Assembly (NCBI GenBank): GCA_052326585.1
Contig: JBKQLU010000044.1
Coordinates: forward strand, 9,299-73,298
Source of the DNA: Desulfobaccales bacterium
GTDB lineage: Bacteria > Desulfobacterota > Desulfobaccia > Desulfobaccales > 0-14-0-80-60-11
Length of the DNA: 64,000 nucleotides
Direction: 5' to 3'
Shown here: one piece after another, positions 1 through 64,000 of the stretch
Layout of the letters: the number at the start of each line of letters is the position of its first letter
How positions within the stretch are numbered: the first letter of the stretch is position 1
Program-made: the position numbers and the translations under genes
The notes under the pieces: model-generated
Database searches by the model: none
Told to the model about the DNA's origin: nothing
The model's input: only the letters and a program-made list of their open reading frames with translations

Positions 1-353
1 AGACCCTGGATTATCATGGAGCAGAGAAGGGTCGCGGTCAGGATGAAGACCTCCTTTTCTTCTTTGGGGATCTTCTTGGATCGGTCCAGCGGATGCACCA
101 CCAGAAAGAAGAGTAGATAAGAAAAGATTACCGCGGAGAGGACGCCAAGGGCTATGCCGGCTGCTAGAGGCAACTTAAAGGCACTGATGAAAAACCAGGC
201 GACCATCGCCGACAGCACCAGAAAGGCGCCATGGGCGAGGTTCAAGATGCCCGCGGTGCCGAATATGAGGGAAAAGCCGACGGCGCCCAGCGCATAAATA
301 GAGCTGATGATAAAGCCATTAATCAATATCTGGAAGGCAACCTGCATGGGCAT
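1..353 (-). CDS. Branched-chain amino acid ABC transporter permease (LivH family), N-terminal part only; gene continues past the window start
   Basis: My own reverse-complement translation from ATG at 353 (alternative 347) gives MPMQVAFQILINGFIISSIYALGAVGFSLIFGTAGILNLAHGAFLVLSAMVAWFF..., a typical LivH N-terminus. It lies directly downstream of the LivK-like binding protein on the same strand. Confidence 0.7.
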   Translation of the reverse strand, partial: MPMQVAFQILINGFIISSIYALGAVGFSLIFGTAGILNLAHGAFLVLSAMVAWFFISAFKLPLAAGIALGVLSAVIFSYLLFFLVVHPLDRSKKIPKEEKEVFILTATLLCSMIIQG

Positions 354-593
354 CTCTTCATTATGTGGGGTAGAGGTGGAGGCAATAACATTAAGAGTGT
401 CGCAAGTGGCTGAGGTGAAGATGCCCGGAACGGAGCGAAAGGTTCAGCGCCGCCATGATCTTTCGGGCCGATGGCTGGGCCAGAGATGATCACGGGCCCA
501 TGCAGACGACAGGCTTACGGTTGCGGGGTTGGGAGTTCGTCAAACCGTAAGCCTGTGGCCCAATCGAGACCAACCGGTCCAGATTTAGATGAA

Positions 594-1829
594 CTATTTT
601 TTCTGCACAAAACTGGGGATGATTAAGGAACCCGTGGCCGCCTCCTGGGGCCAGACCGTCACCAGTTGCCCCTTTTGCCATTGCAGCAGCACGCCCATCC
701 CCAGGCCCTTGCCGAATTTGATGCCGTGGGCAAAGGGGCTCTCCCGGTCATAGAACTCGATATTGCCGATGACGCCGGTATCATGGGTCTCCTCCAGAGC
801 CTTGATCAAGGCCTCGGTTTCGGTGGATTTGGCCTTCTCCATGGCTTCTTTCAAGACGTAGATGGCATCATAAGTGGTGTAACCGGCGTATGCCGGGCTG
901 ATGTTGAAGGCCTTCTCATAGGCCTTCACGAAGGGGATCGTTTTGGGGGTGATGGGGCTGGGCGAACCTTCGGCTTGCGTGATAATTCCCTCGGTGGCGC
1001 CGTTGGTCTTTTCCCAGAAATCCGTGGTGCTGGCCTGGGCGTCCACCCCGGCAATCAGCAGGGGGATCTGTTGTTCATGCCACTGCACCGTCGGCTTCAG
1101 TCCCACATGGGCCCAGCCGGTGATGAGGACATCGGGATGTTCTTTCTCGATGGTCGCGAAAATCGGGGTAAAATCGTTGGTGTCGGGGGAAAAGCGCATA
1201 TGGCCGACAACCTTTAGGCCGGAGGTGGGCAAACATTTTAGATACTCGTCGTCGAGAGGCTCGGTCCAGGCGGCATTTTCACTGGCCACAAAGGCCGTCT
1301 TATATCCCAGCTTTTTGACCAGGTCATCCTGGGCAAAGCTGCAGACCATTTGCGCCATCTCGATGGCGTTGTATTTCAGTTGAAAGACGTACTTGTTGGC
1401 ATTGTAGTCGTCATGCACCAATTGGGTTATTTTGGGGGAGGCGGCGCCGGTGGTAATATAAATGGTATGCAAGCGGGCGGACCAGGGCGCCAGGGATAAG
1501 GCTACCTCGCTGATCCAACTGCCCACCACTGCGACGGCATGATCGTTATAAACCGCCCTTTGGAAATCTTGAACCGCTTCCGCAGACTTAACCTGGTCAT
1601 CGTAGACAGTCAGCTTTATCGGCCGTCCATCGATGCCGCCTTTGGCATTAATCTCCTCGACCGCAAGCTGCGCCCCATTTACTATGGCCTTGCCGACCAG
1701 CGTGGCCGATTCAGCGATAATGGCGATGTTAATGGGCTCTGCGGCCGGCGCGGCTGGAACTGAACCGAGACAGGAGAAGAGAATGCCCAAGACCATAAAA
1801 ACCAGCGACTTTCTAGCCCAAGTCCTCAT
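594..1829 (-). CDS. ABC transporter substrate-binding protein, LivK / branched-chain amino acid binding (Peripla_BP_6) family
   Basis: 411-aa ORF with a signal peptide (MRTWARKSLVFMVLGILFSCLGSVPAAPAA) and family-typical blocks (GAQLAVEEINAKGGIDGRPIKLTVYDDQ). RBS AAAGGAGG lies upstream of the start. A LivH-like permease follows. Confidence 0.85.
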   Translation of the reverse strand: MRTWARKSLVFMVLGILFSCLGSVPAAPAAEPINIAIIAESATLVGKAIVNGAQLAVEEINAKGGIDGRPIKLTVYDDQVKSAEAVQDFQRAVYNDHAVAVVGSWISEVALSLAPWSARLHTIYITTGAASPKITQLVHDDYNANKYVFQLKYNAIEMAQMVCSFAQDDLVKKLGYKTAFVASENAAWTEPLDDEYLKCLPTSGLKVVGHMRFSPDTNDFTPIFATIEKEHPDVLITGWAHVGLKPTVQWHEQQIPLLIAGVDAQASTTDFWEKTNGATEGIITQAEGSPSPITPKTIPFVKAYEKAFNISPAYAGYTTYDAIYVLKEAMEKAKSTETEALIKALEETHDTGVIGNIEFYDRESPFAHGIKFGKGLGMGVLLQWQKGQLVTVWPQEAATGSLIIPSFVQKK

Positions 1830-2039
1830 ATAAGCCTCCTTTACCAGGACTGGTTAAGAGTAGATTTTAAAAAACCGCTCGACTAGTTCTCCCGGCGGAC
1901 TTGGAGCTTAATCCGGATTCCGCCCGCAGCGCCTGCACCTCCGATTACTTTCGGACAACTGGCAGCCGTGGTCAGAGGGTGCTTGGCCGTCGAACTGGCG
2001 ATGGGGGAACCGGGATAAGTATCGGGCAGCCTCAAATCC

Positions 2040-2137
2040 GGGGCGGTCCAGGCCTGGCAACTGGCTCATAGTTCATAATATGAACGCCGGTTCTTTATTT
2101 GATTAATAGACGAAGGGGTTTCTCCTTGTCAAGGAAA
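2040..2137 (-). promoter_or_regulatory. Promoter/operator module copy 1 (upstream of the Liv-type operon). Minus-strand TTGACA (2127-2132), 18 nt, TATTAA (2103-2108), then inverted repeat GTTCAT-N3-ATGAAC (2071-2085).
   Basis: Near-identical to 4331-4427. The hexamers and palindrome were read directly from the sequence. Confidence 0.6.
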
Positions 2138-2204
2138 TCTTTGCCGTTTTCCTAAAGGCGCGATAACCCAAATTCCCCGGCTGACACCGTTCCTGCCCCG
2201 CCCC

Positions 2205-2849
2205 TCAATAACCCAAATCCTCGCCCACCAGTTTGACGTGGAGGCGGTCTTCAAAGCGCTGGCCCTCAATGATCGTCCATATATTACACAGCCGCCCCGG
2301 ACTGCGGCAGTCCTGGCAGCGGCCGGTTTCGGCGCAGGGAGTTTCCCGGTTGAGGCGGATGGCATTGATAGGGGCCGCCAGGTCTTTGACCCGGGCCATG
2401 GCGCTATCCAGATCGGGAGCCACTTTGTTCAGACCCACCACCAGGATGACCTTATCCGGCCCGAAACACATGGCGGCCACCCGGTTGCCGGTGGCATCGA
2501 GATTGACCAGTTTGCCGTCCATGGTCAGGGCATTGCTGCTGGCAATCATGTAATCGGCCAGCAAGCCTCGCCGCAGCAGGGCGTGGGCCTCCGCCGGGCT
2601 GAGCCCGGGGATGAAAGGATTAATTATTTCTACCCCCTTCCTCAGGGCCAGCGCCTCCCAGAGCCCCATCTCCACCAGGGACATGGAGCCGCAGCGGCTC
2701 ACCGTGGCGCCCTCCGGAATCATGGCGACGACTTCTTCCCGGGCCTGGGCGGCGGTGGGGGCATAGCTGGCCGCCATCCTTCTTTTGGTCAGTTGCTTGA
2801 TCAGGTGTTCAGCCAGTTTTTCCCGGAACTTGATCTGATGGGCGTCCAT
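2205..2849 (-). CDS. LUD-domain protein (lactate utilization protein C/YkgG-like, DUF162 family)
   Basis: 214-aa ORF. Its overall pattern (…VSRCGSMSLVEMGLWEAL…IINPF…LLADYMIASSNALTMDGKLVNLDATGNRVAAMCFGPDKVILVVGLNKV) is what I recognise as the LUD/YkgG family. It sits 10 nt downstream of the MFS gene on the same strand. Confidence 0.65.
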   Translation of the reverse strand: MDAHQIKFREKLAEHLIKQLTKRRMAASYAPTAAQAREEVVAMIPEGATVSRCGSMSLVEMGLWEALALRKGVEIINPFIPGLSPAEAHALLRRGLLADYMIASSNALTMDGKLVNLDATGNRVAAMCFGPDKVILVVGLNKVAPDLDSAMARVKDLAAPINAIRLNRETPCAETGRCQDCRSPGRLCNIWTIIEGQRFEDRLHVKLVGEDLGY

Positions 2850-2858
2850 GGAATCTCC

Positions 2859-4067
2859 TCAGGAGGTGCTCTCCGTTTCAACTGCCACGCAGATTTCATC
2901 GCTCGCCAGGGCCAGACGCGAGCTACAGATGCCGGCCACTACCGAAATGACCCCCATGACGAAGAAGCCGGCCATAAACGTGCCGCTGATATCCACCAGT
3001 TTGCCGATAATGGGGGGCAGCGCCATAACCCCAAATGATCCCCAGGTATTGACGAATCCCATGGCCAGACCAGGGTTGACCGGGCAGCTATCCTTGGCCC
3101 CGTTGAAGATCCCGGCAAAAGGCAAGCCGGCCATCATGCCGGTAAAGATGATTGCCAAAAGAGCCATGAGCACCCAGGCCGACAGCCCGATCAGGATATA
3201 GCCCAGGCCCAGCCCGATGCCCGAGTAAATTAACAGCTTTTTCGAGGTAAGAAAACCATGATCCAGGATATAGCCCCCCAAGGGGCGGGAGAAGATTCCC
3301 AACAGCAGCACAACTGAGCCGATCATGCCGGCGGTGGTCGGCACCAGGTGCAGGCTCTTGATTAATAGCGTATTAACCCAGACGCCAGCCGAAATGATGG
3401 TGCCGAAACTGGCCAGTTGCGCCAGAGAAAGAATCCAGATATTGCGGCTGCCTATGACTTTGCCCCATTCAATTTTGGCTACCTTCCCGGTGATGGGGGT
3501 TTTGGGGGCGAAAAACAACCAAAAGACGAAGAAGACCGCGGCCAGGCCGCCGGTGATAAAGAAGACGCCGTGCCAGCCGGCGGCCTTCATCAGTTGCGGT
3601 ATGCCATAGATGACGAATCCGGCGCCCAAGAGGATCGAACCACCGTAAACCCCCTGGGCCCGCTGAATCTCCTTGCCGGCAAAAAAGGTGGGGACATAAC
3701 GCAAACCGCCGACGATGGCCGAACCGGTGCCGATGCCGACGATGAATTTCCACACCAGGATCTGGGTGTAACTATTGGAAAATCCGATAAAGATATTGCC
3801 TGCGGCAATAATCAGGATACCGATGCTGCAAATGTTCTTGGCCCCGAACTTGTCGGAAAGCGCCCCGCCGGGTATCTGTAAGGCCCCGTGGGCCAAAAAG
3901 ATGGCCGTAGTAAATAATCCGGCCATGGCATAGGTTATGTTTAAATCTTTGACCAGGGTCGGCACCAGGGGGCCGTGGTTGGTATAGTTGACCGCGAGAA
4001 TAAAACCCAGGAAAGAGATATAGGTTAAGGCCTTCCATCTCTGTGCCCAGAATAGTTCCATCTCCAT
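2859..4067 (-). CDS. MFS transporter
   Basis: 402-aa ORF, about 12 hydrophobic segments, with the MFS loop motif GALSDKFGAKN after TM2. Confidence 0.8.
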   Translation of the reverse strand: MEMELFWAQRWKALTYISFLGFILAVNYTNHGPLVPTLVKDLNITYAMAGLFTTAIFLAHGALQIPGGALSDKFGAKNICSIGILIIAAGNIFIGFSNSYTQILVWKFIVGIGTGSAIVGGLRYVPTFFAGKEIQRAQGVYGGSILLGAGFVIYGIPQLMKAAGWHGVFFITGGLAAVFFVFWLFFAPKTPITGKVAKIEWGKVIGSRNIWILSLAQLASFGTIISAGVWVNTLLIKSLHLVPTTAGMIGSVVLLLGIFSRPLGGYILDHGFLTSKKLLIYSGIGLGLGYILIGLSAWVLMALLAIIFTGMMAGLPFAGIFNGAKDSCPVNPGLAMGFVNTWGSFGVMALPPIIGKLVDISGTFMAGFFVMGVISVVAGICSSRLALASDEICVAVETESTS

Positions 4068-4330
4068 GGCTTTCCCCTTCTAATCCGAGATTATGCGGCT
4101 CACCTTGGCCACCACAGTCGAAAAATAGTTTGCTAACCTCCCCTGCCCGGTTCAATCCGGAATAGCATTACGCTTGGTTGGAGTTAGGCCGGGCTGAGGC
4201 GATCCCGGAAAAGAACCACCTTCGAACCTGAGAGGGAAACCGGAATAAATATTGGACAACAGAAATAGAGTGGAGACTTCCCGGGACGGTTTTCCGGACA
4301 GGGCTCCACCAAGACGGATTCCTCACATCT

Positions 4331-4427
4331 GGGGCGGTCCAGGCCTGGCAGCCGGTTTAGGTTCATATGATGAACGCCGCTTCTTTATTCGATTAATAGA
4401 CGAACGAGTTTGCCCTTGTCAAGGAAA
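4331..4427 (-). promoter_or_regulatory. Promoter/operator module copy 2 (upstream of the MFS-LUD operon). Same -35/-10 arrangement and inverted repeat GTTCAT-N3-ATGAAC (4361-4375).
   Basis: Aligns almost base for base with 2040-2137. Confidence 0.6.
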
Positions 4428-4500
4428 ACTTGGGTGAGATTTGCCGGTATTGGATCCAAGGGCGTCCCTGGTCTCCAGTTCAACCCGCTGGATAAACGGA

Positions 4501-4533
4501 AACAAAAAAGGCAGGGCCATGACTGCCCTTGCC
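4501..4533 (-). terminator. Rho-independent terminator (minus strand) of the type found after PEP-CTERM genes elsewhere in the window
   Basis: The minus strand reads GGCAAGGGCAGTCATGGCCCTGCCTTTTTTGTTTCC. This is nearly the same as the terminator at 43150-43185 (GGCAGGGTCAGCCATGGCCCTACCTTTTTTGTTTCC). Confidence 0.6.
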
Positions 4534-4537
4534 TTGA

Positions 4538-4636
4538 CTATTTGCCGAGATGGAAAATCTGCTTAAGCCTTCCTGCCCCCCATCCTACCAGACCCAGGAT
4601 GCAGGAACCGAAGAGAAGCAGAGAGGGGGGAGAGGA
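4538..4636 (-). pseudogene. Orphan PEP-CTERM sorting-signal fragment (C-terminal tail only)
   Basis: My minus-strand translation gives ...SSPPSLLLFGSCILGLVGWGAGRLKQIFHLGK*. It resembles the tail VPLPPSLLLLGSGLLGMAGFGWRRRKA of the gene at 54965-55600. There is no upstream gene body, start codon or signal peptide. Confidence 0.4.
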
Positions 4637-4760
4637 ACGGTACAGGCGTCTCGCACCAAGAACATGAGGCCGTTCTAGTCCTCGTCGGGAGATAAGTTAT
4701 ATAAATATCATTTTTATATGAATAAGTTACCCTATAATTAATAACTGCAGGAAAAATATC

Positions 4761-4788
4761 TTGACAGTAGAAATTGATGTGTTATAAG
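4761..4788 (+). promoter_or_regulatory. Putative sigma70 promoter for the grd-like operon (TTGACA, 16 nt, TATAAG)
   Basis: Hexamers read directly from the sequence in an AT-rich intergenic region. A leader of about 260 nt follows. Confidence 0.45.
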
Positions 4789-5049
4789 ATTTTTTTAAAT
4801 CATGCAGTGTGTTAACTTCTTACACTCTGCGTAATACACCCCATGAAAATGCAAAACAGATAACAGTGAGGTAGATGAGCCTAAGATTTTCACCTTAGAA
4901 GGCAGTTGAAAAATTAGCTAATGTAGGTCGCGTTTGGCCACAAAAGATGCTGAAATCTGGACCGATAAAGCTTGGCAAGGAAAGTCACGGAGATGTCGCT
5001 CTCGGAAGTGGTAATGGACCGTCAACCCTTACGCAAAGGAAGGAGAATT

Positions 5050-5235
5050 ATGGCAGCGAGGACAGGTGAGAAGGCCGGTGCAGATCCGAAGTTTCAAGAC
5101 ATGTTGCTGCAGGCCGGCTTTGAGTTGGGTTTTCTGGACCTGCAGGCCATCAAGTATTGGTGGGATTCGGATTTCGAGAGTGTTGCAGAAGTCTCGAAAC
5201 ACGGGGGTGCACAAGCATGGCACGCTTGGAATTAG
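5050..5235 (+). CDS. Small hypothetical protein (61 aa)
   Basis: Strong RBS (AAGGAAGGAGAATT-ATG). The sequence is MAARTGEKAGADPKFQDMLLQAGFELGFLDLQAIKYWWDSDFESVAEVSKHGGAQAWHAWN. It overlaps the grdE-like start by 19 nt. I recognise no family. Confidence 0.35.
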   Translation: MAARTGEKAGADPKFQDMLLQAGFELGFLDLQAIKYWWDSDFESVAEVSKHGGAQAWHAWN

Positions 5236-6488
5236 GTTCCTTTATTGTCCGGTCCGCCCGATTCGGAGACCGGACAGCTTATCGTGACGGCGTTCTCACC
5301 ATCGAGGATAAGGCGATACGAAGCCTGATCCTCCAGGACGGGCGAATCAAGGATGTTCAGCTCCACCTGGTATTCCCCGGGGATTCTGTCCGGGTAATCC
5401 GGGTATTGGATGCCATCGAACCGCTCTTTAAAGTGAGCGGTCCATCCTGTGCCTTCCCGGGATTCAATGGTCCGCCGCGCACCTGCGGCTCCGGCCGCAC
5501 CCACCGCCTCGAAGGTTTCACAGTAGTGGAGGTGGGGGACTTCCCTTTCCCGGCCAGCGGAGTTCATGCCTTTGAAGAAGGCATCATCGAGATGTCCGGA
5601 CCTGGTGCGGTTTATAGTGGCTGCTCCGATCGGGTCAACCTGTTGCTGGAATTTGTGCCGGGAGAGGCCTCCACTAATATGGAGTACGATGATGCCCTGC
5701 GTCGCGCCGCGCTGCGGGTGGCCGACTATTTGGCAGGGGCGACCCGGGAACTCACTCCTCCGCAAATGGAAATTTTCGGACTTGACCAAGAGACTGCGGG
5801 CCTGCCGCGGATTGTCTGGGTGCATCAGGTTCGGGCTCAGGGGCCGATGCTCCAGACCCATGTTTATGGCCACGAGTTCAGCGGCTGCCTGCCCACCATC
5901 CTGCATCCCAACGAAATGCTGGATGGAGCCGTCATTGGCTCAAATTACAAGATCGGCACCCGGACGCCTACTTTTCGGCATACCTGGCACCCCTCCCTCG
6001 TCGCCCTTTACCAGAGGCATGGCAAGGAGCTCAACTTCGGGGGGGTGATCATTTCCCGGGGCCACCATGAGACCGAATTTCTGAAGGAACGTTCGGCCCA
6101 GTTTGTAGCCAAGCTGGCAGGCATGCTCGGCGCGGACGGGGCTCTGTGCACCTACGAAGCGACCGGTAATACCCATATAGATTTCATGCTGACCGTCCAG
6201 GCCCTCGAAAAGACAGGGATTACCACCGGGATTGTCGTCCACGAGTACGGCGGGCCCGAAGGCAGGGACATTCCCCTGGTCGACTTCGTGCCCGAAGCCG
6301 TGGCCATGGCCAGCAGCGGGGGGATCGACCGGCGGCTGCAACTCCCACCCGTCGCCCGGGTGATTGGGGGAACCCACCTGGCGCACCGGGGCGAGCCAGC
6401 CCAGGGGGAACTCGATCTGCCGCTTCAGGAACTCTATGCCGCGACCATCGAGACCAACCAGCGCGGCGTTACGGCACAGGAGTATTGA
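5217..6488 (+). CDS. Glycine/sarcosine/betaine reductase complex component B, GrdE/GrdG/GrdI-like subunit
   Basis: From MARLELGSFIVRSARFG the protein is collinear with clostridial GrdE as I recall it. Shared blocks are VFPGDSVRVIRVLDAIEP..KV.GP, GRTH, EEGIIEMSGPGA, PTILHPNEMLDGAVIG and HGKELNFGGVII. I chose the start at 5217 rather than the ORF-track start at 5157. Confidence 0.8.
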   Translation: MARLELGSFIVRSARFGDRTAYRDGVLTIEDKAIRSLILQDGRIKDVQLHLVFPGDSVRVIRVLDAIEPLFKVSGPSCAFPGFNGPPRTCGSGRTHRLEGFTVVEVGDFPFPASGVHAFEEGIIEMSGPGAVYSGCSDRVNLLLEFVPGEASTNMEYDDALRRAALRVADYLAGATRELTPPQMEIFGLDQETAGLPRIVWVHQVRAQGPMLQTHVYGHEFSGCLPTILHPNEMLDGAVIGSNYKIGTRTPTFRHTWHPSLVALYQRHGKELNFGGVIISRGHHETEFLKERSAQFVAKLAGMLGADGALCTYEATGNTHIDFMLTVQALEKTGITTGIVVHEYGGPEGRDIPLVDFVPEAVAMASSGGIDRRLQLPPVARVIGGTHLAHRGEPAQGELDLPLQELYAATIETNQRGVTAQEY

Positions 6489-6490
6489 TC

Positions 6491-7798
6491 ATGCGCATTG
6501 TCCATTATCTGAATCAGTTTTTTGGCGGGATTGGCGGCGAAGACAAAGCGGACTTCCCTCCCCAAGCCAGGCCCGGAGCAATCGGTCCTGGCCAGGCCCT
6601 CCAGCACGCCCTGGGCGAGGAAGCCGAGATCGTGGGTACGGTGATCTGCGGAGACGGCCTCTTTGCTGACCACCTGGAGCAGACTGCTGCCGCGGTTCTC
6701 AAGCTGATCGCCGGATTTGCCCCCGACGTGGTTATTGCCGGGCCCGCCTTCAATTCCGGGCGCTACGGCCTGGCCTGCGGCCGGGTCTGCGCCGACGTGG
6801 TAAATCATCTCGGCAAGCCTACGGTCACCGGGATGTTCAAGGAAAATGCCGCGGTCGAACTCTATCGGAATTTACTAATCGTGCCGACCAGCGCCTCGGC
6901 CGTCGGCATGAAAGAAGCTCTTGCCGACATGGCTCGTCTGGCCTTGAAGCTTGGGCGCGGAGAACCCCTGGGCCCCGCGGCTGCCGAGGGCTATCTGCCT
7001 CGCGGCCAGCGGGTCAACGCGCTGGTGGCAGGATCCGCCTCCTCGAGGGCCCTCGATCTCCTCTTGGCCCGGGTAAATGGGCGTCCTTTCACCACCGAGG
7101 TCCCGCTGCCAAATTATGACAAAGTCCCCCCGCCTCCGCCGGTGCTCGATGCGGCGCGGCTGCGCCTGGCCGTGGTAACCGAGTCCGGGCTGGTCCCCAG
7201 CGGCAACCCTGACAAGCTGGAGTGGGTGCGCGCCTCAAAGTGGTTCAAGTATAGCATCGCAGGGAAGGATTCACTGAAGTCCGGTGAATACGAGGTGATC
7301 CACGGTGGCTATGATGCGGTGCACACTCTCGCCGATCCTAACCGGATGGTCCCGGTGGACGCCCTGCGGGAACTCGTCCGGCGCGGCGAGCTCGGTGAGC
7401 TTCTGGAATCATATTACGTGACCTGCGGGAATCACGGCATATTAAGCGAGATGGCCCAGCACGCCAGGGAGATCGCCGCGGACCTGCTGGCTCAGAAGGT
7501 GGGGGCGGCCTTGCTGGTTGCCACCTGAGGGTCGGGAACTCGTAGCGGTGCTACGATGGGAAAAGAGTTGGAAAGAGCGGGCCTGCCCACAGTGACGGTA
7601 ACCAGCTTGACCGCGGTGGCGCTCAAGGTTGGCGCCAACCGCGTCCTCCGGGGGACTCGTTTCAGTTGTCCCTGCGGCAACCCGGCCCTCTCTGAAAAAG
7701 ACGAGAAGGCCTGGAGGATCAAATTCGCCAGGTCAATCATAAAAGCTCTTCAGACTAAGGTTGACGGGCCTACCCTGTTCGAACCGGAGGCCATGTGA
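6491..7798 (+). CDS. Selenoprotein B of a glycine/sarcosine/betaine-type reductase (GrdB/GrdF/GrdH family). The in-frame UGA at 7526-7528 is read as selenocysteine.
   Basis: ORFs 6485-7528 and 7556-7798 are in the same frame, separated only by TGA plus 9 sense codons. The joined protein has the GrdB hallmarks VHYLNQFFGGIGGEDKAD, ICGD, AGPAFNSGRYGLACG, HGGYD and LLVAT-U-GSGTRSGATMGKELERAGLP...GNPAL. RBS AGGAG lies 7 nt before ATG 6491. Confidence 0.85.
7529..7556 (+). promoter_or_regulatory. Candidate bacterial SECIS hairpin downstream of the UGA codon
   Basis: TCGTAGC-GGT-GCTACGA (7540-7556) is a 7-bp stem with an apical loop beginning GG. The loop starts 18 nt after the UGA. Confidence 0.55.
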
Positions 7799-8052
7799 TG
7801 ATACAGGTAGCCGCCCCTGGCGGGAAGGCCTGCCAGTTAGCACTGAGAAGCGTGCGGCGAAGACAAGGCAGATACGGGCTTGTCGTGAAGGAAGGCGCCG
7901 TAGGCCCCGGCATGGCTCTTCAAAAAGAGCTGAATGGCAAGGCTGAAATTGGAGCTACCCTAATCTGTGGCGACAATTACTTTTTCCAAGATCCTGAAAA
8001 AGGAGGAGAAGAAGGGCTCAAACTCATTGAGCTTTATCAACCGGATATATAG
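7795..8052 (+). pseudogene. Decayed N-terminal fragment of a second grdB-like gene
   Basis: The ORF encodes ...KEGAVGPGMALQKELNGKAEIGATLICGDNYFFQDPEKGGEEGLKLIELYQPDI*, which matches GrdB residues around 25-80. The preceding GEDKAD block (7853-7870) is in another frame and is preceded by stops. The fragment stops where the PAFN..GRYG block should follow. Confidence 0.55.
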
Positions 8053-8066
8053 GGAAGACAGATGTT

Positions 8067-9479
8067 ATGGTTAATTCGACCCATATAATTGGCATGGTGA
8101 TCACGTTATTAATAATTGCCGGCTTTGGTTTTTATGCTGGAACCAGAATTAATGACGAAAAAGACTATGCGGGCAGCTCCCGTAAAGCAGGGACGACAGT
8201 TGTTGTTGGGACTATTCTGGGGACCCTGGTTAGCGGTAACTCTACTATTGGTGCTGCACAATTAGCGTTCTTATACGGTATGGACGGTTGGTGGTTTTCT
8301 CTGGGAGGAGGGATCGCTTGTTTGGTTTTGGCGATTTTTGTGCTCAAGCCCATCTATTCAAGCAAAATAACCACCCTACCCGAGTATCTGGTCAAGACTT
8401 ACGGTTATAAAATCGGACCCATTTCCAGTATTTGCAGTAGTTTTAGCATATTCTTTAATGTTGTGGCAAACGGTCTGGCAGCCGTAGCCCTGATAACTAC
8501 AGTAACTCATGTCAGTCCTACTTTTGCTGTGATTCTTACTCTGGTGGTATCGCTAGTCTATGTCATGGCTGGAGGAATTCAGGGGACTGGTATTGTCGGC
8601 GCGGTCAAAATGGCGCTACTTTTATTAGCAATGACGGTTGCAGGCGGGATTTCTCTTTACAAGTTCGGCGGAATCAGTGCTATGTATCACGCTTTTCCAA
8701 ACCCTTTCCCCTGGTTTTCCCTGTTTGGCCGCGGAGTTTCAAAGGACCTGGCGGCTGGATCGTCCCTGGTGCTTGGGGTCCTCTCTACCCAGATCTATAT
8801 TCAAGTTATTTCATCAGCCAAGACTATCGGCAAAGCCCGCACGGGCTTATTGCTCTCAGCATTTCTTAGTCCAGTGGTTGGTGTTGGCGGCGTCCTGGTG
8901 GGATTGTATATGAGGGCGCAGGTGGCAAGTTTCCCCGGCTTGGAATCGGCCTCAGCCAATGTTTTACCGACTTTCATTCTGCATTATATGCCACCCCTTT
9001 TCGGTGGCATAATCTTAGCCACCCTGTTTATTGCGACGATCGGAGGCATAGCTGGTATGAACCTCGGCATTTCGACTAATCTCACCCGTGACATCTACGT
9101 ACCGTATATTGCCAAGGGAGCCGATTATAAAAGGGATCTGTGGGTGCAACGCATGTTGGTACTTGGTCTTTGTGTTATCTGCGTAGTTTGCGTCAATAGC
9201 AGCCTGGGTAGCGTGATTCTGAGCTTCGGCTTCCTAGGACAGGGATTGAGGGCTTGTTGTGCCTTCTTTCCGCTCCTGGGAGCCATGTTCTTTAGACGCT
9301 TGGTTACCCCGGCGGCTGGCATAGCGGCGGTGATATTGGGACCAATAACTAATTTTTTATGGCACACCTTTGATCCGCAGGGTATGGATTCGCTCTATCC
9401 CGGACTTATGGCCAGTATGGTTGCTCTAATTGGAATCAGTGTGGCCACCCGCATGCTCGCCCACAAGAGTGAGGCGTGA
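8067..9479 (+). CDS. Sodium:solute symporter family (SSF) transporter
   Basis: 470-aa polytopic membrane ORF with an SSF-like N-terminal organisation. G+C is lower than in the flanking genes, by eye. Confidence 0.75.
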   Translation: MVNSTHIIGMVITLLIIAGFGFYAGTRINDEKDYAGSSRKAGTTVVVGTILGTLVSGNSTIGAAQLAFLYGMDGWWFSLGGGIACLVLAIFVLKPIYSSKITTLPEYLVKTYGYKIGPISSICSSFSIFFNVVANGLAAVALITTVTHVSPTFAVILTLVVSLVYVMAGGIQGTGIVGAVKMALLLLAMTVAGGISLYKFGGISAMYHAFPNPFPWFSLFGRGVSKDLAAGSSLVLGVLSTQIYIQVISSAKTIGKARTGLLLSAFLSPVVGVGGVLVGLYMRAQVASFPGLESASANVLPTFILHYMPPLFGGIILATLFIATIGGIAGMNLGISTNLTRDIYVPYIAKGADYKRDLWVQRMLVLGLCVICVVCVNSSLGSVILSFGFLGQGLRACCAFFPLLGAMFFRRLVTPAAGIAAVILGPITNFLWHTFDPQGMDSLYPGLMASMVALIGISVATRMLAHKSEA

Positions 9480-9625
9480 CCTGCCCCCCCAAAATGGATC
9501 AGTTTTTGAGGGGCGGGTCAACGAGACCATGAACGTTTTCAAGGGGTACAACACGGTAAATAAGGAAGAACTGAGGGCTTTGGTGGGGGAAATCCGGTAA
9601 GGATATTCACCTATATTCACCAGGA

Positions 9626-9668
9626 CAAAAAGAGGGGTTGGCTGAAAGAGCCAACCCCATGTTTTTTC
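9626..9668. terminator. Bidirectional Rho-independent terminator
   Basis: GGGGTTGGCT-gaaag-AGCCAACCCC is flanked by an A-run and a T-run. It lies between the symporter and tRNA-Asn. Confidence 0.7.
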
Positions 9669-9744
9669 TGGCTCCCCGGGACGGACTCGAACCGCCGACC
9701 AAGTGGTTAACAGCCACCCGCTCTACCAGCTGAGCTACCGGGGA
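9669..9744 (-). tRNA. tRNA-Asn (anticodon GUU)
   Basis: Hand-folded cloverleaf. Acceptor is UCCCCGG/CCGGGGA, anticodon loop CUGUUAA, T-loop GGUUCGAGUCC, with an encoded CCA. Confidence 0.9.
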
Positions 9745-9758
9745 GTGATGTTTGCTGC

Positions 9759-9832
9759 TGGCTGGGGGACCAGGATTCGAACCTGGATAGGCAGATCCAG
9801 AGTCTGCAGTCCTGCCGTTAGACGATCCCCCA
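9759..9832 (-). tRNA. tRNA-Gln (anticodon CUG)
   Basis: Hand-folded cloverleaf. Acceptor is UGGGGGA/UCCCCCA, anticodon stem GCAGA/UCUGC with loop CUCUGGA, T-arm CCAGG-UUCGAAU-CCUGG, with an encoded CCA. Confidence 0.9.
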
Positions 9833-9985
9833 GCGGATAAGCACCATTTTTTATATGAAGTTGGCGGGGCTTTGTCAAGAAGTCCATGCTGCCGCGGCGG
9901 ATGCGGCGCCATATCGGCCGGTATGCAGTCTGGCCTTTCTGGATCCAGGTTATTGCTTTAGCGGCAATCTTGGCCCCGGGGGCTA

Positions 9986-10405
9986 TCAGCGCACGATCAG
10001 GACACTGCACGGGGCGTGGCGGCTCACCTTTTCCGCGGTGGTGCCCAGCAGGGCCCAGACTCCGGAAAGGCCGCTGTGGCCCACCACGATCAGGTCAAAG
10101 CCGCCCTCCCGGGCCACCTCGAGGATGGTCTTGGCCGGGTGGCCTGGGCGCATCACGGTCTTCAGGTCTATGCCAGCCTCTTGCGCCCGGCTGCCCGCCG
10201 ATTTCAAGAGTTTGCCATACTGTCCATTGGCAAACTCCTTCTCTTCCTGCACTTCATCGATAGTACCGGCGAACCTGGGTAAGCGCTCCTGCACCGCCAA
10301 GGCGGCCAGCTCCGCCTGGTAAACTTTGGCTAAATTAACCGCCGCTTCCAGGGCTCTATTGGCCCCATCAGAGCCATCATAGGCCACCAAAACTTTCTTG
10401 TACAT
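9986..10405 (-). CDS. Universal stress protein (UspA family)
   Basis: 139 aa: MYKKVLVAYDGSDGANRALEAAVNLA...DLIVVGHSGLSGVWALLGTTAEKVSRHAPCSVLIVR, the classic Usp pattern. Confidence 0.85.
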   Translation of the reverse strand: MYKKVLVAYDGSDGANRALEAAVNLAKVYQAELAALAVQERLPRFAGTIDEVQEEKEFANGQYGKLLKSAGSRAQEAGIDLKTVMRPGHPAKTILEVAREGGFDLIVVGHSGLSGVWALLGTTAEKVSRHAPCSVLIVR

Positions 10406-10529
10406 CTTCCACCTCCAGTACCGCCAGCTTTAGGCGGGCGCCGCCGGCTATTAGCAGGGAAAATTCCTGACGCACTTCTCCTCGCCGCACCAAAACCATC
10501 ACTTATTGTGCCCCAACCGGAGAATTTTT

Positions 10530-11777
10530 TCAATCTTCGGGCATGTGCAGGAAATGTTCCGAGGTGCCCCGATACTGGGAAGAATCTTTTCCGGGGGAGC
10601 CCGCCTTACCGGGGTAGAACCAGATTTGCCCCACCAGGGTGGGAATCACCGCCGAGCCGATGACCGCCGCCACCAATAAGGAATACTGCGCCTGGGTTAT
10701 GTATCCATAGTTGAGGCCAAAGAGCGACGCGATGCTGCCAAAGGTCAGGCCGGTGCACATCATGCAGGTGGTGTAATTGACCTCCCGAGGCGCCATCCCA
10801 AATAATCGGCAGGTCGGCCAGACCCCGATAAACTTGGTGATCATCTTTGCCAAAAACAGGGCCAGCAAGACCCCGAACCCGGCTATCAAGGCAGGCAAAG
10901 ACACCAGGGTCCCGGCCTTGAGAAAGAAGAACGGCGTCAGCAAGGCAAAAACGATGGAGCGCAGGCGCAGCATGATCGCTTTATTGTGGACAAATAAGCC
11001 CGCCACCACTATGCCGAAAATATAAGCCGGCAGCACGGCCTCGCTGCGTGCTTTGACCGCCAGGGCGCCCAGGGCGCAAAGGACCAGAAAGATGAATTTT
11101 ATTTCCGGTTCGCTCACGCGGCCGCCCCACCAGGCGAAGACCCGGCGGCTCAAGGCGGGGAGGACAACCAGGACCAACGCCGTCACCACTACAAAGATCA
11201 CCAGCCAGTAGTCGTAGTTGGCGAAGATGAGGCCCAGGGCCAGCACCGTGCCCAGGTCGTTGACGAAGCAGGCGGCCAGGATGAGCTTACCCAAGTCCGT
11301 CTGGTTGAGCCCGGTCTCCACCATGACCGCATAGACCACCGCCATGGAGGTGGTGGACAGGGCGATGCCCGCAATCTGGGAGGCCTGGAGACTCCATCCG
11401 GCAACGTAATAGGCATAAGCCATGCATCCCAGAAATGGACCCAAGAAGGCGATGATGCCGATGGTCAGGGTAGGTTTTAACTGTTTGCGGAAGGTTGCCG
11501 GCTCGAGCTCGGCCCCGGCCAGGAAGGTGAGGACTACCGAACCAAAGCCGGCCAGGAAGTTGATCCAGGCATTGGGCTGAAAGAGGGCGACACCGAAATG
11601 GGCCCCGCAGTTGCCGGCCACAAAACCCAGGAAGATCTCCACCAGGGCCACGGAAATGCCAATGCGGATCGAGATCAGGCTGGCCAGGAAGGCCAACCCG
11701 ATCCAGGCCGTCGCACTGTACCACACTTGCTCCACGATATGCTCCTCCGGCGATCTTGAGGCGGGCGCTACATACAA
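10530..11777 (-). CDS. Cation:proton antiporter (Na+/H+ exchanger, CPA family)
   Basis: 415-aa polytopic ORF with Na_H_exchanger-like segments (ALVEIFLGFVAGN, FLAGAELE). The start codon is uncertain. Confidence 0.75.
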   Translation of the reverse strand: MYVAPASRSPEEHIVEQVWYSATAWIGLAFLASLISIRIGISVALVEIFLGFVAGNCGAHFGVALFQPNAWINFLAGFGSVVLTFLAGAELEPATFRKQLKPTLTIGIIAFLGPFLGCMAYAYYVAGWSLQASQIAGIALSTTSMAVVYAVMVETGLNQTDLGKLILAACFVNDLGTVLALGLIFANYDYWLVIFVVVTALVLVVLPALSRRVFAWWGGRVSEPEIKFIFLVLCALGALAVKARSEAVLPAYIFGIVVAGLFVHNKAIMLRLRSIVFALLTPFFFLKAGTLVSLPALIAGFGVLLALFLAKMITKFIGVWPTCRLFGMAPREVNYTTCMMCTGLTFGSIASLFGLNYGYITQAQYSLLVAAVIGSAVIPTLVGQIWFYPGKAGSPGKDSSQYRGTSEHFLHMPED

Positions 11778-12096
11778 AAAGCCCCTGATCGCCTAAGCTG
11801 ATCAGGAGCCATTAGTGTCATCACGGTTCGGGCAGATTATCCTTCGCCCCGGCGGACTCCATCGCCTAATCTGGGGATAATTTAACCCCGGTCCCCAGCC
11901 CGGTCAAGGAAAATGTACCATAATTCACAATCACCCCTCTTTTAGGGTTGACATCCTGGCCCTATTGAAGGAATAATCTATCCTGCGACGGCGATGAAGT
12001 CCGCCTGAACTGTTCGCGGTAGCCCGCGGGCTGATGACTTCTGCTCTCATTTAAGGGGCAGAAGTTTTTTTATGCTGCTCATGACCGGGAGAAGGT

Positions 12097-13866
12097 ATGG
12101 GAGTCTACCGGGAACTGAAGGAAGACCTGGAAGGGGAGCTGGGCCGGCTGGCCGCGCTGCCTGAAGTGCGGGGGGCGCTTCTCACGCAACTGCTGGACAA
12201 GTTGCGGCAAAACCGCTTCAATCTGGTGGTCCTGGGCGCCTTTAAACGGGGGAAAAGCACCCTGATCAACGCCTTGCTGGGTGAGGCCGTGCTGCCCACC
12301 TCCATCATTCCCCTAACTTCGGTGGTTACCATCCTGGGTTACGGCGAACACCTGGAGATCCGCGTCCTTTTTCAAAACGGCCAACGCACCGTCATCACCC
12401 GGGGGGAATTAGCGGCTTATATCACCGAGAAGGGCAATCCCAGGAACCATAAGGGGGTGCGGGAGGTGGAGATCACCTATCCCACAGATTATCTTCGGGA
12501 CGGGGTGCGCATCATCGACACCCCGGGGGTGGGCTCGGTCTATAGTCACAACACGGAAGTCGCTTATAATTATCTCCCCCGGGTGGACGCCGCCGTCTTC
12601 GTGACTGCCGTGGACCCGCCGCTGTCCGCCGCCGAAGAGGCTTTCTTGAAGGATATCCGGGAATATGCCCACAAGCTCTTCTTCGTTTTGAATAAGATCG
12701 ACTATGTGGCCGAGCCTGAGCGGCAGGAGGCCCTGGACTTTACCGCTGAGGTCCTGCGCGGCGCCCTGGCCGCCCCAAGGGTGCTGATCTTTCCCCTCTC
12801 CGCCAAGCTGGGCCTGGAAGGCAAGGCCGACGGCGGCTCTGCGGCCTTGACGGCCAGTCTCCTCCCCGAATTTGAGGATCACCTGCGAGGGTTTCTTTAT
12901 CAGCAAAAGGGCCGGGTATTGCTGATTTCTTGTATCAACAGGGCCCTGAAGGCCCTGAATGACTCCACCCTGGCCCTCACGGTGGAACGCCAGGCCAGCG
13001 CCATCCCTCTTAATGAGCTGGAGGAGAAGATTGCCCGCTTCAGCCAGGAATTGCAGGGACTGGAGAAGGAACGGGAGATGTCCCTCTTGCTCTTGGAGGG
13101 GAGAGTCAAAGGGCTGGTGGCGGAGTTGAGCCGCGACCTGGAAGCCTTTAAGCGGGAAACCGGCGTCCGGCTGCGCCGGGAAGTGGAAGCCGAGTTCCAG
13201 CGCCAGAGCCGCCTGGCCCTCGACCTGCGCCAGGAGATGGAAGGGTACCTGTTCGCCGCGCTGCGGGATATCTTCCTAGATTGGCGGGTCGGTGAGGTCG
13301 AGAAACTGGCGCGGTCGCTGGCCGACACCCAGCAGGAGTTCGCCGCCCGGATAAACGGCATCCTGGAGCGCCTGACCCAACTGACGGCGCGCATCTTTGA
13401 CTTTCCCCTGCCGGGTTTTGCGGCCGCGGAGACCCTCACGGAAAAGAGCCGCTTCGGATTCAAATTTAAAGATGAACCGGTGGGCCTGGAGATCCTGCAA
13501 ATGACCGTGGCTTCTTTGCTCCCCCGGGCCCTCACCAAGGGCCTGCTGCTCAAGAAGCTTCTGGAGAACGTCGCTGAATTGGTGGATAAGCATTGCGGCC
13601 GCCTGCGTTACGATTTCCAGCAGCGGCTCCAGGAGTTGACCCGAGATTTCCGGAAAGACTGGCTCTCCCGGATCGATGACACCACCCAAGGCATTCGGCA
13701 GGCGCTGGAGCGGGCCAGGGCCCAGAAGCGCAGCAGCACCCAGGCAGCGGCGCGGCGGGCCGGAGAAATGGAGCAAAGATTAACCGAAATCTCCCGCGGC
13801 GAGGGGGCGTTATTGGGATTGAAGACCCGGGTGGAAAAGTCCCTGCCTGGGTCAAGTAATATTTGA
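12097..13866 (+). CDS. Dynamin-family GTPase (bacterial dynamin-like protein)
   Basis: P-loop context NLVVLGAFKRGKSTLINALLG, G3 motif IIDTPGVGS, NKID motif, and a long coiled-coil-like C-terminal half. Confidence 0.75.
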   Translation: MGVYRELKEDLEGELGRLAALPEVRGALLTQLLDKLRQNRFNLVVLGAFKRGKSTLINALLGEAVLPTSIIPLTSVVTILGYGEHLEIRVLFQNGQRTVITRGELAAYITEKGNPRNHKGVREVEITYPTDYLRDGVRIIDTPGVGSVYSHNTEVAYNYLPRVDAAVFVTAVDPPLSAAEEAFLKDIREYAHKLFFVLNKIDYVAEPERQEALDFTAEVLRGALAAPRVLIFPLSAKLGLEGKADGGSAALTASLLPEFEDHLRGFLYQQKGRVLLISCINRALKALNDSTLALTVERQASAIPLNELEEKIARFSQELQGLEKEREMSLLLLEGRVKGLVAELSRDLEAFKRETGVRLRREVEAEFQRQSRLALDLRQEMEGYLFAALRDIFLDWRVGEVEKLARSLADTQQEFAARINGILERLTQLTARIFDFPLPGFAAAETLTEKSRFGFKFKDEPVGLEILQMTVASLLPRALTKGLLLKKLLENVAELVDKHCGRLRYDFQQRLQELTRDFRKDWLSRIDDTTQGIRQALERARAQKRSSTQAAARRAGEMEQRLTEISRGEGALLGLKTRVEKSLPGSSNI

Positions 13867-13961
13867 ACCGGGCGAAAGTTGGAAATTTACCCTTGATATT
13901 TGGCCGCCCGTTCTTATTTTCTGGGCAGGCCCCCTAACCATTCTTCCCCTGGAGGTGACCT

Positions 13962-14243
13962 ATGAAAGAGTATGCAGAAATCACGAAGCAGAAGAAGCTC
14001 CCCCAAGTCGGGCAGGTGGTGCGCAGCAAGAAGTACGGCACGGAATGGCGGGTCATGGAGAAGAAGGAGGTCTGGCAGAACATCGACCCCGACCCGCAAA
14101 CCGGGGAGACCCGCATGATCCCGGCGGTCTATCTCAATTTCTGGAGGGTCCAGGAAGGGGTCATGCCGGGTGTGGGCCGGATGATGGGGTTTTTGTACAC
14201 CCTTAACGACAACACCTTTGCGCTCAATTGGGACCTCCCCTGA
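13962..14243 (+). CDS. Hypothetical protein (93 aa)
   Basis: Good RBS (GGAGGTGACCT-ATG). No family recognised. Confidence 0.45.
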   Translation: MKEYAEITKQKKLPQVGQVVRSKKYGTEWRVMEKKEVWQNIDPDPQTGETRMIPAVYLNFWRVQEGVMPGVGRMMGFLYTLNDNTFALNWDLP

Positions 14244-14350
14244 GAGGGCGCCCCCCCTCCAGGCGAATCCTTACGGGGCCAATTTCCCAAATTTGGCCCC
14301 GTTTTTCATAATTTTTCATCTCTCTCATATTTTCCATAAATGGAGGGCAC

Positions 14351-14986
14351 ATGACCCGGATCATCCTGGTGCGCCATGGCCAGACCCCCTGGAACAAGGA
14401 TAAGATCTTTCGCGGCTCCCGGGACATTCCCCTGAACGACACCGGCCGGGAAGAAGCCCGGCTGGCGGGGGAATGGCTCAAGGGAGAGTCCATCCAGGCG
14501 GCCTACTGCTCCCCCCTGTCCCGGGCCCGGGACACCGGCGAGGCCATCGCCCGGCATCACGGCCTGCCGGTGGCAGATTTGCCGGGACTGAGCGATCTCT
14601 GCTATGGAGATTGGGAGGGCCTGCCCCTGACGGAGGTAAAGGTAAAATACGCCGACCTCTACCGCCGCTGGGAGACCGCCCCCCAGAGCGTGCGCTTCCC
14701 CCGGGGCGAAACCCTGGACGAGGTGAAGCAGCGGGCGCTGGCCGCGATGGCCGAGGTGCTGGCGCGCCATCCGGACCAGACCGTCCTGCTGGCAGCCCAC
14801 CGGGCGGTGAATAAGGTCCTGATCGCCGCCTTCATCGGCCTGGATAACTCGAACTTCTGGCGCATCGGCCAGGACACTACTGCCATCAACCGCTTCCATT
14901 GGACGGGCGGCGCCTGGCAGATCGTGTCACTCAACGGCACCTGCCACCTGCGCGGCCTGAGCCGCGGCGAGTACGTCGATTTTTAG
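14351..14986 (+). CDS. Histidine phosphatase family protein (phosphoglycerate mutase-like, GpmB/CobC type)
   Basis: N-terminal RHGQTPWN catalytic motif (MTRIILVRHGQTPWNKD), with later SPLSRA and AHRAV blocks. Confidence 0.85.
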   Translation: MTRIILVRHGQTPWNKDKIFRGSRDIPLNDTGREEARLAGEWLKGESIQAAYCSPLSRARDTGEAIARHHGLPVADLPGLSDLCYGDWEGLPLTEVKVKYADLYRRWETAPQSVRFPRGETLDEVKQRALAAMAEVLARHPDQTVLLAAHRAVNKVLIAAFIGLDNSNFWRIGQDTTAINRFHWTGGAWQIVSLNGTCHLRGLSRGEYVDF

Positions 14987-15008
14987 AGAAAAAGGGGGGA
15001 TTCCGGGG

Positions 15009-15530
15009 ATGGAAAAATATAAAGAGCGCAAATGGAGTGGAGAAAAAAGCAAGAAGTTCGGTCATGCCGGGCGGGTCAACGACCCCTACGAGCTGGCGGC
15101 TGGCCAGGAGGCGGCGGTGTGCCAGGAGTGCCACGGCGTCTACCAGGGCAAGCGCTGGTTCTTTGATGCGAAGCTTTACGACCAACTGTCAGGTCCCGCC
15201 AAGGTGCGGCAGGTGGTCTGTCCTACCTGCCGCAAGATCAAGGACCGTTACGTGGAAGGCTACCTCACCCTGAGCGGCGAGTTTTGGGTCCAGCACCGGG
15301 AAGAGATCGTCAAGCTGCTGGAAAAGGAAGCCGGCAAGGTGGGGCGGCGCAGCTTCGCTGACCGCATTATCCAGATGCTTCCGGAGGCGGACAGCAAGCT
15401 GGTAGTGGAGACCACCACCGAAAAGCTGGCCCAACACCTGGGCCGCACCATCTTCAAGGCCTACAAAGGCGATCTGAACTTCCGCTGGAGTGAGCCCAGC
15501 CGGTTCGTGCGGGTTTACTGGACCCGGTGA
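15009..15530 (+). CDS. Zinc-ribbon protein of unknown function (two CxxC pairs)
   Basis: 173-aa ORF with CQEC...CPTC. No confident family assignment. Confidence 0.5.
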   Translation: MEKYKERKWSGEKSKKFGHAGRVNDPYELAAGQEAAVCQECHGVYQGKRWFFDAKLYDQLSGPAKVRQVVCPTCRKIKDRYVEGYLTLSGEFWVQHREEIVKLLEKEAGKVGRRSFADRIIQMLPEADSKLVVETTTEKLAQHLGRTIFKAYKGDLNFRWSEPSRFVRVYWTR

Positions 15531-15557
15531 GGGAAGAGGCCGCTGGACTAATTGCCG

Positions 15558-17081
15558 CTACGAGCCTCCCTGGCCGTTTTTGATGCGCTGGATGAGGTTC
15601 GAGACCGATTCGGGTTCGGTGACCGGCAGGAGCCGGACCTCCCCGCCGTAAGCCTGGACGATCTCCCGCCCGGCCACCTGGGCCTCCGGATAATTGCTCC
15701 CCTTGGTAAGGACGTCCGGTTTGAGGCCGGCCAGGACTTCCGGCAGCCGGGGGCTTTCAAACAGGATGACGTAGTCCACCGCTTCCAGGGCCGCCAGGAT
15801 GCGCAAGCGTTGAGCGGCGCCGATGACCGGGCGGCCCTCCCCTTTTACCAGCCGCACCGAGGCGTCGCTGTCGAGGGCCACCACCAGGAGGTCTCCCAGG
15901 CGCCGGGAATCCTCCAGGAACTTGATGTGGCCGGCATGGAGCAGGTCGAAGCAGCCGTTGGTGAAGACCACCTTGCGGCCCTGGGCCTGGAGATGGGCCA
16001 CCTTGAGGCCCAATTCGGCCAACCCCAGGATCTTATCCTCCAGGCCGGCGGCCCGGCGTCCCAACTCCCGCTCCAACTCCGCCCGGAAGATGGGGGCGGT
16101 GCCCACCTTGCCCACCACCACGCCGGCGGCGACGTTGGCCACCGCGGCGGCCAGCGCCGGGTTGCCCCAGGAGGCCAGCCCCAGGGCTACGACCGCGGCC
16201 ACGGTGTCCCCGGCCCCGGAGACGTCGAAGACCTCCTGGGCCCGGGTGGGGATGTGCAGCTCCGGGCCTTGCCGGGGAAAGAGGAGCATGCCCTCGGCCC
16301 CCAGGGTAATCAGCAGATGGTCCAGGTCCAGGTCCTCCCGGAGTCCGGCTCCGCTGCGGACCAGGTCCTCCCAGCGGGACAGGGAGCGGCCGGCGGCCAG
16401 TTCCGCTTCCTGGCGGTTGGGGGTGATGACCGTGGCCCCGGCGTAACTGGAGAAATCCGGCCCCTTGGGGTCCACCACCACCGGCGTCCCCTGACTGCGC
16501 CCCCGCCTGATGACCTCCTGCAGCAATGGGGCGGTGAGGGCCCCCTTGGCGTAATCGGACAGGACGATGGCGGAGAGCCGGGGCAGGCGGTCCTGGAGAA
16601 AACCGGCGGCCGCCGCCAGGAAATCCGGGCCGGCCGGGCGGCGGGATTCCCGGTCGATGCGCACCACCTGCTGGGTGTTGCCCATGACCCGGGTCTTGCG
16701 GGAGGTGCGCCGCTCAGGGTCGGCGAAGAGGCCGGCGTCATCCACTCCCAGCCGCTCAAGCTCCCGGCGCAACAGGCTGCCGGGATGGTCGTCGCCCACC
16801 AGTCCCAGGACTTCCACCCGGGCCCCCAGGGCCACCAGGTTGTTGACCACGTTGCCGGCGCCACCCAGGGTGCGGGTTTCCCGCTCCACGTCCACCACCG
16901 CCACCGGCGCCTCCGGGGAGATGCGCGCCACCCGCCCCCAGAGGTACTCGTCCAGCATGAAATCCCCGGCCACCAGGACCCGCAGGCTGGAGAAGCCGGA
17001 GAGGTCCAGGCGCCGCAACTCCTCGCCCAAACCCGAATCTGCGCTACTGCCGCCTGACTGGCTCTGGAACACTGCCGGCAC
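15558..17081 (-). CDS. hldE: Bifunctional D-beta-D-heptose 7-phosphate kinase / D-beta-D-heptose 1-phosphate adenylyltransferase
   Basis: The N-terminal half is a PfkB-type kinase (VLVAGDFMLDEYLWGRV.RISPEAPV, GAGNV). The C-terminal half is a cytidylyltransferase (VVFTNGCFDLLHAGHIKFLE). Confidence 0.9.
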   Translation of the reverse strand: MPAVFQSQSGGSSADSGLGEELRRLDLSGFSSLRVLVAGDFMLDEYLWGRVARISPEAPVAVVDVERETRTLGGAGNVVNNLVALGARVEVLGLVGDDHPGSLLRRELERLGVDDAGLFADPERRTSRKTRVMGNTQQVVRIDRESRRPAGPDFLAAAAGFLQDRLPRLSAIVLSDYAKGALTAPLLQEVIRRGRSQGTPVVVDPKGPDFSSYAGATVITPNRQEAELAAGRSLSRWEDLVRSGAGLREDLDLDHLLITLGAEGMLLFPRQGPELHIPTRAQEVFDVSGAGDTVAAVVALGLASWGNPALAAAVANVAAGVVVGKVGTAPIFRAELERELGRRAAGLEDKILGLAELGLKVAHLQAQGRKVVFTNGCFDLLHAGHIKFLEDSRRLGDLLVVALDSDASVRLVKGEGRPVIGAAQRLRILAALEAVDYVILFESPRLPEVLAGLKPDVLTKGSNYPEAQVAGREIVQAYGGEVRLLPVTEPESVSNLIQRIKNGQGGS

Positions 17082-17228
17082 CGCTCCTCGCGTCGTAATC
17101 TGGGTCCAGGCAAGGCATAGGCTCAGGGGACATTCCCCAGCAAGGGTTGGGGAACGAGAAACCGAAGGCCCAAACCTGGCCGGACCCCAGTGCGGGTACT
17201 CTCCGGAAACGCCCCGGGAACGCCTGGG

Positions 17229-18563
17229 TTATTGGCCGTTCCCCGGCTGGCCGATGTAAAAGTACTTGAACCCCAGCTTGGCCATCTTATCGGCCTGATA
17301 AAGGTTACGGCCGTCGAAAATTACCGGGCTCTTCAGCAGGGATTTGATCCGGTCGAAGTCCGGCTCCCGGAACCGGGCCCATTCGGTACAGATGATGAGG
17401 GCATCGGCACCCTGCAGGGCCTCATAGCTGGAGGCCGCGAAACTGACGGCCGGCTGGTCCCCCAGGTATTGGCGGGTGGCCGCGATGGCCTCGGGATCGT
17501 GGGCCTGCAGGCGCGCCCCGGCCGCCGCCAGGCTGGCAATGAGGGCCAGGGCCGGGGCCTCCCGAATGTCGTCGGTCTGAGGTTTAAAGGAGAGGCCCCA
17601 CAGGGCAAAGACCTTCCCCTTGAGATCCCCATGGTAATAAGCCGCGATGCGCTCCGCAAAGATGCGGCGCTGCTCCTGGTTGACGGCCTCCGCGGCTTCC
17701 AGGATGCGGGGGGTGTAGCCCCGGGACCTGGCGGTGTGGATCAGGGCCTGCATGTCCTTGGGGAAACAGGAACCGCCATAGCCCAGTCCCGGGAACAGGA
17801 AGAGGGGCCCGATGCGGCGGTCGGAGCCGATGCCCTGGCGGATCATTTTGATATCGGCGCCGGTGCGGCTGCAGATGTTGGCCATTTCGTTGATAAAGGA
17901 AATCTTGGTGGCCAAAAAGGCGTTGGCGGCGTACTTGGTAAGTTCAGCGGAAACCACGTCCATGACGATGATGGGGGCGTTGGTGCGCACGAAGGGTGCA
18001 TAGAGCTCCCGCATCAACTCTCCCACCCGGACATCATCGCAGCCCACCACCACCCGGTCCGGCTTCATGAAGTCGTCCAAGGCGGTGCCTTCCTTGAGAA
18101 ATTCCGGGTTGGAGACTACGTCAAATTCCAGGACCTGGCCCCGGGCGGCCAGCTCCTCCCGGATGACCTGGCGCACCTGGACTGCGGTGCCCACCGGCAC
18201 CGTGGACTTCTCCACGATCACCTTGTAGCCGTTCATGTGGCGGCCGATTTCCCGGGCCACCTGGAGGACCATGGAAAGGTCGGCCGAGCCGTCCCGGTCC
18301 TGGGGCGTGCCCACCGCGATGAAGCAGAGCAGGCTCTGCTGCACCGCCGTGGCCAGGTCGGTGGTGAAGCTCAGGCGCTGGTCCTGGACATTGCGCTTGA
18401 CATAATCCTCCAGCCCCGGCTCGTAAATGGGGATGCGCCCCTGTTCCAGAGCCTCCACCTTGGCGACCGCCGCGTCCACCAAAATGACGTTATTACCCAT
18501 TTCGGCGAAGCAGGCCCCGGTCACCAGACCGACATAGCCTGCCCCGATGATGGCCAATTTCAT
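17229..18563 (-). CDS. ugd: UDP-glucose 6-dehydrogenase
   Basis: MKLAIIGAGYVGLVTGACFAEMG Rossmann start, catalytic GGSCFPKD block, 444 aa. Confidence 0.9.
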   Translation of the reverse strand: MKLAIIGAGYVGLVTGACFAEMGNNVILVDAAVAKVEALEQGRIPIYEPGLEDYVKRNVQDQRLSFTTDLATAVQQSLLCFIAVGTPQDRDGSADLSMVLQVAREIGRHMNGYKVIVEKSTVPVGTAVQVRQVIREELAARGQVLEFDVVSNPEFLKEGTALDDFMKPDRVVVGCDDVRVGELMRELYAPFVRTNAPIIVMDVVSAELTKYAANAFLATKISFINEMANICSRTGADIKMIRQGIGSDRRIGPLFLFPGLGYGGSCFPKDMQALIHTARSRGYTPRILEAAEAVNQEQRRIFAERIAAYYHGDLKGKVFALWGLSFKPQTDDIREAPALALIASLAAAGARLQAHDPEAIAATRQYLGDQPAVSFAASSYEALQGADALIICTEWARFREPDFDRIKSLLKSPVIFDGRNLYQADKMAKLGFKYFYIGQPGNGQ

Positions 18564-18834
18564 TTAAGGTTACCTCCCTGGGAATTCTCAGGCGGTCGTT
18601 GACTGGACCGTTATAGTCCGGAATCCCAGCAGTCGTTCCCGGGCCTTGGGCCCACCCCTAAATTATGAGAAGACCGGTGGGCCGGGCCTGCCGCCCGTCA
18701 CGCAGTCCGCACCGGCGCACCCCGGTGCCCTAATTCTTCACCCGCTTTTCCGGGCGGATACCGCTCAAAGTTTTTAAATTTATCAGTTTGCCTAAAAAAA
18801 GCTATCGGCCCATACCCCGGCCGCAGACCTCTCA

Positions 18835-21123
18835 TTAGAAGAAATCGGGGGCCTCCTCTTTGGACTTGGCTCCCGAGAAGTGCACCGGGGAGTGATTCAT
18901 CTTCTCTCCCAGGCCGGGAATGAATACGATGGCCGACACCCGCTTGTCGTCCGGGCGGTCGGTAAAGGAGAGGGCCACCCCCCAACACTGGCGCTGAATA
19001 ATCAGCCCGTAATTGTTCTCCAATTGTTTATTGGTCTGAAAGGTATGCCCATAGGTGAGCCAAGTCTTTACTGATTGCATCAGATTCAGATAGGTTTGGA
19101 CGTTTATCTGTTTGGCGAAGTCTTCGAGGAAAACATAGTTCACACTTAAGAAGTTCTGCCGGTTGGCGTCCAGGAGGGTCAGTTTGGCATTGGCTTGCTC
19201 GAAACCCTCCTGGTAGGGGGAGACGGCCAGGTCCAGGCCCAGGGTGACCTGCCGGCTGGGATAAACCTCCGTCTGCCCCAGAAAGTCGGAAAAGAGATGG
19301 TGGCGCTCGGGGGTGCCGTCGAGGCCCATGAAATCCCGGTTAAAAAAGCCGCTCTGGCTCAGGCGGAACCAGACCAGGTCTTTGACATTGGCCTGTCCAT
19401 CCTTGGTGAGGCCGTGCCACAGGATGGTGTTGGAGAGGCCGTAGGTCAAGGCATTGACGCCACCGATGGGGTCGTCCCCATCCCGTACCGGCAGGTTGCG
19501 GTTGGTGTGGGTCGTCCAGCCCACGTCGTTGAGGTCGAAGTCCGGGTAGCGCTGCGGGTTATAGTTGCCGATATTGTAGTAGGTCACTTCCGGCCGGATA
19601 ATGTGCCGGAAGTAAGTGCTGGCCCCATCATCCCGGCCGTAATCCCGGTCCCAGGCGCTGGACAGGCCCACCCGGGAATCGAATATCTGCCGGTTCAGGT
19701 ACCCATCCGATGGGCCACCCAGGACACTTTGGTCGACGCGGTAAACGGTCTCCCGGAATCCGGCCTCGGAACTGAAGGCCACTGCCGGCACCGGCTGCCC
19801 CTGGAGCGAGAACTGCGGATGGAGATCCAGGCGGTCGCCGTTCAGGCCCTGGTGCTGCAAAAAATAGTCATAGCTGCCATTCATCCCGAAATATAACGGC
19901 AAATCGGGCACCAAGGGCAAATTGGCCACCGGCAGGGGCAGGGAAGTCAGGTTCATCCCGGGGAGCTGGTGCCAGACGGCCGGGTCGGCCGGGTTAAGCC
20001 TTTCAAAATAGGTGCCGTAGGCGGTAAAGTTGGCCCAGGAGAAATTGCGGCTCAGTTGGAAGGTGGAGACCCGGGTGCTAACCTCCTGCTCCTCGAGATT
20101 CCGGCCGAAAGTGTCCAGCAGGTCCCGGGAATAGCGGTTCAGGCCCATGTAGCCGAAGTTGAAGTCACTGAGGTAGTTGACGTCGCTCACCCGGTCCACC
20201 GTGGTGCGCAGCCCCCAATCGTCGGGCAGCGGTTGGTTTACCATCCCCGATATCCAATAGCGGTGGTCGGTGGGCTCGTTGGGTTTGCCGTCATCTATAT
20301 AGAAAAAGCGGACATTGGCGGCCGCATCATCGTGCCCCTGGCGGCGGAACTCGCCCCCCTGCATGTAGCCCCGGTTGGAAAGAAAGGTCTGATACAGAGT
20401 GGCGTCAGTGTTGTTGTTGATGGCCCAATAAAAGGGGAGTTGCACCACGGTGCCGCCGGCCTTGTGCTCCCCGAAGAACGGCAGCAGAAAGCCGCTCTGG
20501 CGCTCATTCATCACCGGCAGCACCGCAAAAGGCATATAGAGGACCGGCACCCCCCCCAGGTTGAACTTGGCGTCCTTGCCGGTGGCGTAACCTTCCACCT
20601 TCACCGACAACTGGTGAACCGAAAAGCTCCATACCGGACGGTCGGCGTCGCAGGTCGTCACCGTGGCATCTTCAGCCACATAGGTATTGTCCCCGGTGCG
20701 GCGGATGAGTTTGCCAACCACCCGGAAATGGTTCTTCATCAAGAAGAGGCGGCCGTCCTGCAACTCGCCGCCGCGGGTGGCCAGGTTGAAGCGGCCCTTC
20801 GTGCCGGTGAAGACGTCTTCCTCCATAATAATGACCACGTTGCCGGTGAGGGTCGCTACCTTGGTGGCTTCATCCACCTGCGCCTGGTCCGCGGTGATGC
20901 GCCGGTCGGCCTGGCTGATCTCCACCCGCCCCCGGGCGACATAGAGGTGGTTGGCGGCATCATAGGTGAGGGTCTCGGCCTTGATCCGCCAGGGCCCCCC
21001 CTGGAAGCGCTCGGACTTGAACAGGTCCATTTCTGCGGCCAGGGCCAGCCCGGCCCAAAGCAAGATGGGGAGAACCCCGCAGATTTTGACCCAGCGCTTC
21101 GCCATACCCATCCCTTGTCTCAC
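18835..21123 (-). CDS. lptD: LPS-assembly outer membrane protein LptD (OstA family)
   Basis: 762 aa with a signal peptide, an OstA-like N-terminal domain (ADQAQVDEATKVATLTGNVVI) and a large beta-barrel C-terminal region. Confidence 0.85.
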   Translation of the reverse strand: MRQGMGMAKRWVKICGVLPILLWAGLALAAEMDLFKSERFQGGPWRIKAETLTYDAANHLYVARGRVEISQADRRITADQAQVDEATKVATLTGNVVIIMEEDVFTGTKGRFNLATRGGELQDGRLFLMKNHFRVVGKLIRRTGDNTYVAEDATVTTCDADRPVWSFSVHQLSVKVEGYATGKDAKFNLGGVPVLYMPFAVLPVMNERQSGFLLPFFGEHKAGGTVVQLPFYWAINNNTDATLYQTFLSNRGYMQGGEFRRQGHDDAAANVRFFYIDDGKPNEPTDHRYWISGMVNQPLPDDWGLRTTVDRVSDVNYLSDFNFGYMGLNRYSRDLLDTFGRNLEEQEVSTRVSTFQLSRNFSWANFTAYGTYFERLNPADPAVWHQLPGMNLTSLPLPVANLPLVPDLPLYFGMNGSYDYFLQHQGLNGDRLDLHPQFSLQGQPVPAVAFSSEAGFRETVYRVDQSVLGGPSDGYLNRQIFDSRVGLSSAWDRDYGRDDGASTYFRHIIRPEVTYYNIGNYNPQRYPDFDLNDVGWTTHTNRNLPVRDGDDPIGGVNALTYGLSNTILWHGLTKDGQANVKDLVWFRLSQSGFFNRDFMGLDGTPERHHLFSDFLGQTEVYPSRQVTLGLDLAVSPYQEGFEQANAKLTLLDANRQNFLSVNYVFLEDFAKQINVQTYLNLMQSVKTWLTYGHTFQTNKQLENNYGLIIQRQCWGVALSFTDRPDDKRVSAIVFIPGLGEKMNHSPVHFSGAKSKEEAPDFF

Positions 21124-21432
21124 CCGCCCCCCGGAATCGGTGCATCATACCATGCCCCCCGGCATCTTTCAACAACCGCAGGCCAGAGGGTGAGCGGCCG
21201 GGATTGGCGGGCTGGCCGGTTAATTTGTGACCTTTTTGGGGGCGCCGCCCCAGGATTTTTTTCTTGCCGGGTGCTTCTCAGACACCTCCACCCCGCCGGC
21301 GGCGGCCGGTCCAGCCGCGAATTTTTCCGGGCCCTGGCGTCGGCGGGCCAGACGACAAAGGAACAGGAAACCGCCGCCCCGCTCCCCCTTGCGCCCCGGG
21401 CGAACCTGGCATATTATACTCAGTGGCCCTGC

Positions 21433-21511
21433 GCCCCCGTAGCTCAGTAATGGACAGAGCAAAGGATTCCTAATCCTTGTGTCGCTGGTTCGAGTCCAGT
21501 CGGGGGCGCCA
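21433..21511 (+). tRNA. tRNA-Arg (anticodon CCU)
   Basis: Hand-folded. Acceptor is GCCCCCG/CGGGGGC, anticodon stem AAGGA/UCCUU with loop UUCCUAA, T-arm GCUGG-UUCGAGU-CCAGU, discriminator G plus CCA. The D-loop is 11 nt, slightly long. Confidence 0.85.
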
Positions 21512-22278
21512 TTATTGGTGAGTGTATGACAGATTTGGTCAATCCTGTTTTCCGGCAAGGATAACCCAGGGATAACCAGGGTGCGGAAATTACTCCAGTT
21601 GGCACGGAAATAACCTGTGGGGTGTCTGGCCCTGGCAGAGGGGGAAGCACGAGCTCCTGGTCCTTGGTGAGGGAATGCCGAGAGACCCAAATGAGCATTG
21701 AGGCCCCCCATAGTAAAGGCTCTCCTCTCTATCGCGCCGTGTAGGGCATCCTGGGGAGCCGTGGTGGGGGGATCGGGGTCGCCTCCCACTCTTTGCCTGT
21801 CCCTGGCCAGCGGCGGCCCCGCTGGCCTGAAGAATTTTCGGCCCGGGAAGGCAAACCCGGACCCGGGACTCCTACCCCCCCTGTGCTTGAATGGGCGCCA
21901 TGGACAATATTCTCAAATTCTATCGAGGGAGAAATGGCAGCCCCCCCTGCGAAGGGCCGGCCCAAATATTTTTTGATGAAAAATTCTCGCCGGTCGATTA
22001 GGAACCTGTAACCATAGGAACACCCCCGGGGTGCGGCAGAGAAGGGGCGAGGGTGTGGTCAGAGATCAATATACGATGTGCATATCAGAACCCTACAAGC
22101 TTGGTGGTGAACTGCGGATATATAGCAGTGATCTGCAATTTTACATTACCTTCCCACTTAGCGTCGAAGGCGCAACCCGCGGAGAAGGACCATTTTCGGT
22201 GGCGAGATATTCGCTCCCCGCCAGGAAACCCAACAGGGCGGTTGATTTAATGAGATTGCCGCATATTTTAGTCTAGCC

Positions 22279-23730
22279 TTAGAATTCTGCGTGCAGCCGC
22301 AGGCCAAAGACCGATACCGGACCACGATCCTGGTTGTAAGCCGGGTTGATAATCAACTGGTAGTCCGCGGTGATGTTCAGTGTGCCGTTGCCTGTTCCTG
22401 CATGTACCAATGTTAGCGGCGAGGCGAATTTGAGCACGGCGATATTGTAATACGTTTCGAATACTAGTTCAGGTGAGGCATGCGTCAATTCGCCGTCGCC
22501 GATAATCCCGCCGAGACCACCGGCTCCGAAATATTGCCTGGCCGGGTTCGAAATTTGGTTGACTGCAAATGCCAACCCAACGTTATCATCGGGGCGGCAC
22601 CAGTGAGATCCTTTCAACGACAACCCACCCGAAACAGAGACGTTTACGTCGGTGAAGTCGACCTCCTCCACGCCGCCCTGGCACCAGCCTCCCCGGAGGA
22701 ACATACCAAGATCGGGAACAAGTTGCTGTTCGAGATTAAACCCAATACCGTATTTGGTGCGAAATCTGCGCACCGCTTCGACATCGGGCGTCAGGCCGGT
22801 TTCGCCACCCCAAGCTAGCGCATCGTTATAAGAGGCAAGATTGCCACCAGTCAGGAAATACAGGACCTTGAACTTGCCGGGCTGATCCCATAGTGTATGC
22901 CTCTCTTCTAATTCCGCACAGAACTGCCCTTGCGAGAAACCCCTGGTGCTGAGATGTATGCTGTTCGGGGTGCTCGACATGTCGAACAGACCGACCCTGG
23001 CGGTCCACCAATCCTGTTGCCATTCGGCCGCGGCTCCGTAGGTGAAGCCCCAGGCGTCCGCCGCATAGTCGAAGGCACCCAGGTCGACGATCGTCCAGTT
23101 GAGGAAGTCGCCGCGAGGATCGTGGGCATATTTGTTGGTATCGAAGATGTCGACCACGGAGAACTTACCAATGGTCATCACCAGATGGTTGGCGGTCTGG
23201 GTGCCACCCAAGACATTCGCATCAGGGTCAACTTTTTCAGTCTCGCCGCTCAAATTGATCGTCTGACGGAAGAAGGCCCGGTCCAATCTGAAGTACGGAG
23301 TGGTTCTGCCGAGCTTGTAGGCTTCGCCGCTGGGGTATCCCGCCACCCCGAAAGTGTCGCTTAGACCGAAGCCCTGGTCCATAGTTGGATTGGCCCAGAG
23401 TTCGGCGCCCTGCCACGGGCGTAACCCGAGATAGGCCGTTATATCAGTAGTCTCCCTGCCATTGGCTTTAGGATAAAGGCTATGCGGCCCTACTTTAAAA
23501 TAGGGGGAATAGAATGCCGGCTGCAATTCCCAGGTGACCGTGGACTGACCGTGTATGGCCCAGATCTCCGGCACCACTTGCTCGGCTTCTTTAGAAGTGA
23601 CTGGTGTGCCTTGGGGTGATGGCGTCGGGCTAGTCATTTGAGCATGGCATAACCACGGACAGAGAAGGCTGGCGGCCGCTACAACGCCTATCAAGAACAT
23701 TGCCGCTCTTCTGCAATGTATGAAACTCAT
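22279..23730 (-). CDS. Outer-membrane porin, OprB (carbohydrate-selective porin) family
   Basis: 483 aa with a signal peptide and a C-terminal ...GLRLHAEF. Blocks such as GDFLNWTIVDLGAFDYAADAWGFTYGAAAEWQQDWWTARVGLFDMS resemble OprB-family porins. Confidence 0.6.
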   Translation of the reverse strand: MSFIHCRRAAMFLIGVVAAASLLCPWLCHAQMTSPTPSPQGTPVTSKEAEQVVPEIWAIHGQSTVTWELQPAFYSPYFKVGPHSLYPKANGRETTDITAYLGLRPWQGAELWANPTMDQGFGLSDTFGVAGYPSGEAYKLGRTTPYFRLDRAFFRQTINLSGETEKVDPDANVLGGTQTANHLVMTIGKFSVVDIFDTNKYAHDPRGDFLNWTIVDLGAFDYAADAWGFTYGAAAEWQQDWWTARVGLFDMSSTPNSIHLSTRGFSQGQFCAELEERHTLWDQPGKFKVLYFLTGGNLASYNDALAWGGETGLTPDVEAVRRFRTKYGIGFNLEQQLVPDLGMFLRGGWCQGGVEEVDFTDVNVSVSGGLSLKGSHWCRPDDNVGLAFAVNQISNPARQYFGAGGLGGIIGDGELTHASPELVFETYYNIAVLKFASPLTLVHAGTGNGTLNITADYQLIINPAYNQDRGPVSVFGLRLHAEF

Positions 23731-23831
23731 GTTTCCCCCCTTTTAGATGGACGGCCAAAAAAAGGCCACGGAAACCCTGTAAATTCACTTCAAGCGATTT
23801 TGGTCCTATTTTTATCTCATCGGAGCTGCTA

Positions 23832-23859
23832 TTGACATCGACAAAAGCCTGGTTATAAT
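23832..23859 (+). promoter_or_regulatory. Near-consensus sigma70 promoter (TTGACA, 16 nt, TATAAT) for the His-rich peptide gene
   Basis: Hexamers read directly from the sequence, 36 nt upstream of the ATG. Confidence 0.65.
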
Positions 23860-23894
23860 ATATTGAAAATATAGTAAAAAGGAGGTGATACCGT

Positions 23895-24056
23895 ATGTGC
23901 TGTAACAACAAAGATAAACATGAGCACGAACACGCCCATGGGGTCGAGACCCATGCCCACGACGGCCACGAGCATAGGCATGAGGCCATCGTCCATAGCC
24001 ATGAGCATACCCACGACGAGGGCCATCACAGCCACGAGCATAAGTGCTGCCAATAA
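23895..24056 (+). CDS. 53-aa histidine/cysteine-rich metal-binding peptide (Hpn-like)
   Basis: My own translation gives MCCNNKDKHEHEHAHGVETHAHDGHEHRHEAIVHSHEHTHDEGHHSHEHKCCQ*. It has 21 His and a CC pair at each end. Strong RBS (AAAAGGAGGTGATACCGT-ATG), a consensus promoter upstream and a terminator immediately downstream. It is below the 60-aa cut-off of the ORF track. Confidence 0.7.
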   Translation: MCCNNKDKHEHEHAHGVETHAHDGHEHRHEAIVHSHEHTHDEGHHSHEHKCCQ

Positions 24057-24057
24057 C

Positions 24058-24146
24058 GGAAAGCCACGGGTCCGCGGAAAATTAGGCCACGAAGGCTTTA
24101 TCTGGTCTGAAGACCGGAGGAGCGTTCGTGGCTTTCCCTTTTTTCT
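24058..24146 (+). terminator. Long two-tier hairpin plus U-tract terminator. It belongs to the GCCAYGAAGG...CRTGGCTTT element family.
   Basis: The outer stem GGAAAGCCACG/CGTGGCTTTCC encloses GGCCACGAAGG and an inner GGTC-tgaa-GACC hairpin, followed by CTTTTTTC. Confidence 0.65.
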
Positions 24147-24155
24147 TTCCATTCC

Positions 24156-24413
24156 CTATCCGCTAAGTCGAACCAAAGGGTGAATAGGCCGCAAATACTT
24201 TTGGTCAGTTTGCGCCACCAAGATTTTGATATCCGCATAACCCTTGGTGAACAGGTGATGCCAGGCATCGTTCACCTCGAAGAATCCTTGACTTGAGCCC
24301 ACCAGTTCCACTCGATCGGCCGGGAAGCCCATTTCCTTACAGCAGCTTGCCAGATCAAAATTCTCCGGCAACTCTGCGCCACCCACCAGATAGACGATCA
24401 GCCCGCTCCTCAT
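24156..24413 (-). CDS. Small conserved hypothetical protein, paralog 1 (85 aa), last gene of the cbi operon
   Basis: RBS GGAGGTGAT-ATG at 24413. The sequence is MRSGLIVYLVGGAELPENFD...FFEVNDAWHHLF...ILVAQTDQKYLRPIHPLVRLSG*. It is collinear with the protein at 28274-28588. I moved the start relative to the ORF track. Confidence 0.6.
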   Translation of the reverse strand: MRSGLIVYLVGGAELPENFDLASCCKEMGFPADRVELVGSSQGFFEVNDAWHHLFTKGYADIKILVAQTDQKYLRPIHPLVRLSG

Positions 24414-24523
24414 ATCACCTCCTATAAGTTCTGCAGAGTTTGGGTCAGATGATAAATATTGACGATCTCTTGCTGCTCTCTCAACCCCTGCATGATGACC
24501 TGATTCATGCAAAATTTTTTATC

Positions 24524-25309
24524 TTATCGGCCCTGATTCCAGTCAGGTATCACCTCCAGGGCATTGATGATGTGCTCTTGGAAAATTTTAATTACTCCCG
24601 GGTAATGCAGCAGGCCGGTGGGATCCAGGGTGACGGTCAGGCCGGCCTCTTGCAGAGCGGTTTGCCAGGAATTTTCCGGCCCGGCCAGATCTATCTTGAA
24701 ATGACGCCCCGCCACCATCATGAGGGGCAGCAACCGTATCCGCTTCAGGCCGGATTTGACCACCCGGGCGATGACCTCTTGCCGGGAAGGGGGGCCTTCC
24801 AGGACGCCGATGTGGACCTGGTGGCCGAACCGCCCGGATAACAGGTATTGCAGTGCCAGGTACGTGGCCCAACTGGGGTGATCGCTGCCATGTCCCACCA
24901 AGATGATGGCCTCCTCGCTCCCTAGGGCGTCCAGTTTAGGGGCCAGCGCTTCCAGAAAAGCACCATAATCCTCTGGAGCCCACAAGAGTGGTAGCCCCAT
25001 GGCCGTCCGTATCCCGCAGGCATGCACCTCTTCCACCAGGCGATAAAATTCGTGCCCGGCCATGAGATGCAAGGCCTGCACCACCGCCCATTCAAAACCC
25101 CGGGCCTGCAATTCCTCCAGTAGTTCTCCCGGACCTTTCCACTTCCGCCCCCGGCGCTGTTGGTCAAAGTCCCGCACCATACGGGAAGAGAAGGCCCAAT
25201 GAACTTCATGTGCAGGGAAGGCTGTCCGGATGTGTGTATCCAGGTAAGTATAAGACTGCCGGGCTGAGGTGGTGGTGCCGAAGGCTACCAGAACTATGGG
25301 GACTTTCAT
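24524..25309 (-). CDS. cbiK: Sirohydrochlorin cobaltochelatase (anaerobic cobalt chelatase CbiK)
   Basis: 261 aa: MKVPIVLVAFGTT..., later ILVGHGSDHP and LLPLMMVAGRHF blocks typical of CbiK. Confidence 0.8.
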   Translation of the reverse strand: MKVPIVLVAFGTTTSARQSYTYLDTHIRTAFPAHEVHWAFSSRMVRDFDQQRRGRKWKGPGELLEELQARGFEWAVVQALHLMAGHEFYRLVEEVHACGIRTAMGLPLLWAPEDYGAFLEALAPKLDALGSEEAIILVGHGSDHPSWATYLALQYLLSGRFGHQVHIGVLEGPPSRQEVIARVVKSGLKRIRLLPLMMVAGRHFKIDLAGPENSWQTALQEAGLTVTLDPTGLLHYPGVIKIFQEHIINALEVIPDWNQGR

Positions 25310-25384
25310 GATTTCATCTCTATGATCATTTTATTCCCGGCCTTCGGGCATCACATCTTTTATTAACATTCTAATTTCAAACAC

Positions 25385-26260
25385 CTAACCATTGTTGTCC
25401 AGATTCCGTTTCGTCTTGCCTGGGCCATTTATAAAGCAGACTTCTTCCAGCACATGCCTTGCCTGTCCGATGGTGAGCGGAAGGCGTTCCGCTTCCAGAC
25501 AGCCTTGCTTCCTGAGTATTTCAATCAAATGGGCAACCCTGGGCAGCCGCAGGCCGATCTTTCGGATAATATCCTTCTGGGCGAACACCTCCGCCGTGCT
25601 ACCCGAAAGGATGATTTCTCCTGCATTCATCAGATAAACCCGATCCGCCAACAGTGGGATGATATCTGCATCGTGGGAAGAGAATATCAGCGTGATGCCC
25701 ATTTCCTTGTTGATTTTGTTGAGCAGCCCCACGAGACTGCTTGCGCCTTGGGGATCAAGCGCGGCAGTTGGCTCATCCAATACGAGTACGTCGGGCTTCA
25801 TGGCAAGAACGCTGGCCAGAGCGACTCTTTTCTTCTCCCCCTGGCTCAGATTGAGCGGGCTCTTCTCGCTGTAGCCACATATGCCCACGGCCTCGAGAGC
25901 CCAATTGACCGCATGGTCCAGCTCCTTTCCGGTGACCTGCATATTCATTAGCCCATAGGCCACTTCCTGGCGCACGCTTGCATTGAAAAGCTGGTCATCC
26001 GGATCCTGGAAAACCATCCCGACCTTGGCGCGTATCCGATATAAGTTCTTTTTTTCAACCAACAGTCCGTCAACATAAACCCTGCCGGAGGAGGCCAGTA
26101 AAAGGCCATTAAAGGTGTTAAACAGCGTAGATTTTCCTGCACCGTTCGGTCCAATCACCGCAATCCGTTCGCCTCTTTCGATTTTCAGGCTCACTTGACG
26201 GAGTGCTACGAATCCGCCCGCATATGTGTAGCAAACCTCCTGGACATCGATAAGGCTCAT
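25385..26260 (-). CDS. cbiO: Cobalt ECF/ABC transporter ATP-binding protein CbiO
   Basis: Walker A GPNGAGKST, signature LSQGEKKRV, Walker B VLVLDEP. Operon position is after cbiQ. Confidence 0.85.
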   Translation of the reverse strand: MSLIDVQEVCYTYAGGFVALRQVSLKIERGERIAVIGPNGAGKSTLFNTFNGLLLASSGRVYVDGLLVEKKNLYRIRAKVGMVFQDPDDQLFNASVRQEVAYGLMNMQVTGKELDHAVNWALEAVGICGYSEKSPLNLSQGEKKRVALASVLAMKPDVLVLDEPTAALDPQGASSLVGLLNKINKEMGITLIFSSHDADIIPLLADRVYLMNAGEIILSGSTAEVFAQKDIIRKIGLRLPRVAHLIEILRKQGCLEAERLPLTIGQARHVLEEVCFINGPGKTKRNLDNNG

Positions 26261-26274
26261 TGCTGTTTCCTCTC

Positions 26275-27054
26275 CTAAACCAAATAGTTCATTGTCAGAA
26301 CCAAGAGCGGAAAGGCAGTCAAAAGCAGGCCCAGGCGCAAATCCGGGGAGGGAACCGGCCCCGTAAAATAGGCCGGAACCATAATCTCCTCACTGTAGCC
26401 CCGCGAGACCATGGCATGGTATATTTTTGTGCTGCGGTCCAGGGATTTTGTCAGGACATGTATGGCGATGTTTCCGACATTACGGATCCGCTCCATCCAA
26501 GAGAGCCTGCGAAATGTCCTGCACATCTGGGCATGGCGCATATTGCGAGCCACTTCAGCCATGATGAAAACATAGCGGAACATCATGTCTGCAATATCTA
26601 CTATGATGCCCGGAAGCTTGAAGATGCGCAAAGTCTCCAGGATCTCCACCATGGGCGTGCTGCATGAAAGCACGCAGGCCATCGTCACCGCCGCCATAAT
26701 CCGCAGCATAATCAATATGCCGCGCCAGATACCCTCGGAATAGATCACCAAAGGAAAAGGCTTCGTGAGCAAGGTCGCCAGCGGATGGCTGCCATTGGTA
26801 AAGAGCAGGGTAAGGAAAACCAGCCAGGCGACTCCGAAGGGGATGAACAAACGTAGAGCCAGGAGGCGCCAGGGTAGACGCAACGTAGAGAATATGGCAA
26901 TGGCAGCCACCCATAAGGCGGCTGCCAAATACCAGTGTCTTACAACCGCGGCAACAATAATGGCAACCAGGAAAAACACGGTCTTCACACGCCCGTCTAG
27001 GCGCCGCAATGGCGTGTCCAGAATACCGACCGATTTGAAAAAATCTAGATCCAT
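26275..27054 (-). CDS. cbiQ: Cobalt ECF transporter transmembrane component CbiQ
   Basis: 259-aa membrane ORF between cbiN and cbiO. N-terminal LD.R.K pattern (RRLDGRVKTVFF). Confidence 0.8.
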   Translation of the reverse strand: MDLDFFKSVGILDTPLRRLDGRVKTVFFLVAIIVAAVVRHWYLAAALWVAAIAIFSTLRLPWRLLALRLFIPFGVAWLVFLTLLFTNGSHPLATLLTKPFPLVIYSEGIWRGILIMLRIMAAVTMACVLSCSTPMVEILETLRIFKLPGIIVDIADMMFRYVFIMAEVARNMRHAQMCRTFRRLSWMERIRNVGNIAIHVLTKSLDRSTKIYHAMVSRGYSEEIMVPAYFTGPVPSPDLRLGLLLTAFPLLVLTMNYLV

Positions 27055-27059
27055 CGTTA

Positions 27060-27425
27060 TTACATACCTTTGTCCTGCGGTGTTTCCTCTTTCCCGGCAT
27101 TTTTACCGAAGAGCACGGTCCACTGGTGCCCCACAATTATTCCTACGAAGAAATTGGCGATGGAAAAAGCTCCGACCTCGGCGTCCCCCGGAAGCTCAAC
27201 GAACGGATGAGATTTGCTGCCGGCGATCTCGGATGCCATGGCATTGACTTTATCGTCGGTGCCGTTGCCTTCCATCTTGTGACTGGCCATGTACTTGCCG
27301 GATATGAATATGCCTGTCAGGAAAATGAACATCACCAGTAGCATCACTTTAGAGAAGCTGTCAAACCAGTCAACGGCAGGTTTCTGGGTCTTCATCGTTT
27401 CAGCGGGCATACTAGCTCCTTTCAA
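27060..27425 (-). CDS. cbiN: Cobalt transport protein CbiN
   Basis: Small two-TM protein with GTDDK...EI...ELPGDAEVGAFS between the TMs. It overlaps the cbiM stop. The start is uncertain. Confidence 0.65.
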   Translation of the reverse strand: MKGASMPAETMKTQKPAVDWFDSFSKVMLLVMFIFLTGIFISGKYMASHKMEGNGTDDKVNAMASEIAGSKSHPFVELPGDAEVGAFSIANFFVGIIVGHQWTVLFGKNAGKEETPQDKGM

Positions 27426-28095
27426 TTATTGCTTTTTCGCTCTCCATCAAGACGCCGGGGATCAGATCCGGGCGCCTGGCGACCATCACCTGAACCACCA
27501 CCGCGGTGAATATCGCCTCCACAATTGCCAAAGGAAGCTGTGTAGGGCCGTAGCCCATAAAGAATATCAGCCACTGCTTAATTAGCGGCACATTCCCGTG
27601 AAGGCTGATGGCAAGCTGCAAAGCACTGACCAGATAAGTGGCAAGGTCACCGAAGAATCCAGCCAAACCCGCCGCCAGCCAAATCGGGGAACCAAACATC
27701 CTGAAGAGTTTCCAGATAAAGAAGCCGATAAACGTACCCGCAATTCCCATCGAAACGGTATTGGCGCCGATCGTCGTTATCCCGCCATGTCCAAGAAATA
27801 TCGCCTGGAAAAATAGGACGATGGCGGAAATAACAACTGTGGCGAAGGGGCCTACGATAATCGCAGCCAGCGGAGTACCGCAGGGATGAGAGCACGATCC
27901 GGTCACGGGTACTGGCAGGTGCATTGCCGAAATCACGAACACGGCTACTCCCACCATGGCGAGAAACGGCTTATAATACAAATTTTCCTTAACCCTTTTT
28001 TTGATTTCCATGACACCGGGCACAATCATTGCTGCTGTGGCGGCATACCAAACGGCACACGCCTGCGCAGTTAAGATGCCATCTTCAATATGCAT
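27412..28095 (-). CDS. cbiM: Cobalt/nickel ECF transporter substrate-capture component CbiM
   Basis: Begins MHIEDGIL (the metal-ligating MHIxEG N-terminus of CbiM/NikM). 227 aa, polytopic. RBS AAAGGAGGAGCAAA-ATG. Confidence 0.85.
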   Translation of the reverse strand: MHIEDGILTAQACAVWYAATAAMIVPGVMEIKKRVKENLYYKPFLAMVGVAVFVISAMHLPVPVTGSCSHPCGTPLAAIIVGPFATVVISAIVLFFQAIFLGHGGITTIGANTVSMGIAGTFIGFFIWKLFRMFGSPIWLAAGLAGFFGDLATYLVSALQLAISLHGNVPLIKQWLIFFMGYGPTQLPLAIVEAIFTAVVVQVMVARRPDLIPGVLMESEKAIIERS

Positions 28096-28273
28096 TTTGC
28101 TCCTCCTTTTCCATCCTCATTTTTAGCAGGAATTTCCACGCCCGCTAGTACAAGAGGAAGGTTTTGTAAAACTTAGTTATGACCATTTTGCCGGCATGAC
28201 TGTCCTTGCGCAAGTTGCCCCAATCTGGACTGCCATGCTCCACTAGCACCACCGCAAAAGAGAGCTTTTTTGC

Positions 28274-28588
28274 TCAATGCAGCACCCTTCCATGCAAGCA
28301 AGCGCCTGATGGGTCTTCCGCCACCCGAGCCACGCCCGTAAGGCGCACCGATGGACAAATGAGGCGCAGATGGTCGTGCTCCGGCGTGGTTACCAAAAGG
28401 TGGATCGATTCGCATCCCAGCCTCAACAGGAAATGCCAGGCATCATCCAATTCCAGGACTCCAGGCTGTGAGACCACAACTTCCATGGGGCCTGTAGGTA
28501 GGCTGAGCCCCTGATACCGGGTCCCGGCTTTCAGGCCATCCGGCGGTTCCCCGCCCAGTAAAAAAATTATTACTCCTTGTGTCATCAT
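28274..28588 (-). CDS. Small conserved hypothetical protein, paralog 2 (104 aa), first gene after the cobalamin riboswitch
   Basis: RBS GGAGGGC-ATGATG at 28588. The sequence is MMTQGVIIFLLGGEPPDG...VLELDDAWHFLL...HLLVTTPEHDHLRLICPSVRLTG..., collinear with 24156-24413. The ORF-track N-terminal extension would run through the riboswitch terminator, so I moved the start. Confidence 0.6.
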   Translation of the reverse strand: MMTQGVIIFLLGGEPPDGLKAGTRYQGLSLPTGPMEVVVSQPGVLELDDAWHFLLRLGCESIHLLVTTPEHDHLRLICPSVRLTGVARVAEDPSGACLHGRVLH

Positions 28589-28647
28589 GCCCTCCACGAT
28601 AGTGAGATAAGGGAGCCCGAGGCACTCCGAGGCATGATCCACCCGGA

Positions 28648-28946
28648 CAAAAAAAAACCTTGGGCCCGTGTGGACCCAAGGATTGCACCCAGTTTGCTTG
28701 ATCCCTGGCTGGCTGAGGAGATTTGCCATCTCTCCGCAGCCACTGCCCTCCCAATGCCTCGTTGGGGCAACAGTTCAGCTTACAGGCAGGTCTTCTGATT
28801 CCCGGATCTTTCTATTCCCTGCGCCTTCCCGTCCTCTTAAGAAAGGATAGTGGCTCTGTGCAGGTTTCGTCCCCGGTTACAGCGGCGGGACCACGCCGGT
28901 TTTACACCGGCTTCCCTTTTAAGCCCCGAAGGGCGCCTGTATGCTC
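28648..28946 (-). promoter_or_regulatory. Cobalamin (AdoCbl) riboswitch with terminator expression platform
   Basis: The minus strand reads ...AAAAGGGAAGCCGGTGTAAAACCGGCGTGGTCCCGCCGCTGTAACCGGGGACGAAA...GAGCCACTATCC...GGACGGGAAGGCGC...AATCAGAAGACCTGCCTG (B12 box). It is followed by CCTTGGGTCCACACGGGCCCAAGG plus T9 (28648-28681). Confidence 0.85.
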
Positions 28947-28957
28947 AATTTTATTGC

Positions 28958-28985
28958 ATCATAGATAAATTTTCCCCTTTGTCAA
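28958..28985 (-). promoter_or_regulatory. Sigma70 promoter of the riboswitch-cbi operon (TTGACA, 16 nt, TATGAT on the minus strand)
   Basis: Hexamers read directly from the sequence, immediately upstream of the riboswitch. Confidence 0.6.
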
Positions 28986-29231
28986 GAAGAAAAAGTGGAT
29001 GGGACACTTCTTCGCGGTCGTCTCGAATCGGGAGGTCGACACTGGTCCATCATATTTGTTTTGGCTAAATTGTTCATAAAGTTTGCCATGAGCGAAAATT
29101 ATTTGCGCAGAAGTAGAAGTTCCAGATATGGAATGGATAGGGGAAGGTTAAGGATCTTGATAAGTTCCCAGTCATAGCTGTTATCTGGCTAAAAGCCTCT
29201 TCCTCCATTTGTTAAATAACTGCCGCTCCGC

Positions 29232-31463
29232 TCAAAAGTGGGCGGTCAGCGCGAGACGGAAAGTGCGCGGCTCTGCTGCATGATACGTGAAGTCGTTGAC
29301 GCCTTGGGCCGGCTCCCCCGGCAGCCGGTTGGCGTAATAGTAGGTGATATCGGGGGCTTTCGTATTGAGAAGGTTAAAGATATCTCCTTCGATCTCCCAG
29401 GTCGGGTTGATTTTGTAAATGAGGTTAAAGTAGAGCAGAGTGGTATTGCGGGACCATTCGCTGCCGTCCTGGACGAGAGGGCGGGGGCCGAAATAGCGCA
29501 ACCGCAGGGTGGAGGTAAAACCGTAGATATCGTGCACCGTGACTCCCGAGTTGATAATCATGCCCGCGGCCTCGGGGACGTAACCTCCTCCGACGGGGTG
29601 TCCGCGGTAAAATGCCTGGGATTGGGCAAAATCGGCATCGATCGTCAGCCACTTCGTCGGTGTGTAATAGTTCGCCCACTCTACGCCATAGCGGCGACTG
29701 GGGCCAGTCGCTTCGGTCGTTCCCGTATCTCCGTCGAACACCAGTTCGGAATCGAGGTCGAGCACCCAACACGTCACCGTGCTTTGCAGGTTCGGGATGG
29801 CAAGCGTGCGCACGCCGACCTCGCCTCCTTGCGAGCGCGGCAGCGGCTTGGCCCTGCTCAGCTGGAGGCCGGTGGTCGGATCGAGGGTGGTGTTCGCGCC
29901 GCGCGCGTCGTTGGAGTGGAAGCCTTGGCCGGCGTTGAGATAGAACTCCGTCTGGTCCCAGGGGCCGAAGATCGCGGAAAGTTTCGGCTCCGGGACCGTG
30001 GCCAAGACAGTGCCGCTATTGTTGGAAAGGTAGGTTTCGTTACGCATCATGTAGAAGTCCTGGCGATAGCCCGCAACGGTGCGAAACCACGGAAGCCATT
30101 GTATCTTGTTCTCGAAGTAGGGCGCGGCGCTGGGTTCCTCAACATTGTCGACCCGGACGACGCTGATCACCTCGCGGTTCATGGTGTGAAAAAGACCGTC
30201 GTGGATTATGTCGTCGCGAATGTCGAGCCCGAGGGTGTTTTGCATGGGAAAGTTGCCCCAATTGCCGAACCAGGTGCGGGTGGCTTTGAGTCCCTGCACC
30301 CAGCGGGTGTCCCTTTGCTCGAACTGGTCCCCATGGACAGGATCATTCAAGAAAAAGGTGAAATCATTCCAGAGACCCATATTGTAATAATAAGCATATG
30401 CCATGATTTTAGTCGCGGAGTTATTACCGGTCTGGTGCCATTCACCCTCCAGGGTATAGCGGTCCGTAAAACCTCCGTCCGTCGGGGAGAGGTTTCCGAA
30501 ACGCGAGACGAGCCCTTCCGCCACGGCGCGCTCAGGTATCTGGTTGGTCGCAGTCCACGTGGGGGCGTTATAGCCCATGGCGGTCACGCTAAAGCCCTCG
30601 CTCTTGGTCCCTTGGCTATAGGTCATTACTCCATTGTACTTCATATAATTTTCGGGGGTTACCCATGGCCCGTCGGTGTGCACTGTTTCCAGGGCAAAGA
30701 GGAGGTTGCCCGGCCCGAGCTTCACCGAGTCGGCCAGCAACCCCCGCTCGTAGTTCCAGCTTCCGTATTCGACTTTGGCAATCCCGGTGGGAAGCGTCTT
30801 AAAGTAGTCAATGAATACAGAGCCCGCGGAGCCGAAGTCGCCCACGTTTGCGAAGTAGGGTCCTTTCTGGTAGTCAATTTTCTGGATCAATTCAGGGATG
30901 AGAAAGTTGAGATCCGTGTACCCTTGTCCATGGGCGTTCGTGGGCAGGTTGATGGGAACCCCGTTGACAAAGACGGCTATGTCGGTGCCGTGGTCGAGGT
31001 TAAAGCCCCGCAGGAAGTACTGGTTGGCCTTGCCGTCAGCGCTATGCTGGGTGACGATGAGTCCGGGCACGGTCTCGAGGACCTCTCCGGGCCGCGAGAT
31101 GGGGAGCTGTTGTATTTCTTTGGAGCCAACCGTGCCCTGCGATGAGCTATCAGCAATGCCGAGCATACTGGTGCTGCGCTCCTCCACCAATATCTCGGGC
31201 AATTGCTCTGTGCCTTTTGGGAGCTGGCCAATTTCATAGGTAAAAGCCCCTGCGGCCGGCGCCCCGCCGGAGGTGCCCGCACCGGACGTTTGGGCTGGGT
31301 TCTTGGGGACCTGGCCCGCCTTAGCGGGAGAGGTCACCGCAGGGACAGTTTGCTCCGACACGTCCCCGGCGCTGGGGGTTCCAGCTTCCTCCGCAGCCCA
31401 GGCACAGGCACTCAGGGCTATCCAAACCATGCAAGTACAAATAAGAGATGCTGCCCTTGCCAT
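29232..31463 (-). CDS. TonB-dependent outer-membrane receptor
   Basis: 743 aa with a signal peptide, a plug region (GEVLETVPGLIVTQHSADGKANQYFLRGFNLDHGTD), a long beta-barrel and a terminal ...RLALTAHF. Confidence 0.85.
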   Translation of the reverse strand: MARAASLICTCMVWIALSACAWAAEEAGTPSAGDVSEQTVPAVTSPAKAGQVPKNPAQTSGAGTSGGAPAAGAFTYEIGQLPKGTEQLPEILVEERSTSMLGIADSSSQGTVGSKEIQQLPISRPGEVLETVPGLIVTQHSADGKANQYFLRGFNLDHGTDIAVFVNGVPINLPTNAHGQGYTDLNFLIPELIQKIDYQKGPYFANVGDFGSAGSVFIDYFKTLPTGIAKVEYGSWNYERGLLADSVKLGPGNLLFALETVHTDGPWVTPENYMKYNGVMTYSQGTKSEGFSVTAMGYNAPTWTATNQIPERAVAEGLVSRFGNLSPTDGGFTDRYTLEGEWHQTGNNSATKIMAYAYYYNMGLWNDFTFFLNDPVHGDQFEQRDTRWVQGLKATRTWFGNWGNFPMQNTLGLDIRDDIIHDGLFHTMNREVISVVRVDNVEEPSAAPYFENKIQWLPWFRTVAGYRQDFYMMRNETYLSNNSGTVLATVPEPKLSAIFGPWDQTEFYLNAGQGFHSNDARGANTTLDPTTGLQLSRAKPLPRSQGGEVGVRTLAIPNLQSTVTCWVLDLDSELVFDGDTGTTEATGPSRRYGVEWANYYTPTKWLTIDADFAQSQAFYRGHPVGGGYVPEAAGMIINSGVTVHDIYGFTSTLRLRYFGPRPLVQDGSEWSRNTTLLYFNLIYKINPTWEIEGDIFNLLNTKAPDITYYYANRLPGEPAQGVNDFTYHAAEPRTFRLALTAHF

Positions 31464-31645
31464 AAATTCCTCCTTTCAGGTCCTTGGAACTCCAGCCACC
31501 CCAGGAAAAGAAAAGCCACGAAAATCAGGCGGCGTTCTGCCGCGGACCTTCGTGGCCACTCAAAACCTGTCTACGATCTTTTCTATTCGGGCAGACTTCC
31601 TGCCCCCCCGACAATTTTTAGTTTACTTAAGCGTCTTTAAGAAGT
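31450..31645 (-). repeat. Tandem repeat unit 1 (proximal). It carries the receptor leader with hairpin plus U-tract, the RBS, the ATG and the first 4-5 codons.
   Basis: Period 196 nt. GCTGCCCTTGCCATAAATTCCTCC recurs at 31450 and 31646. Homology runs to about 31610 in this unit and about 31808 in the other. Confidence 0.85.
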
Positions 31646-31808
31646 GCTGCCCTTGCCATAAATTCCTCCTTCCGGCTCCTGGAACTCAGGCCACCACAGG
31701 AAAAAAAAGCCACGAAAATCAGGCGGCGTTCTGCCGCTGGACCTTCGTGGCCACTGAAAACCTGTTGGCTATCTCTTCTTTGCGGGCGGACTTCGTGCCC
31801 CCCGATAA
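31646..31808 (-). repeat. Tandem repeat unit 2 (distal). It duplicates the leader, RBS and start codon, giving a 10-codon ORF MARAALLKDA*.
   Basis: Aligned by eye with unit 1. It begins at the predicted transcription start. Confidence 0.85.
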
Positions 31809-31817
31809 GTTGCCGGT

Positions 31818-31846
31818 TATATAGCGCCTTACTGAAATGTTGTCAA
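31818..31846 (-). promoter_or_regulatory. Sigma70 promoter of the TonB-dependent receptor (TTGACA, 17 nt, TATATA on the minus strand)
   Basis: Hexamers read directly from the sequence. Confidence 0.55.
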
Positions 31847-31917
31847 GCAATAATTCAGCGGGAAGGGAACCAAGCAATGCATCATTTACACCGGATGGGC
31901 TGGGAAAGCGATTCTGG

Positions 31918-31947
31918 TTGACTTCCGATGCAGGAGAGGGCTATAAT
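31918..31947 (+). promoter_or_regulatory. Sigma70 promoter of exbB-exbD-tonB (TTGACT, 18 nt, TATAAT)
   Basis: Hexamers read directly from the sequence. It is divergent from the receptor promoter. Confidence 0.55.
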
Positions 31948-32012
31948 TTTTGCCATTCAGGGAGATTGAACTCCCTGAAGATCGAACTAACCAGCGCAAT
32001 AAAGTAAATCCA

Positions 32013-32065
32013 AGCCATGAAGGCTCAATGGTCCGGAAGGACCGCAGCCGCATGGCTTTTTTTTT
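32013..32065 (+). terminator. Leader hairpin plus U9 (attenuator-like) immediately upstream of the exbB RBS
   Basis: AGCCATGAAGGCTCAATGGTCCGGAAGGACCGCAGCCGCATGGCT plus TTTTTTTTT, then AGGGAGG and ATG at 32077. Confidence 0.55.
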
Positions 32066-32076
32066 AGGGAGGATAC

Positions 32077-32772
32077 ATGGACATAACCAAGGCCCTGCTC
32101 AATTTGGCCCAGGGCGGGAGCGCGTGGGTGCTGTGGCTGCTCCTGGGATTGAGCGTCGCCTCAGTGGCGATCATCATCGACAAGGCCCTGACCTTTTACC
32201 GCTGCCGCTTTGACCCGGACCGCTTTGTGGCCGAGATCGAACCTGCTTTCAAGCAAGGCGACTGGCCCCAGGCCGTTTCCCGCTGCCAGGCTGAATCCGG
32301 TTTGGAAGGCCGGGTGCTATTGGCGGGCCTCAACGAGATTCCTTGGGGCAAAAGTGCGGTCCAGGACATCATGGAAGGCGAGCGGCTCAGGATGGTCCTC
32401 TTCCTGGAGCGGCGCTTGAGCTTCCTGGGCACCCTGGGAGCCAACGCCCCCTTCATCGGCCTATTCGGCACCGTCCTGGGCATCATCCATGCCTTCAAGG
32501 ACCTGTCCCTCACCGAGGGGGGCGGCGGCCCGGCAGTGATGGCCGGCATCGCCGAGGCACTGGTAGCCACTGCGGTGGGTCTCCTGGTGGCCATCCCCGC
32601 GGTGATGATGTACAACTTCTTTCATCGCCGCCTGCACGTGGTCCAGGAGCGTTCCCGGTTTCTCGAGCAGTTGCTCCTGGCCCATCTGGACCGTGACGCC
32701 GGGACCGGGGAGATTGCCCTCCCGGATACCGAACAGTCCAAACCTGCCGGCCAGGCCGGGAAGCTGGCATGA
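32077..32772 (+). CDS. exbB: MotA/TolQ/ExbB proton-channel protein
   Basis: 231 aa with conserved LGTLGANAPFIGLFGTVLGII and GIAEALVATAVGL blocks. Confidence 0.85.
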   Translation: MDITKALLNLAQGGSAWVLWLLLGLSVASVAIIIDKALTFYRCRFDPDRFVAEIEPAFKQGDWPQAVSRCQAESGLEGRVLLAGLNEIPWGKSAVQDIMEGERLRMVLFLERRLSFLGTLGANAPFIGLFGTVLGIIHAFKDLSLTEGGGGPAVMAGIAEALVATAVGLLVAIPAVMMYNFFHRRLHVVQERSRFLEQLLLAHLDRDAGTGEIALPDTEQSKPAGQAGKLA

Positions 32773-33164
32773 AAGGCAACATCCACGGGCCCATTACCGA
32801 GATCAACATGACCCCTTTCGTGGACATCGTGCTGGTCATCCTGATCATCTTTATGTTGACGGCCACGGTGATGATGCCCCGCACCTTTGCCATCGCCTTG
32901 CCCAAGGCCAGCCAGGCCGATAAGCTGGAGAGCATCCCCATTATCATCAGCATAGACCGGGAGGGGCATATAGCCGTGAATGGGATCAAACTGGCCCAGG
33001 ACAGCGACTTCGACAAGGTCTTCGAGGCTCAAAAACAGGGCAAGGAGCCCCAGGCGATCATCGCGGCGGACACCGATACCCATCATGGCCGGCTGATTGA
33101 AGTGATCGACCGCCTCCGGGGCCTGAAGGTGCAGCGCATCGGCATCGAAGTTGATCAAAAGTAG
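32769..33164 (+). CDS. exbD: Biopolymer transport protein ExbD/TolR
   Basis: 131 aa: ...INMTPFVDIVLVILIIFM... The start overlaps the exbB stop. Confidence 0.85.
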   Translation: MKGNIHGPITEINMTPFVDIVLVILIIFMLTATVMMPRTFAIALPKASQADKLESIPIIISIDREGHIAVNGIKLAQDSDFDKVFEAQKQGKEPQAIIAADTDTHHGRLIEVIDRLRGLKVQRIGIEVDQK

Positions 33165-33167
33165 CGC

Positions 33168-34007
33168 ATGGGAGAACGCTTTCAGTGTTGGGGTGATGTC
33201 TGGCAAGACCGGGGCGCCTGGTTTTGGGCAGTGCTGGCTTCTCTGCTGGCGCATGGCCTGTTCGTAGCGGTCGTGGTGGCAGTCTTTCAGGGAGGACCAT
33301 CAAGGCCGCGAATTGTGGTGCCGGTGGAAGCCGTTACCCTGGTGCCCTTCAACCCGGGACCAGCCGGAGGTGGCGGAGGCCGGCCCGCCCCGGTGGCCAA
33401 GCCCGAGGCCGCCGCGCTCAAGCCGGCGCCCCCGAAACCCCAGGCCAAACTCTTCAAGCCTCCCAAGATCAAGCGGGTTCCGCCGCCACCGTTGGAACCC
33501 AGCGCCGCGCCGGTAATCCCTATACCGGCGCCGCCAGCCGCGAGCACCAGAGCTAAATCTGCGCAAACCGCAATCACTAGCAGCAGGGCCATTGGCCCAG
33601 GGGTCCCGGGCGGCCTCCCGGGTACGGGCGAAGGGGGCCAGGGCGGAGGACTGGGAACCGGGACCGGCGGTGGTATTGGCCAAGGTGAGGGGCCTGGCTC
33701 AGGGGCCGGTTCGGCGCTCCAAGGCTATCTCAAAGAGGTTCGCCGGCTGTTGGAAGAGCAGAAGGAGTATCCTCTCATGGCCCGTCGCCGCCAGCTCCAA
33801 GGAGTAGTGGTGCTGGAGTTTACCATCGCCGCCGGCGGCGAGATCGAATCCTATGGGGTCAGCCGCTCCTCGGGGCAAGACCTGCTGGATGAGGCCGCCA
33901 AAGAAACCATTCGCAGAGTCGGCCACTTTCCCCCATTTCCCGCCAACCTGAACCGTCGGAAGTTGTCCATCGCAGTCCCCCTGGCGTTCCACTTACGTAC
34001 TGATTAG
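33168..34007 (+). CDS. tonB: TonB family energy-transducer protein
   Basis: N-terminal TM segment, a Pro-rich spacer (KPEAAALKPAPPKPQAKLFKPPKIKRVPPPP), and a TonB_C-like end (YPLMARRRQLQGVVVLEFTI...). Confidence 0.85.
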   Translation: MGERFQCWGDVWQDRGAWFWAVLASLLAHGLFVAVVVAVFQGGPSRPRIVVPVEAVTLVPFNPGPAGGGGGRPAPVAKPEAAALKPAPPKPQAKLFKPPKIKRVPPPPLEPSAAPVIPIPAPPAASTRAKSAQTAITSSRAIGPGVPGGLPGTGEGGQGGGLGTGTGGGIGQGEGPGSGAGSALQGYLKEVRRLLEEQKEYPLMARRRQLQGVVVLEFTIAAGGEIESYGVSRSSGQDLLDEAAKETIRRVGHFPPFPANLNRRKLSIAVPLAFHLRTD

Positions 34008-34092
34008 ACACAGACCCTCGGAGAAAAGGTCGCTCAGGTGGAAATGTAGGTAAAAGAATCGGAGGCTTAGATGGAAGCCCGATAAGCGATAT

Positions 34093-34145
34093 CTTGCCAG
34101 AATCGGCACCTATCAGTGGGGTGGAAAAATTGCAGATATAATATC
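34093..34145 (+). repeat. CTTGCCAG box, copy A
   Basis: CTTGCCAGAATCGGCACCTATCAGTGGGGTGGAAAAATTGCAGATATAATATC is very similar to copy B at 43202. Confidence 0.75.
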
Positions 34146-34209
34146 AATATCAAGTCCTGGGAGGGTTAGCCGCGGTGGGCTCTGATGAACCTAAAGCGCA
34201 TTCCACAAA

Positions 34210-34392
34210 CTACTTTTTGTCATTGGGGAGACCCAAAGGGAAATTTATCATACCTTCTCCGGCAAACGACCCCCCTTGGACGACACGACAATCTGCTTGA
34301 TTAACTGGTTGTGAGAGGGGTACCCCCGCACAGCCAGAAAAAAACAATGCCAGCACACCGGCAAAAATAAATTTCGCCAAGAGCAATTTCAT
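34210..34392 (-). CDS. Small putative lipoprotein (60 aa)
   Basis: MKLLLAKFIFAGVLALFFSGCAG contains a lipobox (FFSGC). I chose the start at 34392. Confidence 0.5.
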   Translation of the reverse strand: MKLLLAKFIFAGVLALFFSGCAGVPLSQPVNQADCRVVQGGSFAGEGMINFPLGLPNDKK

Positions 34393-34518
34393 TTGCCAAC
34401 TTCCTATCAATTCAGTTAGTAAGGCGCAACTTATGCCACCGCAGTTTAAAAATGGGTCCTTTTTTCCTTAGGTTAACTCCGCAAAGCTCGTAGCAGGTAT
34501 CTGTTTACGCATAGCAAC

Positions 34519-35325
34519 TCATGCGTTCCGGATTACCAAGTGGTGCTCGGGGGCTGGAAAATGTGCCTCGCCGAAGGTCTCGCGGATGGCGCGATTCGTG
34601 TCGAAGTAAACCTGCCAGTAATGGTCGTTATGGACAAAGGGGCGCACGGCAAGGACCGGCCCCGCCGCATTGAACTCCAATATTTCCACATCCGGGGCCG
34701 GATCGGTCAAGACATTGGTAATCTGGGCCAGCCTTTCTTTCAGGAGCCGAATGGCTTCGTTGTGGTCCACCACATGGTTCAGCTGGGCCGTGAGGTCAAC
34801 GCGGCGATAGGGGTTGGCAGTGAAATTCTGGATGTTTCCGGAAAAGATCTTGCTGTTTCCCACATAGGTACGGATGTTGTCCAGGGTGTCAATGCTCGTG
34901 ACAAATAGGCCGATTTCATGCACCGTCCCTAAAACCTCGCCCGCCTGGATAAAATCTCCGGCTTTAAAAGGCTTCAAAAAGACCAGGAAAGCGCCGGCCG
35001 CCAGGTTCGTCAGCATCCCGCCCCACATGGCGCCCACGGCCAGACCGACCCCGGCCAGGAGACCGGCGATGGTGGTGGTCTGGACCCCGAAATAGCCAAA
35101 GATGGCGACAATCAGGATGACCTTTAACAAAATGTTAACGGCGGAATCGATGTACTTGATGAGGGTCGTGTCGACTTCTTTAGCGGCCAGTGTCCGCGTC
35201 AACAGGCTGATGGTGAACCGGATCACCAGGGAACCGACAATCCAGACGGCCAGGGCCCCCAGCACCGTGAGACCGATGGCTACTCCGTGCGTAACGAGAT
35301 TTTGCAACAGCGCGTTATATTCCAT
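34519..35325 (-). CDS. Small-conductance mechanosensitive channel (MscS family)
   Basis: 268 aa with three N-terminal TM segments and the MscS core (GLAVGAMWGGMLTNLAAGAFLVFLKPFKAGDFI...GTV.EIGLF.T). Confidence 0.85.
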   Translation of the reverse strand: MEYNALLQNLVTHGVAIGLTVLGALAVWIVGSLVIRFTISLLTRTLAAKEVDTTLIKYIDSAVNILLKVILIVAIFGYFGVQTTTIAGLLAGVGLAVGAMWGGMLTNLAAGAFLVFLKPFKAGDFIQAGEVLGTVHEIGLFVTSIDTLDNIRTYVGNSKIFSGNIQNFTANPYRRVDLTAQLNHVVDHNEAIRLLKERLAQITNVLTDPAPDVEILEFNAAGPVLAVRPFVHNDHYWQVYFDTNRAIRETFGEAHFPAPEHHLVIRNA

Positions 35326-35835
35326 GACTTCCTCTCCTTCTCCTAAACCTTCTTAGTGATTGCGGAATTGGTCAGCCCCGCCTTGCCTGTGGACTTGCCG
35401 CGTTATGGTGATATGCTTCTCTTAAAGAATTTTTCTAACTGATGGGCTAATTAATGCTAAGAACTCCTCTCTGAGTGTCAATCGTTTGTCTTCAGAATGC
35501 TTTCCCGAAAATGATTTTTCCTGGGCTATTGAAAGGTGAATTAAAAGCATCACTAGCTTGCTAGTATCGCCAATTATCGTCTGGGTGGGGAAAAATCCGG
35601 ATATGATCTGAAGATAGGAAGTTTTTAGATTCCTGATAAGTCCCGACTTATAGCAGATCGCGACACCTTTCCTTGCTATGTTTCTTGTCACCCTCAAACC
35701 TGGGGCGCGCCTGTGGCTTCAGCCTTCCCCCTAGCTCACCGGTACCGTGCGATTCGGGCTATAAGACCCGAGACTCACGAATAATCGCCCGCAAGTGTGT
35801 ATGTGTCCCAATATTCTAAAAAATTACTTATGCAT

Positions 35836-35881
35836 TAAAATTTGTGCTATCATACCTTTCACGAAACAATTTGCTAAAAAA
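35836..35881 (+). promoter_or_regulatory. Extended -10 promoter (TGcTATCAT) plus conserved initial transcribed segment, copy 1
   Basis: AAATTTGTGCTATCATACCTTTCACGAAACAATTTGCTAAAAAA resembles 50023-50070. Confidence 0.4.
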
Positions 35882-36175
35882 CTTTCCGTGGGAAGAGTAG
35901 TTGCCAAAGGCATTTTTGCAGGGACCCAATAAGCTTCCCACATAATCTTACGTAGTGGTAAAAAATAGAGGACCGCATTTGGTTGCCAAATGAAAAGTAA
36001 TCATCACCCTGGATTTCATGATTGCTATCTGATTAGTGTCGGGTCGCAAGCCATAGGCCAAGGAAAACCAGTGGGAATCCTCGTATAAGTTTATCCCAGC
36101 TCTACGATCGTACCAAGCTAATGCTTACGGGTTTCTAATCCGATATTGTCAATATAAATAGGCGGCAATAGAACA

Positions 36176-36883
36176 ATGGAAACCAAAGAAAGCTGGTATC
36201 TAAAGCGAATCGACAGCTTAAGGGTGCTCACCCCCAACGACCTCAATTTTCTAATGGAAGGGGCCGGGAGGAAGATTTTTAATAAAGGTGAAATCATTTT
36301 TATGCCAGGTGACGAAGGTAACACGGTATTTTTAATAACGGAGGGAAGAATAAAATTGTATAATCTTTCTCCTTCAGGCAAGGAGTCGATTCTATTCATA
36401 TTTTTTCCTGGCGAATTAATAGGACTTTCTGAAATCTTCGGAAAAAACGTACGTGTAAGCTTTGCAGAGGCTATAGAACAGGTAACGCTTCTTGTTATCC
36501 ATAGCAGTAAATTCATTCAGGTTCTTGATAAAAACAGTCTATTTACTCGTTCAATTGCAGAGACGCTAGGAAAGAGGCTAATGGCTATGGGTAAAAGATT
36601 TGAATCTGTGAGTAGTGAAAACTTGACTTGCCGTGTCGTACAGCTCTTATTTAATTTATCAGATATGTATGGCGTTGAAATAAACCAGGAAATATTGCTT
36701 GAAAAAAAAATCATACATCAGGATATTGCGAATATGGTTGGGGCTGCTAGGCAGAGTGTTACCGAGGTGTTAAATAGCCTTATCCGAAAAGGAGTGATTA
36801 AATATGATAGTAGAAAACGTATAATTATTACAGATAAGGCGAAGATGATGAATATTATATATTACAGCGATGTCCATGCTTAG
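36176..36883 (+). CDS. Crp/Fnr family transcriptional regulator
   Basis: A cNMP-binding-like domain (GEIIFMPGDEGNTVFLITEGRIKLY) plus a C-terminal HTH (IHQDIANMVGAARQSVTEVLNSLIRKGVI). There is no N-terminal Cys cluster. G+C is low. Confidence 0.85.
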   Translation: METKESWYLKRIDSLRVLTPNDLNFLMEGAGRKIFNKGEIIFMPGDEGNTVFLITEGRIKLYNLSPSGKESILFIFFPGELIGLSEIFGKNVRVSFAEAIEQVTLLVIHSSKFIQVLDKNSLFTRSIAETLGKRLMAMGKRFESVSSENLTCRVVQLLFNLSDMYGVEINQEILLEKKIIHQDIANMVGAARQSVTEVLNSLIRKGVIKYDSRKRIIITDKAKMMNIIYYSDVHA

Positions 36884-37365
36884 GAGTATTGTCAAAGGAA
36901 TATAGATTCAAAGCGACTATTAAGGTTTAGATGATTTCAGAAGAACTGCCAGCCGCACCATCTGCTCATACTTTCTCCGGGAAAAAATCAATTCAGCGCA
37001 ATTTTGATGAGGAAATTGCTTTTTTGTCCAAAAAATTAATATTTTGTCGTATTGCTGACATATTTTTCTCTTCCTTCCCCTATAGAATTCTATGAGGATA
37101 GATAAGTGGACGAGGATCATGGACTTGAATGTTACAGCCAATCTGGTCCGTGCAGAGATCATTCTCATTGGCATTTTCTCAAGCTAATTATTAACCATTT
37201 TCTCAGCCGCTGAGACCAATAGAAGCACTAGCATCGATATTTCAGATCGGAGAAGCCTCACGCGGGTAGATTTTTGAGAGTCTCGGCTATCAGAGTTCCC
37301 CAGACAGTCATCTCGATTGACGAGATGGGTGAATCTCTTAGCAAAATCTAAGCAAGGAGAGGCAG

Positions 37366-38496
37366 ATGAAGACACAGAAATTAACAAGAAAGTTCGGGCT
37401 CATGATCATGTTATTCATGGTGGGAATAATGCTTGGCACCATAGTGACAGCCAACGCTGCTGAACAAGTAAAGATCGTAGTAGGGTGGCAACCCTACGAC
37501 ACCATTTCCTATCAGGTAGCCATTATTCAGGAATTAAAGCTCTGGAAAAAATACATGCCCGAAGGAGTTGAGATCGAGTTTGAACCTGCGCTGCAGGGTG
37601 CCATTATTTCGAATAATCTGATCGCTGGGAAACAACAAATAGGCTACATGAGCATTCTCCCCGGCATTATGGCTGCAACCAAGCCTGAGCAGGCCAACAT
37701 TCGCCTGGTGGCGAGCACTGGACATGATGACGGTCAGCGTTGCTCGATCATCATGGCCAGAAAAGATGCACCGCAGTTCGCGTCCCCCGAGGAAGCGGTA
37801 CAATGGCTGAACGGCAAAACGATAGCCTCTCCGAAAGGAAGCTGCGCCGATCAATTCATCCGCCTGTTAATGGCTAAGAAGGGTATCAAACCCAAGGAAT
37901 ATCTAAACCAATCACTTGAAGTGATAGCAACCAACTTCCGCGCCAACAAGCTTGACGCCGCGGCGTTATGGGAGCCTACGGTTTCCAGAATCGGTGACAT
38001 AGTCGGTGAAGGTTATGCGAGAATCGTAGCAACCGGGAAGGTAATCAATAACATCGATTCTGGTGCCTTGGTTATGCGCGGGGACTTCATTGATAAATAC
38101 CCGCAGTTGGCAGAAGATTACCTCAAGGCGGAACTCGAGGCACAGACCTACATGCTGGATCCGAAAAACTGGAGTGATGTAATCGAGATGCTTTCTAAAT
38201 ACGCCACCGGCATTTCAAAGCGAATCCTCTGGTATTCCCTCTATGGTAAAATTCCCGCGGACGTGGGTGGAACAGAGGTAAGAGCCTGGCGGACTTTTAT
38301 TTGGACTGATGAACTTCGGGAGAACATTGAAAGCATATATGCCTTCTTGGCCAAAGAAAAAGTCATCAGGTTTGATAAGCCTCTTCCCGGAACTATTGAC
38401 GACACCCTGGCCCAGAAAGTGCTCAGCGAAGCCAAACTCAAAGCTCCGCTGGGCAAGATTATCGGCCAACCAGCCGACCAGGATCCCTTCAAATAA
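37366..38496 (+). CDS. ABC transporter substrate-binding protein, NitT/TauT (NMT1/SsuA-like) family
   Basis: 376 aa with a signal/TM anchor. The family call rests mostly on the NitT/TauT-type permease and ATPase genes that follow. Confidence 0.65.
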   Translation: MKTQKLTRKFGLMIMLFMVGIMLGTIVTANAAEQVKIVVGWQPYDTISYQVAIIQELKLWKKYMPEGVEIEFEPALQGAIISNNLIAGKQQIGYMSILPGIMAATKPEQANIRLVASTGHDDGQRCSIIMARKDAPQFASPEEAVQWLNGKTIASPKGSCADQFIRLLMAKKGIKPKEYLNQSLEVIATNFRANKLDAAALWEPTVSRIGDIVGEGYARIVATGKVINNIDSGALVMRGDFIDKYPQLAEDYLKAELEAQTYMLDPKNWSDVIEMLSKYATGISKRILWYSLYGKIPADVGGTEVRAWRTFIWTDELRENIESIYAFLAKEKVIRFDKPLPGTIDDTLAQKVLSEAKLKAPLGKIIGQPADQDPFK

Positions 38497-38517
38497 GTTG
38501 ATGGAAGGAAGCCCAGG

Positions 38518-39405
38518 ATGACCATGCCATTGGAGCCCGAACCCAGCAAGCAAGAATTCGTCCACAAAGGCGAAATCTCCTCCGCGGGGCTCCTCTATTA
38601 CCGTTTCCGTCTATGGCTCAAGAGCCCCAGCCCTTATCTCGCCTTCATGGGCCTGGCAGGTTTTCTCCTCTTGTGGTGGCTGACCACAGAGGTGCTAAAG
38701 CTACCGAGGTTCGAGAAACTGCCAGGCCCGGTAATAGTTGCTCAAGAGTGGTTTTCCAAGGACCCATCCTACGGAATATCGATCTATACGCCTGAGTATT
38801 ATTGGAACATCTGGATGAGCGTCCGCCGTATCCTTGAGGCCTTTTGCCTGGCTACAATCCTTGGCGTGCCCCTTGGACTCTTTATGGGATGGAAGAAGAC
38901 TTTCAAGGATTACACCTTCCCTATTCTGGAGACCTTGCGGCCGATTCCGATGCTCGCCTGGGTACCCTTGGCTATTCTCATGTGGACTGGGCGGGAGGAG
39001 GCGATCATCTACCTTACCTTTCTTGGCTCCTTCTTTGCGACAACCCTCAACACGCTCCTTGGGGTCGAATCGATCGATGAGGTCTACTTCAGGGCGGCTC
39101 GCTGCCTAGGCTCAAAACCGCGCCACATCTTTTTCTACGTTCTCGTCCCCGGGGCACTCCCCTACATTTTTACCGGCCTCCAGATCAGCATGGGCCTATG
39201 CTGGTTTTCCCTCGTGGCTGGCGAGATGTTAGCTGGAGAGTATGGACTGGGCTACCTGATCTGGAACTCCTTCACCCTCGTCCAGTACCCGGTAATTGTC
39301 ATGGCCATGGTGACCCTCGGATTTATAGGCTGGTGGACCAGCGCCATGGTCAGGTTTGTTGGAACTGTCTTGATGAAGTGGAAGGTCAGGGGTGCCGCCT
39401 CATGA
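38518..39405 (+). CDS. ABC transporter permease 1 (BPD_transp_1, NitT/TauT type)
   Basis: 295-aa membrane ORF with LRPIPMLAWVPLAI and an EAA-loop region (RAARCLGSKPRHIFFYVLVPGALPYIF). Confidence 0.8.
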   Translation: MTMPLEPEPSKQEFVHKGEISSAGLLYYRFRLWLKSPSPYLAFMGLAGFLLLWWLTTEVLKLPRFEKLPGPVIVAQEWFSKDPSYGISIYTPEYYWNIWMSVRRILEAFCLATILGVPLGLFMGWKKTFKDYTFPILETLRPIPMLAWVPLAILMWTGREEAIIYLTFLGSFFATTLNTLLGVESIDEVYFRAARCLGSKPRHIFFYVLVPGALPYIFTGLQISMGLCWFSLVAGEMLAGEYGLGYLIWNSFTLVQYPVIVMAMVTLGFIGWWTSAMVRFVGTVLMKWKVRGAAS

Positions 39406-39439
39406 CAGTGAGCCCATTGGCCAACGGAGCCGAAATCTG

Positions 39440-40297
39440 ATGTCGCAGGATATGGCGCAATCTCCTGATTCTCCCGTCACCCAGGGCAGGATCAGCATCC
39501 GGAACGTAACCAAGGTTTATGATCCCGACGGGGCAAATTTCGTTGCCCTGGAAAACTGCTCGTTGGAGATCGAGAGAGGGGAGTTCTGTGTTCTCGTGGG
39601 CCCTTCCGGGTGCGGCAAAACCACGCTTCTCAATGCGATTGCAGGGTTTTCCGGAATCACGTCGGGCGAAATATGGTTGGATGATGAGTTACTCTGTTCC
39701 GAAAAACAAACGGCTGAACCAGGAGCAGACCGCATCGTGGTGTTTCAGCAGGGTGCCCTATTCCCCTGGCTCAATATTTTGAGCAACGTCACCTACGGCC
39801 CTTTGGTACAAGGCAAGATGTCGAAGACCGAGGCCCGGCGGGCAGCAGAGAACCTTTTAAGCCAAATGGGTCTTCAGGAGTTCTTAAAAAATTACCCCAA
39901 CGAAATATCTGGAGGCATGAGAAGGCGGGTAGAGATTGCCAGGGCACTCATGAACAATCCGAAGGTGCTGCTCATGGACGAGCCGTACCGGGCCATGGAT
40001 GCGTTGACTAAAACCGTAATGCATCAAAACCTTCTCAACATCTACGATACAATGGGCAAGACCATTTTCTTTATTACTCATGACCTGGAAGAGGCAATTT
40101 TCTTAGGCAGCAAAGTTTACGTTATGACCACAAGGCCGGGCAAGATAAAGAAGGTAGTCGACGTGGACATCCCGCGACCTCGGGACTTCCATGTGCTGTC
40201 GATGGATCATTACCTCGCCCTTAAAAGAGAGGTCCTAGTAACTGTACATGAAGAGGCCAAGAAGGCCTTCGAGGCGGGAGAGCGCGAACTTGCTTAG
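39440..40297 (+). CDS. ABC transporter ATP-binding protein 1
   Basis: Walker A GPSGCGKTT, signature ISGGMRRRV, Walker B LLMDEP. I chose the start at ATG 39440 (RBS GGAG) rather than the ORF-track start at 39392. Confidence 0.8.
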   Translation: MSQDMAQSPDSPVTQGRISIRNVTKVYDPDGANFVALENCSLEIERGEFCVLVGPSGCGKTTLLNAIAGFSGITSGEIWLDDELLCSEKQTAEPGADRIVVFQQGALFPWLNILSNVTYGPLVQGKMSKTEARRAAENLLSQMGLQEFLKNYPNEISGGMRRRVEIARALMNNPKVLLMDEPYRAMDALTKTVMHQNLLNIYDTMGKTIFFITHDLEEAIFLGSKVYVMTTRPGKIKKVVDVDIPRPRDFHVLSMDHYLALKREVLVTVHEEAKKAFEAGERELA

Positions 40298-40324
40298 CAC
40301 GGCAGGTGAATAGAGGCAGAGCCA

Positions 40325-41140
40325 ATGGTAACAAAGGGACCAAGGATTATTTTCGGCATCAACCTTACCAAATTACGCAAAGCGGTCTTTAGTAAGACAA
40401 ATTACCGCGGCATCGTTGCGGTAATTGCCAGCATCATCTTCTGGGAAATTTGCGCCGATCTAAAAGTGCCCGTAATCGGTATGATCCCGGCACCGAGCAT
40501 TGTCTTCAAGTCCTTTCGGAACTTGGTTTTCGAAACCTATTATTGGCGATCGTGGTTGGTGAGCTTCGAGCGTGTCTTCCTGGGCTTTATTATTGCCCAG
40601 ATCATCGGTATACCGCTCGGCCTCCTCATGGGCATGAGCCGCATATTCCGGGGACTCACTTTTCCAATAATTGAGGTTTTAAGGCCGATTCCCCCTCTAG
40701 CATGGGTCCCGATAGCTGTCATTTTCTGGCCGACGGCAGAATTGAGCATGATTTTCGTGACCTTCCTTGGAGCTTTTTTTACTATGGTTCTAAACATCCT
40801 CGGAGGGGTAATGAGTATTGACAGCCGTTATATTTGGGCAGCAGAGTCTTTGGGGTCGAGTAAGAGATACATCTTCAGGCGGATCATTTTGCCTGCAACT
40901 CTGCCGAGCATCTTTGTGGGTAGTACGGTTGGGATGGGAATAACCTGGGCAGTCGTGGTTGCGGCAGAAATGATCGCAAGCCAATCGGGCCTTGGCTACC
41001 TGACATGGAAATCCTATGTTGCTGGCGATTATCCCGTCATCGTTATCGGCATGATTAGCATGGGTATCGCCGGATACTTCTCGAGTTCACTGATTCGCTT
41101 CCTCGGCGCGCGGCTAATGCCCTGGCTGAAAATAATATAG
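40325..41140 (+). CDS. ABC transporter permease 2 (paralog of permease 1)
   Basis: 271 aa: LRPIPPLAWVPIAV, AAESLGSSKRYIFRRIILPATLPSIF. Collinear with 38518-39405. Confidence 0.8.
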   Translation: MVTKGPRIIFGINLTKLRKAVFSKTNYRGIVAVIASIIFWEICADLKVPVIGMIPAPSIVFKSFRNLVFETYYWRSWLVSFERVFLGFIIAQIIGIPLGLLMGMSRIFRGLTFPIIEVLRPIPPLAWVPIAVIFWPTAELSMIFVTFLGAFFTMVLNILGGVMSIDSRYIWAAESLGSSKRYIFRRIILPATLPSIFVGSTVGMGITWAVVVAAEMIASQSGLGYLTWKSYVAGDYPVIVIGMISMGIAGYFSSSLIRFLGARLMPWLKII

Positions 41141-41222
41141 CCTAAACTCCTGGAAGTGCGGAGCAGGCATGATACGAAATGCACGAGCAGGGGGAAACTT
41201 TGCGGGGCACTGAGGAGCACCC

Positions 41223-42071
41223 ATGTCTGGGCAGATGGAGATAAACTCGATCACTAAGTCTTTTGGGGTTGGCCCCCTGATGCAAATAGTGATCAAAGAT
41301 TGTTCCTTCGCCCTCGAGCCTGGCAAGCTGACTGTGCTTATTGGCCCTTCCGGCTGTGGCAAGACCACCATTATCAATCTGCTGGCCGGCTATGACCAGG
41401 TTGACTCTGGAACAATCACCATCGATGGCGAAGACATTAGAGGGCCCGGTCGGGACCGGCTGGTGGTCTTTCAGGAAACCGCGCTCTTTCCGTGGATGAC
41501 TACACTCGAGAATGTCGCCTTTGGTCCACTGGCGAGAGGTGAGAAGAGCAAGCGGGAAATCGAAACCGAAGCTATCGGCGTCCTGCGGACGGTTGGCCTC
41601 GGCGAGTTTTTGGACAGGTACCCCATCCAACTTTCTGGCGGTATGCAGCGGCGCGCCGAGATTGCCAGAGCTTTCATAAACCGCCCGAAAGTTATGATGA
41701 TGGATGAGCCCTTCAGGGGGCTGGACGCTATGACCCGAGAGATGATGCAAGAGTACTACCTCCGCCTTTTTGAGAAGCACCGATTTACTAACCTCTTCGT
41801 TACTACCGAGTTGGAAGAAGCCATCTTCTTGGCTGACCGGCTTATCCTTCTATCCAATAGGCCAGCCCGGACCAGAAGCATCATAGACATCGATCTGGCA
41901 AGACCCCGCGAATTCACGATGCTCACCTCGAAAGCATATCAGCGTTATAAGCAAGAGGCCCTTGAGATTTTGTATGATGAGGCAATGAAGGCTTTTGAAA
42001 GCGGCAACAAGGTCGCCGTAGCCGACTTCCTTGAGGCATATTCCACATCAAAGAACTCATTCAAAAAATGA
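41223..42071 (+). CDS. ABC transporter ATP-binding protein 2 (paralog of ATPase 1)
   Basis: Walker A GPSGCGKTT, signature LSGGMQRRA, Walker B MMMDEP. Confidence 0.8.
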   Translation: MSGQMEINSITKSFGVGPLMQIVIKDCSFALEPGKLTVLIGPSGCGKTTIINLLAGYDQVDSGTITIDGEDIRGPGRDRLVVFQETALFPWMTTLENVAFGPLARGEKSKREIETEAIGVLRTVGLGEFLDRYPIQLSGGMQRRAEIARAFINRPKVMMMDEPFRGLDAMTREMMQEYYLRLFEKHRFTNLFVTTELEEAIFLADRLILLSNRPARTRSIIDIDLARPREFTMLTSKAYQRYKQEALEILYDEAMKAFESGNKVAVADFLEAYSTSKNSFKK

Positions 42072-42159
42072 CAGCCGCGGGAATTAGATTTGGCTTACGA
42101 GATATGAACCCCTAGGTTCGATTATGAATGGCTGATCAGAATAAAACAGGAGGTATGAC

Positions 42160-43026
42160 ATGAACGCTAAGAAAAAAGTCACCATCCCAGACTTGATGGA
42201 GAAGAAGCAGAGAAAAGAGCCAATAACCATGATGGCGATCTATGATTACCCTAACGCAGTTATTGCCGAACGGACCGGAATCGACATTGTTTGTGTCAGT
42301 GACTCTGGAGGCATGGCCGTTTTTGGGAAAGAAAACACTACTTCGGTGACCTTTGAAGAATGCATGATCATGATGCAGACTGTCTCCCGTGGCTGCAAAA
42401 CTGGCCTGAAGATGCTGGATATGCCATATATGAGCTTTCACACCTCTCCAGAGAGAGCAATTGAGAACGCAGCTCGCTTTGTGGCAGAGGGGGGTGCAGA
42501 GGTGATGAAGTGCGAAGGTACGGCGGCTCACGCAAAAAACATCGAAGCCATCGTCAAAGCAGGAATCCCGGTGATGGGTCACGTGGGTGTAACGCCCATG
42601 AGGATTACTCAATTAGGCGGATTCAAAGCGCAAGGAAAAACTGCCGAGCGAGCCAAAGAACTGATTGACGACGCCATGGCCATGTATCAAGCAGGCTGCT
42701 TTTCTATTCTTTGCGAAGTGACCACTTCAGAAGTCTGTGAATATCTTGCCAAGACGTTACCGATTCCGGTAATAAGCCTCGGCGCCGGTTGGAAGGCCGA
42801 TGGAGTTCACATCATTACCTGTGATCTCTTTAAGCTTTATGATCGGCATACACCGCGCCACTCTAAAGTCTACGTAGAGCTTCTGCCGATAATGGAAAAA
42901 GTCTTTAAAAGTTACATCGAAGATGTAACAACGCGCAGTTATCCAGGGCCAGAACACACTATTTTTATGTCACCTGCAGAACGAGATCGATTCCAAAAAT
43001 TGGTAAACTGGAGCGCTGATTCATAG
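42160..43026 (+). CDS. PanB-like enzyme (3-methyl-2-oxobutanoate hydroxymethyltransferase family, ICL/PEP-mutase superfamily)
   Basis: 288 aa, collinear with PanB. Shared blocks are DLMEKKQRKEPITMMAIYDY, CVSDSGGM, LDMPYMSF, GIPVMGHVGVTPM, GGFKAQGK and PVISLGAG. Several canonical blocks are altered (KLEGG becomes KCEGT). Confidence 0.7.
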   Translation: MNAKKKVTIPDLMEKKQRKEPITMMAIYDYPNAVIAERTGIDIVCVSDSGGMAVFGKENTTSVTFEECMIMMQTVSRGCKTGLKMLDMPYMSFHTSPERAIENAARFVAEGGAEVMKCEGTAAHAKNIEAIVKAGIPVMGHVGVTPMRITQLGGFKAQGKTAERAKELIDDAMAMYQAGCFSILCEVTTSEVCEYLAKTLPIPVISLGAGWKADGVHIITCDLFKLYDRHTPRHSKVYVELLPIMEKVFKSYIEDVTTRSYPGPEHTIFMSPAERDRFQKLVNWSADS

Positions 43027-43042
43027 AAGCACCGTAAGCGCT

Positions 43043-43150
43043 GTCCCTATACCCAGTGCCATCTGGCTCTTTGGGTCCGGTCTCCTTGGAGGGTTGGTTT
43101 GGACGGGAGATTCAACAGGGGATATTCCATCTCGTCTCTGTAGATTATAG
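43043..43150 (+). pseudogene. Orphan PEP-CTERM tail fragment
   Basis: My own translation gives VPIPSAIWLFGSGLLGGLVWTGDSTGDIPSRLCRL*. The motif and TM part are intact, the basic cluster is disrupted, and there is no gene body. It starts 17 nt after the panB-like stop. Confidence 0.5.
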
Positions 43151-43179
43151 GCAGGGTCAGCCATGGCCCTACCTTTTTT
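43150..43179 (+). terminator. Rho-independent terminator (PEP-CTERM family type)
   Basis: GGCAGGGTCAGCCATGGCCCTACC plus TTTTTT. Confidence 0.6.
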
Positions 43180-43201
43180 GTTTCCAATTTGTAGCGAGTT
43201 A

Positions 43202-43255
43202 CTTGCCAGGATCGGCACCTATCGTGGGGCGGGAAAAATTGCGGATATGATCTGG
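43202..43255 (+). repeat. CTTGCCAG box, copy B
   Basis: CTTGCCAGGATCGGCACCTATCGTGGGGCGGGAAAAATTGCGGATATGATCTGG. Confidence 0.75.
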
Positions 43256-43354
43256 ATAATGAAATCCTTTCAAATCCTCGTGGAGAGCGCATTAATAGCA
43301 GTTAGCGATATCCTTCAAAGGTAGAGGTTAGGGAAATCACTGTATAATCTTAAA

Positions 43355-43480
43355 CTATCAATCATCCTTGCCAGTTAGCCTACCAAGCCTGTGGCAGATA
43401 TTTTATAATGAGCATAATTTTTTTTAACAATTCCTCAAAAGGGCTTGACATGACGGATTTAATTATTAACCTTCTTATAT
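43355..43480 (+). repeat. Conserved upstream region of the riboswitch loci, copy 1. It begins CCTTGCCAGTTAGC..AAGCCTGTGGCAGAT and contains TTGACR -35-like elements.
   Basis: Aligns with 54664-54787. The exact promoter hexamers are uncertain. Confidence 0.6.
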
Positions 43481-43577
43481 CCCTGAAAAAGCCAAACCCG
43501 TCGCGAGGCGGGGACGGAAAGCCACGGGTCTCAGAAAGATAGCCGGGTTGCCTGGAAAAGGGGAGTCCGGTTTTTTT
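43481..43577 (+). promoter_or_regulatory. c-di-GMP-I (GEMM-I) riboswitch, copy 1, with overlapping terminator
   Basis: GCCAAACCCGTC-GCGA-GGCGGGGACGGAAAGCCACGGGTCTC...AGCCGGGTTGCC. The 3' arm CCGGGTT can instead pair with AGTCCGG, which is followed by T7. Confidence 0.8.
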
Positions 43578-43726
43578 ATGGGCTGGGGCGGGAGTCAGGC
43601 GCGCTAGAAGGTGCAGCCGCATAATATCGGCTTAAGCTTCCTCACAGTGAGGCATCCAGGGTTTAAGGGGCAGGTATGCTCAAATTATTGGAAAAATTAC
43701 TATGCCCGGCTTGGAGGTGACTCAAA

Positions 43727-44449
43727 ATGAAAAAGATGGTTTTCTGTATTGGGTTCCTCGCCGCTGCACTGGCGTTGAAACTGGCCTTTGTCTCACCGGC
43801 GCATGCGTCCAACTTGGTCTACAACGGCGACTTTGACAATATCGGCAACGTGTGGGTAAACAATACCGGGCTCGGGTCGGACGATTTGCATTACTCCAGC
43901 GCCACTAACATCCCGGGTTGGACAAATGTTCCGGGCTTTGCCAACGAGTTCTGGTTTAATGGGTCCTCGAACAGCTACTCCCTCACAGCAAGTCCTGGAA
44001 ACGGCAGCGTATATGGCGTAGACCTCACCGGACAAGCTAACAGCAAGCCCTACGGCGGTATCGAGCAGGCCATTTCGACGACACCTGGCGTTACGTACGT
44101 GCTGACCTTCGACCTTGGCGCCTCGACAGAATGGAATGGCACGGGGTTCGCCGCCGCCGCCCTCACCGCAAGCGCTACAGGCAGTATCCTGGATGCCTCG
44201 CAACTGTCCACGCTGGTTCCGACCGCCCTCAATCAATGGCAATCGGAGTCGCTAACATTCACGGCGGACAGCAGCGCGACCACAATCGAGTTCTTAGCCG
44301 ACTCGGACTACACCTCCGAGTACACCGGGCTGGACAATGTCAGTGTTAGTCCGCAGGGAGCAGTCGTTCCCGAACCCTGCACCATGCTCCTTTTAGGCTC
44401 TGGTCTGGCTGGGCTTGCAGCACTCAGAAAGAAATTCAAGAACGCTTAA
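43727..44449 (+). CDS. Secreted PEP-CTERM protein with a DUF642 / choice-of-anchor-C-like domain
   Basis: Signal peptide (MKKMVFCIGFLAAALALKLAFVSPAHA), SNLVYNGDFDN...GW start typical of DUF642, and C-terminal VPEPCTMLLLGSGLAGLAALRKKFK. Confidence 0.8.
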   Translation: MKKMVFCIGFLAAALALKLAFVSPAHASNLVYNGDFDNIGNVWVNNTGLGSDDLHYSSATNIPGWTNVPGFANEFWFNGSSNSYSLTASPGNGSVYGVDLTGQANSKPYGGIEQAISTTPGVTYVLTFDLGASTEWNGTGFAAAALTASATGSILDASQLSTLVPTALNQWQSESLTFTADSSATTIEFLADSDYTSEYTGLDNVSVSPQGAVVPEPCTMLLLGSGLAGLAALRKKFKNA

Positions 44450-44477
44450 CAGCATGTGCATAGAGTGATGTCTACGG

Positions 44478-44508
44478 GGCAGGGTCAGTTTAAGCGGCTC
44501 TGCCTTTT
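44478..44508 (+). terminator. Terminator after the first PEP-CTERM gene
   Basis: GGCAGGGTCAGTTTAAGCGGCTCTGCC plus TTTTAT. The U-tract is weaker. Confidence 0.45.
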
Positions 44509-44513
44509 ATGCT

Positions 44514-45002
44514 TTGGTGGGTTATATAGCATCAGATGTGATCTCGGTCATCGCACTAATTTCAATTAACAGCAACTTCACCGAGGTGAATACCTTTACG
44601 ATCAACGGCACCGCCTCCCAATATGTGGTCTTCAACATCCCCGACACCGGTGGACATGGATTCAACGGCAGTATCGTCCTCACAGGCGGGATCACCGCCG
44701 ACCACGTCCTGTTCAACTTTGACGCCGGCAACTACACAACCCTGTCCGGCGGGCAAACCTTGACGATCAGCACTAACGGCAATACAATCACAGGAATATT
44801 TCTGGACCCCAACGGGAATATCAGTATTGACAACTCGGTGATCGATGGGCGCGTCATTGGAGGAGATACCCAAGACTTCCAATTTGTCTCGGGCGCAGAA
44901 TTGTTCGCTCCTCCATCTACAGTTCCTCTGCCGTCCGCGGGGTTACTGTTCGGCAGTGGACTCCTGAGCCTGGTGGGACTTGGCTGGAGAAGGAAGAAAT
45001 AG
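44514..45002 (+). pseudogene. 5'-truncated PEP-CTERM protein (C-terminal part of a choice-of-anchor-A-like beta-helical domain)
   Basis: The ORF opens only 9 nt after the preceding terminator, uses TTG, and has no signal peptide. The body (VVFNIPDTGGHGFNGSIVLTGGITADHVLFNF...GIFLDPNGNISIDNSVIDGRVIGG) and tail (VPLPSAGLLFGSGLLSLVGLGWRRKK) are intact. Confidence 0.5.
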
Positions 45003-45036
45003 CTACTAAGCATATTTAATTCAACGGCTATGCCAG

Positions 45037-45066
45037 GGCGGGGCCATTGATGGCCCTGCCTTTTTT
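45037..45066 (+). terminator. Rho-independent terminator (PEP-CTERM family type)
   Basis: GGGCGGGGCCATTGATGGCCCTGCC plus TTTTTT. Confidence 0.65.
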
Positions 45067-45098
45067 GTTGCCGACTTAAAAATAAAAAAAGTTGATAG

Positions 45099-45150
45099 CT
45101 TGCCAGGAGTTGCGATTATCAATTGAGTGGGTAAAAATGTAGATATGGCT
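45099..45150 (+). repeat. CTTGCCAG box, copy C (more diverged)
   Basis: CTTGCCAGGAGTTGCGATTATCAATTGAGTGGGTAAAAATGTAGATATGGCT. Confidence 0.6.
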
Positions 45151-45285
45151 TAGATATATGGAGAGTTATTCGGCGGCGGTATCTCCAGTCAAGGCGAGGC
45201 CCCGATGCTCGGTTATTTTTAGATGATTAGATGTCCACTTTGGGTAGCAACCGTGTATATTTAAGAAATATAAGGAGATCGTCAC

Positions 45286-46173
45286 ATGATCCAACCGCGT
45301 AAGGGTGGGAAAAAGCAGAATTTCTCATCTTCCTGGTTGGCCAATGTCGTTAAAGAATTCTGCGCCACCTCTCCCGAAAACACCCTGAACCATGGTACCG
45401 GTGAACGGGCCTGGGAGGAGCCGCTGGTCGGCTTCTCTAATGGGGCCGACCCCCTCTATCTCCGCATCAAAGAGGATATCGGCCCGTTTTACCTCACTCC
45501 CATTGAGATCTTCCGGCAAGCCTTTCCTCAGGCCCAAACTCGTCCCGAAGACCTCACCGTGGTCTGCTGGATTTTGCCGCAAACTGCGGCCACCAAGGCG
45601 GACAATCAGCAAGAGAACACTTACCCGGCGGAGCGCTGGATCAGGACGCGGCATTTCGGCGAGATGTTCAATACAATACTACGCCGGCACGTGGTGGCGA
45701 CCCTGCAAAACGCCGGATTTGGCGCGATATCGCCGGTGGATGCGCCTTTCTGGTCGCGAGAAGTATCGCCGCGTTACGGCCTCGCCTCCCGCTGGTCCAT
45801 GCGGCATGCCGCACATATTTCCGGCCTGGGAACTTTTGGGCTCTGCGATGGACTTATCACTCCCCGGGGCAAGGCCGTGCGCGTCGGCTCGGTGGTGGCC
45901 AGGATTCCTATCCCGCCAACGGTCAGGCCATATACGGATCATCATGAATATTGTCTCCATTTTTCCCAAAACACTTGCAGGAAATGCATGAAGCGCTGTC
46001 CTGCCGGGGCGATTACGGAAGCCGGCCACGACAAAGACAAATGCCGGGATCATCTCCTTGAGGTGGGGGCGCACTATGGCAGGAAGGGCTTTCACTTTGA
46101 ACGCTATGGTTGTGGCCTCTGCCAAACCGGGGTGCCTTGTGAGTCCCGCATCCCGGTGAGAGAACGGGCTTAG
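45286..46173 (+). CDS. QueG-like / reductive-dehalogenase-related 4Fe-4S protein
   Basis: The C-terminal part carries two ferredoxin-type motifs (CRKCMKRCPAGAI ... CGLCQTGVPCE). The N-terminal domain resembles the DUF1730/QueG fold region. Confidence 0.55.
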   Translation: MIQPRKGGKKQNFSSSWLANVVKEFCATSPENTLNHGTGERAWEEPLVGFSNGADPLYLRIKEDIGPFYLTPIEIFRQAFPQAQTRPEDLTVVCWILPQTAATKADNQQENTYPAERWIRTRHFGEMFNTILRRHVVATLQNAGFGAISPVDAPFWSREVSPRYGLASRWSMRHAAHISGLGTFGLCDGLITPRGKAVRVGSVVARIPIPPTVRPYTDHHEYCLHFSQNTCRKCMKRCPAGAITEAGHDKDKCRDHLLEVGAHYGRKGFHFERYGCGLCQTGVPCESRIPVRERA

Positions 46174-46376
46174 TCTGGGAGCTGGCCGACGGCGAAAGGA
46201 TGGTGTCATGATTTTGGGATCAGTATAGCTATCTTCGGCGTCAGGCTTGAGATAGAAGTCGTACGGGAATCTGGTGGGCTTTTGGCCCGGTCTGGCTATT
46301 GGTCTTGGCTGGTTTCTTGAACACTTCAGGAGCTGTCTTCCTTGTTGATTCCTTATGCAGATAAGATTGCAGCTCC

Positions 46377-46405
46377 TTGACATCTAATGGATAGTGATTA
46401 TTAAT
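46377..46405 (+). promoter_or_regulatory. Sigma70 promoter of the Fur-family gene (TTGACA, 17 nt, ATTAAT)
   Basis: Hexamers read directly from the sequence. It overlaps the ORF-track start codon at 46394, which is therefore unlikely to be used. Confidence 0.55.
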
Positions 46406-46432
46406 ACAAAAAAAGTATCCGGAAGGATTTTT

Positions 46433-49082
<2,650 letters not shown>

Positions 49083-49254
49083 TCGTGGCATAAACGTCTT
49101 CGAGGGCTTCTGAAGCGTATTCTAAACTGCAAATCGGATGATCAGAAAGCGATAACCCCCACGAGCTGACGGATGTTTTCAACGATCAACGGAGGCTATA
49201 GCAACATATGAAGATGGTGTTTCAATATAGTCCCTCGCTGGCTCGCCCCTGTAA

Positions 49255-49431
49255 ATGCTGGCGGGCCAGGAGGGGCTTACCCTGTTAAAAATAGATTACT
49301 ATTATGTTGGCAAATGGGAGGTGAACGTCTCATCCGCGCCCCTATCATCCGTGCCCCGACCGGGTAGCGCGACGCTTCTATTTAGCGGCCTCCTGGGCCT
49401 GGCTGGTTGGAGGAGGTTCAGGAAGAGTTAA
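49255..49431 (+). pseudogene. Orphan PEP-CTERM tail fragment (58-codon ORF)
   Basis: My own translation gives MLAGQEGLTLLKIDYYYVGKWEVNVSSAPLSSVPRPGSATLLFSGLLGLAGWRRFRKS*. There is no signal peptide or domain body. Confidence 0.5.
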
Positions 49432-49460
49432 TCAGCCATTCCATTTCACGGACAAACCAA

Positions 49461-49490
49461 GGCAGTGTCAGTCATGGCTCTGCCTTTTTT
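49461..49490 (+). terminator. Rho-independent terminator (PEP-CTERM family type)
   Basis: GGCAGTGTCAGTCATGGCTCTGCC plus TTTTTT. Confidence 0.6.
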
Positions 49491-49515
49491 ATGGCCGCGT
49501 AAAAATGGTAAGTAA

Positions 49516-49550
49516 CTTGCCAGGATCAGCAATTATCAGTGGGAGGAAAC
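49516..49550 (+). repeat. CTTGCCAG box, copy D (3' part diverged)
   Basis: CTTGCCAGGATCAGCAATTATCAGTGGGAGGAAAC. Confidence 0.6.
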
Positions 49551-50008
49551 GACGGGGTTTGAGCCGTTCTTCCTTCCTTACACGAGCAGCCCAAGCAGCT
49601 ATGGAGCAGGAAAGCCGCAATTCCGCAACATAAGCTATGGCATAGACCCGAATAGCAACGAACCTATGGCGGCCTTTAAGCATCCCCAACTGGAATTGTA
49701 TTGTCTCCTGGGGGTAATTCTCGAATAGGTCAGACCCATTATCATCGGACATTGCCTTAGGCCAGCGCTAAGTCTCCCTTATGGCAAGTTAGTCGCTACT
49801 CTCGAATACCACACGCCACGTAGAGATCATTTGGCTGATAACCAGCCACCAGGCCCGGAGGTGGTAGGCCCATGTAGCCCCGGCTTTTCCTCTGGCTCAC
49901 CATGACCGGGCGGTGCCGGTCCGGGGTCCTTAAGCTCCAGGTGAGGTATCCAGAGACTGAGGAGTAGATATGCCAAAATTTTTGAAAAAATTATTCCCGG
50001 CTGGTCGG

Positions 50009-50070
50009 TTGACAAATTCCTTGAAATTTGTGCTATTATGCCTTCCACGAGGCAATTTGGCTACAAAAGC
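50009..50070 (+). promoter_or_regulatory. Promoter (TTGACA ... extended -10 TGcTATTAT) plus conserved initial transcribed segment, copy 2
   Basis: GAAATTTGTGCTATTATGCCTTCCACGAGGCAATTTGGCTACAAAAGC resembles 35836-35881. The ATG at 50038 lies inside the -10 region. Confidence 0.45.
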
Positions 50071-50148
50071 GGAAGCTTGCTGAAGTTAACCTCGGTGAAA
50101 AGGGTCTTTAAGATCACTTTTCGACGGTGGCGGTCAGAAGAGCAAATT

Positions 50149-51543
50149 ATGGTCCAGCGCTGTTTGATCGTTGCTGATGACCTGACCGGCGGGGCGGACA
50201 CAGGGGTCCAATTCTCCCAAAGAGGTCCCCGAACATTTTTTCTAATATCTGCAAACCTCACCAATCTCGATTTCCCCAAATACAGCCACAGTGACATCCT
50301 GGTCGTCAACACCGGTTCAAGAGGCCTGCGGCCCGGGAAGGCCTTCTCGGCTGTGGCGTCCGTCATGAGCACTTACGACAAGGCACTCTTCCCCATCATC
50401 TACAAGAAGATAGATTCGACCCTCAGAGGAAACATCGGGTATGAAATCGACGCCATACTGGAGAAAACGGGAATTCCAATGGCCTTCGTTGCTCCATCCC
50501 TGCCCGAGCAGAACCGGACCCTGGTCGGGGGCATCATGATGGTCGCCGGAAAGCCCGTCGCCTTGACGGAAATGGCCTGTGATGCTGTTTCTCCTGTCAG
50601 GGAGTCCCATATTTGCACGCTGATCCAGCGGCAATCCCGCCATCGCGTGGCCTTGATCGAACTCACCCAGGTGGCATCGGGTTGCAGACAGCTTAAGCAA
50701 GCCGTGCTGAAAGAAAAGAAAAAGGGGGCTCAGATCATCATCTTCGATGCAACCAGGCGCGCTGACCTGGCCCATGTTGCTGAAGTGGCCTTCAATTTGG
50801 ACAGGGTTCCCTTGCTCGTCGGTTCTGCCGGGCTGGGCGAGGAAGTGGCAAAGCAGATATGCTCGTCAGCCCAGGGCGGCTTCTTGCCATCTTGTGCGCC
50901 GGCAAAAGGGCCTTTCAGCCATTTTTTCATCATCAGCGGCAGCGCCTCCAGCGTCACTCACCAGCAACTGGAAGAGCTCGAAAAGAGCCTGGGGATCAGG
51001 TCCTTCGAGTTGGATCGATCCATTCTTTTGAGTGATAACTACAAAAGAGAAGAATACCAGAAGGACCTCTGCGGCCAGATAGCAGAGACACTCAGGCAAG
51101 GCCACGCTATCCTCAAGGTCTATTGCGGCGGGATTTCTGCAAGCGGTCCCCTTCGTCCTCCCATTCACGTCCGCATTACCCGTTTGTTGGGTTCCATTGC
51201 GTCGGCGGTGCTCCAACAATTTGCGGAAACCCTCAACGTGGATGGGCTGGCAGTGGTTTTGACCGGTGGCGAAACCGCGCTAAGCGTCCTGAATTCCCTT
51301 GGGGTCAAAGGGGTTGAAATCGATCGTGAACTAATAGGCGGGGTCGTGATAAGCAGAGTGCAGGATGGGATGATGGCAGGCCTTGCCGTGATTACCAAAG
51401 CCGGGGCCTTTGGAGCGAAGGACACACTGGAAAAAATCATAGAGATTGTCGGGACCGGACCTCACCGAGGGAATGCTTCGGGAGAAATGAGTAGTGAGGG
51501 GGTCTCCCGCACAATCGTAACGCCAGGGAGGATCGTTCTATGA
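50149..51543 (+). CDS. Four-carbon acid sugar kinase family protein (DUF1537; OtnK/DtnK-like)
   Basis: MVQRCLIVADDLTGGADTGVQF..., YKKIDSTLRGNIG, and the C-terminal nucleotide-binding half (LTGGETA). I chose the start at 50149. Confidence 0.8.
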   Translation: MVQRCLIVADDLTGGADTGVQFSQRGPRTFFLISANLTNLDFPKYSHSDILVVNTGSRGLRPGKAFSAVASVMSTYDKALFPIIYKKIDSTLRGNIGYEIDAILEKTGIPMAFVAPSLPEQNRTLVGGIMMVAGKPVALTEMACDAVSPVRESHICTLIQRQSRHRVALIELTQVASGCRQLKQAVLKEKKKGAQIIIFDATRRADLAHVAEVAFNLDRVPLLVGSAGLGEEVAKQICSSAQGGFLPSCAPAKGPFSHFFIISGSASSVTHQQLEELEKSLGIRSFELDRSILLSDNYKREEYQKDLCGQIAETLRQGHAILKVYCGGISASGPLRPPIHVRITRLLGSIASAVLQQFAETLNVDGLAVVLTGGETALSVLNSLGVKGVEIDRELIGGVVISRVQDGMMAGLAVITKAGAFGAKDTLEKIIEIVGTGPHRGNASGEMSSEGVSRTIVTPGRIVL

Positions 51544-52814
51544 CGCACCAGCACATCTTACTTCCGTACGGGAAAAAAACGGTCAAAGTGGCCATCCCCT
51601 CGGATAATCTGCTGGGAGTCTATTCCCCAAAGGACATTCCGGCCGTTGCGGACGTGAAGGGTGAAATCGTGCGGGCGCTGGCCCAGCCGATCCAATCCGA
51701 TTCATTGCGGGAGCTCGTCGCGGGGAAGAGAAAGGTGGTGATCGTAGCTGATGACAATACCCGATGCACGCCCGCGGATATCATCACGCCCCTTCTCCTG
51801 GACGAGTTCAATGCAGCAGGCGTCCCAGACGCCAATATTTCGATCGTCATCGCTCTCGGAACCCATCGGTTCATGACCGCGGAGGAGATTGTCCAAAAGT
51901 TCGGCAAGGAGGCCGTAAGCCGGGTGGCCATTAAGAATCACCCCTTTAGAGACCCCGGGGCCCATGTCGACGTTGGCACAACCGAAAACGGAGGAAGAAT
52001 CCAGGTCAATCGGGAAGTCTTTGAAGCTGACTTCAAAATTGGCATTGGCAGCATCGTACCGCATCATATCTGTGGCTTTTCAGGCGGAGCCAAAATCATC
52101 CAGCCAGGGGTCTCCGGCGAATCAACCACTGCCTATACGCACCTGCTCTCCGTCCGCGCCCCGCGTTCCTATCTGGGCATTCTGGACAATCCCGTGCGCA
52201 CGGAGATGGACGCTATTGCCCGCAGAGTAGGTCTCCACACCATACTGAACACGGTTCTGAACCGCCATGGACAGGTGGTCGGGGCCTTTTTCGGCGATGT
52301 GGAAGCAGCCTTTCGCGCCGGCGTCAAGCAGGCCTTGGCAATCTACGCGGTTGAGCTTCCTCAAGAAGCCGACGTGGTTCTTGCCAGCTCTTATCCTTGC
52401 GACCTCGATTTCTGGCAGGCGCACAAGACCCAGTATCCATCGGACCTGGCGGTCAAAGCGGGGGGCATCGTCATCATTCTCACCCCCTGTCAGGAAGGCA
52501 TCTCTCAGATTCACCGCGACATCCTCGATATCACCTGTCATTCCTCGACTCGGCTCCGAGACCTGGTTGCCTCCGGGCAGCTTGGCGATGAAGTGGCGGC
52601 GGCACTGGCAATCGCCTGGGCTCAGGTGAAAGAGCGCGAAGAGGTATTTTTCGTCTCGGATGGCATCTCAGCCTTGGAAGCGGGCAAACTGGGATTCACA
52701 CCCTTTGCGGACGTCCAATTGGCAGTCGATGAAGCACTGAAACGTATGGGGCCTGATGCCAAGGTGGCGGTCCTGACACATGCGCCGGATATGTTGCCAG
52801 TAATCAGACCCTAA
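51540..52814 (+). CDS. LarA-family (nickel-pincer cofactor dependent) 2-hydroxyacid racemase/epimerase homolog
   Basis: 424 aa: VVIVADDNTRCTP, ALGTHR, IVPHHICGFSGGAKIIQPG (with the Lys of GGxK present). The ATGA overlap with the kinase stop indicates translational coupling. Confidence 0.8.
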   Translation: MTHQHILLPYGKKTVKVAIPSDNLLGVYSPKDIPAVADVKGEIVRALAQPIQSDSLRELVAGKRKVVIVADDNTRCTPADIITPLLLDEFNAAGVPDANISIVIALGTHRFMTAEEIVQKFGKEAVSRVAIKNHPFRDPGAHVDVGTTENGGRIQVNREVFEADFKIGIGSIVPHHICGFSGGAKIIQPGVSGESTTAYTHLLSVRAPRSYLGILDNPVRTEMDAIARRVGLHTILNTVLNRHGQVVGAFFGDVEAAFRAGVKQALAIYAVELPQEADVVLASSYPCDLDFWQAHKTQYPSDLAVKAGGIVIILTPCQEGISQIHRDILDITCHSSTRLRDLVASGQLGDEVAAALAIAWAQVKEREEVFFVSDGISALEAGKLGFTPFADVQLAVDEALKRMGPDAKVAVLTHAPDMLPVIRP

Positions 52815-52905
52815 ACGGGGGTGCTGAAGCACTCTGTAGAACTGCACAACTCATGGCTGTTCAGACAAGACCTGCAGCGAATAAACACTAAAGGGAGGTC
52901 GTAAA

Positions 52906-54225
52906 ATGGCGACTACAACATTTTCCGAAGAAAAATTAATCCGCCGGGTACAGTGGAAAATAGTGCCTTATGTTATGGTTCTTTATATCATTTGCATTCT
53001 GGACCGTGTGAATGTAGGATTTGCGGCTTTGCAGATGAACAAGGCACTTGGCATTGCTGCCACTGTGTTTGGTTTGAGCGCAGGTATTTTTTTCATCGGC
53101 TATTTCCTTTTCGAGGTTCCAAGTAATGTCATTCTGCACAAGGTTGGCGCCAAGAAATGGATCTCAAGAATTCTATTGAGCTGGGGCGTAGTTGCAATCC
53201 TCACAGGTTTCGTTAACTCAGCACTCCAGCTCATCATTCTCAGATTTCTGCTTGGATTTGCTGAAGCCGGGTTTTATCCCGGTATCATTCTTTATTTGAC
53301 ATTTTGGTTTCCGTCCAAGCACCTGGGTAAAACAGTGTCCTATCTGGTTGTCGGCATGGCTTTGGGCAACATTATTGCAGGACCAATTTCCGGCTGGATC
53401 ATGGATCATGTGCACTGGCTTGGTATCGACGGCTGGCGCTGGCTGTTCATAATCGAAGGCATACCCGCCATACTGTTTGGCATTGTTAATATTTTTGTCA
53501 TGGTTGATCGGCCGGAACAGGCCAAATTTATGACCGAAGAAGAAAAAAGCTGGCTGGTGACTCAACTGAAACGAGAGCATGAAGCAAAAAAGGATAGACT
53601 GCAAATCTCCAAATGGGCTGTATTCGGACATGGTCGTATTTGGCATCTAGCGTTCTGTTATGTTTGTTATTGCATGGCACTGTATGGACTGGGATTTTGG
53701 ATGCCTCAAATTCTTAAGTCACTTTCCAAGCTCCTGACTAATACGCAGATTGGGCTCATTTCCACAGTACCTTACATTTGTGCTGTTATTGTTATGTTGT
53801 TGGTAGCAAGACACTCTGACAAGACGTTGGAACGACGCTATCACGTCGCCGCTTCACTTGCACTGCCATTCTTCGGTTACATCGGCCTTAATATGACGGG
53901 CAACCTCTGGTTATCCCTGTTTTTTATTTGTCTAATCGCGATAGGAGTCTATTCATTCGTAGGAACTTTCTGGACATTGCCTGCTCTCTTCTTAACAGAA
54001 GCATCGGCGGCAGTGGGCATAGGCATCATCAATTCCACCGGTAATCTAGGCGGCTTTATCGGACCCTATGCTGTGGGCTTTATCAAGGACCTTACCGGCG
54101 GTTCGACCGCAGGCGGAATGTATTTCCTGGCAATTTTTGCCATACTTGGTGCTGTCGCAGTGTTACTCATACCGGCAAAAGAAGCTGACACCAGATCTCT
54201 AATAGCTGCAGCCAAGGGTGACTGA
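52906..54225 (+). CDS. MFS transporter, anion:cation symporter (ACS; tartrate/galactonate/phthalate-type) subfamily
   Basis: 439 aa, 12 TM. DRVNVGFAALQM after TM1 is typical of the ACS subfamily. G+C is lower, by eye. Confidence 0.75.
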   Translation: MATTTFSEEKLIRRVQWKIVPYVMVLYIICILDRVNVGFAALQMNKALGIAATVFGLSAGIFFIGYFLFEVPSNVILHKVGAKKWISRILLSWGVVAILTGFVNSALQLIILRFLLGFAEAGFYPGIILYLTFWFPSKHLGKTVSYLVVGMALGNIIAGPISGWIMDHVHWLGIDGWRWLFIIEGIPAILFGIVNIFVMVDRPEQAKFMTEEEKSWLVTQLKREHEAKKDRLQISKWAVFGHGRIWHLAFCYVCYCMALYGLGFWMPQILKSLSKLLTNTQIGLISTVPYICAVIVMLLVARHSDKTLERRYHVAASLALPFFGYIGLNMTGNLWLSLFFICLIAIGVYSFVGTFWTLPALFLTEASAAVGIGIINSTGNLGGFIGPYAVGFIKDLTGGSTAGGMYFLAIFAILGAVAVLLIPAKEADTRSLIAAAKGD

Positions 54226-54249
54226 GCCACTGCCTGGGCAGCATTTGGC

Positions 54250-54566
54250 GAGCACCAGGAAAGCACCCCACCCAGGGTTGATAAACGAAATGGCCTGACC
54301 GCGATCTGGCGGCGGGCGGCCCGGGTCCGCGAGGTCAACAGCCTCACCTGGGAAGAGGTAGATTTCCAGCGCCGGCAGGTGCGCCTCTGGACCCGTAAGA
54401 AACGGGGCGGACCTAAGACTCCGCGCTTGGTCCCATGAATGACCGGACCTTCCAGGCTCTAAAGCCGGCTCAATGGCGCCGGCAGCCTGGTTCGCCTTAC
54501 GTCTTCCCATGCCGCCGCGGACTATCCCAGCAGCACTTCTCGCAGCATATAATCGAGGCCGGCTAA
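54250..54566 (+). pseudogene. Tyrosine recombinase (phage-integrase family) fragment, frameshifted and 3'-truncated
   Basis: Frame A gives ...LTAIWRRAARVREVNSLTWEEVDFQRRQVRLWTRKKRGGPKTPRLVP*. The frame then shifts near 54436 to MNDRTFQALKPAQWRRQPGSPYVFPCRRGLSQQHF...*. The catalytic H-x-x-R...Y half is absent. Confidence 0.6.
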
Positions 54567-54663
54567 GAGACTTACGCCAAGGCTCCCCGAGTTTCATGGC
54601 ATCTGAGACGAAAAATATGGGGCCTGGAGGAGGATTAAATTTTAACACCATAATATCTTCAAT

Positions 54664-54787
54664 CTTCCATGATCCTTGCCAGTTAGCTTAGCAAGCCTGT
54701 GGCAGATCTTTTATGATGAGCCTAATTTTTTGTTAAAATTTCATTCAAGAGGTTGACGGATTTAAACCTCATGCATATTGTAAATAT
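54664..54787 (+). repeat. Conserved upstream region of the riboswitch loci, copy 2
   Basis: CCTTGCCAGTTAGCTTAGCAAGCCTGTGGCAGATCTTTTATGATGAGC...TTGACG, 17 nt, TATTGT. Aligns with 43355-43480. Confidence 0.6.
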
Positions 54788-54885
54788 ACCGCAAGGCCAA
54801 ACCTGCCGCGAGGTAGGGGCGGAAAGCCACGGGTCTCCGATTAAAGAGATAGCCGGGTTGCCGGGAGGCAATCCGGTTTTTTTTT
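54788..54885 (+). promoter_or_regulatory. c-di-GMP-I (GEMM-I) riboswitch, copy 2, with overlapping terminator
   Basis: GGCCAAACCTGCC-GCGA-GGTAGGGGCGGAAAGCCACGGGTCTC...AGCCGGGTTGCC. CCGGGTTGCC (54853-62) can instead pair with GGCAATCCGG (54867-76), followed by T9. Confidence 0.8.
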
Positions 54886-54964
54886 GTTTGGGAAGAATAA
54901 GAGCAATGGCTAAAGGGATTTAACTTCAGACAGACGGATCCGGACAACAAGAAAAGGAGGGGAT

Positions 54965-55600
54965 ATGCGGAAAAAAGCTTACCTGTTCTGTGTGTTAGCG
55001 GCGCTGCTAGTGGCGTTGCCGGTGGCGGCCCAGGCGGATATTGCCATCAATTATCCGGGAACCCCGGCCAACTTCTATTGGGATGGCATAACTGATATCG
55101 GCTGGAACTACACCCCGGCAACCACCATTACCGTAACCGAGATTCTAAGTACATTTCAAACCGCCAGTCCCACTAACAATGACACGACCCTCACCGTCGG
55201 GATTTATAACCAGGTGGCCGGCACCCTGCTTGAATCAGTCTCCTTTAACCCCTCCTTGGCTGGCGGAGCTCTCTTTACCACCCCGCTGACGCTGACGGGA
55301 GGAACCCAATACTTTATCGATTATTCTGGGTGGGCCCTGAATAATGAGACCGGGGTGAATTCCGAAGGAATACCTGGTGACGATGGTACTGTACCACCGC
55401 CAGGCGCAACATTACTTGCAGGTTATTTCGACAACAATGCCGCGGATCCCATTGCGTCAAGTACCTGGCCCGAGGCGGCGATCCTGGATATCGTCACCGA
55501 GACTGTCGTTCCGGTGGTCCCCTTGCCGCCTTCGCTGCTGTTGCTGGGCTCGGGCCTGCTGGGAATGGCCGGCTTCGGCTGGAGGAGGAGGAAAGCTTGA
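54965..55600 (+). CDS. Secreted PEP-CTERM protein (unknown N-terminal domain)
   Basis: Signal peptide MRKKAYLFCVLAALLVALPVAAQA, C-terminal VPLPPSLLLLGSGLLGMAGFGWRRRKA, RBS AAAGGAGGGGAT-ATG. Confidence 0.8.
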   Translation: MRKKAYLFCVLAALLVALPVAAQADIAINYPGTPANFYWDGITDIGWNYTPATTITVTEILSTFQTASPTNNDTTLTVGIYNQVAGTLLESVSFNPSLAGGALFTTPLTLTGGTQYFIDYSGWALNNETGVNSEGIPGDDGTVPPPGATLLAGYFDNNAADPIASSTWPEAAILDIVTETVVPVVPLPPSLLLLGSGLLGMAGFGWRRRKA

Positions 55601-55763
55601 GAGGAGGCAGTTCGGTTTGCAAGTAAGCTAACTGGAACTTGTCCCTGTTTCGGCGTCAGGATAGGCAACCTGATAGAATAGAGGGATACCTGGCGGGATT
55701 AATGCGTATAAAATTCATGAACTAAATTAAGGGTCCGCCCTTAAGCCAAGTTTCCCTCTTTGA

Positions 55764-55801
55764 CTGGCCGAGAACTCCCACTCCCGGCCAGTTTTATTTT
55801 T
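55764..55801 (+). terminator. Rho-independent terminator
   Basis: CTGGCCG-agaactcccactc-CGGCCAG plus TTTTATTTTT. Confidence 0.55.
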
Positions 55802-56024
55802 GCCCAAATTCAACTTTACCAGTTCGTCTTCCTTAGTGCTGCGGCTGCCAATCACCATGCGCAGAATTGCGGAGAAATTTGTGGAGAGAAGTATCAGGTT
55901 GCCTTGACCGTGAACGGCATTGTGGTGCCCAGGTGGTTGAGCCTCCTTGGCTTTCTGTTCACCGGCGGCCCGGCCATGATGATATGGCGGGAAAATCGGC
56001 ACAAGTAGCAGGGCGCTACTAATC

Positions 56025-56414
56025 ATGAGACGGCTTCTCTTTATCTTAGTCATATCAATAATAATGCTGGCGGCCCTGGGCTGCCTTTTCGAAAAAGCCC
56101 TTACCCATTTCAATCTATTCCCTAAGATGGCCAATGAAAACTATTTCTCAACCGGATTGGGGTTTCTATGTGCCATTATCGGAGTGGTAGGCGCCTGGAT
56201 CGCCACCCGGGCGCATCCTGAACAGATAGAAAATCTAGCTCTTTCTCTTCCTATTATGACGCTTGGGCTTATAGAAATCGGGGCGATGTCAGCCGTTGTC
56301 GCGGGAATATGCTTAACCCCGATAAATTGGCTGGTAGGAGTGGGGCTAATTATTGGCTTTGGATTTTTTGTATATCTATTCGGGAAAATGATTAAGATTA
56401 AGATATCCAGGTAA
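56025..56414 (+). CDS. Hypothetical integral membrane protein (129 aa)
   Basis: Four hydrophobic segments. No family recognised. G+C is lower. Confidence 0.45.
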   Translation: MRRLLFILVISIIMLAALGCLFEKALTHFNLFPKMANENYFSTGLGFLCAIIGVVGAWIATRAHPEQIENLALSLPIMTLGLIEIGAMSAVVAGICLTPINWLVGVGLIIGFGFFVYLFGKMIKIKISR

Positions 56415-56470
56415 GCTGCCCTGGAAAAATCGGCTTTAAAATAAGGTTAGCCCTCTGGGGTGGAAACGCC

Positions 56471-57466
56471 ATGAGTATGCATTCGAGATTTGCCCAAAAG
56501 ATCGAGGAATATCACGAGACCTGGACCATGGTGCCCGCCGTGGACATGCACCTTCATCTGGTAAATTTTCTTCAGGACGGCGAAGGGATGAATCACCTCC
56601 TGGAGGCTATGAACCAGGGCAATATCCTTAAGGCCGTGGTTTTTGGCCTTCCCGTGAAGAAAAAGTGGGATTCCATCGAACCGCTCAAGCCCTCATACTA
56701 CCTGGATGATAATTCCCGGTGCTATTACTGGGTGGGAACCGATGAGATCGTAGCCCATGAGTATACCCGGCTGGCGCCGGAGGACCGGAACCGCATTGCC
56801 CCCTGTTTATGCGGCTTCAACCCCACCGACATGACCTGCAGCGATTATATCGAGTACATGTTCGAAAAATATCCTTTTTGGAAGGGGATTGGCGAAATAC
56901 TCTGCCGGCATGATGATCTGACCAACCTGACCCTGGATGAAACCGCCAGGGTCAATCATGCCGCGCTCACCAAGGTCTTTGAGTTCGGGGCCAGGAAAAA
57001 GATTCCGGTGTGCGTGCACCATAACAGCACCTCCGTGGGCCCGCACCCGCAATATGAATATCTCCATGAACTGCGGGATGTTCTGGACCGGCATCCGGAT
57101 ACCACGGTGGTGTGGCCCCATTGCGGCGGTTCCCGGCGGGTCTATCACCCGGAATATTATCGCATGGTGAGTGGCTTGTTAAATGAGTACCCGCAACTTT
57201 ATGTGGATTTTTCCTGGGTCGTATATGAGGACCTCATCTGCCAACCGCGCCGCGGTGAACGGGAACCGCTGATTCCCCGGCAGGAGTGGCTTGAAGAAGT
57301 GGTCCTCCCATATCAAGGGCGGATAATGCTCGGCAGCGACCTGTGCGGCAAATTCGACCAGGCGGGGAGGACCATGGCCCGTTATAACGGCCTCTTGGAG
57401 GCCCTGCCGGTGGAGGCCAGGGAAAAGCTGGCTCGCCTCAATGCCGAAGCATTGTGGTTTGGCTAA
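56471..57466 (+). CDS. Amidohydrolase-2 family (TIM-barrel metal-dependent hydrolase/decarboxylase)
   Basis: 331 aa with an early D.H.H metal motif (AVDMHLHLV) and later HCGG and GSD blocks. Confidence 0.65.
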   Translation: MSMHSRFAQKIEEYHETWTMVPAVDMHLHLVNFLQDGEGMNHLLEAMNQGNILKAVVFGLPVKKKWDSIEPLKPSYYLDDNSRCYYWVGTDEIVAHEYTRLAPEDRNRIAPCLCGFNPTDMTCSDYIEYMFEKYPFWKGIGEILCRHDDLTNLTLDETARVNHAALTKVFEFGARKKIPVCVHHNSTSVGPHPQYEYLHELRDVLDRHPDTTVVWPHCGGSRRVYHPEYYRMVSGLLNEYPQLYVDFSWVVYEDLICQPRRGEREPLIPRQEWLEEVVLPYQGRIMLGSDLCGKFDQAGRTMARYNGLLEALPVEAREKLARLNAEALWFG

Positions 57467-57569
57467 AAGCTTCCAGTAATCGCCGCCGCGGCGCGGTTTC
57501 CATCCGAGCCTAAGCCCCTCCTGGCCCGCCAGGGTTTAAAGGGGCAGGCCAGCGAGGGCTTCGGAGCTC

Positions 57570-57800
57570 TCAGCCGGCCTGCACGCCTTTGGCGATGCGG
57601 TCGCCGATCTCCTTATCGATCTTGCGCCAGTATTCGAAGGCCCGCTGCAGCACGGGAGCGGAGACGCCTTTCTTCAGGTGTCCGACGACGTTGGACGCCA
57701 GCCGGTCGCGCTGGGCCGCGATCTTCTCTGCCAGGACCAGATCTGGAGTCTCAGGCGCTCCAAAAGAACTTTTGCTTGATTCGATCCCGCAAATTTGACA
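57570..57800 (-). pseudogene. C-terminal fragment of a monofunctional catalase (catalase-related domain)
   Basis: The minus-strand frame, open without any ATG, reads ...PETPDLVLAEKIAAQRDRLASNVVGHLKKGVSAPVLQRAFEYWRKIDKEIGDRIAKGVQAG*. This matches the pattern RL..N..GHL......Q.R....F.K.D...G.R.A.G at the end of catalases, as I recall it. Confidence 0.5.
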
Positions 57801-57921
57801 TCATATGGCAGGATTACCCGGCGAAATTTTTCGCCATTTTAGGTCATTCGCCAATTTTTTTCAGGCCCCTCAGCCTGAATGGATAAATCGGCCCCGGGGT
57901 AAACCAGCTCCGGAGGAATCC

Positions 57922-59895
57922 ATGCTCATCATCGGGGTTGATACTGGCGGCACCTTCACCGACTTCATCTGGAAGGACGGCAGCCAGTGGGGCGAATACA
58001 AGACCCTGTCCACCCCTGCCAATCCCGCCGAAGCAGTCCTGGCCGGCATTCGCCATATTGCCGGGGACCGCGATTTCGAAATCGTGCACGGTTCTACGGT
58101 AGCCACCAATTCGATCCTGGAAAAGAAGGGGGCAAAAACGGCCCTGATCACCAACTCCGGGTTTGAGGACGTGATCGAAATCGCCCGCCAAAACCGGCAG
58201 GTTCTCTACGACTTTTCCTATCGTAAAAATCCTCCCCTGGTTCCCCGCTCCCTCCGTTTCGGGCTGAAGTGCCGCGTCGATTCGGCCGGCAACATCCTCG
58301 AAGCACTCGATCCCGGTCAGGTCCGGGCTCTCCTGGCGCCATTGCAAACCGCCCAGGTCGAATCGATTGCCGTTTCCCTGCTCTTCTCTTTCAAGAACCC
58401 GGAACATGAGTGCACGGTGCGCCAGGAAATCCTGGAACTCGGCATCCCCATCTCCCTCTCCCATGAGACCCTGGCGGAGTTCCGCGAGTACGAGCGCACC
58501 TCGACGACGGTTATCAACGCCTACGTCTCTCCCAAGATGGGACGCTACATCACTTTTCTGAAAAACCATCTGGGCAGCCGCCGTTTCCGCATCATGCAAT
58601 CCAACGGCGGCAGTATTTCCGCGGCTACCGCCATGTCCGAATCGGTCCGCACGATTCTCTCGGGGCCCGCGGGTGGCGCGGTCGGCGCCTTCGAAATCGG
58701 CAAGACCGCGGGATTCGACCGGTTGATCACCTTCGACATGGGGGGCACCTCGACCGATGTCGCCCTGATCGACGGTAAACTGCCGCTCACCATGGAATCG
58801 AACCTCGGCGGCTACCCGGTGAAGGTGCCCATGATCGACATTCACACCGTCGGCGCCGGGGGCGGCTCCATCGCCGCCATCGATGCCGGCGGCGCCCTGA
58901 AAGTCGGCCCGGAAAGTGCCGGCGCCGATCCTGGCCCGATCTGCTATGGGAGAGGCTCCGAGATTACAGTCACCGACGCCAACCTGTTTCTCGGCCGCCT
59001 GGTTCCCGACCATTTTCTCGGCGGCGCCATGAGCCTGAAAACCGCCGGACTCGAAGCTCATTTTCGGCAGATGGCGGACCTGCTGGGTTTGCGGCCGACC
59101 GAACTTGCCGAAGGGGTCCTGGCGGTGGCCAATACCACCATGGAGAGGGCCATCAAGGTTATTTCCGTGGAGCGCGGCTTCGATCCCAGGGAATTCACCC
59201 TCTTTTCCTTTGGCGGCGCCGGCGGCATGCACGCCGCCTATCTGGCCCGCGGCCTGGACATCCCGCGCGTCCTGATTCCTCGCAACGCCGGCATCCTGTC
59301 GGCCTGCGGCATGCTGATGTCGGACGTCATCAAGGACTATTCCCAGACCGTTATGCTGCCGGAAGAGGAAGTCTCCCCGGAGGTTTTGGCAAGGCTTTTC
59401 GCCCCGCTGGAAGAGCGGGGCACCGAGGAATTGCTGGCCGAGGGGGTTGCCGCGGCCCGGATCCGGCTTGAACCATATCTGGATATGCGTTACCGCGGCC
59501 AGTCGTTCGAGGTCCTCGTGCCCCTGGACCTCGATTTTCGAGAGACTTTTCATGGTCTGCACGAAAGACTCTACGGCTACTGCAACCGGGACAAGGCCGT
59601 TGAGGTCGTCAACCTGCGCCTGCGGGCGGTGGGCGCCCAGGAGAAGCCGAACTTTCCCCGCCTCCCGCCGGCCGGCCGGGAAATTCCAGAAGACGCCCTG
59701 CTGGGGGAAAATCGGGTCTATTTCGATCGTGACCCCCTCACGGCGAAGGTCATAGCCCGGGACCGGCTGGGCTACGGGAACCTCTTCAGAGGGCCCGCCA
59801 TCGTGGTCGAATACTCCTCGACCATTGTCGTACCCCCTTTTGCCACGGCTGCGGTCGATGTCTTTGGTAACATCATTCTCACCCTGGACGCCTGA
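57922..59895 (+). CDS. hyuA: Hydantoinase/oxoprolinase family, A (beta) subunit
   Basis: MLIIGVDTGGTFTDF start, HGSTVATNSILEKKGAKTALITN.GF.DV, TFDMGGTSTDV. RBS GGAGGAATCC-ATG at 57922. Confidence 0.85.
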   Translation: MLIIGVDTGGTFTDFIWKDGSQWGEYKTLSTPANPAEAVLAGIRHIAGDRDFEIVHGSTVATNSILEKKGAKTALITNSGFEDVIEIARQNRQVLYDFSYRKNPPLVPRSLRFGLKCRVDSAGNILEALDPGQVRALLAPLQTAQVESIAVSLLFSFKNPEHECTVRQEILELGIPISLSHETLAEFREYERTSTTVINAYVSPKMGRYITFLKNHLGSRRFRIMQSNGGSISAATAMSESVRTILSGPAGGAVGAFEIGKTAGFDRLITFDMGGTSTDVALIDGKLPLTMESNLGGYPVKVPMIDIHTVGAGGGSIAAIDAGGALKVGPESAGADPGPICYGRGSEITVTDANLFLGRLVPDHFLGGAMSLKTAGLEAHFRQMADLLGLRPTELAEGVLAVANTTMERAIKVISVERGFDPREFTLFSFGGAGGMHAAYLARGLDIPRVLIPRNAGILSACGMLMSDVIKDYSQTVMLPEEEVSPEVLARLFAPLEERGTEELLAEGVAAARIRLEPYLDMRYRGQSFEVLVPLDLDFRETFHGLHERLYGYCNRDKAVEVVNLRLRAVGAQEKPNFPRLPPAGREIPEDALLGENRVYFDRDPLTAKVIARDRLGYGNLFRGPAIVVEYSSTIVVPPFATAAVDVFGNIILTLDA

Positions 59896-59906
59896 AGGAT
59901 GCCGCC

Positions 59907-61484
59907 ATGACGGTTAATCCCATCCTGATGCAGGTCTTCAAGAACCGCTTCGCGTCGATAAGCGAGGAGATGGGAGTCACCCTGAACCGGACTGCCTTCT
60001 CGCCCAATATCAAGGAGCGCCGGGATTTCTCCTGCGCCATTTTCGATGCCGGCGGCGAAATGATCGCCCAGGCCGCGCATATTCCCGTCCATCTGGGCTC
60101 CATGCCCCTTTCAGTGCGCGCCGCCATCGACGGCTGCCGATTCGAGGCCGGGGATATGGTGATGCTTAACAACCCTTTTCAGGGCGGGACCCATCTCCCC
60201 GATATCACCATCGTCGCGCCGGTCTTCTGCGATGGCCCGCAACCGGCCTACTACGTGGCCAATCGGGCGCATCACGCCGATGTCGGCGGCATGACCTCGG
60301 GTTCCATGCCCCTTTCGACCTCGATCTTTCAGGAAGGGATTATCATTTCGCCCCTGAAGATCGTCGAGCACGGCGCCGTAGACCGTAAGATCATGGATTT
60401 CCTAAAGACCAACGTACGCACCCCCCTGGAACGGGAGGGGGATTTCGCCGCCCAGATAATGGCCAATCTGACCGGTATCCAGCGGACCATGGAGCTTCTG
60501 AAAAAATACGGCCTGGATCGGGTCAATTTCTATGCCGAGAGTCTCAAGGACTATGCCGAACGGGTCATGCGCGCCACCATCGAAGCGATCCCGGACGGGC
60601 ACTACCGGTTCACCGACGTCTTGGACGGCGACGGCATCGGCACTGAACAGATTGCCATTCGCCTCGAGATGCGGGTGGCCGGGGACCTGGTCAGGCTCGA
60701 TTTCAGCGAGAGCGACCCCCAGGTGGCCGGGAGCGTCAACGCGGTGCGGGCCATTACGCTCTCGGCGGTCCTGTATGTCTTTCGCTCACTGATCCGCGAG
60801 GATGTGCCGACCAACGCCGGCATCCTCAGGCCCATGGAGATCATCACCAAGCCCGGGACCATCGTGGACGCCAAGTTTCCGGCTGCCGTCGCCGGCGGTA
60901 ATGTCGAGACCTCCCAGCGCATCGTTGACGTCCTGCTCGGGGCGCTCTCGGCGGCGCTGCCGGGCATCGCTCCCGCGGCCAGCCAGGGGACTATGAACAA
61001 CCTGACCATCGGCGGGATCGACCCGCGCACCGGCAATCCTTTTGCCTATTACGAAACCCTGGGTGGCGGCGTTGGCGCCACGGCAGGCAACCACGGCGAG
61101 TCGGCCATGCACTCCCACATGACCAGCACCCTGAACACGCCCATCGAAGCCCTCGAATTCGCCTATCCCTTGCAGGTGACTGAATATTCGGTCCGGAAAG
61201 GTTCGGGGGGCAAAGGCCGTTTCAATGGCGGAGATGGCCTGGTCAGGGAAATCAGGTTGCTCTGCGATGCCGAAGTGACCGTGCTCTCCGAGCGGCGTGC
61301 CAACGCCCCTTATGGACTCGCCGGGGGCGATCCGGGCCAGCCCGGGAAGAATACCCTGGTCCAAAAGGGGCAGACGCGCATCATGCCGGGGAAGTTCTCG
61401 GTGCGTCTGCAGGCGGGCGACCTGGTGCGCATCGAAACTCCCGGGGGCGGAGGATACGGCCAGCCGCGGCCCCCGGCCGAATGA
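59907..61484 (+). CDS. hyuB: Hydantoinase B/oxoprolinase family, B (alpha) subunit
   Basis: NPILMQVFKNRFASISEEMGVTLNRTAFSPNIKERRDFSCAIFDAGGEMIAQA, NDPF-like NNPFQGGTHLPD. Confidence 0.85.
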   Translation: MTVNPILMQVFKNRFASISEEMGVTLNRTAFSPNIKERRDFSCAIFDAGGEMIAQAAHIPVHLGSMPLSVRAAIDGCRFEAGDMVMLNNPFQGGTHLPDITIVAPVFCDGPQPAYYVANRAHHADVGGMTSGSMPLSTSIFQEGIIISPLKIVEHGAVDRKIMDFLKTNVRTPLEREGDFAAQIMANLTGIQRTMELLKKYGLDRVNFYAESLKDYAERVMRATIEAIPDGHYRFTDVLDGDGIGTEQIAIRLEMRVAGDLVRLDFSESDPQVAGSVNAVRAITLSAVLYVFRSLIREDVPTNAGILRPMEIITKPGTIVDAKFPAAVAGGNVETSQRIVDVLLGALSAALPGIAPAASQGTMNNLTIGGIDPRTGNPFAYYETLGGGVGATAGNHGESAMHSHMTSTLNTPIEALEFAYPLQVTEYSVRKGSGGKGRFNGGDGLVREIRLLCDAEVTVLSERRANAPYGLAGGDPGQPGKNTLVQKGQTRIMPGKFSVRLQAGDLVRIETPGGGGYGQPRPPAE

Positions 61485-61632
61485 GGGGTGGATGGAAGGG
61501 CGGTCCGGCACGATCCACGGCAGCTCACCAAGGAGGACTGTTAGGCAGATTTTTTGTTGATGGAGCTAATGAATGAGAGTAAGAAAGATCTAGCACCTGG
61601 CGGGCGGCGTCAATCTCATCAACTTATACGGG

Positions 61633-62913
61633 GTGGCCATTATGATGGAACAACCGGTTCGAGAAGGTAAGCTGGCATGGATCTCGGAATTGAGTCCTCC
61701 CGAACGAAGCACCCTGGTCGCTACTTTCGGCGGTTGGGGGCTCGATGGGATGGACGTGATGGTCTACAGCTTCGTGATTCCCAGCCTGATTGCGGCCTGG
61801 CACATCAGCACCGGGGACGCCGGCTGGCTGGCTACCGCGGCGCTGCTAACCTCTGCGCTCGGCGGCTGGCTGGCCGGGTTGTTGGCAGACCGCTTCGGCC
61901 GCGCCAGAATTTTGCAGCTCACCATCTTATGGTTCGCGGTGTTCACCTTCTTAAGCGGCTTTACCAACTCATTCTGGGGCCTGCTCATGACGCGTGGCCT
62001 GCAAGGTCTCGGATTCGGCGGCGAATGGGCGGTCGGCTCGGTGCTGATGGGGGAAGCGATCCGCGCCAAACACCGCGGCAAGGCGGTTGGCGTCGTGCAG
62101 GGCGGATGGGCTGTCGGCTGGGCCATCGCGGCAATCTTTTCGGTCATCCTCTTTTCCTGGCTGCCGAAAGAATACGCCTGGCGCGCCATGTTCTGGATCG
62201 GGATTCTGCCGGCCTTGCTGGTCTTCTACATCAGGCGTAACGTGCCCGAGCCTGAGGTCTTCGCCAAGACCCGGGCAAAGGTTGCGGCTGAAGGCAATGC
62301 CCCGCATTTCCTGGATATTTTTGCTCCCGCGGTGCTGAAGACCACGATTCTGACCTCGATTCTCGGCGTGGGCGTCCAGGGGGGATACTACGCGGTCACC
62401 ACCTGGCTGCCAACTTATCTCAAGACCGTGCGTCACTTGTCCGTCCTGAACACGGGTTGGTACATGATCGTCATCATTGTCGGGTCGTTCTGCGGATACA
62501 TGATCAGTGCCTATCTGGCTGACGGTATCGGCCGCAAGAAGGCTCTGATCTTGTTCGCCGCCTGTTGCGCCCTGAGCGTCGTGGCTTATACCTATCTTCC
62601 CCTGGCCAACGGGCCGGTGATGCTGCTCCTGGGGTTCCCGCTGGGGTTCTTCGTCTCAGGCTCGTTCAGCCCGGTAGGTTCATTCTTCACCGAATTGTTC
62701 CCGAGCCATTTGCGCGGCTCCGGCCAGGGTTTTTCCTACAACATCGGGCGTGCCCTCGGCGCCCTGTTCCCGACCATGGTCGGCTATCTCAGCGCCATGT
62801 TGACCCTGGGAAAGGCGATTGCGCTGTTTGCGGTTGCCGCTTACGCCATCATGATTGTGGCCGTGCTGCTGCTGCCCGAAACCAGAGGCAAGGAGCTGCG
62901 GGTTTATGATTGA
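61633..62913 (+). CDS. MFS transporter
   Basis: 426 aa, 12 TM, loop motif LADRFGRARIL. The start is GTG 61633 or ATG 61642. Confidence 0.8.
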   Translation: MAIMMEQPVREGKLAWISELSPPERSTLVATFGGWGLDGMDVMVYSFVIPSLIAAWHISTGDAGWLATAALLTSALGGWLAGLLADRFGRARILQLTILWFAVFTFLSGFTNSFWGLLMTRGLQGLGFGGEWAVGSVLMGEAIRAKHRGKAVGVVQGGWAVGWAIAAIFSVILFSWLPKEYAWRAMFWIGILPALLVFYIRRNVPEPEVFAKTRAKVAAEGNAPHFLDIFAPAVLKTTILTSILGVGVQGGYYAVTTWLPTYLKTVRHLSVLNTGWYMIVIIVGSFCGYMISAYLADGIGRKKALILFAACCALSVVAYTYLPLANGPVMLLLGFPLGFFVSGSFSPVGSFFTELFPSHLRGSGQGFSYNIGRALGALFPTMVGYLSAMLTLGKAIALFAVAAYAIMIVAVLLLPETRGKELRVYD

Positions 62914-62925
62914 CGCGGCAGCTAA

Positions 62926-63792
62926 GTGATCGTACCAGGCCCACATCCTGACCCGGGGACGCCGAAGCAGACCGCGCCGGCGCATTCCTGCGATACCCAT
63001 GCGCACATCTTCGGTCCTGCCAATCTCTATCCCATGGTTGCCGGCCGCAGCTACACACCACCGGAGGCCGGCATACCCGCCTATGCGCGCCTGCTGAGCG
63101 CTCTGGGCCTGGAGCGGGCGGTCATCGTACAACCGAGCATCTATGGCAGCGACAATCGCCGCACCTATGACGCAGTCCGGCAATCAGGCGGGAAATGGCG
63201 CGGAGTTGCCGTGGTCCACCCTGAGGTAACGAGAGATGAATTACAGGCGCTCCACGAGGCGGGTTTCCGCGGCGTAAGGATCAACCTGCTTTTCAAGGCA
63301 GGCCTGATGATGGAGGTGCTGGAGCAGATGGCGCGGCGGATTGCGCCTTGGGGCTGGCACTTGCAATTGCTGGTGGATGGCCGCGACCTGGTGGACCTGG
63401 CGCCGCGCCTCCAGCAGTTGCCGGTGGTCTCGGTCATCGACCACCTGGGCCACCTGCCGGCGGCCTTGACCGTCAAGCACCCGGCCTTTGCGGCACTGCT
63501 GTCGCTGGTGCGGGAGGGCAGATGCTGGGTCAAGTTGTCGGGCGCCTATCGCATCTCCAGCAAGCCCTATCCTTACGACGACGTCGTCCCGCTGGCGCAA
63601 GCCCTGGTGGCGGCTGGCCCGGAGCACATGGTTTGGGGCAGCGACTGGCCGCACCCGTCTTTTGTGGGCGAGATGCCGGTGGATGCCGGCCTGCTCGATC
63701 TGCTGACGGAGTGGGTGCCGGATCCGCGCCTCCGGCACCGGGTCCTGGTCGAGAACCCGGCGAAATTGTATGATTTTCCGGCAGGCGACTAG
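62926..63792 (+). CDS. Amidohydrolase-2 family, LigI-like (2-pyrone-4,6-dicarboxylate lactonase type)
   Basis: CDTHAHIFGP, ...VIDHLGH..., WGSDWPHP, the hallmark blocks of this subfamily. Confidence 0.75.
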   Translation: MIVPGPHPDPGTPKQTAPAHSCDTHAHIFGPANLYPMVAGRSYTPPEAGIPAYARLLSALGLERAVIVQPSIYGSDNRRTYDAVRQSGGKWRGVAVVHPEVTRDELQALHEAGFRGVRINLLFKAGLMMEVLEQMARRIAPWGWHLQLLVDGRDLVDLAPRLQQLPVVSVIDHLGHLPAALTVKHPAFAALLSLVREGRCWVKLSGAYRISSKPYPYDDVVPLAQALVAAGPEHMVWGSDWPHPSFVGEMPVDAGLLDLLTEWVPDPRLRHRVLVENPAKLYDFPAGD

Positions 63793-63827
63793 CGCCCGGC
63801 GGGAAGCCGGCGGCGGCGGAGGCATTG

Positions 63828-64000
63828 ATGGCCACAGTTGAAACTCTCTTTTCTGGGTTCCCGGCTAAGAGCAGCCGCGGTTTTCTTGGCTGGAGCGCGG
63901 TTTATCTGGTAGTTACCAACCAGGGCAGGAAAATTCTCTTCGATACTGCCGGCTACAACGAGCGCGCCACCCTGGTCGCGGCGCTCACCCAGCGGCAGAT
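63828..64000 (+). CDS. Probable MBL-fold metallo-hydrolase, N-terminal part; continues past the window end
   Basis: RBS GGAGGCATTG-ATG. The sequence is MATVETLFSGFPAKSSRGFLGWSAVYLVVTNQGRKILFDTAGYNERATLVAAL... The family call is tentative because the HxHxDH motif would lie beyond the window. Confidence 0.4.
   Translation, partial: MATVETLFSGFPAKSSRGFLGWSAVYLVVTNQGRKILFDTAGYNERATLVAALTQRQ

Follow-up and report, generated by a model that had tools for sequence, protein, structure and literature searches.

In the window, the whole 64-kb stretch of DNA analysed here, an operon on the forward strand encodes a GrdE-like protein, a GrdB-like selenoprotein and a sodium:solute symporter (SSF). The grdE-like gene (ATG at 5217, TGA at 6486-6488) encodes a protein of 423 amino acids, which matches the Pfam family Gly_reductase (PF09338) with 357 bits (E 1e-106, cut-off 22). 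The ATG of the grdB-like gene at 6491 lies 2 nt past this stop codon, with an AGGAG 9 nt upstream. Its product reaches 423 bits against PF07355 (cut-off 22) and 453 bits against the subfamily model TIGR01918 (cut-off 65), which covers its full length (1-431). The initial annotation had described a translationally coupled pair similar to GrdE and GrdB. The full-length matches to all three models are far beyond chance and confirm the likeness; the coupling was found as well, with every feature at the position given. The number of sigma-70-like sites is not above the shuffled expectation, and the promoter listed in Table 1 is a weak candidate.

Table 1. Features of the grdE-like/grdB-like locus (window positions).
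Feature	Position	Strand	Basis and remarks
Sigma-70-like -35/-10 site, TTGACA-18-TAAGAT	4761..4790	+	Candidate promoter; within the 1.15 kb of AT-rich intergenic DNA that precede the operon
Left edge of homology with relatives	5188..5216	+	Last ~30 nt of a molybdopterin-oxidoreductase gene and ribosome-binding site; rearrangement scar
grdE-like gene	5217..6488	+	PF09338 match, site alignments; predicted unprocessed alpha-type subunit of protein B
grdB-like selenoprotein gene	6491..7798	+	PF07355, TIGR01918; 435 aa including Sec346
In-frame UGA, predicted selenocysteine	7526..7528	+	Homology runs on to residue 431-435; TGA kept in homologues
SECIS hairpin (U)CGUAGC-GGU-GCUACG(A)	7540..7556	+	Rfam SECIS_4, covariation; begins 12 nt past the UGA
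Frameshifted GrdB-type pseudogene fragment	7847..8052	+	N-terminal ~70-85 residues; Pfam GRDB; rearrangement scar
Sodium:solute symporter (SSF) gene	8067..9479	+	PF00474, 91 bits; 470 aa; last gene of the operon
Intrinsic terminator-like hairpin	9634..9658	+	10 bp (7 G-C) and T-run; between the SSF gene and a convergent tRNA-Asn

As had been noted before, a grdB-like remnant and the symporter gene follow the pair. The remnant is frameshifted. Its ORF (7795-8052) matches the N-terminus of the Pfam GRDB family with 44 bits (profile positions 23-81), and the stretches GEDKAD and GPG...ICGD are in different frames. Identity to any GrdB found is only ~46-48%, the N-termini of the grdB1 and grdB2 types being alike in this respect. 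The symporter scores far under the equivalog cut-offs for PutP, PanF and ActP. An SSF gene comes after grdB1 in all six closely related Desulfobaccales loci, and the symporter of the window shares 68% identity with it. Besides the symporter, the neighbouring Liv and MFS systems had been named as candidate importers of the substrate. The symporter is the only transporter with a conserved linkage; the Liv and MFS genes lie upstream, are divergent and show no synteny with the relatives (the MFS gene, 2859-4067, is 1.15 kb away from the operon).

Readthrough of the in-frame TGA in the grdB-like gene extends the ORF to a TGA at 7796-7798. All 77 distinct homologous loci sequences that were read carry a TGA at this position, and from this conservation the UGA is predicted to be read as selenocysteine. 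The downstream hairpin was matched by the Rfam model SECIS_4 at 7535-7566 (31.1 bits, E 4e-4), which is under the gathering score of 38. Its six base pairs are 100% paired across the 77 sequences, and two of them covary (U-A/C-G/U-G and A-U/U-A). The motif around the selenocysteine is V-A-T-U-G-S-G-T-R-S-G. The canonical GrdB motif is UxxCxxC (review, PMC13188914), and both of its cysteines are lost here (U-G-S-G-T-R-S). Both this loss and the SECIS element had been overlooked in the initial annotation.

The GrdE-like protein is altered at the site of pyruvoyl formation, as had been suggested by eye. Aligned by MAFFT with 150 representatives of the family, Asn243-Tyr244 take the place of N-C in the canonical G-N-C-V-S-A-C-D-K group, so the processing Cys is missing. 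In GrdE of C. difficile the pyruvoyl group is located at residue 242 (PMC9908766). Asn-Tyr was found in 15 of the 16 sequences of one clade alignment and in nearly every locus of a wider comparison. Since the Cys is absent throughout the clade, a pyruvoyl/Schiff-base mechanism is excluded.

Asn-Tyr in the GrdE-like protein goes together with T-U-G-[ST]-G-T-R-S-G in the adjoining GrdB-like protein. Both losses were detected in Desulfobaccales, Nitrospinota-like MAGs, Dehalococcoidia, Entotheonella-like bacteria, Rokubacteria and other loci, and judged by these alignments they define a large, mostly non-clostridial clade of protein B pairs. Other pairs of the family share only part of these changes. 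The second pair of the Desulfobaccales loci (grdE2/grdB2) also has Asn-Tyr, but its grdB2 keeps one Cys (U-G-T-G-T-R-C). Pairs of a Firmicutes type (loci L079-L086) combine Asn-Tyr with both cysteines (U-G-T-C-T-R-C) and lie beside grdD; trxB is nearby in L084 and L085, and L085 additionally contains selA/selB (by inspection) and a tRNA-Sec (Rfam). Both types share 39-51% identity with the window pair, and their Asn-Tyr shows how widely the pyruvoyl Cys has been lost in the family. Among the best 150 listed E-subunit representatives at 50% identity, only 6-7 have the pyruvoyl-forming Cys, and this N-C group is a small clade apart from the others. Sequence and profile searches yielded no relative with a solved structure.

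Genes for the partner proteins are missing from the window, in agreement with the initial annotation. No grdA, grdC, grdD, thioredoxin or sel gene was found in the 64 kb. Searches by tblastn with GrdA, GrdC, GrdD and TrxB of related loci gave no match, and Pfam scans of 40 other larger ORFs of the window did not reveal a partner gene either. The pair had been called stand-alone for this reason, which is true of the window but not of the system. Its closest relatives, with 87-93% protein identity, were found in Desulfobaccales MAGs, where the pair shares one locus with rhodaneses, a symporter and genuine grdC and grdA genes. In all six of these loci the SSF gene comes after the E/B pair; a second E/B pair is next in four, and grdC and grdA complete the order in all; L010 contains only a fragment of grdB2 and L022 no second pair. 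GrdC and GrdA of the sister loci pass their curated models with 672 bits (cut-off 450) and 219 bits (cut-off 130), respectively, and GrdA carries the motif C-F-V-U. grdD was not found in these loci, the sequence of four of which ends just past grdA.

What the window keeps is a cassette of 2.6 kb, whose flanks are not syntenic with those of the relatives. Homology to them is confined to 5188-7849 and the divergent SSF gene. The blastn alignments with L008-L012 begin at window position 5188, which corresponds to locus position 9972. In the relatives a molybdopterin-oxidoreductase gene precedes grdE1 and ends at 10001 in L011. A FUR-katG block is located directly downstream of grdA in L001 and L022 but ~37 kb away in the window. 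By this comparison, the stand-alone state is a local accident and the product of a rearrangement. The pair is under purifying selection: the dN/dS values of the window genes against the relatives (0.12-0.19) are the same as among the relatives (0.13-0.15), these being pairwise values from which the terminal branch is not separable.

Across the wider clade the linkage is less uniform. Both grdA and grdC lie within 10 kb of the pair in 22 of the 44 well-flanked genome loci, and neither in 21. In view of these latter loci, a dependence on protein A may not extend to the whole clade. grdD was detected beside grdC only in three Firmicutes-type loci and one Acidobacteria locus; for this reason, the later reactions may be other than the formation of acetyl phosphate. 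Clustering of the flanking ORFs revealed no further gene family conserved across phyla.

A close described relative is protein B of glycine reductase from Clostridium sticklandii, Eubacterium acidaminophilum and C. difficile. It shares with the window pair the Pfam families, the gene order and the tight coupling, as well as the position of the selenocysteine and the SECIS hairpin directly downstream; in the sister genomes the linkage to genuine grdA and grdC is shared, too. In contrast, the canonical proteins carry Asn-Cys and UxxCxxC, and the window pair has no grdX, grdD or trxAB nearby. The host also differs from the clostridial glycine reductase hosts, as it is a diderm relative of sulfate reducers; the earlier view of a diderm host is supported by LptD, an OprB porin and a TonB/ExbBD system, all encoded in the window.

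With no model of a characterised specificity does the window pair reach the curated cut-off. The GrdE-like protein reaches 262 bits with the NCBIfam GrdG model (NF040793, cut-off 780) and 115 bits with FarE (NF053623, cut-off 675). The GrdB-like protein reaches 464 bits with GrdF (NF040794, cut-off 800), 437 bits with GrdB (TIGR01917, cut-off 602) and 388 bits with GrdH (NF040795, cut-off 775). None of seven diverse GrdB-type proteins from related loci attained the GrdH cut-off either. The homology to D-proline reductase PrdA/PrdB (TIGR04480/TIGR04483), which has a different architecture, is distant (48 and 61 bits, far under the cut-offs of 700 and 300).

Several known or degenerate systems have to be weighed against a new type of protein B. 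GrdG and GrdF are the top NCBIfam matches, as expected for an ordinary glycine or sarcosine reductase (GrdE/GrdB or GrdG/GrdF), but this assignment is highly improbable. Besides the low scores, the GrdE-like protein is only 29-35% identical to the N-C type representatives and has no Cys for the pyruvoyl group used in the canonical Schiff-base activation; a glycine or sarcosine protein B was ruled out at this defining residue. The initial annotation had considered a betaine-type or other non-Schiff-base reductase. The betaine type (GrdI/GrdH) converts glycine betaine into trimethylamine and a carboxymethyl-selenoether. GrdI is described as no pro-protein (PMC10838667), and the betaine protein B of E. 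acidaminophilum resembles the window pair in its unprocessed alpha-type subunit and in working without a Schiff base. In five of the six Desulfobaccales loci, genes for a corrinoid-binding protein and a URO-D-type methyltransferase were found a few kb upstream, the products of which could process a methylated amine. These genes are missing from the window, however, and no MttB-type gene was seen. Compared by model and description, several points speak against this type: the GrdH score is lower than those for GrdF and GrdB, the transporter is an SSF and not a BCCT/OpuD type, and the clade has lost both cysteines of the motif described for GrdB. The betaine type found no direct support, and we regard it as unlikely.

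The only described protein B variant that shares both losses with the window pair is FarE/FarB. In Cloacibacillus porcorum MFA1, FarE has no processing cysteines and FarB no CxxC by the selenocysteine; the enzyme reduces fluoroacetate, for which no Schiff base is possible, and depends on a GrdA encoded elsewhere in this host (PMC10838667). A Far-like dehalogenase for fluoroacetate or another haloacetate would fit the fluoride-responsive genes 1-2.6 kb downstream, which could handle the released fluoride: fluoride riboswitches are located at 11796-11875 (-), preceding a Na+/H+ exchanger family gene, and at 11981-12050 (+). Two tRNA genes and a terminator separate this unit from the operon, and a fluoride riboswitch was found in 0/20 related loci, so the adjacency is peculiar to the rearranged window. 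By its FarE score the pair is not orthologous. Moreover, the Far operon includes the MFS antiporter gene farA and the radical-SAM gene farC, whereas the window operon consists of E, B and SSF only, and a Pfam scan of 50 window ORFs revealed no radical-SAM gene. A Far-like enzyme is therefore quite improbable. An orphaned relic is also regarded as unlikely. The cassette would have lost grdA, grdC, the second E/B pair, the rhodaneses and the GntR regulator and be non-functional without visible degradation so far. The short homology to the relatives, the frameshifted GrdB fragment, the distant FUR-katG block and the decay of the second pair also in L010 are in line with this. On the other hand, both ORFs are intact, as are the UGA and the SECIS hairpin, and the pairwise dN/dS values give no sign of relaxation. 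L010 and L022 derive from one related MAG and each have their own grdC-grdA, which makes a supply in trans plausible. The rearrangement scars at the window locus are compatible with early decay also.

We consider it probable, at about 60%, that the products of the operon are a functional protein B module for a specific substrate, belonging to a glycine-reductase-type system, and the probable importer of this substrate. Most likely the pair is a working protein B for a substituted acetate that needs no Schiff base. Owing to Asn-Tyr instead of Asn-Cys, the GrdE-like protein would be unable to cleave itself to a pyruvoyl enzyme. The selenolate of Sec346 would attack the alpha-carbon of a substrate of the type X-CH2-COO-, with a leaving group X that does not require Schiff-base activation. 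Selenoprotein A (GrdA) would then take over the carboxymethyl group and hand it to GrdC, thioredoxin serving as reductant. The window encodes neither GrdA nor GrdC, and both would be supplied in trans. We infer this chemistry, the reliance on partners encoded in trans and the function of the symporter from the features described above. More tentatively, and with the odds rather against it, the pairs with Asn-Tyr and a selenocysteine without CxxC may be a class of selenocysteine enzymes in their own right. No carbonyl cofactor would be needed for their cleavage of the C-X bond in substituted acetates that are quaternary or not amines, such as haloacetates, sulfonium or ammonium betaines, or others. 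GrdA and GrdC would serve as their partners, GrdD would not, and half of the lineages might even dispense with protein A/C. Their hosts belong to phyla in which Stickland chemistry is not known (Nitrospinota-like, Entotheonella, Dehalococcoidia, Rokubacteria, Desulfobaccales). The window would then hold a functional copy, supplied with substrate by the symporter of its operon.

Glycine-reductase-type enzymes are Stickland enzymes of Firmicutes with four or five known substrates. As only 6-7 of the best 150 representatives keep the Cys, most of the sampled sequence diversity of the E family is without an assigned chemistry. The window also calls for caution, since a seemingly stand-alone pair can arise by rearrangement of a complete locus. 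The clade described here is sharply set by two paired active-site losses, with the selenocysteine strictly kept, and occurs in many uncultivated environmental phyla. Its sole described functional analogue is FarBE, which cleaves a C-F bond. Once found, the substrate of the clade would widen the range of organisms and compounds with selenium-dependent reductive C-X cleavage, and it would also test present ideas on the roles of the CxxC and the pyruvoyl group in protein B.

Within 5217-9479, three closely spaced genes on the plus strand encode a GrdE-like protein, a GrdB-like protein and an SSF-family symporter (see the table of features below). The initial annotation had described an E/B pair followed by a GrdB remnant and a symporter, and all of these parts were found. 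The ATG of the GrdB-like gene lies two bases past the TGA stop of the GrdE-like gene (6486-6488) and is preceded by an AGGAG 9 nt upstream. Its product matches Pfam GRDB with 423 bits and the TIGR01918 'selenoprotein B' subfamily with 453 bits over positions 1 to 431. The GrdB fragment behind it shows a GEDKAD stretch in one frame and GPG...ICGD in another. Its identity to the recovered GrdB proteins is no higher than about 46-48%, which marks it as a piece of an old pseudogene rather than a recent duplicate. On the models for proline, pantothenate and acetate transport, the symporter stays far under the cut-offs. As a possible clue to the ligand, a riboswitch or leader upstream of the operon was searched with Rfam at a permissive E-value, which gave no match in 4000-5216 and none in 20 related loci. 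A small ORF with a good Shine-Dalgarno sequence (5051-5235) was rejected as a gene because it is unconserved; its 3' end is the remnant 3' end of the molybdopterin oxidoreductase gene found upstream in relatives.

Features of the window, listed by position
Feature	Position	Strand	Remarks
GrdE-like gene	5217-6488	+	423 aa; Pfam Gly_reductase 357 bits, nearly whole length
GrdB-like gene	ATG 6491 to TGA 7796-7798	+	435 aa, read through in-frame TGA 7526-7528
GrdB fragment	7795-8052	+	ORF matching GRDB N-terminus; frameshifted
SSF-family symporter gene	8067-9479	+	third gene of operon
Strong terminator-like hairpin	9634-9658	+	followed by two convergent tRNA genes
ORF, no Pfam match	9855-10322	+	155 aa
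Na+/H+ exchanger family gene	10530-11777	-	
Fluoride riboswitch	11796-11875	-	
Fluoride riboswitch	11981-12050	+	
Dynamin-family GTPase gene	12097-13866	+	
ORF, no Pfam match	17190-18602	+	470 aa
CbiM/N/Q/O and CbiK genes	24524-28729	-	
Cobalamin riboswitch	28768-28955	-	
TonB-dependent receptor gene	29232-31463	-	
Two c-di-GMP-I-GGC riboswitches	43482-43556 and 54787-54866	+	
PEP-CTERM/DUF642 secreted protein gene	43727-44449		
ORF, no Pfam match	45286-46173	+	295 aa
FUR-katG block	46420-49266		
Match to transposase remnant	49850-49927		78 nt, inverted

Judged from conservation, the in-frame UGA of the GrdB-like gene is a predicted selenocysteine codon. TGA occupies the same codon in 77 of 77 distinct sequences from homologous loci, and in every one of them a hairpin (CGUAGC-GGN-GCUACG) starts 12 nt downstream, with its six core pairs 100% paired and two of them covarying (U-A/C-G/U-G and A-U/U-A). 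A sub-threshold Rfam SECIS_4 match is located right after the UGA (7535-7566, 31 bits, E 4e-4). The stem is composed of the codons for T-R-[S/C]-G-A-T. In loci L008-L086, wherever the motif Ser has become Cys (AGC to UGC), the Ala codon has also switched, without altering the residue, from GCU to GCA; the base pair is thereby preserved, so that evolution of the protein motif and of the RNA structure are coupled in this region.

To map the distribution of the pair, proteins were searched and genomes, one for each species, were scanned. The clade comprises Desulfobaccales MAGs at 87-93% identity, MAGs of Thermodesulfobacteriota, Rokubacteria/Methylomirabilia, Burkholderiales, Gemmatimonadales, Acidobacteriota and Hydrogenedentota at 62-80%, and Nitrospinota-like, Dehalococcoidia, Entotheonella-like and other MAGs at 39-51%. 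Six Desulfobaccales loci, including one on the complete chromosome OY969108.1 (L011), share a larger locus, the parts of which vary. In the fullest order, a Liv-type ABC transporter, a corrinoid protein, a URO-D-type methyltransferase, rhodaneses and a molybdopterin oxidoreductase precede grdE1-grdB1, the counterpart of the window pair, which is followed by a GntR regulator, the SSF symporter, a DASS transporter, grdE2-grdB2, grdC and grdA. Rhodaneses, the first pair, the SSF gene, grdC and grdA are present in all six loci, the GntR regulator between the first pair and the SSF gene in three, and the second pair (39% and 51% identical to the first) in four; L010 has a grdB2 fragment only and the second pair is absent from L022, these two loci being located in one MAG. 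GrdC (672 bits, cut-off 450) and GrdA (219 bits, cut-off 130) of the relatives pass the curated equivalog cut-offs, and the GrdA motif is C-F-V-U. At L011 (4292-10001) a corrinoid-binding protein, a URO-D-type methyltransferase, a four-domain rhodanese and a cytoplasmic-looking molybdopterin oxidoreductase precede the grd locus; the last is split over two frames, owing to a frameshift or else to an error in the long-read sequence.

Among 44 loci from all phyla with enough flanking sequence, grdA and grdC were found within 10 kb in 22, grdA only in one more (L086) and neither gene in 21. Complete genomes of Dehalococcoidia (OZ240206.1) and Entotheonella (OY282375.1) are among those with a stand-alone pair. 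Genuine grdC genes above the curated cut-off are, for example, L001 15000-16433 and L087 8087-9505, and the genes of the Nitrospinota-like MAGs follow each other as grdC-grdA-grdE-grdB. Beyond grdC and grdA, no gene family recurs across phyla among the conserved neighbours that could hint at the substrate; the Pfam families seen nearby (TctC, PrpD, HpcH, luciferase-like and others) are lineage-specific. Canonical protein C requires both subunits. GrdD is recognisable beside grdC in Firmicutes-type loci and in only one of the remaining loci, from Acidobacteria (L050). In the flanks examined (up to 10 kb) around grdA-linked grdC, grdD is absent from Nitrospinota-like, Burkholderiales and Thermodesulfobacteriota loci and from two Desulfobaccales loci out of six; the sequence of the remaining four stops right behind grdA, where a grdD may still follow. 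On the complete Nitrospinota-like chromosome of L087, about 1.9 kb with a DNA methylase-like gene and two small ORFs separate grdE and grdB (11285-13183), an insertion into an otherwise tightly coupled pair; large gaps at this position also occur in L030, L035, L037, L039 and L056. The Firmicutes N-Y type locus L085, from Christensenellaceae, forms a self-contained selenoprotein island: grdC and a putative grdD are followed immediately (16124-19600) by two large ORFs resembling selA and selB on inspection and by a tRNA-Sec gene (Rfam, 72 bits).

Queries with GrdA, GrdC, GrdD and TrxB from related loci gave no tblastn match across the 64 kb, in agreement with the earlier statement that partner grd and trx genes are missing from the window. 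DNA homology to the relatives is confined to a region from 5188, which is 29 nt before the grdE start and within the final codons of the relatives' upstream gene, to about 7800-7849, just beyond the grdB stop. It picks up again at the symporter gene with 76% nucleotide and 68% amino-acid identity; among the relatives, symporter identity to the reference locus L001 amounts to 90-98%. The rhodaneses, GntR regulator, second pair, grdC and grdA of the relatives' locus are lacking in the window. A FUR-katG block, located directly downstream of grdA in L001 and L022, lies about 37 kb away in the window (katG 96% and fur 80% DNA identity to L001 18131-21095; the identification of both genes comes from DNA homology to a relative with Pfam annotation and not from Pfam scans). 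Together with the inverted match to an L001 transposase remnant, this points to IS-mediated reshuffling of the neighbourhood. The homology limits, the missing genes, the displaced FUR-katG block and the GrdB fragment are scars of rearrangement, and in the sister locus L010, too, grdB2 is reduced to a fragment. Both genes of the pair are intact, with a dN/dS of 0.12-0.19 versus the six relatives, the same as among the relatives. The description of the pair as 'stand-alone' therefore reflects a local artefact of rearrangement, as all six sister loci have grdC and grdA. A tRNA-linked island was rejected: no integrase was found, and direct repeats of the tRNA-Asn/Gln region reach no more than 13 nt, in a copy 9 kb distant that lies beyond the tRNA genes as seen from the operon. 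G+C content gives no information on a mosaic origin, since its fall from about 61% to 49% between grdB and the symporter gene recurs unchanged in the relatives.

Pfam scans covered 40 of the other larger ORFs of the window. LptD, an OprB porin and a TonB-dependent receptor with ExbB/ExbD/TonB were found, which confirms the diderm host, along with ABC transporters, PanB, a LarA-like gene, hydantoinase A/B and amidohydrolases; three sizeable ORFs had no Pfam match. Cobalt uptake genes (CbiMNQO, CbiK) lie behind a cobalamin riboswitch and an unannotated 151-aa ORF, and the receptor gene, adjoining ExbB/ExbD/TonB, is on the other side of the riboswitch. The first c-di-GMP-I-GGC riboswitch precedes the PEP-CTERM/DUF642 gene, an arrangement also seen in L022 (6930-7012).

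The window E protein was aligned with the 150 best-scoring family representatives (50%-identity clusters retrieved with the clade profile). Asn243-Tyr244 aligns with the Asn-Cys of a small group carrying G-N-C-V-S-A-C-D-K, the top scorers on the curated GrdG model (391-631 bits; window protein 262), which form their own clade in a neighbour-joining tree and are 29-35% identical to the window protein. In C. difficile GrdE the pyruvoyl group was mapped to residue 242 (PMC9908766). The absence of the processing Cys, first read by eye, is hence correct. No more than 6-7 of the 150 representatives carry the Cys; N-Y is found more often than any other state. The GrdB-like motif, overlooked in the initial annotation, is V-A-T-U-G-S-G-T-R-S-G, compared to the canonical UxxCxxC (PMC13188914). 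Over about 75 loci, the E-site and adjacent B-motif states go together: N-Y-[KR] with T-U-G-[ST]-G-T-R-S-G (no Cys) in the clade of the window, S-S-N-Y-I-I-A-C-Q-K with U-G-T-G-T-R-C (one Cys) in grdE2/grdB2, and N-Y-V-W-P-A-F-K with U-G-T-C-T-R-C (both Cys) in Firmicutes-type loci. Solved structures gave no relevant match, by sequence for both subunits or with the E-subunit clade profile.

Without the cleavage-site Cys a pyruvoyl group cannot form, which makes Schiff-base substrates such as glycine and sarcosine unlikely. The non-Schiff-base part of the earlier interpretation holds, but its betaine-type part is unsupported. Betaine has indirect support only, from the analogy to GrdI and from the corrinoid and methyltransferase genes in the sister loci. 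On the GrdH model, the GrdB-like protein reaches 388 bits against a cut-off of 775. A search for reference GrdH sequences among seven divergent GrdB-type proteins from related loci gave none above this cut-off. The other models are missed as well (GrdB 437 bits, cut-off 602; GrdF 464, cut-off 800; GrdG 262, cut-off 780; FarE 115, cut-off 675), with far lower scores still for the Prd models. The case for a haloacetate is even weaker than that for betaine: downstream of the operon, at a distance of 1-2.6 kb, the window has two fluoride riboswitches, but they are absent from 20 related loci, and a link of these window-only elements to the operon was given low weight as a coincidence. They are arranged back to back and control divergent genes, encoding an Na+/H+ exchanger family protein and, unusually, a dynamin-family GTPase. 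Dynamin-like GTPases are not known to be regulated by fluoride.

FarB/FarE of Cloacibacillus, which reduces fluoroacetate and is induced together with a grdA located elsewhere in that genome (PMC10838667), is the sole described protein B sharing both active-site losses, as an analogue and not an orthologue. By the proposed mechanism, the substrate would be a substituted acetate that carries a good leaving group; Sec would attack the alpha-carbon of this acetate, and the carboxymethyl group would then be handed to GrdA/GrdC supplied in trans. The symporter, alone among the accessory genes in having kept its linkage through the rearrangement and also present in all six Desulfobaccales loci, may import the substrate. 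Literature searches found no paper describing this clade, which is an uncharacterised variant within a known enzyme type.

Follow-up and report, generated by a model that had tools for sequence, protein, structure and literature searches.

A conserved 53-residue His- and Cys-rich peptide gene with a structured 3′ RNA element, linked to nickel and cobalt uptake loci in Desulfobaccales

Introduction

Short His-rich open reading frames (ORFs) raise two questions: are they genes, and what would their products do? One such ORF lies on the + strand at 23895–24056 of the window, which is the whole 64,000-nucleotide stretch of Desulfobaccales DNA analysed here. An OprB-family porin gene (22279–23730, − strand) lies on one side of it and a convergent, riboswitch-controlled cbiMNQO-cbiK operon on the other, the context given in the initial annotation, which proposed a metal-binding peptide feeding CbiK or other metal enzymes. 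Below we examine the ORF, its neighbours, and an RNA element at its 3′ end that recurs, in part, before metal uptake operons.

Signals and product of the peptide gene

The ORF follows a sigma-70-type promoter (23832–23859, + strand) in which TTGACA (23832–23837) and TATAAT (23854–23859) are separated by 16 nt and match the consensus at 12 of 12 positions. A ribosome-binding site (RBS), AAAAGGAGGTGA, is read directly from the sequence at 23877–23888 (+ strand); upstream of it, the 5′ UTR (23860–23876) is AT-rich and unstructured. Translation of the gene, MCCNNKDKHEHEHAHGVETHAHDGHEHRHEAIVHSHEHTHDEGHHSHEHKCCQ, from the ATG at 23895 to the TAA at 24056 yields a 53-aa His/Cys-rich peptide. Promoter, strong RBS and 53-codon ORF are all as originally claimed, and the translation is identical. 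The composition needs one correction: the peptide contains 17 His (32%) instead of the 21 first counted, together with 4 Cys and 11 Asp/Glu. Cys-Cys pairs are indeed found at both ends, at residues 2–3 and 51–52. No signal peptide is present in the 53 residues, and an AlphaFold2 model of the single sequence is uninformative (pLDDT 54). The reported absence of the ORF from the mechanical ORF list depends on the length cut-off; when this is lowered to 40 aa, the ORF appears.

Conservation and selection

Homologues of exactly 53 aa (MCC...CC[HQK]) occur in 34 species-level loci from Desulfobaccales metagenome-assembled genomes (MAGs) besides the window. In 33 of these 34 loci, the ATG is preceded at a constant 58–67 nt by a TTGAC-like −35 and a −10 box, and AAGGAGG is present in all 34. 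A TATATT-GAA-AATATA palindrome 3′ of the −10 box was considered as a universal promoter operator and rejected, as it occurs in the closest relatives only and the other loci have just an AT-rich 5′ UTR.

Although CAT/CAC and TGC/TGT codons alternate and synonymous change is saturated, none of the 4 Cys and only one of the 17 His varies; this invariance is partly by construction among the genome loci, which were collected with peptide patterns, and is offset by a metagenome scan that used the pattern of the RNA 3′ element alone as its query. The scan returned 113 stretches, 104 of which carry a His-rich ORF directly upstream of the 3′ element (exactly 53 aa in 98; 81 distinct sequences). Six contigs encoding an identical peptide are 100% identical in DNA and so hold no comparative information. 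Across the peptide ORF, pN is 0.145 and pS 0.78 (dN/dS ∼0.09), and diversity at the three codon positions is.14/.16/.435. Strong purifying selection acts on the non-His residues (MCC, KDK, DG, E, CC), with a fixed length of 53 aa. The initial annotation had allowed that an overlapping frame might be the conserved one. Frame +1 is open in 34 of 34 sequences and is the sole frame both open throughout and conserved, the alternatives containing stops or being poorly conserved. Since the −35 and −10 boxes, RBS, ORF length and 3′ hairpin are found again in 34 other loci and ∼100 metagenome contigs, their arrangement is more than chance. Judged from these comparisons, the ORF is a real, strongly conserved protein-coding gene that is transcribed independently, in agreement with the original claim of a gene with its own promoter.

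This family is essentially unannotated, and protein databases contain fragments only. Sequence searches of Pfam, NCBIfam and PDB with the peptide gave no match, a single-sequence word-index protein search returned nothing, and an exact protein-cluster look-up found the sequence absent from the collection. Of 5.8 billion proteins searched with a profile, only seven matched, and all seven are truncated, frameshifted or variant forms. The literature, searched for the peptide motif and for His-rich proteins in connection with cbiMNQO, yielded no description of the family.

Genomic neighbourhood

The operon convergent to the peptide gene (24524–28955, − strand; Pfam and NCBIfam assignments) comprises cbiK, cbiO, cbiQ, cbiN, cbiM, a paralogue of an 85-aa protein family and a Cobalamin riboswitch at 28768–28955 (Rfam RF00174, 114.5 bits). 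The last gene of this operon (24156–24413, − strand) encodes an 85-aa conserved protein with a vicinal CC. It has 197 homologues, all ∼85 aa long and without a Pfam domain, nearly all unnamed or ‘hypothetical’, and those with named source organisms come from Desulfobaccales/Deltaproteobacteria MAGs. Its gene adjoins the peptide gene in eight loci, and the paralogue within the operon (∼28274–28585) is 36% identical to it. A Cobalamin riboswitch upstream of a convergent cbiK operon is found in the window and in 10 loci. Further along the window lie a TonB-dependent receptor gene (29232–31463) and exbB (32077–32772), each behind leader elements described below; ExbB and TonB are identified among the window genes, and exbB-exbD-tonB genes occur near the peptide gene. 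The LarA homologue placed near 51.5 kb by the initial annotation is at 51540–52814.

A search for similar ORFs near cbi/nik loci had been suggested as a check. In 30 of the 34 loci, genes for CbiM/N/Q/O, CbiK, DUF4198, NikL-like proteins, outer-membrane channels or TonB receptors lie within ∼5.5 kb of the peptide gene, in varying order and orientation. No metal genes lie near it in the other four, of which two are short contigs, one of these two carrying two leader-type elements. The genomic association of the peptide gene with Ni/Co uptake and CbiK is conserved across an order.

Paralogues of the His-rich module also occur inside uptake operons, as Cys-less 52-aa, two-module and HMA-fused forms. 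In the fused forms (P0001, P0003 and L014 871–1233), a homologous His-rich N-terminus precedes an HMA domain, with 62–65% identity to the peptide that extends to non-His positions. The N-terminal His-rich extension of such HMA metallochaperones (CopZ-like) is truly homologous to the peptide. The HMA domain is confined to the fused paralogues: a Pfam search finds no PF00403 in the peptide, which has MCC and CC[HQK] termini in place of a CxxC fold. HMA fusion and Cys-Cys pairs would suit Cu(I), Zn or Cd too. At another locus (L042), the Ni chaperone UreE has an HSHEHTHDG-type tail similar to the peptide.

A structured 3′ element related to uptake-operon leaders

The initial annotation noted a long hairpin terminator after the ORF. 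Hairpin and U-run are both present, but this is no ordinary terminator, since the element is sequence-conserved and structured. The segment 24050–24160 folds at −42.5 kcal/mol (z = −3.5; 0 of 200 shuffles fold as well), and a U-run (24139–24144) then follows. A stable G+C-rich hairpin directly before a U-run, as in intrinsic terminators, is conserved in 35 sequences; a simple terminator scan left the + strand hairpin unreported. Four parts can be distinguished, all on the + strand. Copy 1, GGAAAGCCACG (24058–24068), starts 1 nt past the stop codon and offers the 3′ strand an alternative partner; it pairs with 24127–24137 in 95% of cells (34 sequences) and lies within 0–2 nt of the stop codon in ∼92% of 112 metagenome copies. 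Copy 2, AGGCCACGAAGGC (24084–24096), supplies the terminator stem with its 5′ strand and includes a GCC-ACGAA-GGC core; pairwise differences in it average 0.039 (third codon positions, 0.435), and its pairing with the 3′ strand is 95%. In the inner hairpin P3 (UCUGGUC-UGAA-GACCGGA, 24101–24118), 4 of 6 pairs show compensatory changes, and the UGAA loop is conserved. Last come the 3′ strand, GCGUUCGUGGCUUUCC, and the U-run, forming the intrinsic terminator (24122–24145; covariance model R1, 105.9 bits). Copy 1 and copy 2 thus form two mutually exclusive helices with one 3′ strand; as both end at the U-run, termination would be expected from either. An origin of the hairpin as a REP or other repeat element was rejected, there being one copy per locus, at the peptide gene. 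A likeness of the GCCAC/GUGGC stem to the tRNA-His acceptor stem was judged a post-hoc coincidence.

The GCC-ACGAA-GGC / UUCGUGGC core is common to this 3′ element and to a leader/attenuator found before uptake operons. Two tandem copies precede the TonB-dependent receptor gene (31505–31619 and 31700–31814, − strand), each with a 5′ hairpin, an A-rich linker and a terminator, GGCCACGAAGG...UUUUCGUGGCUUUU. A leader of the same class, with the variant AAGCCAUGAAGGC...GCAUGGCUUUUUUUUU, precedes exbB (31952–32068, + strand). The leaders carry a conserved motif pair, GGG-AYGAA-CCC and then, after a linker of ∼40 nt, GCC-ACGAA-GGC, a candidate hairpin embedded in the terminator. With the 3′ strand unavailable, the latter can fold as a mini-hairpin; its pairs hardly vary, so it is without covariation support. 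No conserved helix of antiterminator type was found that would join the leader linker to the 5′ strand of the terminator. Model R1 cross-matches the uptake leaders (E 1e-5 to 1e-2). Neither the 3′ element nor the leaders match any Rfam 15 family at its gathering threshold, the best sub-threshold matches being unrelated (E ≥ 0.27). The leader/attenuator before TonB- and ECF-type uptake operons is previously undescribed.

The 3′ RNA element and the usual divergent neighbour suggest a tie of the peptide to a second uptake system that is no weaker than its tie to the B12-riboswitch cobalt operon. This second system, leader-controlled and of the NikL/DUF4198 or TonB type, is probably for nickel.

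How might these RNAs act? ANTAR targets have two hexaloops with A1 and G4 and a short linker, and a 20-nt extension of the linker abolishes EutV action (PMC8934654). The two leader hairpins share one conserved loop type, and the second of them, a candidate, would lie within the 5′ strand of the terminator. They are not ANTAR targets: their loops are AYGAA/UGAA (pentaloop or tetraloop, no hexaloop), and the linker is ∼40 nt. Neither an ANTAR protein nor another candidate RNA-binding regulator was identified among the window ORFs scanned. The decoy sRNA EutX/Rli55 offers another comparison (PMC8934654), as the 3′ end of the peptide mRNA bears leader motifs and could titrate a factor. We tentatively conjecture that the leader hairpin pair may define conditional terminators of a new class (riboswitches or sites of protein-dependent antitermination) controlling a Desulfobaccales Ni/Co uptake regulon (TonB receptor, exbB-exbD-tonB, and outer-membrane channel with NikL/DUF4198 ECF importer), and that the peptide mRNA may be highly expressed and bifunctional, encoding a metal buffer and carrying a 3′ element that acts as an EutX/Rli55-like decoy or co-regulated node. 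If so, the 3′ element would hold those recognition motifs and, as a fail-safe, a second 5′ strand.

Proposed function and alternatives

We infer metal binding, the identity of the metal, a chaperone or storage role, a cytoplasmic location and a regulatory role for the 3′ element. The reading that we favour, with some confidence, is that the peptide may be a cytoplasmic buffer, store or hand-over chaperone for imported Ni or Co, Hpn-like though non-homologous to Hpn. Predicted to be abundant, 6.2 kDa in size and without a signal sequence, it would bind several Ni(II) and/or Co(II) ions through its His and Asp/Glu residues and its two terminal Cys-Cys pairs. The metal would come from the neighbouring ECF (CbiMNQO or NikL-DUF4198 type) and TonB-dependent importers; the peptide would keep free Ni and Co low and supply CbiK and Ni enzymes. 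Its gene would be transcribed alone from the near-consensus promoter, translated from the strong RBS and ended by the structured 3′ element. As this element is of the same RNA motif class as the uptake leaders, it would probably couple the peptide mRNA to the uptake regulon, by 3′-end formation, mRNA stability or titration of a shared factor. The N-terminus may contribute a further site. After removal of Met1, an NH2-Cys-Cys-His terminus would be an ATCUN-type Ni(II)/Cu(II) site. Residue 4 is His in 30 of the 34 sequences, and these peptides may carry such a site; the window copy has N4 and Q53, without His4 and His53.

Hpn and Hpn-2, which store or sequester Ni in gastric Helicobacter, are the closest parallel: they too are small, stand-alone and very His-rich, with two Cys-Cys pairs and their own promoter, they are cytoplasmic, as is proposed for the peptide, and Hpn has 60 aa to the peptide's 53. 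In small size, very high His content and paired Cys, the peptide is Hpn-like. With overlapping longer ORFs being called in their place, the genes for Hpn (PMC4671568) and for the peptide both often escape annotation. The differences are also clear. The peptide has alternating H-x-H with acidic or small spacers and CC pairs at both termini, unlike Hpn with its poly-His runs; its host phylum is a different one, Thermodesulfobacteriota; and its linkage is to ECF/TonB importers, CbiK and B12 riboswitches, that of Hpn to urease. No link of the peptide gene to NikR is seen. BLASTP against an approximate Hpn sequence aligned 11 residues (E = 0.067) and detected no homology; together with the Pfam, NCBIfam, PDB and word-index searches, this leaves no detectable homology to any characterised metal-binding protein. 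UreE, HypB, SlyD, CooJ, CbiX-long and CobW likewise contain His/acidic low-complexity segments serving Ni or Co insertion. These segments are appended to folded domains, whereas in the peptide the His-rich module is the whole protein, conserved position by position. Of the function first proposed, the Hpn-like metal-binding role is the best fit, and the linkage to Ni/Co uptake and CbiK has proved to extend across an order.

The peptide could instead be a general buffer for thiophilic metals (Cu(I), Zn or Cd) or a CopZ-type chaperone module, with the terminal CC pairs in place of a CxxC site. Vicinal cysteines like those of the peptide are typical of metallothioneins, and the homologous His-rich N-terminus is fused to HMA (MxCxxC) in the three paralogues above. 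We consider this unlikely: the HMA-fused copy in L014 itself sits within a DUF4198/outer-membrane-channel uptake operon of Ni/Co type, and no Cu or Zn genes (CopA, CsoR, Znu, Zur) are seen next to the peptide gene, which is linked to CbiM/NikL/CbiK and B12 riboswitches. Membership of the bacterial metallothioneins (SmtA/BmtA type) was rejected, there being no Pfam or NCBIfam match and only 4 Cys.

With 17 His codons, the ORF might also be a regulatory leader peptide with an attenuator, its translation sensing His-tRNA or a metal-bound nascent chain and the peptide itself having no function. Copy 1 is so close to the stop codon that a terminating ribosome would mask it, and the two helices compete for one 3′ strand. 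Such a leader is nonetheless very unlikely. No conserved co-directional gene follows the peptide gene in the 34 loci, and a convergent gene comes next both in the window and in 14 loci or more; selection acts on non-His residues and on length; and both helices should terminate. Assignment to the his-leader type of attenuator was rejected on the same grounds: no conserved co-directional operon, two terminating helices and a peptide under purifying selection.

A further reading is a secreted or exported metallophore made on the ribosome and loosely akin to methanobactin precursors; it would scavenge Ni/Co where habitats are sulfidic and return via the adjacent TonB receptor, outer-membrane channel and ECF importer. 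The strongly chelating composition would suit this, as would adjoining genes for TonB-dependent receptors, exbB-exbD-tonB, outer-membrane channel and periplasmic DUF4198. It is highly improbable for a peptide that has no signal peptide, is large for a metallophore at 53 aa, has paralogues fused to cytoplasmic-type HMA domains and is accompanied by no conserved exporter, protease or modification enzyme in the 34 loci. The locus might, lastly, be primarily an RNA gene, its transcript and above all the 3′ end acting as an sRNA or protein decoy and its ORF being secondary. In favour of this, the core segments of the 3′ element differ less (0.04–0.13) than synonymous sites (0.435), R1 cross-matches the leaders, and the element can occur without the ORF (L086, L099 and L107). 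It is scarcely plausible all the same: the ORF is clearly under protein-level selection, and a dual-function mRNA fits the Ni/Co buffer that we favour where an RNA-only reading does not.

Implications

The CODH/ACS, hydrogenases and corrinoid enzymes of anaerobic sulfate reducers need much Ni and Co, and their habitats are sulfidic and metal-poor. The peptide is a candidate Hpn-like buffer tied directly to importers in such organisms, and with it would come a family of small metal-binding proteins, spread across an order, that has almost wholly escaped gene callers and protein databases. The 3′ end of the peptide mRNA reuses part of the leader RNA sequence. Peptide and RNA are both short and synthesizable, and their proposed roles may be tested directly.

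Peptide gene and expression signals

The 53-aa peptide is encoded on the plus strand of the window by an ORF that begins at the ATG at 23895 and ends with the TAA at 24054–24056, and its translation is MCCNNKDKHEHEHAHGVETHAHDGHEHRHEAIVHSHEHTHDEGHHSHEHKCCQ. The initial annotation had given sequence and translation correctly, except that the 21 histidines it claimed amount to 17. It had reported the ORF as absent from the ORF track, but with a length cut-off of 40 aa the ORF is listed. The promoter it proposed, TTGACA (23832–23837) and TATAAT (23854–23859) separated by 16 nt, matches the consensus at 12 of 12 positions and is the sole perfect sigma-type consensus match in the 2.5 kb scanned. The RBS region (23877–23888, plus strand) reads AAAAGGAGGTGA. 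In 33 of 34 homologous loci, a TTGAC-type −35 box, a TAnAAT-type −10 box, an AT-rich 5′ UTR of ∼20 nt, and AAGGAGG precede the ATG, and these signals occupy a constant span of 58–67 nt up to it. Comparison of the 34 loci revealed no operator common to all, and a palindrome 3′ of the window −10 box is confined to the closest relatives of the window copy. The gene appears to stand alone as a unit with strong and probably constitutive expression.

Homologues and coding capacity

Six NCBI metagenome contigs encode the exact peptide, but match the window at every nucleotide and so offer no comparative information. Among 1.84 billion representative proteins, four relatives emerged from an exhaustive phmmer search. 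Two are 110-aa proteins with an N-terminus 62–65% identical to the peptide, including at non-His positions, followed by an HMA domain; the remaining pair, of MCC... or ...KCCQ form, is truncated or frameshifted. We then took one genome for each GTDB species and scanned it for two patterns of the peptide. This identified 36 loci, all in metagenome-assembled genomes (MAGs) from Desulfobaccales/Desulfobaccia or unclassified ‘delta proteobacteria’. The peptide is exactly 53 residues long in 34 of these, with the consensus MCC[HNQT]xK[DE]KHEHEHxHxxxxHxHDGHEHxHExxxHxHEHxHxxGHHxHxHxCC[HQK]. Sixteen of 17 histidines and all four cysteines are invariant.

The same 34 sequences show selection at the codon level. 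The codons of the invariant histidines and cysteines alternate (for histidine, 329 CAT and 309 CAC), and sequence pairs differ on average by 0.14, 0.16, and 0.435 at codon positions 1, 2, and 3, respectively. The pN is 0.145 and the pS 0.78 (saturated), with a median dN/dS of 0.09. Frame +1 is open in all 34 sequences with a mean amino-acid identity of 75%. The frames of the two overlapping ORFs are also open in many loci, because CAY-rich DNA lacks stops there, but yield poorly conserved translations; stops interrupt all other frames. Thus, the conserved frame is that of the peptide and not an overlapping one.

The genome loci had been chosen by peptide patterns; as an independent sample, we scanned metagenomes with a pattern for the RNA 3′ element only (see below). 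Among 113 stretches recovered, 104 carry the His-rich ORF directly upstream, in 98 cases with exactly 53 aa and in 81 distinct sequences; contig ends truncate five, and three lack this ORF. A family profile searched against 5.8 billion proteins gave only seven matches, all truncated, frameshifted or variant, so the family is essentially unannotated. Pfam, NCBIfam, and the PDB contain no relative. In the public-collection versions P0002 and P0004–P0009, which are truncated, chimeric or frameshifted, the His-rich text passes into a Thr/Pro/Met-rich alternative frame, suggesting assembly or gene-calling errors in CAY-rich DNA.

Genomic neighborhood

Annotation bears out the context described for the window. 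The peptide gene lies beside an OprB-family porin gene (22279–23730, minus strand) and is convergent with a minus-strand operon comprising a Cobalamin riboswitch (28768–28955), cbiM, cbiN, cbiQ, cbiO, cbiK, and an 85-aa ORF that ends ∼10 nt past the peptide's U-run. The LarA homologue noted at 51.5 kb is likewise real. Of two 85-aa-family paralogues with 36% identity (24156–24413 and ∼28274–28585, both minus strand), one opens and the other closes the riboswitch-controlled operon. This family has a vicinal Cys-Cys, no Pfam domain, and 197 database homologues, nearly all unnamed or ‘hypothetical’; its members may be partners of CbiK or of the peptide. Elsewhere, the window contains two divergent, side-by-side fluoride riboswitches (11796–11875, minus; 11981–12050, plus) and two c-di-GMP-I-GGC-type riboswitches (43482–43556 and 54787–54866, both plus), one preceding a gene for a DUF642/PEP-CTERM protein.

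We clustered the ORFs of all loci and annotated cluster representatives, counting as uptake classes CbiM, CbiN/NikL-like, CbiQ, and CbiO proteins, CbiK, periplasmic DUF4198, the Phenol_MetA_deg outer-membrane channel, and the TonB-dependent receptor. At least one class occurs within ∼5.5 kb of the peptide gene in 30 of 34 loci. Gene order and orientation vary, which argues that the linkage is functional rather than accidental. Two systems recur. The first, usually convergent with the peptide gene, is a B12-riboswitch unit with cbiK, with or without TIGR00123-type cbiMNQO; the riboswitch is present in the window and 10 loci. The second, often divergent and without B12-riboswitch control, comprises a NikL/DUF4198 or Cbi(MN) ECF system, an outer-membrane channel or a TonB receptor. 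Many of the convergent CbiK ORFs, which in L012, L018, L019, L022, L028, L030, L032, and L034 come shortly after the peptide gene, have a signal-peptide-like hydrophobic N-terminus, suggesting a periplasmic type. In the window, L007, and L008, CbiK has MKVPIVL... as its very N-terminus, which points to a cytoplasmic type.

Paralogues of the His-rich module occur inside operons of the second kind, often directly after the DUF4198 gene. These include Cys-less 52-aa forms (L013 4797–4961; L038 3109–3270), two-module forms of ∼97 aa (L036 7469–7762; L039 1240–1539; L040 1698–2006, minus strand), and, immediately behind DUF4198, a 110-aa form with a fused HMA domain (L014 871–1233). Some are followed by 3′ hairpins of related design (GGCCGCGAxCGCC...CGUUCGCGGCC). 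A UreE-like protein in a ‘Sangeribacter’ MAG (L042 7377–8189) has a long C-terminal HSHEHTHDG-repeat tail resembling the peptide's repeat unit.

Likely function of the peptide

On these comparative grounds, we regard the find as real: a small His/Cys-rich protein, unannotated and present across the lineage, that is tied to Ni/Co acquisition. Its most likely role is that of a cytoplasmic buffer, store or hand-over chaperone with multiple Ni(II)/Co(II) sites, as suggested by its composition, the absence of a signal peptide, position-by-position conservation of ligand residues, strong expression signals, linkage to Ni/Co importers and CbiK, and fusion of the module to a metallochaperone domain. 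Residue 4 is histidine in 30 of 34 sequences (the window copy has N4 and Q53); in His4 copies, established chemistry implies that loss of Met1 would leave NH2-Cys-Cys-His at the N-terminus, forming a Ni(II)/Cu(II) site of the ATCUN type. The B12-riboswitch/CbiK neighbor argues for cobalt, and nickel has at least equal backing from the NikL/DUF4198 neighbor and the RNA motif shared with the uptake leaders. That the peptide feeds CbiK is conjecture. Among known proteins, Hpn of gastric Helicobacter is the nearest analogue; sequence comparison with Hpn found no homology. In kind, the peptide would be a new, non-homologous variant of the Hpn-type metal-buffer peptide.

The HMA fusion might instead suggest a Cu/Zn/Cd protein, but the consistent Ni/Co context contradicts this. 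A secreted metallophore is not accompanied in the loci by genes for its export or modification. Two further readings are excluded: a his-type leader peptide, because non-His residues are under selection and no co-directional downstream gene is conserved, and an RNA-only gene, because of codon-level selection, with which a dual-function mRNA is compatible.

Structured 3′ element

The 3′ end of the gene is not an ordinary terminator. The long hairpin terminator of the initial annotation, which a simple terminator scan does not report on the plus strand, does fold well (−42.5 kcal/mol, z = −3.5; no shuffle folds as well) and is followed by a U-run. From the stop codon onward, all family members have UAA-C-GGAAAGCCACG (copy 1), a variable ∼16–20 nt, AAGCCACGAAGGC (copy 2), the P3 hairpin CCGGUC-UGAA-GACCGG, the 3′ strand GCGUUCGUGGCUUUCC, and the U-run. 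The mean pairwise difference is 0.039 in copy 2, 0.07 in the P3 loop, 0.115 in copy 1, and 0.133 in the 3′ strand, compared with 0.47–0.59 in the connecting segments and 0.435 at third codon positions. Four of six P3 pairs show compensatory changes. The same 3′ strand can pair with copy 1 or copy 2 (95% of cells for either helix); all three are altered in concert in L035, as are copy 2 and the 3′ strand in L013. Copy 1 starts 0–2 nt after the stop codon in ∼92% of 112 metagenome copies, so close that it would lie beneath a ribosome terminating there. Each locus has a single copy of the element, for which Rfam has no matching family. It is also found without the peptide ORF: in the metagenome locus L086, promoter and ORF are apparently deleted, leaving the element and a divergent leader, and in L099 and L107 it serves as terminator after an unrelated gene.

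Related leader before uptake operons

Elsewhere in the loci, the 9-mer CCACGAAGG occurs almost only in a second element, a leader 5′ of non-B12 uptake operons, which precedes TonB-dependent receptor, exbB-exbD-tonB, and outer-membrane-channel/ECF (NikL, DUF4198) operons. Its 5′ hairpin has the top GGG-AYGAA-CCC and a strongly covarying lower stem (9–12 double changes per pair); an A-rich linker of ∼40 nt leads to a long terminator with 5′ strand AAGCCACGAAGGC and 3′ strand UUUUCGUGGCUUUUUUU, also written AAGCCACGAAGGC...UUCGUGGCUUUUU. The window has two tandem copies before the TonB-dependent receptor gene (31505–31619 and 31700–31814, minus strand) and a compensated variant, GCCAUGAAGGC...GCAUGGC, before exbB (31952–32068, plus strand); further examples are L009 2614–2728 (minus), L012 7736–7850 (minus), and L011 4927–5041 (plus). 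The tandem duplication includes the RBS and first codons of the receptor gene (31490–31830, minus strand), leaving between the copies a 10-codon ORF, MARAALLKDA*; the receptor itself begins MARAASLI.... Upstream of the porin gene, CAGGGUUUCCGUGGCCUUUUUUU (23762–23800, minus strand) resembles a leader-type terminator of which just the 3′ half is present and the 5′ strand is missing; it may be what is left of a decayed leader.

A covariance model built from the peptide 3′ elements alone matches leaders with rough E-values of ∼1e-5 to 1e-2. A stricter regular expression finds leaders in 20 of 35 genome loci, 27 of 113 metagenome loci, and none of 148 reversed-sequence controls. When the 3′ strand is kept from pairing, the 5′ strand of the terminator can form a mini-hairpin, GCC-ACGAA-GGC, of the 5′-hairpin type; no other conserved antiterminator helix appears in the leader. 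ANTAR targets have their second hairpin built into the terminator, and EutX is their decoy sRNA (PMC8934654). The leader may follow this logic, but its loops and linker do not fit the ANTAR definition. It matches no Rfam family, and we identified no regulator. In our reading, the leader is a new candidate for an attenuator or a riboswitch, and the peptide's 3′ element belongs to the same motif class. The 3′ element may direct regulated 3′-end formation, stabilize the mRNA or titrate a factor shared with the leaders, and copy 1 may be a fail-safe terminator strand. This RNA motif, common to the 3′ end of the peptide gene and the leaders, is the most novel element of the finding.

Follow-up and report, generated by a model that had tools for sequence, protein, structure and literature searches.

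In the leaders targeted by ANTAR proteins (EutV, NasR, AmiR), two small look-alike hairpins of at least 3 bp carry conserved loop letters, and the second overlaps the 5' arm of the terminator, such that binding by a protein dimer prevents termination; the loops are hexanucleotides with A at position 1 and G at position 4, the linker is 5-12 nt (3 or 14 nt impair function), several such gates can occur within one locus, and the regulons are mostly nitrogen-related (PMC3369931). The guanidine-II (mini-ykkC) riboswitch is likewise a very small sensor of two highly similar hairpins joined by an unconserved linker, where four-nucleotide loops beginning with A-C-G dock on each other around guanidine (PMC9481103), and in the HMP-PP (thiS motif) riboswitch the functionally important nucleotides sit inside the terminator hairpin itself (PMC6478431). 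Tandem, pseudo-cooperative riboswitches (e.g., TPP, AdoCbl and c-di-GMP pairs) place two complete units, each with its own expression platform, in series before one ORF, which is predicted to sharpen the response (PMC9481103). In nickel and cobalt homeostasis, the NiCo (czcD) riboswitch is a four-way-junction ON switch for efflux genes, and NikR is a DNA-binding repressor whose box in this clade is GTGTTAC-N13/14-GTAACAC (PMC545781).

Here we analyze a duplicated leader upstream of a TonB-dependent receptor gene in a 64,000-nt stretch of Desulfobaccales bacterium DNA (assembly GCA_052326585.1, contig JBKQLU010000044.1), hereafter the window. An earlier note, made from the sequence alone, proposed that the leader contains two attenuators in series and a conserved structured RNA that could be a new cis-regulator, either ligand-sensing or the target of an antiterminator protein. 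Our results support this interpretation, although the steeper response that the note also claimed remains an inference, and our data do not distinguish a small ligand from a protein as effector. The third copy of the motif facing exbB, the alternative hairpin in the 5' arm of the terminator, and the link to CooT-like genes had not been noticed.

The duplicated leader

First, we evaluated whether the tandem duplication is authentic. Tandem Repeats Finder reports a single array on the minus strand at 31442-31803 with a period of 195, 1.9 copies, 87% matches and a score of 575, and pairwise alignment of the two units gives 88% identity. The 674-nt stretch comprising the intergenic region plus 30 nt on each side is base-for-base identical in four independent NCBI metagenome assemblies, and the part present in a Logan assembly also matches; the repeat is thus not an assembly artefact. 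The closest relatives (73% and 77% identical receptors) have one unit. In L216 and L217, two relatives' loci that each have a single unit, the upstream ORF created by the duplication is absent, and the exbB-to-receptor spacer in L216 is 420 nt, against 613 nt in the window.

Each unit is a complete copy of a leader motif (Table 1) with three parts: (i) a small hairpin, H1, with a C-[A-N-G-A-A]-G loop, (ii) an unconserved linker of roughly 30 nt, and (iii) a very stable terminator whose 5' arm, R-GCC-ACGAA-GGC-Y, can refold into H2, a look-alike of H1. H1 is better described by its loop than by the GGGCAG..CTGCCC stem given in the note. The long hairpin of each unit reads GGCCACGAAGGUCC-(A)-GCGGC-AGAAC-GCCGC-CUGAUUUUCGUGGC, and is followed by a U-tract and then by AAGGAGGAAUUUAUGGCAAGGGCAGC. 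The terminator hairpin has 0 substitutions in 43 aligned nt, against 14.8% elsewhere in the unit (P about 0.001), and both copies are therefore maintained. The arrangement has exactly the layout of tandem riboswitches, with the differences that the unit is not a validated riboswitch and that the duplication also copied the ribosome-binding site and start codon. Direct tandems of the motif also occur in loci L131, L099, L118 and L006.

Table 1. Features of the receptor and exbB leaders and associated loci (window coordinates; R1, covariance model of the motif; energies from RNAfold where given for H1).
Feature	Position	Strand	Description	Support
Receptor promoter	31818-31846	-	-35 TTGACA (31846-31841), 17-nt spacer, -10 TATATA (31823-31818); transcription start predicted near 31811	Same hexamers and spacing in L216 and L217, where the spacer sequence differs; not listed by the consensus scan because TATATA fails its rule for position 6
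Unit 1, H1	31783-31804	-	8 bp with one bulge; loop ACGAA (31796-31792) closed by C-G	-12.1 kcal/mol; R1 hit 31700-31805, 61.4 bits, E 9e-8; homologous hairpin in L216 has loop AUGAA
Unit 1, H2	31740-31752	-	GGCC-ACGAA-GGUC, formed by the terminator's 5' arm; mutually exclusive with the terminator	About -4 kcal/mol alone; family-wide covariation
Unit 1, terminator	31701-31752	-	13+5-bp hairpin (31752-31709) followed by U8 (31708-31701)	-30.8 kcal/mol, z -4.8 against shuffles; inner stem listed by the terminator scan
Unit 1, RBS and uORF	31627-31671	-	AAGGAGG (31671-31665) and 10-codon uORF MARAALLKDA* (31659-31627), a truncated copy of the receptor's signal-peptide start	Translation and alignment of the units
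Unit 2, H1	31587-31611	-	Loop AGGAA (31601-31597) closed by C-G	-15.0 kcal/mol; R1 hit 31506-31609, 58.9 bits, E 2e-7
Unit 2, H2	31545-31557	-	GGCC-ACGAA-GGUC	-3.9 kcal/mol; identical to unit 1
Unit 2, terminator	31506-31557	-	Hairpin (31557-31515) followed by UUUUCUUUU (31514-31506; U4CU4)	-32.3 kcal/mol, z -4.9; inner stem listed by the terminator scan
Receptor RBS and gene	29232-31475	-	AAGGAGG (31475-31469), start codon 31463; TonB-dependent receptor of 743 aa with signal peptide MARAASLICTCMVWIALSACAWA	ORF; Plug domain; homologs include fusions to the HupE/UreJ Ni/Co permease domain
exbB promoter	31918-31947	+	TTGACT, 18 nt, TATAAT	Consensus scan, 11 of 12
Third motif copy, leader of exbB-exbD-tonB	31956-32065	+	H1 UUCAGGGAG-AUUGAA-CUCCCUGAA (31956-31979); big hairpin AAGCC-AUGAA-GGCU...GGUCC-GGAA-GGACC...AGCCGCAUGGC (32012-32056), then U9 (32057-32065); exbB ATG at 32077	R1 hit 31957-32065, 35.4 bits, E 0.003; fold of -41.5 kcal/mol; L216 has the same copy
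exbB-exbD-tonB operon	32077-34007	+	Divergent operon downstream of the third copy	Pfam MotA_ExbB, ExbD and TonB_C
His-rich ORF and hairpin	23895-24144	+	53-aa ORF (23895-24056), hairpin of the same type GCCACGAAGGC...GCGUUCGUGGC (24086-24132), then UUUCCCUUUUUU	R1 hit 24034-24141, 29.8 bits, E 0.03; same gene-plus-hairpin pair in loci L006, L170 and L175

Known regulators are absent from the leader. No cobalamin element or any other Rfam family, including mini-ykkC and NiCo, matches the leader even at E<=10, in agreement with the note as regards cobalamin, and the only cobalamin riboswitch (RF00174) hit lies downstream of the receptor at 28768-28955. Likewise, there is no Rfam hit in 4 ortholog loci or in 104 kb covering 20 motif loci. 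The NikR box, or its reversed half-sites, has no match with <=3 mismatches in 31401-32100, none with <=2 mismatches in the whole window, and none in 14 related loci.

Distribution and covariation of the motif

Second, we asked whether the element is conserved beyond this genome, since the note had named a lack of conservation or covariation elsewhere as grounds for rejecting its proposal. The element is found upstream of orthologous receptors, and three such loci (L007, L009 and L030) that were held out of the covariance model were recovered full length at E 1e-4 to 1e-3. In a metagenome scan, more than 120 contigs carry the hairpin, mostly just upstream of Ni/Co-uptake genes, and 88-95 hits form a class lying 15-70 nt upstream of same-strand ORFs. 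The downstream genes include CbiM (11; CbiM/NikM), DUF4198 (7), MetA-type outer-membrane channels (7), SBP_bac_5 (4), Peripla_BP_2 (3), TonB (2) and CooT (1), and seven contigs carry TonB-dependent receptors. The motif is absent from Rfam 15 and from the literature that we could search.

H1 is present in 55 of 92 leaders, against 2-4 in three controls, and all 7 of its pairs show changes on both sides, although these pair counts come from rows chosen for having a stem. H1 is missing or different in about 40% of leaders, and the dual-hairpin picture is therefore not universal. Its loops are AUGAA (14), AAGAA (9), AGAA (8), ACGAA (8) and others. The median linker is about 31 nt, and the median distance from H1 to the big hairpin is about 31-36 nt with a range of 0-79 nt; in the window's units H1 ends 30 nt before H2.

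Of 127 distinct hairpins, position 9 is G in 93, position 10 is G in 100 and position 11 is a pyrimidine in 117, none of which was required by the search pattern. The fixed pattern that seeded the family does, however, inflate the apparent invariance of GCCACGAA/UUCGUGG. In the H2 stem, position 1:11 pairs in 100% of cases and position -1:12 covaries (G-C in 29, A-U in 26 and G-U in 7, against 22 non-pairs), although these bases have other partners in the terminator; H2 is thus supported by covariation that the terminator does not require. In addition, variants keep AUGAA even where it is unpaired in the terminator, as in locus L180 and in the window's exbB leader.

These observations bear on two readings in which the RNA does not act as a switch. 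In the first, the hairpins are simply strong, evolutionarily related terminators or insulators, or the 3' ends of short stable leader RNAs, that spread among metal-uptake loci, the duplication being a neutral slip that happens to include one and the receptor being regulated elsewhere, for instance at the promoter. The same hairpin does serve as an ordinary 3' terminator after the His-rich ORF, where the next gene is convergent; several hits are bidirectional terminators between genes; an AT-rich class, GCCACGAAU..., consists of ordinary terminators directly after ORFs; and H1 plus a terminator and U-tail also resembles a small RNA. In many operons, however, the transporter start codon lies 17-50 nt after the U-tract, with no room for a promoter, and a constitutive strong terminator there would silence the genes. 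The conservation of A-N-G-A-A and of the H2 stem goes beyond what a terminator needs, both copies in the duplication are under purifying selection, and within the window the element occurs only at the receptor, exbB and the His-rich gene. We consider this reading very unlikely.

In the second, the inverted repeat GCCACGAA...TTCGTGGC is a DNA operator bound by a metal-responsive repressor functionally equivalent to NikR. The outer arms do form a conserved inverted repeat close to promoters, and in the absence of a NikR box another repressor could exist. However, the spacing between the arms varies from about 20 to 45 nt with a covarying hairpin between them, and the element lies 60-110 nt downstream of the promoter, is followed by a strand-specific U-tract and has a fixed orientation relative to the downstream gene. 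G-U pairs are frequent in the stems, H1 stems covary while the asymmetric loop is conserved, and in CooT operons the element sits between genes with no promoter nearby. This reading is disfavoured, and appears the least probable of those considered.

Linkage to CooT-like genes

Third, we examined the genes accompanying the motif. About 18 motif contigs carry a CooT-like gene, and in 10 loci chosen through the protein, all 11 CooT-like genes, paired with DUF3842, are followed within about 20-30 nt by the hairpin, with the transporter genes beginning as little as 19 nt after it. The transporter genes must therefore be read through the hairpin. CooT is a dimer that binds one Ni per dimer with a Kd of 9 nM through Cys2 (PMC6006190), and the linked proteins keep Met1-Cys2 and match PDB 6FAN.

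The layout DUF3842-CooT-[hairpin]-nikMNQO resembles PyrR-type autoregulatory attenuation in the B. subtilis pyr operon, where the regulator gene appears to come first and to be followed by an internal terminator that must be bypassed, with several attenuators sharing the same binding hairpin spread over the regulon. PyrR binding probably favours termination through an anti-antiterminator, whereas here the conserved hairpin itself competes with the terminator. A regulatory role for CooT is nevertheless only suggested by this linkage: neither a CooT-like nor a DUF3842 gene is found in the window or in the ortholog loci fetched (in L216 only a DUF3842 fragment follows tonB), the CooT-like fold shows no convincing similarity to known RNA-binding folds, and the label "predicted RNA-binding protein" is an untested annotation. 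CooT and DUF3842 could simply be co-transcribed nickel-handling proteins.

Proposed mechanism

Based on these observations, we propose, with reasonable though not full confidence, that each repeat unit is a complete copy of a conserved transcription-attenuation element that governs a nickel (or nickel/cobalt) uptake regulon in Desulfobacterota-type bacteria, where termination, antitermination and the direction of the response are inferred from sequence without transcript or binding data. In this proposal, transcription starts at the TTGACA/TATATA promoter, the nascent RNA first forms H1, and the 5' arm of the terminator then folds transiently into H2. Unless something holds H2 in place, the 3' arm invades and completes the terminator, and transcription stops before the gene. 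Since H2 is -4 kcal/mol against -31 for the terminator, a factor is needed, and the terminator is so stable that a 4-bp H2 would need very strong stabilisation. We suggest that a trans-acting factor recognising the A-N-G-A-A hairpin(s) keeps H2 folded when metal is scarce and lets RNA polymerase read through; the most likely factor is a dimeric RNA-binding protein, with the CooT-like nickel-binding protein as the leading candidate. In this genome, a lineage-specific tandem duplication of the segment from the transcript start to codon 5 placed two such gates in series before the receptor gene, whereas the divergent exbB-exbD-tonB operon has one. Read-through should then scale roughly with the square of the single-gate probability, giving a tighter off state and a steeper response.

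The element shares with ANTAR target RNAs the two hairpins and the overlap of the second with the 5' arm of a terminator, and the ANTAR 13-mer AGCAANGRRGCUY even resembles A-GCC-ACGAA-GGC-U. It differs in that the loops are mostly five-letter, with A at position 1 and G at position 3, in its longer and more variable linker, and in its association with Ni/Co uptake; no ANTAR family appeared among the recurrent neighbour families of the motif. Compared with guanidine-II, the loops have five letters with a variable second letter, the second hairpin is part of a terminator, and the genes are metal importers. The HMP-PP riboswitch is unrelated in sequence, ligand and genes, and the NiCo riboswitch controls efflux, not uptake.

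Alternatively, the RNA itself may be a metal- or ligand-sensing riboswitch with a terminator-embedded sensor, where Ni2+/Co2+ or a small nickel complex favours the terminator when metal is plentiful and no protein is required. Possible binding sites are the conserved ACGAAGG/YYUUCGU helix or a bridge between A-N-G-A-A loops. The conserved nucleotides lie inside the basal helix of the terminator and in the hairpin loops, the apical terminator loop is often also N-GAA, and positions 9 and 10 (GG) face U in 41 and 29 of 88 cases, giving frequent tandem G-U pairs; tandem G-U pairs in general may be major-groove metal sites. Metal favouring termination is the right direction for uptake genes, HMP-PP and guanidine-II provide precedents, and the motif apparently works in many contexts without any nearby candidate protein gene, including the window. 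On the other hand, the terminator needs no help to form, the covariation supports the competing H2 and not extra tertiary contacts in the terminator, the linker is unconserved and variable in length, H1 is dispensable in about 40% of leaders, there is no multi-helix junction like other metal riboswitches, and the tight CooT/DUF3842 linkage would be a coincidence. We regard this alternative as possible but unlikely.

Finally, CooT-family proteins are so far regarded only as nickel chaperones for CO dehydrogenase, and their role is described as unclear. A more speculative and rather doubtful possibility, which our data do not rule out, is that in these bacteria they are instead nickel-sensing RNA-binding attenuation proteins, where the apo dimer would grip the A-N-G-A-A hairpins (H1 and H2) and prevent termination, and Ni binding through Cys2 would release the RNA. 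A whole nickel-uptake regulon (NikMNQO, outer-membrane receptor, ExbBD-TonB, His-rich peptides) would then be controlled at the level of transcription elongation. To our knowledge, this would be the first metal-responsive protein-RNA attenuation system, and it would give a function to both PF10133 and the neighbouring DUF3842.

The duplicated leader and its genomic context

The earlier note had described a tandem duplication of the leader of the TonB-dependent receptor gene, and this observation holds. Tandem Repeats Finder reports a single array (period 195, 1.9 copies, 87% matches), and alignment of the two units gives 88% identity. Read on the minus strand, the region runs from the promoter through a small hairpin, a long hairpin, U8, AAGGAGG and an ATG opening the reading frame MARAALLKDA* in unit 1, to a small hairpin, a long hairpin, UUUUCUUUU, AAGGAGG and a second ATG in unit 2. 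The second ATG starts a 743-aa TonB-dependent receptor with a clear signal peptide. The long hairpins of units 1 and 2 fold at -30.8 and -32.3 kcal/mol, respectively, about 4.8 standard deviations below shuffled controls. To evaluate whether the repeat could be an assembly artefact, we compared the 674-nt stretch comprising the intergenic region plus 30 nt on each side between four independent metagenome assemblies; it is identical base for base in all four, and the duplication is therefore not an assembly artefact.

Features of the window and of the compared loci
Feature	Location	Strand	Description
Fluoride riboswitch	window 11796-11875	-	divergent, back-to-back pair with the next, about 100 nt apart
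Fluoride riboswitch	window 11981-12050	+	
483-aa gene	window 22279-23730	-	next to the His-rich gene
Remnant and U-run	near 23755-23790 in the window		GGCCACGGAA-like, seen by eye
His-rich ORF and hairpin	window 23895-24144	+	53-aa ORF; hairpin at 24086-24132
Cobalamin riboswitch	window 28768-28955	-	114 bits
Tandem repeat array	window 31442-31803		
Receptor start codon (unit 2)	31463	-	ATG
Unit 2 long hairpin	31557-31515	-	
Unit 2 small hairpin	31611-31587	-	
uORF start codon (unit 1)	31659	-	ATG
Unit 1 long hairpin	31752-31709	-	
Unit 1 small hairpin	31804-31783	-	
Receptor leader promoter	31846-31841 and 31823-31818	-	TTGACA, 17 nt, TATATA
Third motif copy	31957-32065	+	35 bits
exbB start codon	32077	+	ATG
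c-di-GMP-I-GGC (GEMM-Ib) riboswitch	window 43482-43556	+	
c-di-GMP-I-GGC (GEMM-Ib) riboswitch	window 54787-54866	+	
His-rich ORF and hairpin	L006 62-312		
His-rich ORF and hairpin	L170	-	
His-rich ORF and hairpin	L175	-	
Motif copy and His-rich ORF	L104 1846-2100		motif copy precedes the ORF
DUF3842 and CooT-like pair	L143 70-867		
DUF3842 and CooT-like pair	L162 1689-2346		
DUF3842 gene	L216 1-58	-	cut by the end of the fetched stretch

The receptor gene is divergent from exbB-exbD-tonB and is followed directly by a cobalamin riboswitch that heads a small ORF and cbiM-N-Q-O. In this locus the inner-membrane cobalt transporter is under B12 control, while the outer-membrane receptor and ExbBD-TonB are under the new motif. 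No Rfam family, including the cobalamin and NiCo riboswitches, matches the receptor leader, even at E<=10; the fluoride and c-di-GMP-I-GGC riboswitches of the window lie elsewhere. Homologs of the receptor are widespread, and several (about 53% identity) carry an N-terminal HupE/UreJ (PF04955) Ni/Co permease domain fused to the TonB-dependent receptor, an unusual fusion that points to nickel or cobalt as the substrate of the family.

Conservation of the leader in relatives

The orthologous receptor loci from 'delta proteobacterium' and Syntrophobacteraceae MAGs (L006, L007, L009 and L030) carry GGCCACGAA[variable inner stem-loop]UUCGUGGCC plus a U-run just upstream of the gene, where the outer stem is conserved in sequence and the inner stem differs while staying paired. 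At E<=1, no Rfam family was found in 4 ortholog loci apart from cobalamin elements elsewhere in them. The closest relatives have exactly one unit. The locus L216 (73% identical receptor) has the same promoter and the same divergent exbB, with a spacer of 420 nt against 613 nt here, a difference of one unit, and the locus L217 (77% identical receptor) also has one unit. The duplication is therefore specific to this lineage.

Within the window, the two copies differ at 2 of 21 positions in the small hairpin, 8 of 30 in the linker and 7 of 29 after the terminator, but at 0 of 43 in the terminator hairpin and 0 of 27 in the block from the ribosome-binding site to codon 5. The probability of 0 in 43 at the background rate is about 0.001, and both terminators are being kept. 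Leader-peptide attenuation through the uORF was considered and rejected, since the uORF lies after terminator 1, is a by-product of the duplication, and is absent in relatives; it ends about 16 nt before the small hairpin of unit 2, and any role for it is speculative.

A widespread motif associated with Ni/Co uptake genes

The hairpins retrieved with our search pattern fall into two classes. Hairpins of the AT-rich class, GCCACGAAU..., lie directly after ORFs and are ordinary terminators that matched the pattern by chance. This does not hold for the GCCACGAAGG class, in which about 90 hairpins share features that the pattern did not demand and lie 15-70 nt upstream of a same-strand ORF. Of 127 distinct hairpins, position 9 is G in 93, position 10 is G in 100, and position 11 is a pyrimidine in 117. 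Pfam analysis of 65 of the downstream ORFs gave CbiM/NikM 11, DUF4198 7, MetA-type outer-membrane channels 7, NikA-like SBP_bac_5 4, DUF6802 4, BtuF-like 3, FmdE 2, TonB 2 and CooT 1, and clustering of all neighbouring genes found CbiM in 26 contigs and TonB-dependent receptors in 7.

Twenty of these loci (104 kb) contain no Rfam family at all, and the hairpin is therefore not the expression platform of a cobalamin or other known riboswitch. The delta-proteobacterial NikR box (PMC545781) is absent from the window and from 14 related loci. A genome-wide repeat of the uptake-sequence or REP type was likewise rejected, since within the 64-kb window the element occurs only at metal-related genes. 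We found no description of such a motif in the searchable literature.

Anatomy of the motif

The first element is a small upstream hairpin, H1. In the 95 nt upstream of the big hairpin, 55 of 92 leaders have a hairpin of at least 5 bp with an N1-3GAA loop, as compared with 2 in the reverse complement, 3 in downstream sequence and about 4 in shuffles. The loops are AUGAA 14, AAGAA 9, AGAA 8 and ACGAA 8, usually closed by C-G. The stems covary at all seven pairs, but these rows were selected for having a stem, so that the enrichment is the unbiased evidence. In leaders never filtered for H1, about 10 of 15 have it; H1 is common but not universal. We also considered pairing of the H1 loop with the 3' arm of the terminator as the switch; the variable loop letter (U 14, A 9 or more, C 8, G 3) does not favour pairing, and this possibility was not adopted. 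H1 is followed by an unconserved linker with a median length of about 31 nt.

In the big hairpin, the 5' arm R-GCC-ACGAA-GGC-Y is itself a stem-loop (H2) of the same form as H1. Position 11 pairs with position 1 in 100% of 88 cases, and the next pair (-1:12) covaries, with G-C 29, A-U 26 and G-U 7 against 22 non-pairs, although these bases pair with other partners in the terminator. Copies found by the covariance model outside our pattern show compensatory changes: ACGAA to AUGAA with UUCGUGG to UUCAUGG, and GCC/GGC to ACC/GGU. In the motif locus L180 and in the window's exbB leader, AUGAA is conserved although it is unpaired in the terminator. H2 alone is worth about -4 kcal/mol, against -31 for the terminator.

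A covariance model built from 29 leaders recovered the held-out ortholog leaders full length, L009 and L030 at 44 bits and L007 at 38 bits, and found nothing in 76 receptor loci from other phyla.

Additional copies in the window

The model also hits a third copy in the same intergenic region, on the plus strand. This copy runs from a TTGACT-18-TATAAT promoter through H1 (UUCAGGGAG-AUUGAA-CUCCCUGAA) and AAGCC-AUGAA-GGCU...AGCCGCAUGGC plus U9 to the exbB start codon. A fourth hairpin, of the GCCACGAAGG type, follows an ORF with its own strong promoter and ribosome-binding site that encodes a 53-aa His/Glu-rich mini-protein with Cys-Cys at both ends (MCCNNKDKHEHEHAH...HSHEHKCCQ). The same gene-plus-hairpin pair recurs in unrelated contigs (L006, L170 and L175), and in the contig L104 a motif copy precedes a similar His-rich ORF. 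The product is probably a nickel-binding or nickel-buffering peptide belonging to the same regulon. The neighbouring 483-aa gene has an N-terminus suggestive of an OprB-type porin, but NCBIfam gave no hit. OprB porins are among the motif-controlled genes in other contigs; upstream of this gene the model found no copy, and only a remnant and a U-run were seen by eye. Direct tandems of the motif also occur in the loci L131, L099, L118 and L006.

A linked CooT-like/DUF3842 pair

About 18 motif contigs carry a 60-63-aa gene beginning MCEANAYL (Pfam CooT, PF10133), usually preceded by a DUF3842 (PF12953) gene. The usual order is DUF3842 - CooT-like - motif - transporter; less often, the motif precedes the pair. 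To evaluate this association in the reverse direction, we examined ten loci (L206-L215) fetched through four CooT-like proteins, without reference to the RNA. All show DUF3842 - CooT-like - gap - (outer-membrane channel or DUF4198) - CbiM - PDGLE - CbiQ - ATPase, and the hairpin follows all 11 CooT-like genes: 9 were found by the model, beginning about 20-30 nt after the stop codon, and 2 are diverged copies seen by eye. The next gene starts as little as 19 nt after the U-tract, and the transporter genes can therefore only be expressed by reading through the hairpin. In some operons (L103, L156 and L193; H1 sequences AUCCUUC-UCGAA-GAAGGAU), H1 is formed by the last codons of the CooT-like gene itself (...Ile-Leu-Leu-Glu-Glu-Gly), so that the conserved C-terminus of the protein and the RNA hairpin overlap.

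CooT is a 7-kDa all-beta dimer that binds one Ni per dimer (Kd 9 nM) through Cys2; its role is called unclear, and about a quarter of CooT genomes lack CO dehydrogenase (PMC6006190). The linked proteins keep Met1-Cys2 and a basic QKRIKARIK stretch, and match PDB 6FAN (E 3e-15, TM 0.91). JGI and some NCBI records carry the untested label 'predicted RNA-binding protein', but a fold search returned only CooT structures and one weak beta-barrel hit, with no known RNA-binding relatives. Only 13 of 95 hairpins are directly next to a CooT-like gene, which fits one regulator locus plus a dispersed regulon but does not prove it. Neither a CooT-like nor a DUF3842 gene was found in the 64-kb window or in the ortholog loci fetched, either by tblastn or by HMM search of six-frame translations. 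In L216, the exbB-exbD-tonB operon runs on into a DUF3842 gene, whereas in the window tonB is followed by a short ORF and a convergent MscS-type channel gene. DUF3842 has more than 6,000 database clusters, no known function and an N-terminal GxGGG motif, and is sometimes mislabelled as a short-chain dehydrogenase; its AlphaFold model was too poor to use (pLDDT 59), and PDB and NCBIfam sequence searches were uninformative.

Proposed mechanism and comparison with known systems

The best-supported reading is an off-by-default attenuator, in which the terminator forms unless a factor that recognises the A-N-G-A-A hairpin(s) holds H2 folded. For uptake genes, the factor should act when metal is scarce. 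A dimeric RNA-binding protein fits the two look-alike hairpins, the flexible linker and the operon layout; we regard a protein effector as a tentative assignment, and a CooT-like effector specifically as possible but doubtful. The main rival is a direct metal or ligand sensor embedded in the terminator, which appears unlikely, although it is supported by the frequent tandem G-U pairs at positions 9-10, the conserved loops, and the function of the motif far from any candidate protein gene. A non-regulatory terminator is very unlikely and a DNA operator more so, both being disfavoured by gene spacing, strand-specific features and the H2 covariation. In the window, two gates in series should multiply their read-through probabilities, which is the 'pseudo-cooperative' tandem logic described for riboswitches (PMC9481103).

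The architecture is closest to that of ANTAR targets, a dual hairpin with the second overlapping the terminator, but two defining features of these targets were looked for and not found, namely the hexaloop with A at position 1 and G at position 4, and the 5-12-nt linker. The motif resembles guanidine-II in being built from two similar mini-hairpins, but differs in loop size, Rfam match and gene set. It shares with the HMP-PP riboswitch the idea of conserved nucleotides inside the terminator, and the CooT operons share the pyr-operon layout, with the candidate regulator upstream of its own attenuator. On this reading, the element works like these systems but belongs to none of them.

Implications for nickel and cobalt uptake

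Nickel and cobalt import must be tightly limited, and the known controls are DNA-binding repressors (NikR and others), cobalamin riboswitches for cobalt, and the NiCo riboswitch for efflux. The duplicated leader is the visible tip of an apparently undescribed, widespread leader motif for a nickel/cobalt uptake regulon. It points to a further layer of control, a compact leader attenuator with a very small conserved core, shared by many uncultured sulfate-reducer or syntroph-type bacteria, that gates outer-membrane receptors, the TonB energising complex and NikM/CbiM transporters. The recent tandem duplication in this genome is a natural example of two gates in series, for which the single-gate relatives serve as built-in controls. 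Although the effector is unknown, the CooT link is a strong genomic association, and it offers a concrete and unexpected hypothesis for the function of CooT-like proteins and DUF3842. The motif also improves annotation, since these receptors and their ExbBD-TonB partners can be assigned to a nickel/cobalt regulon on regulatory grounds.
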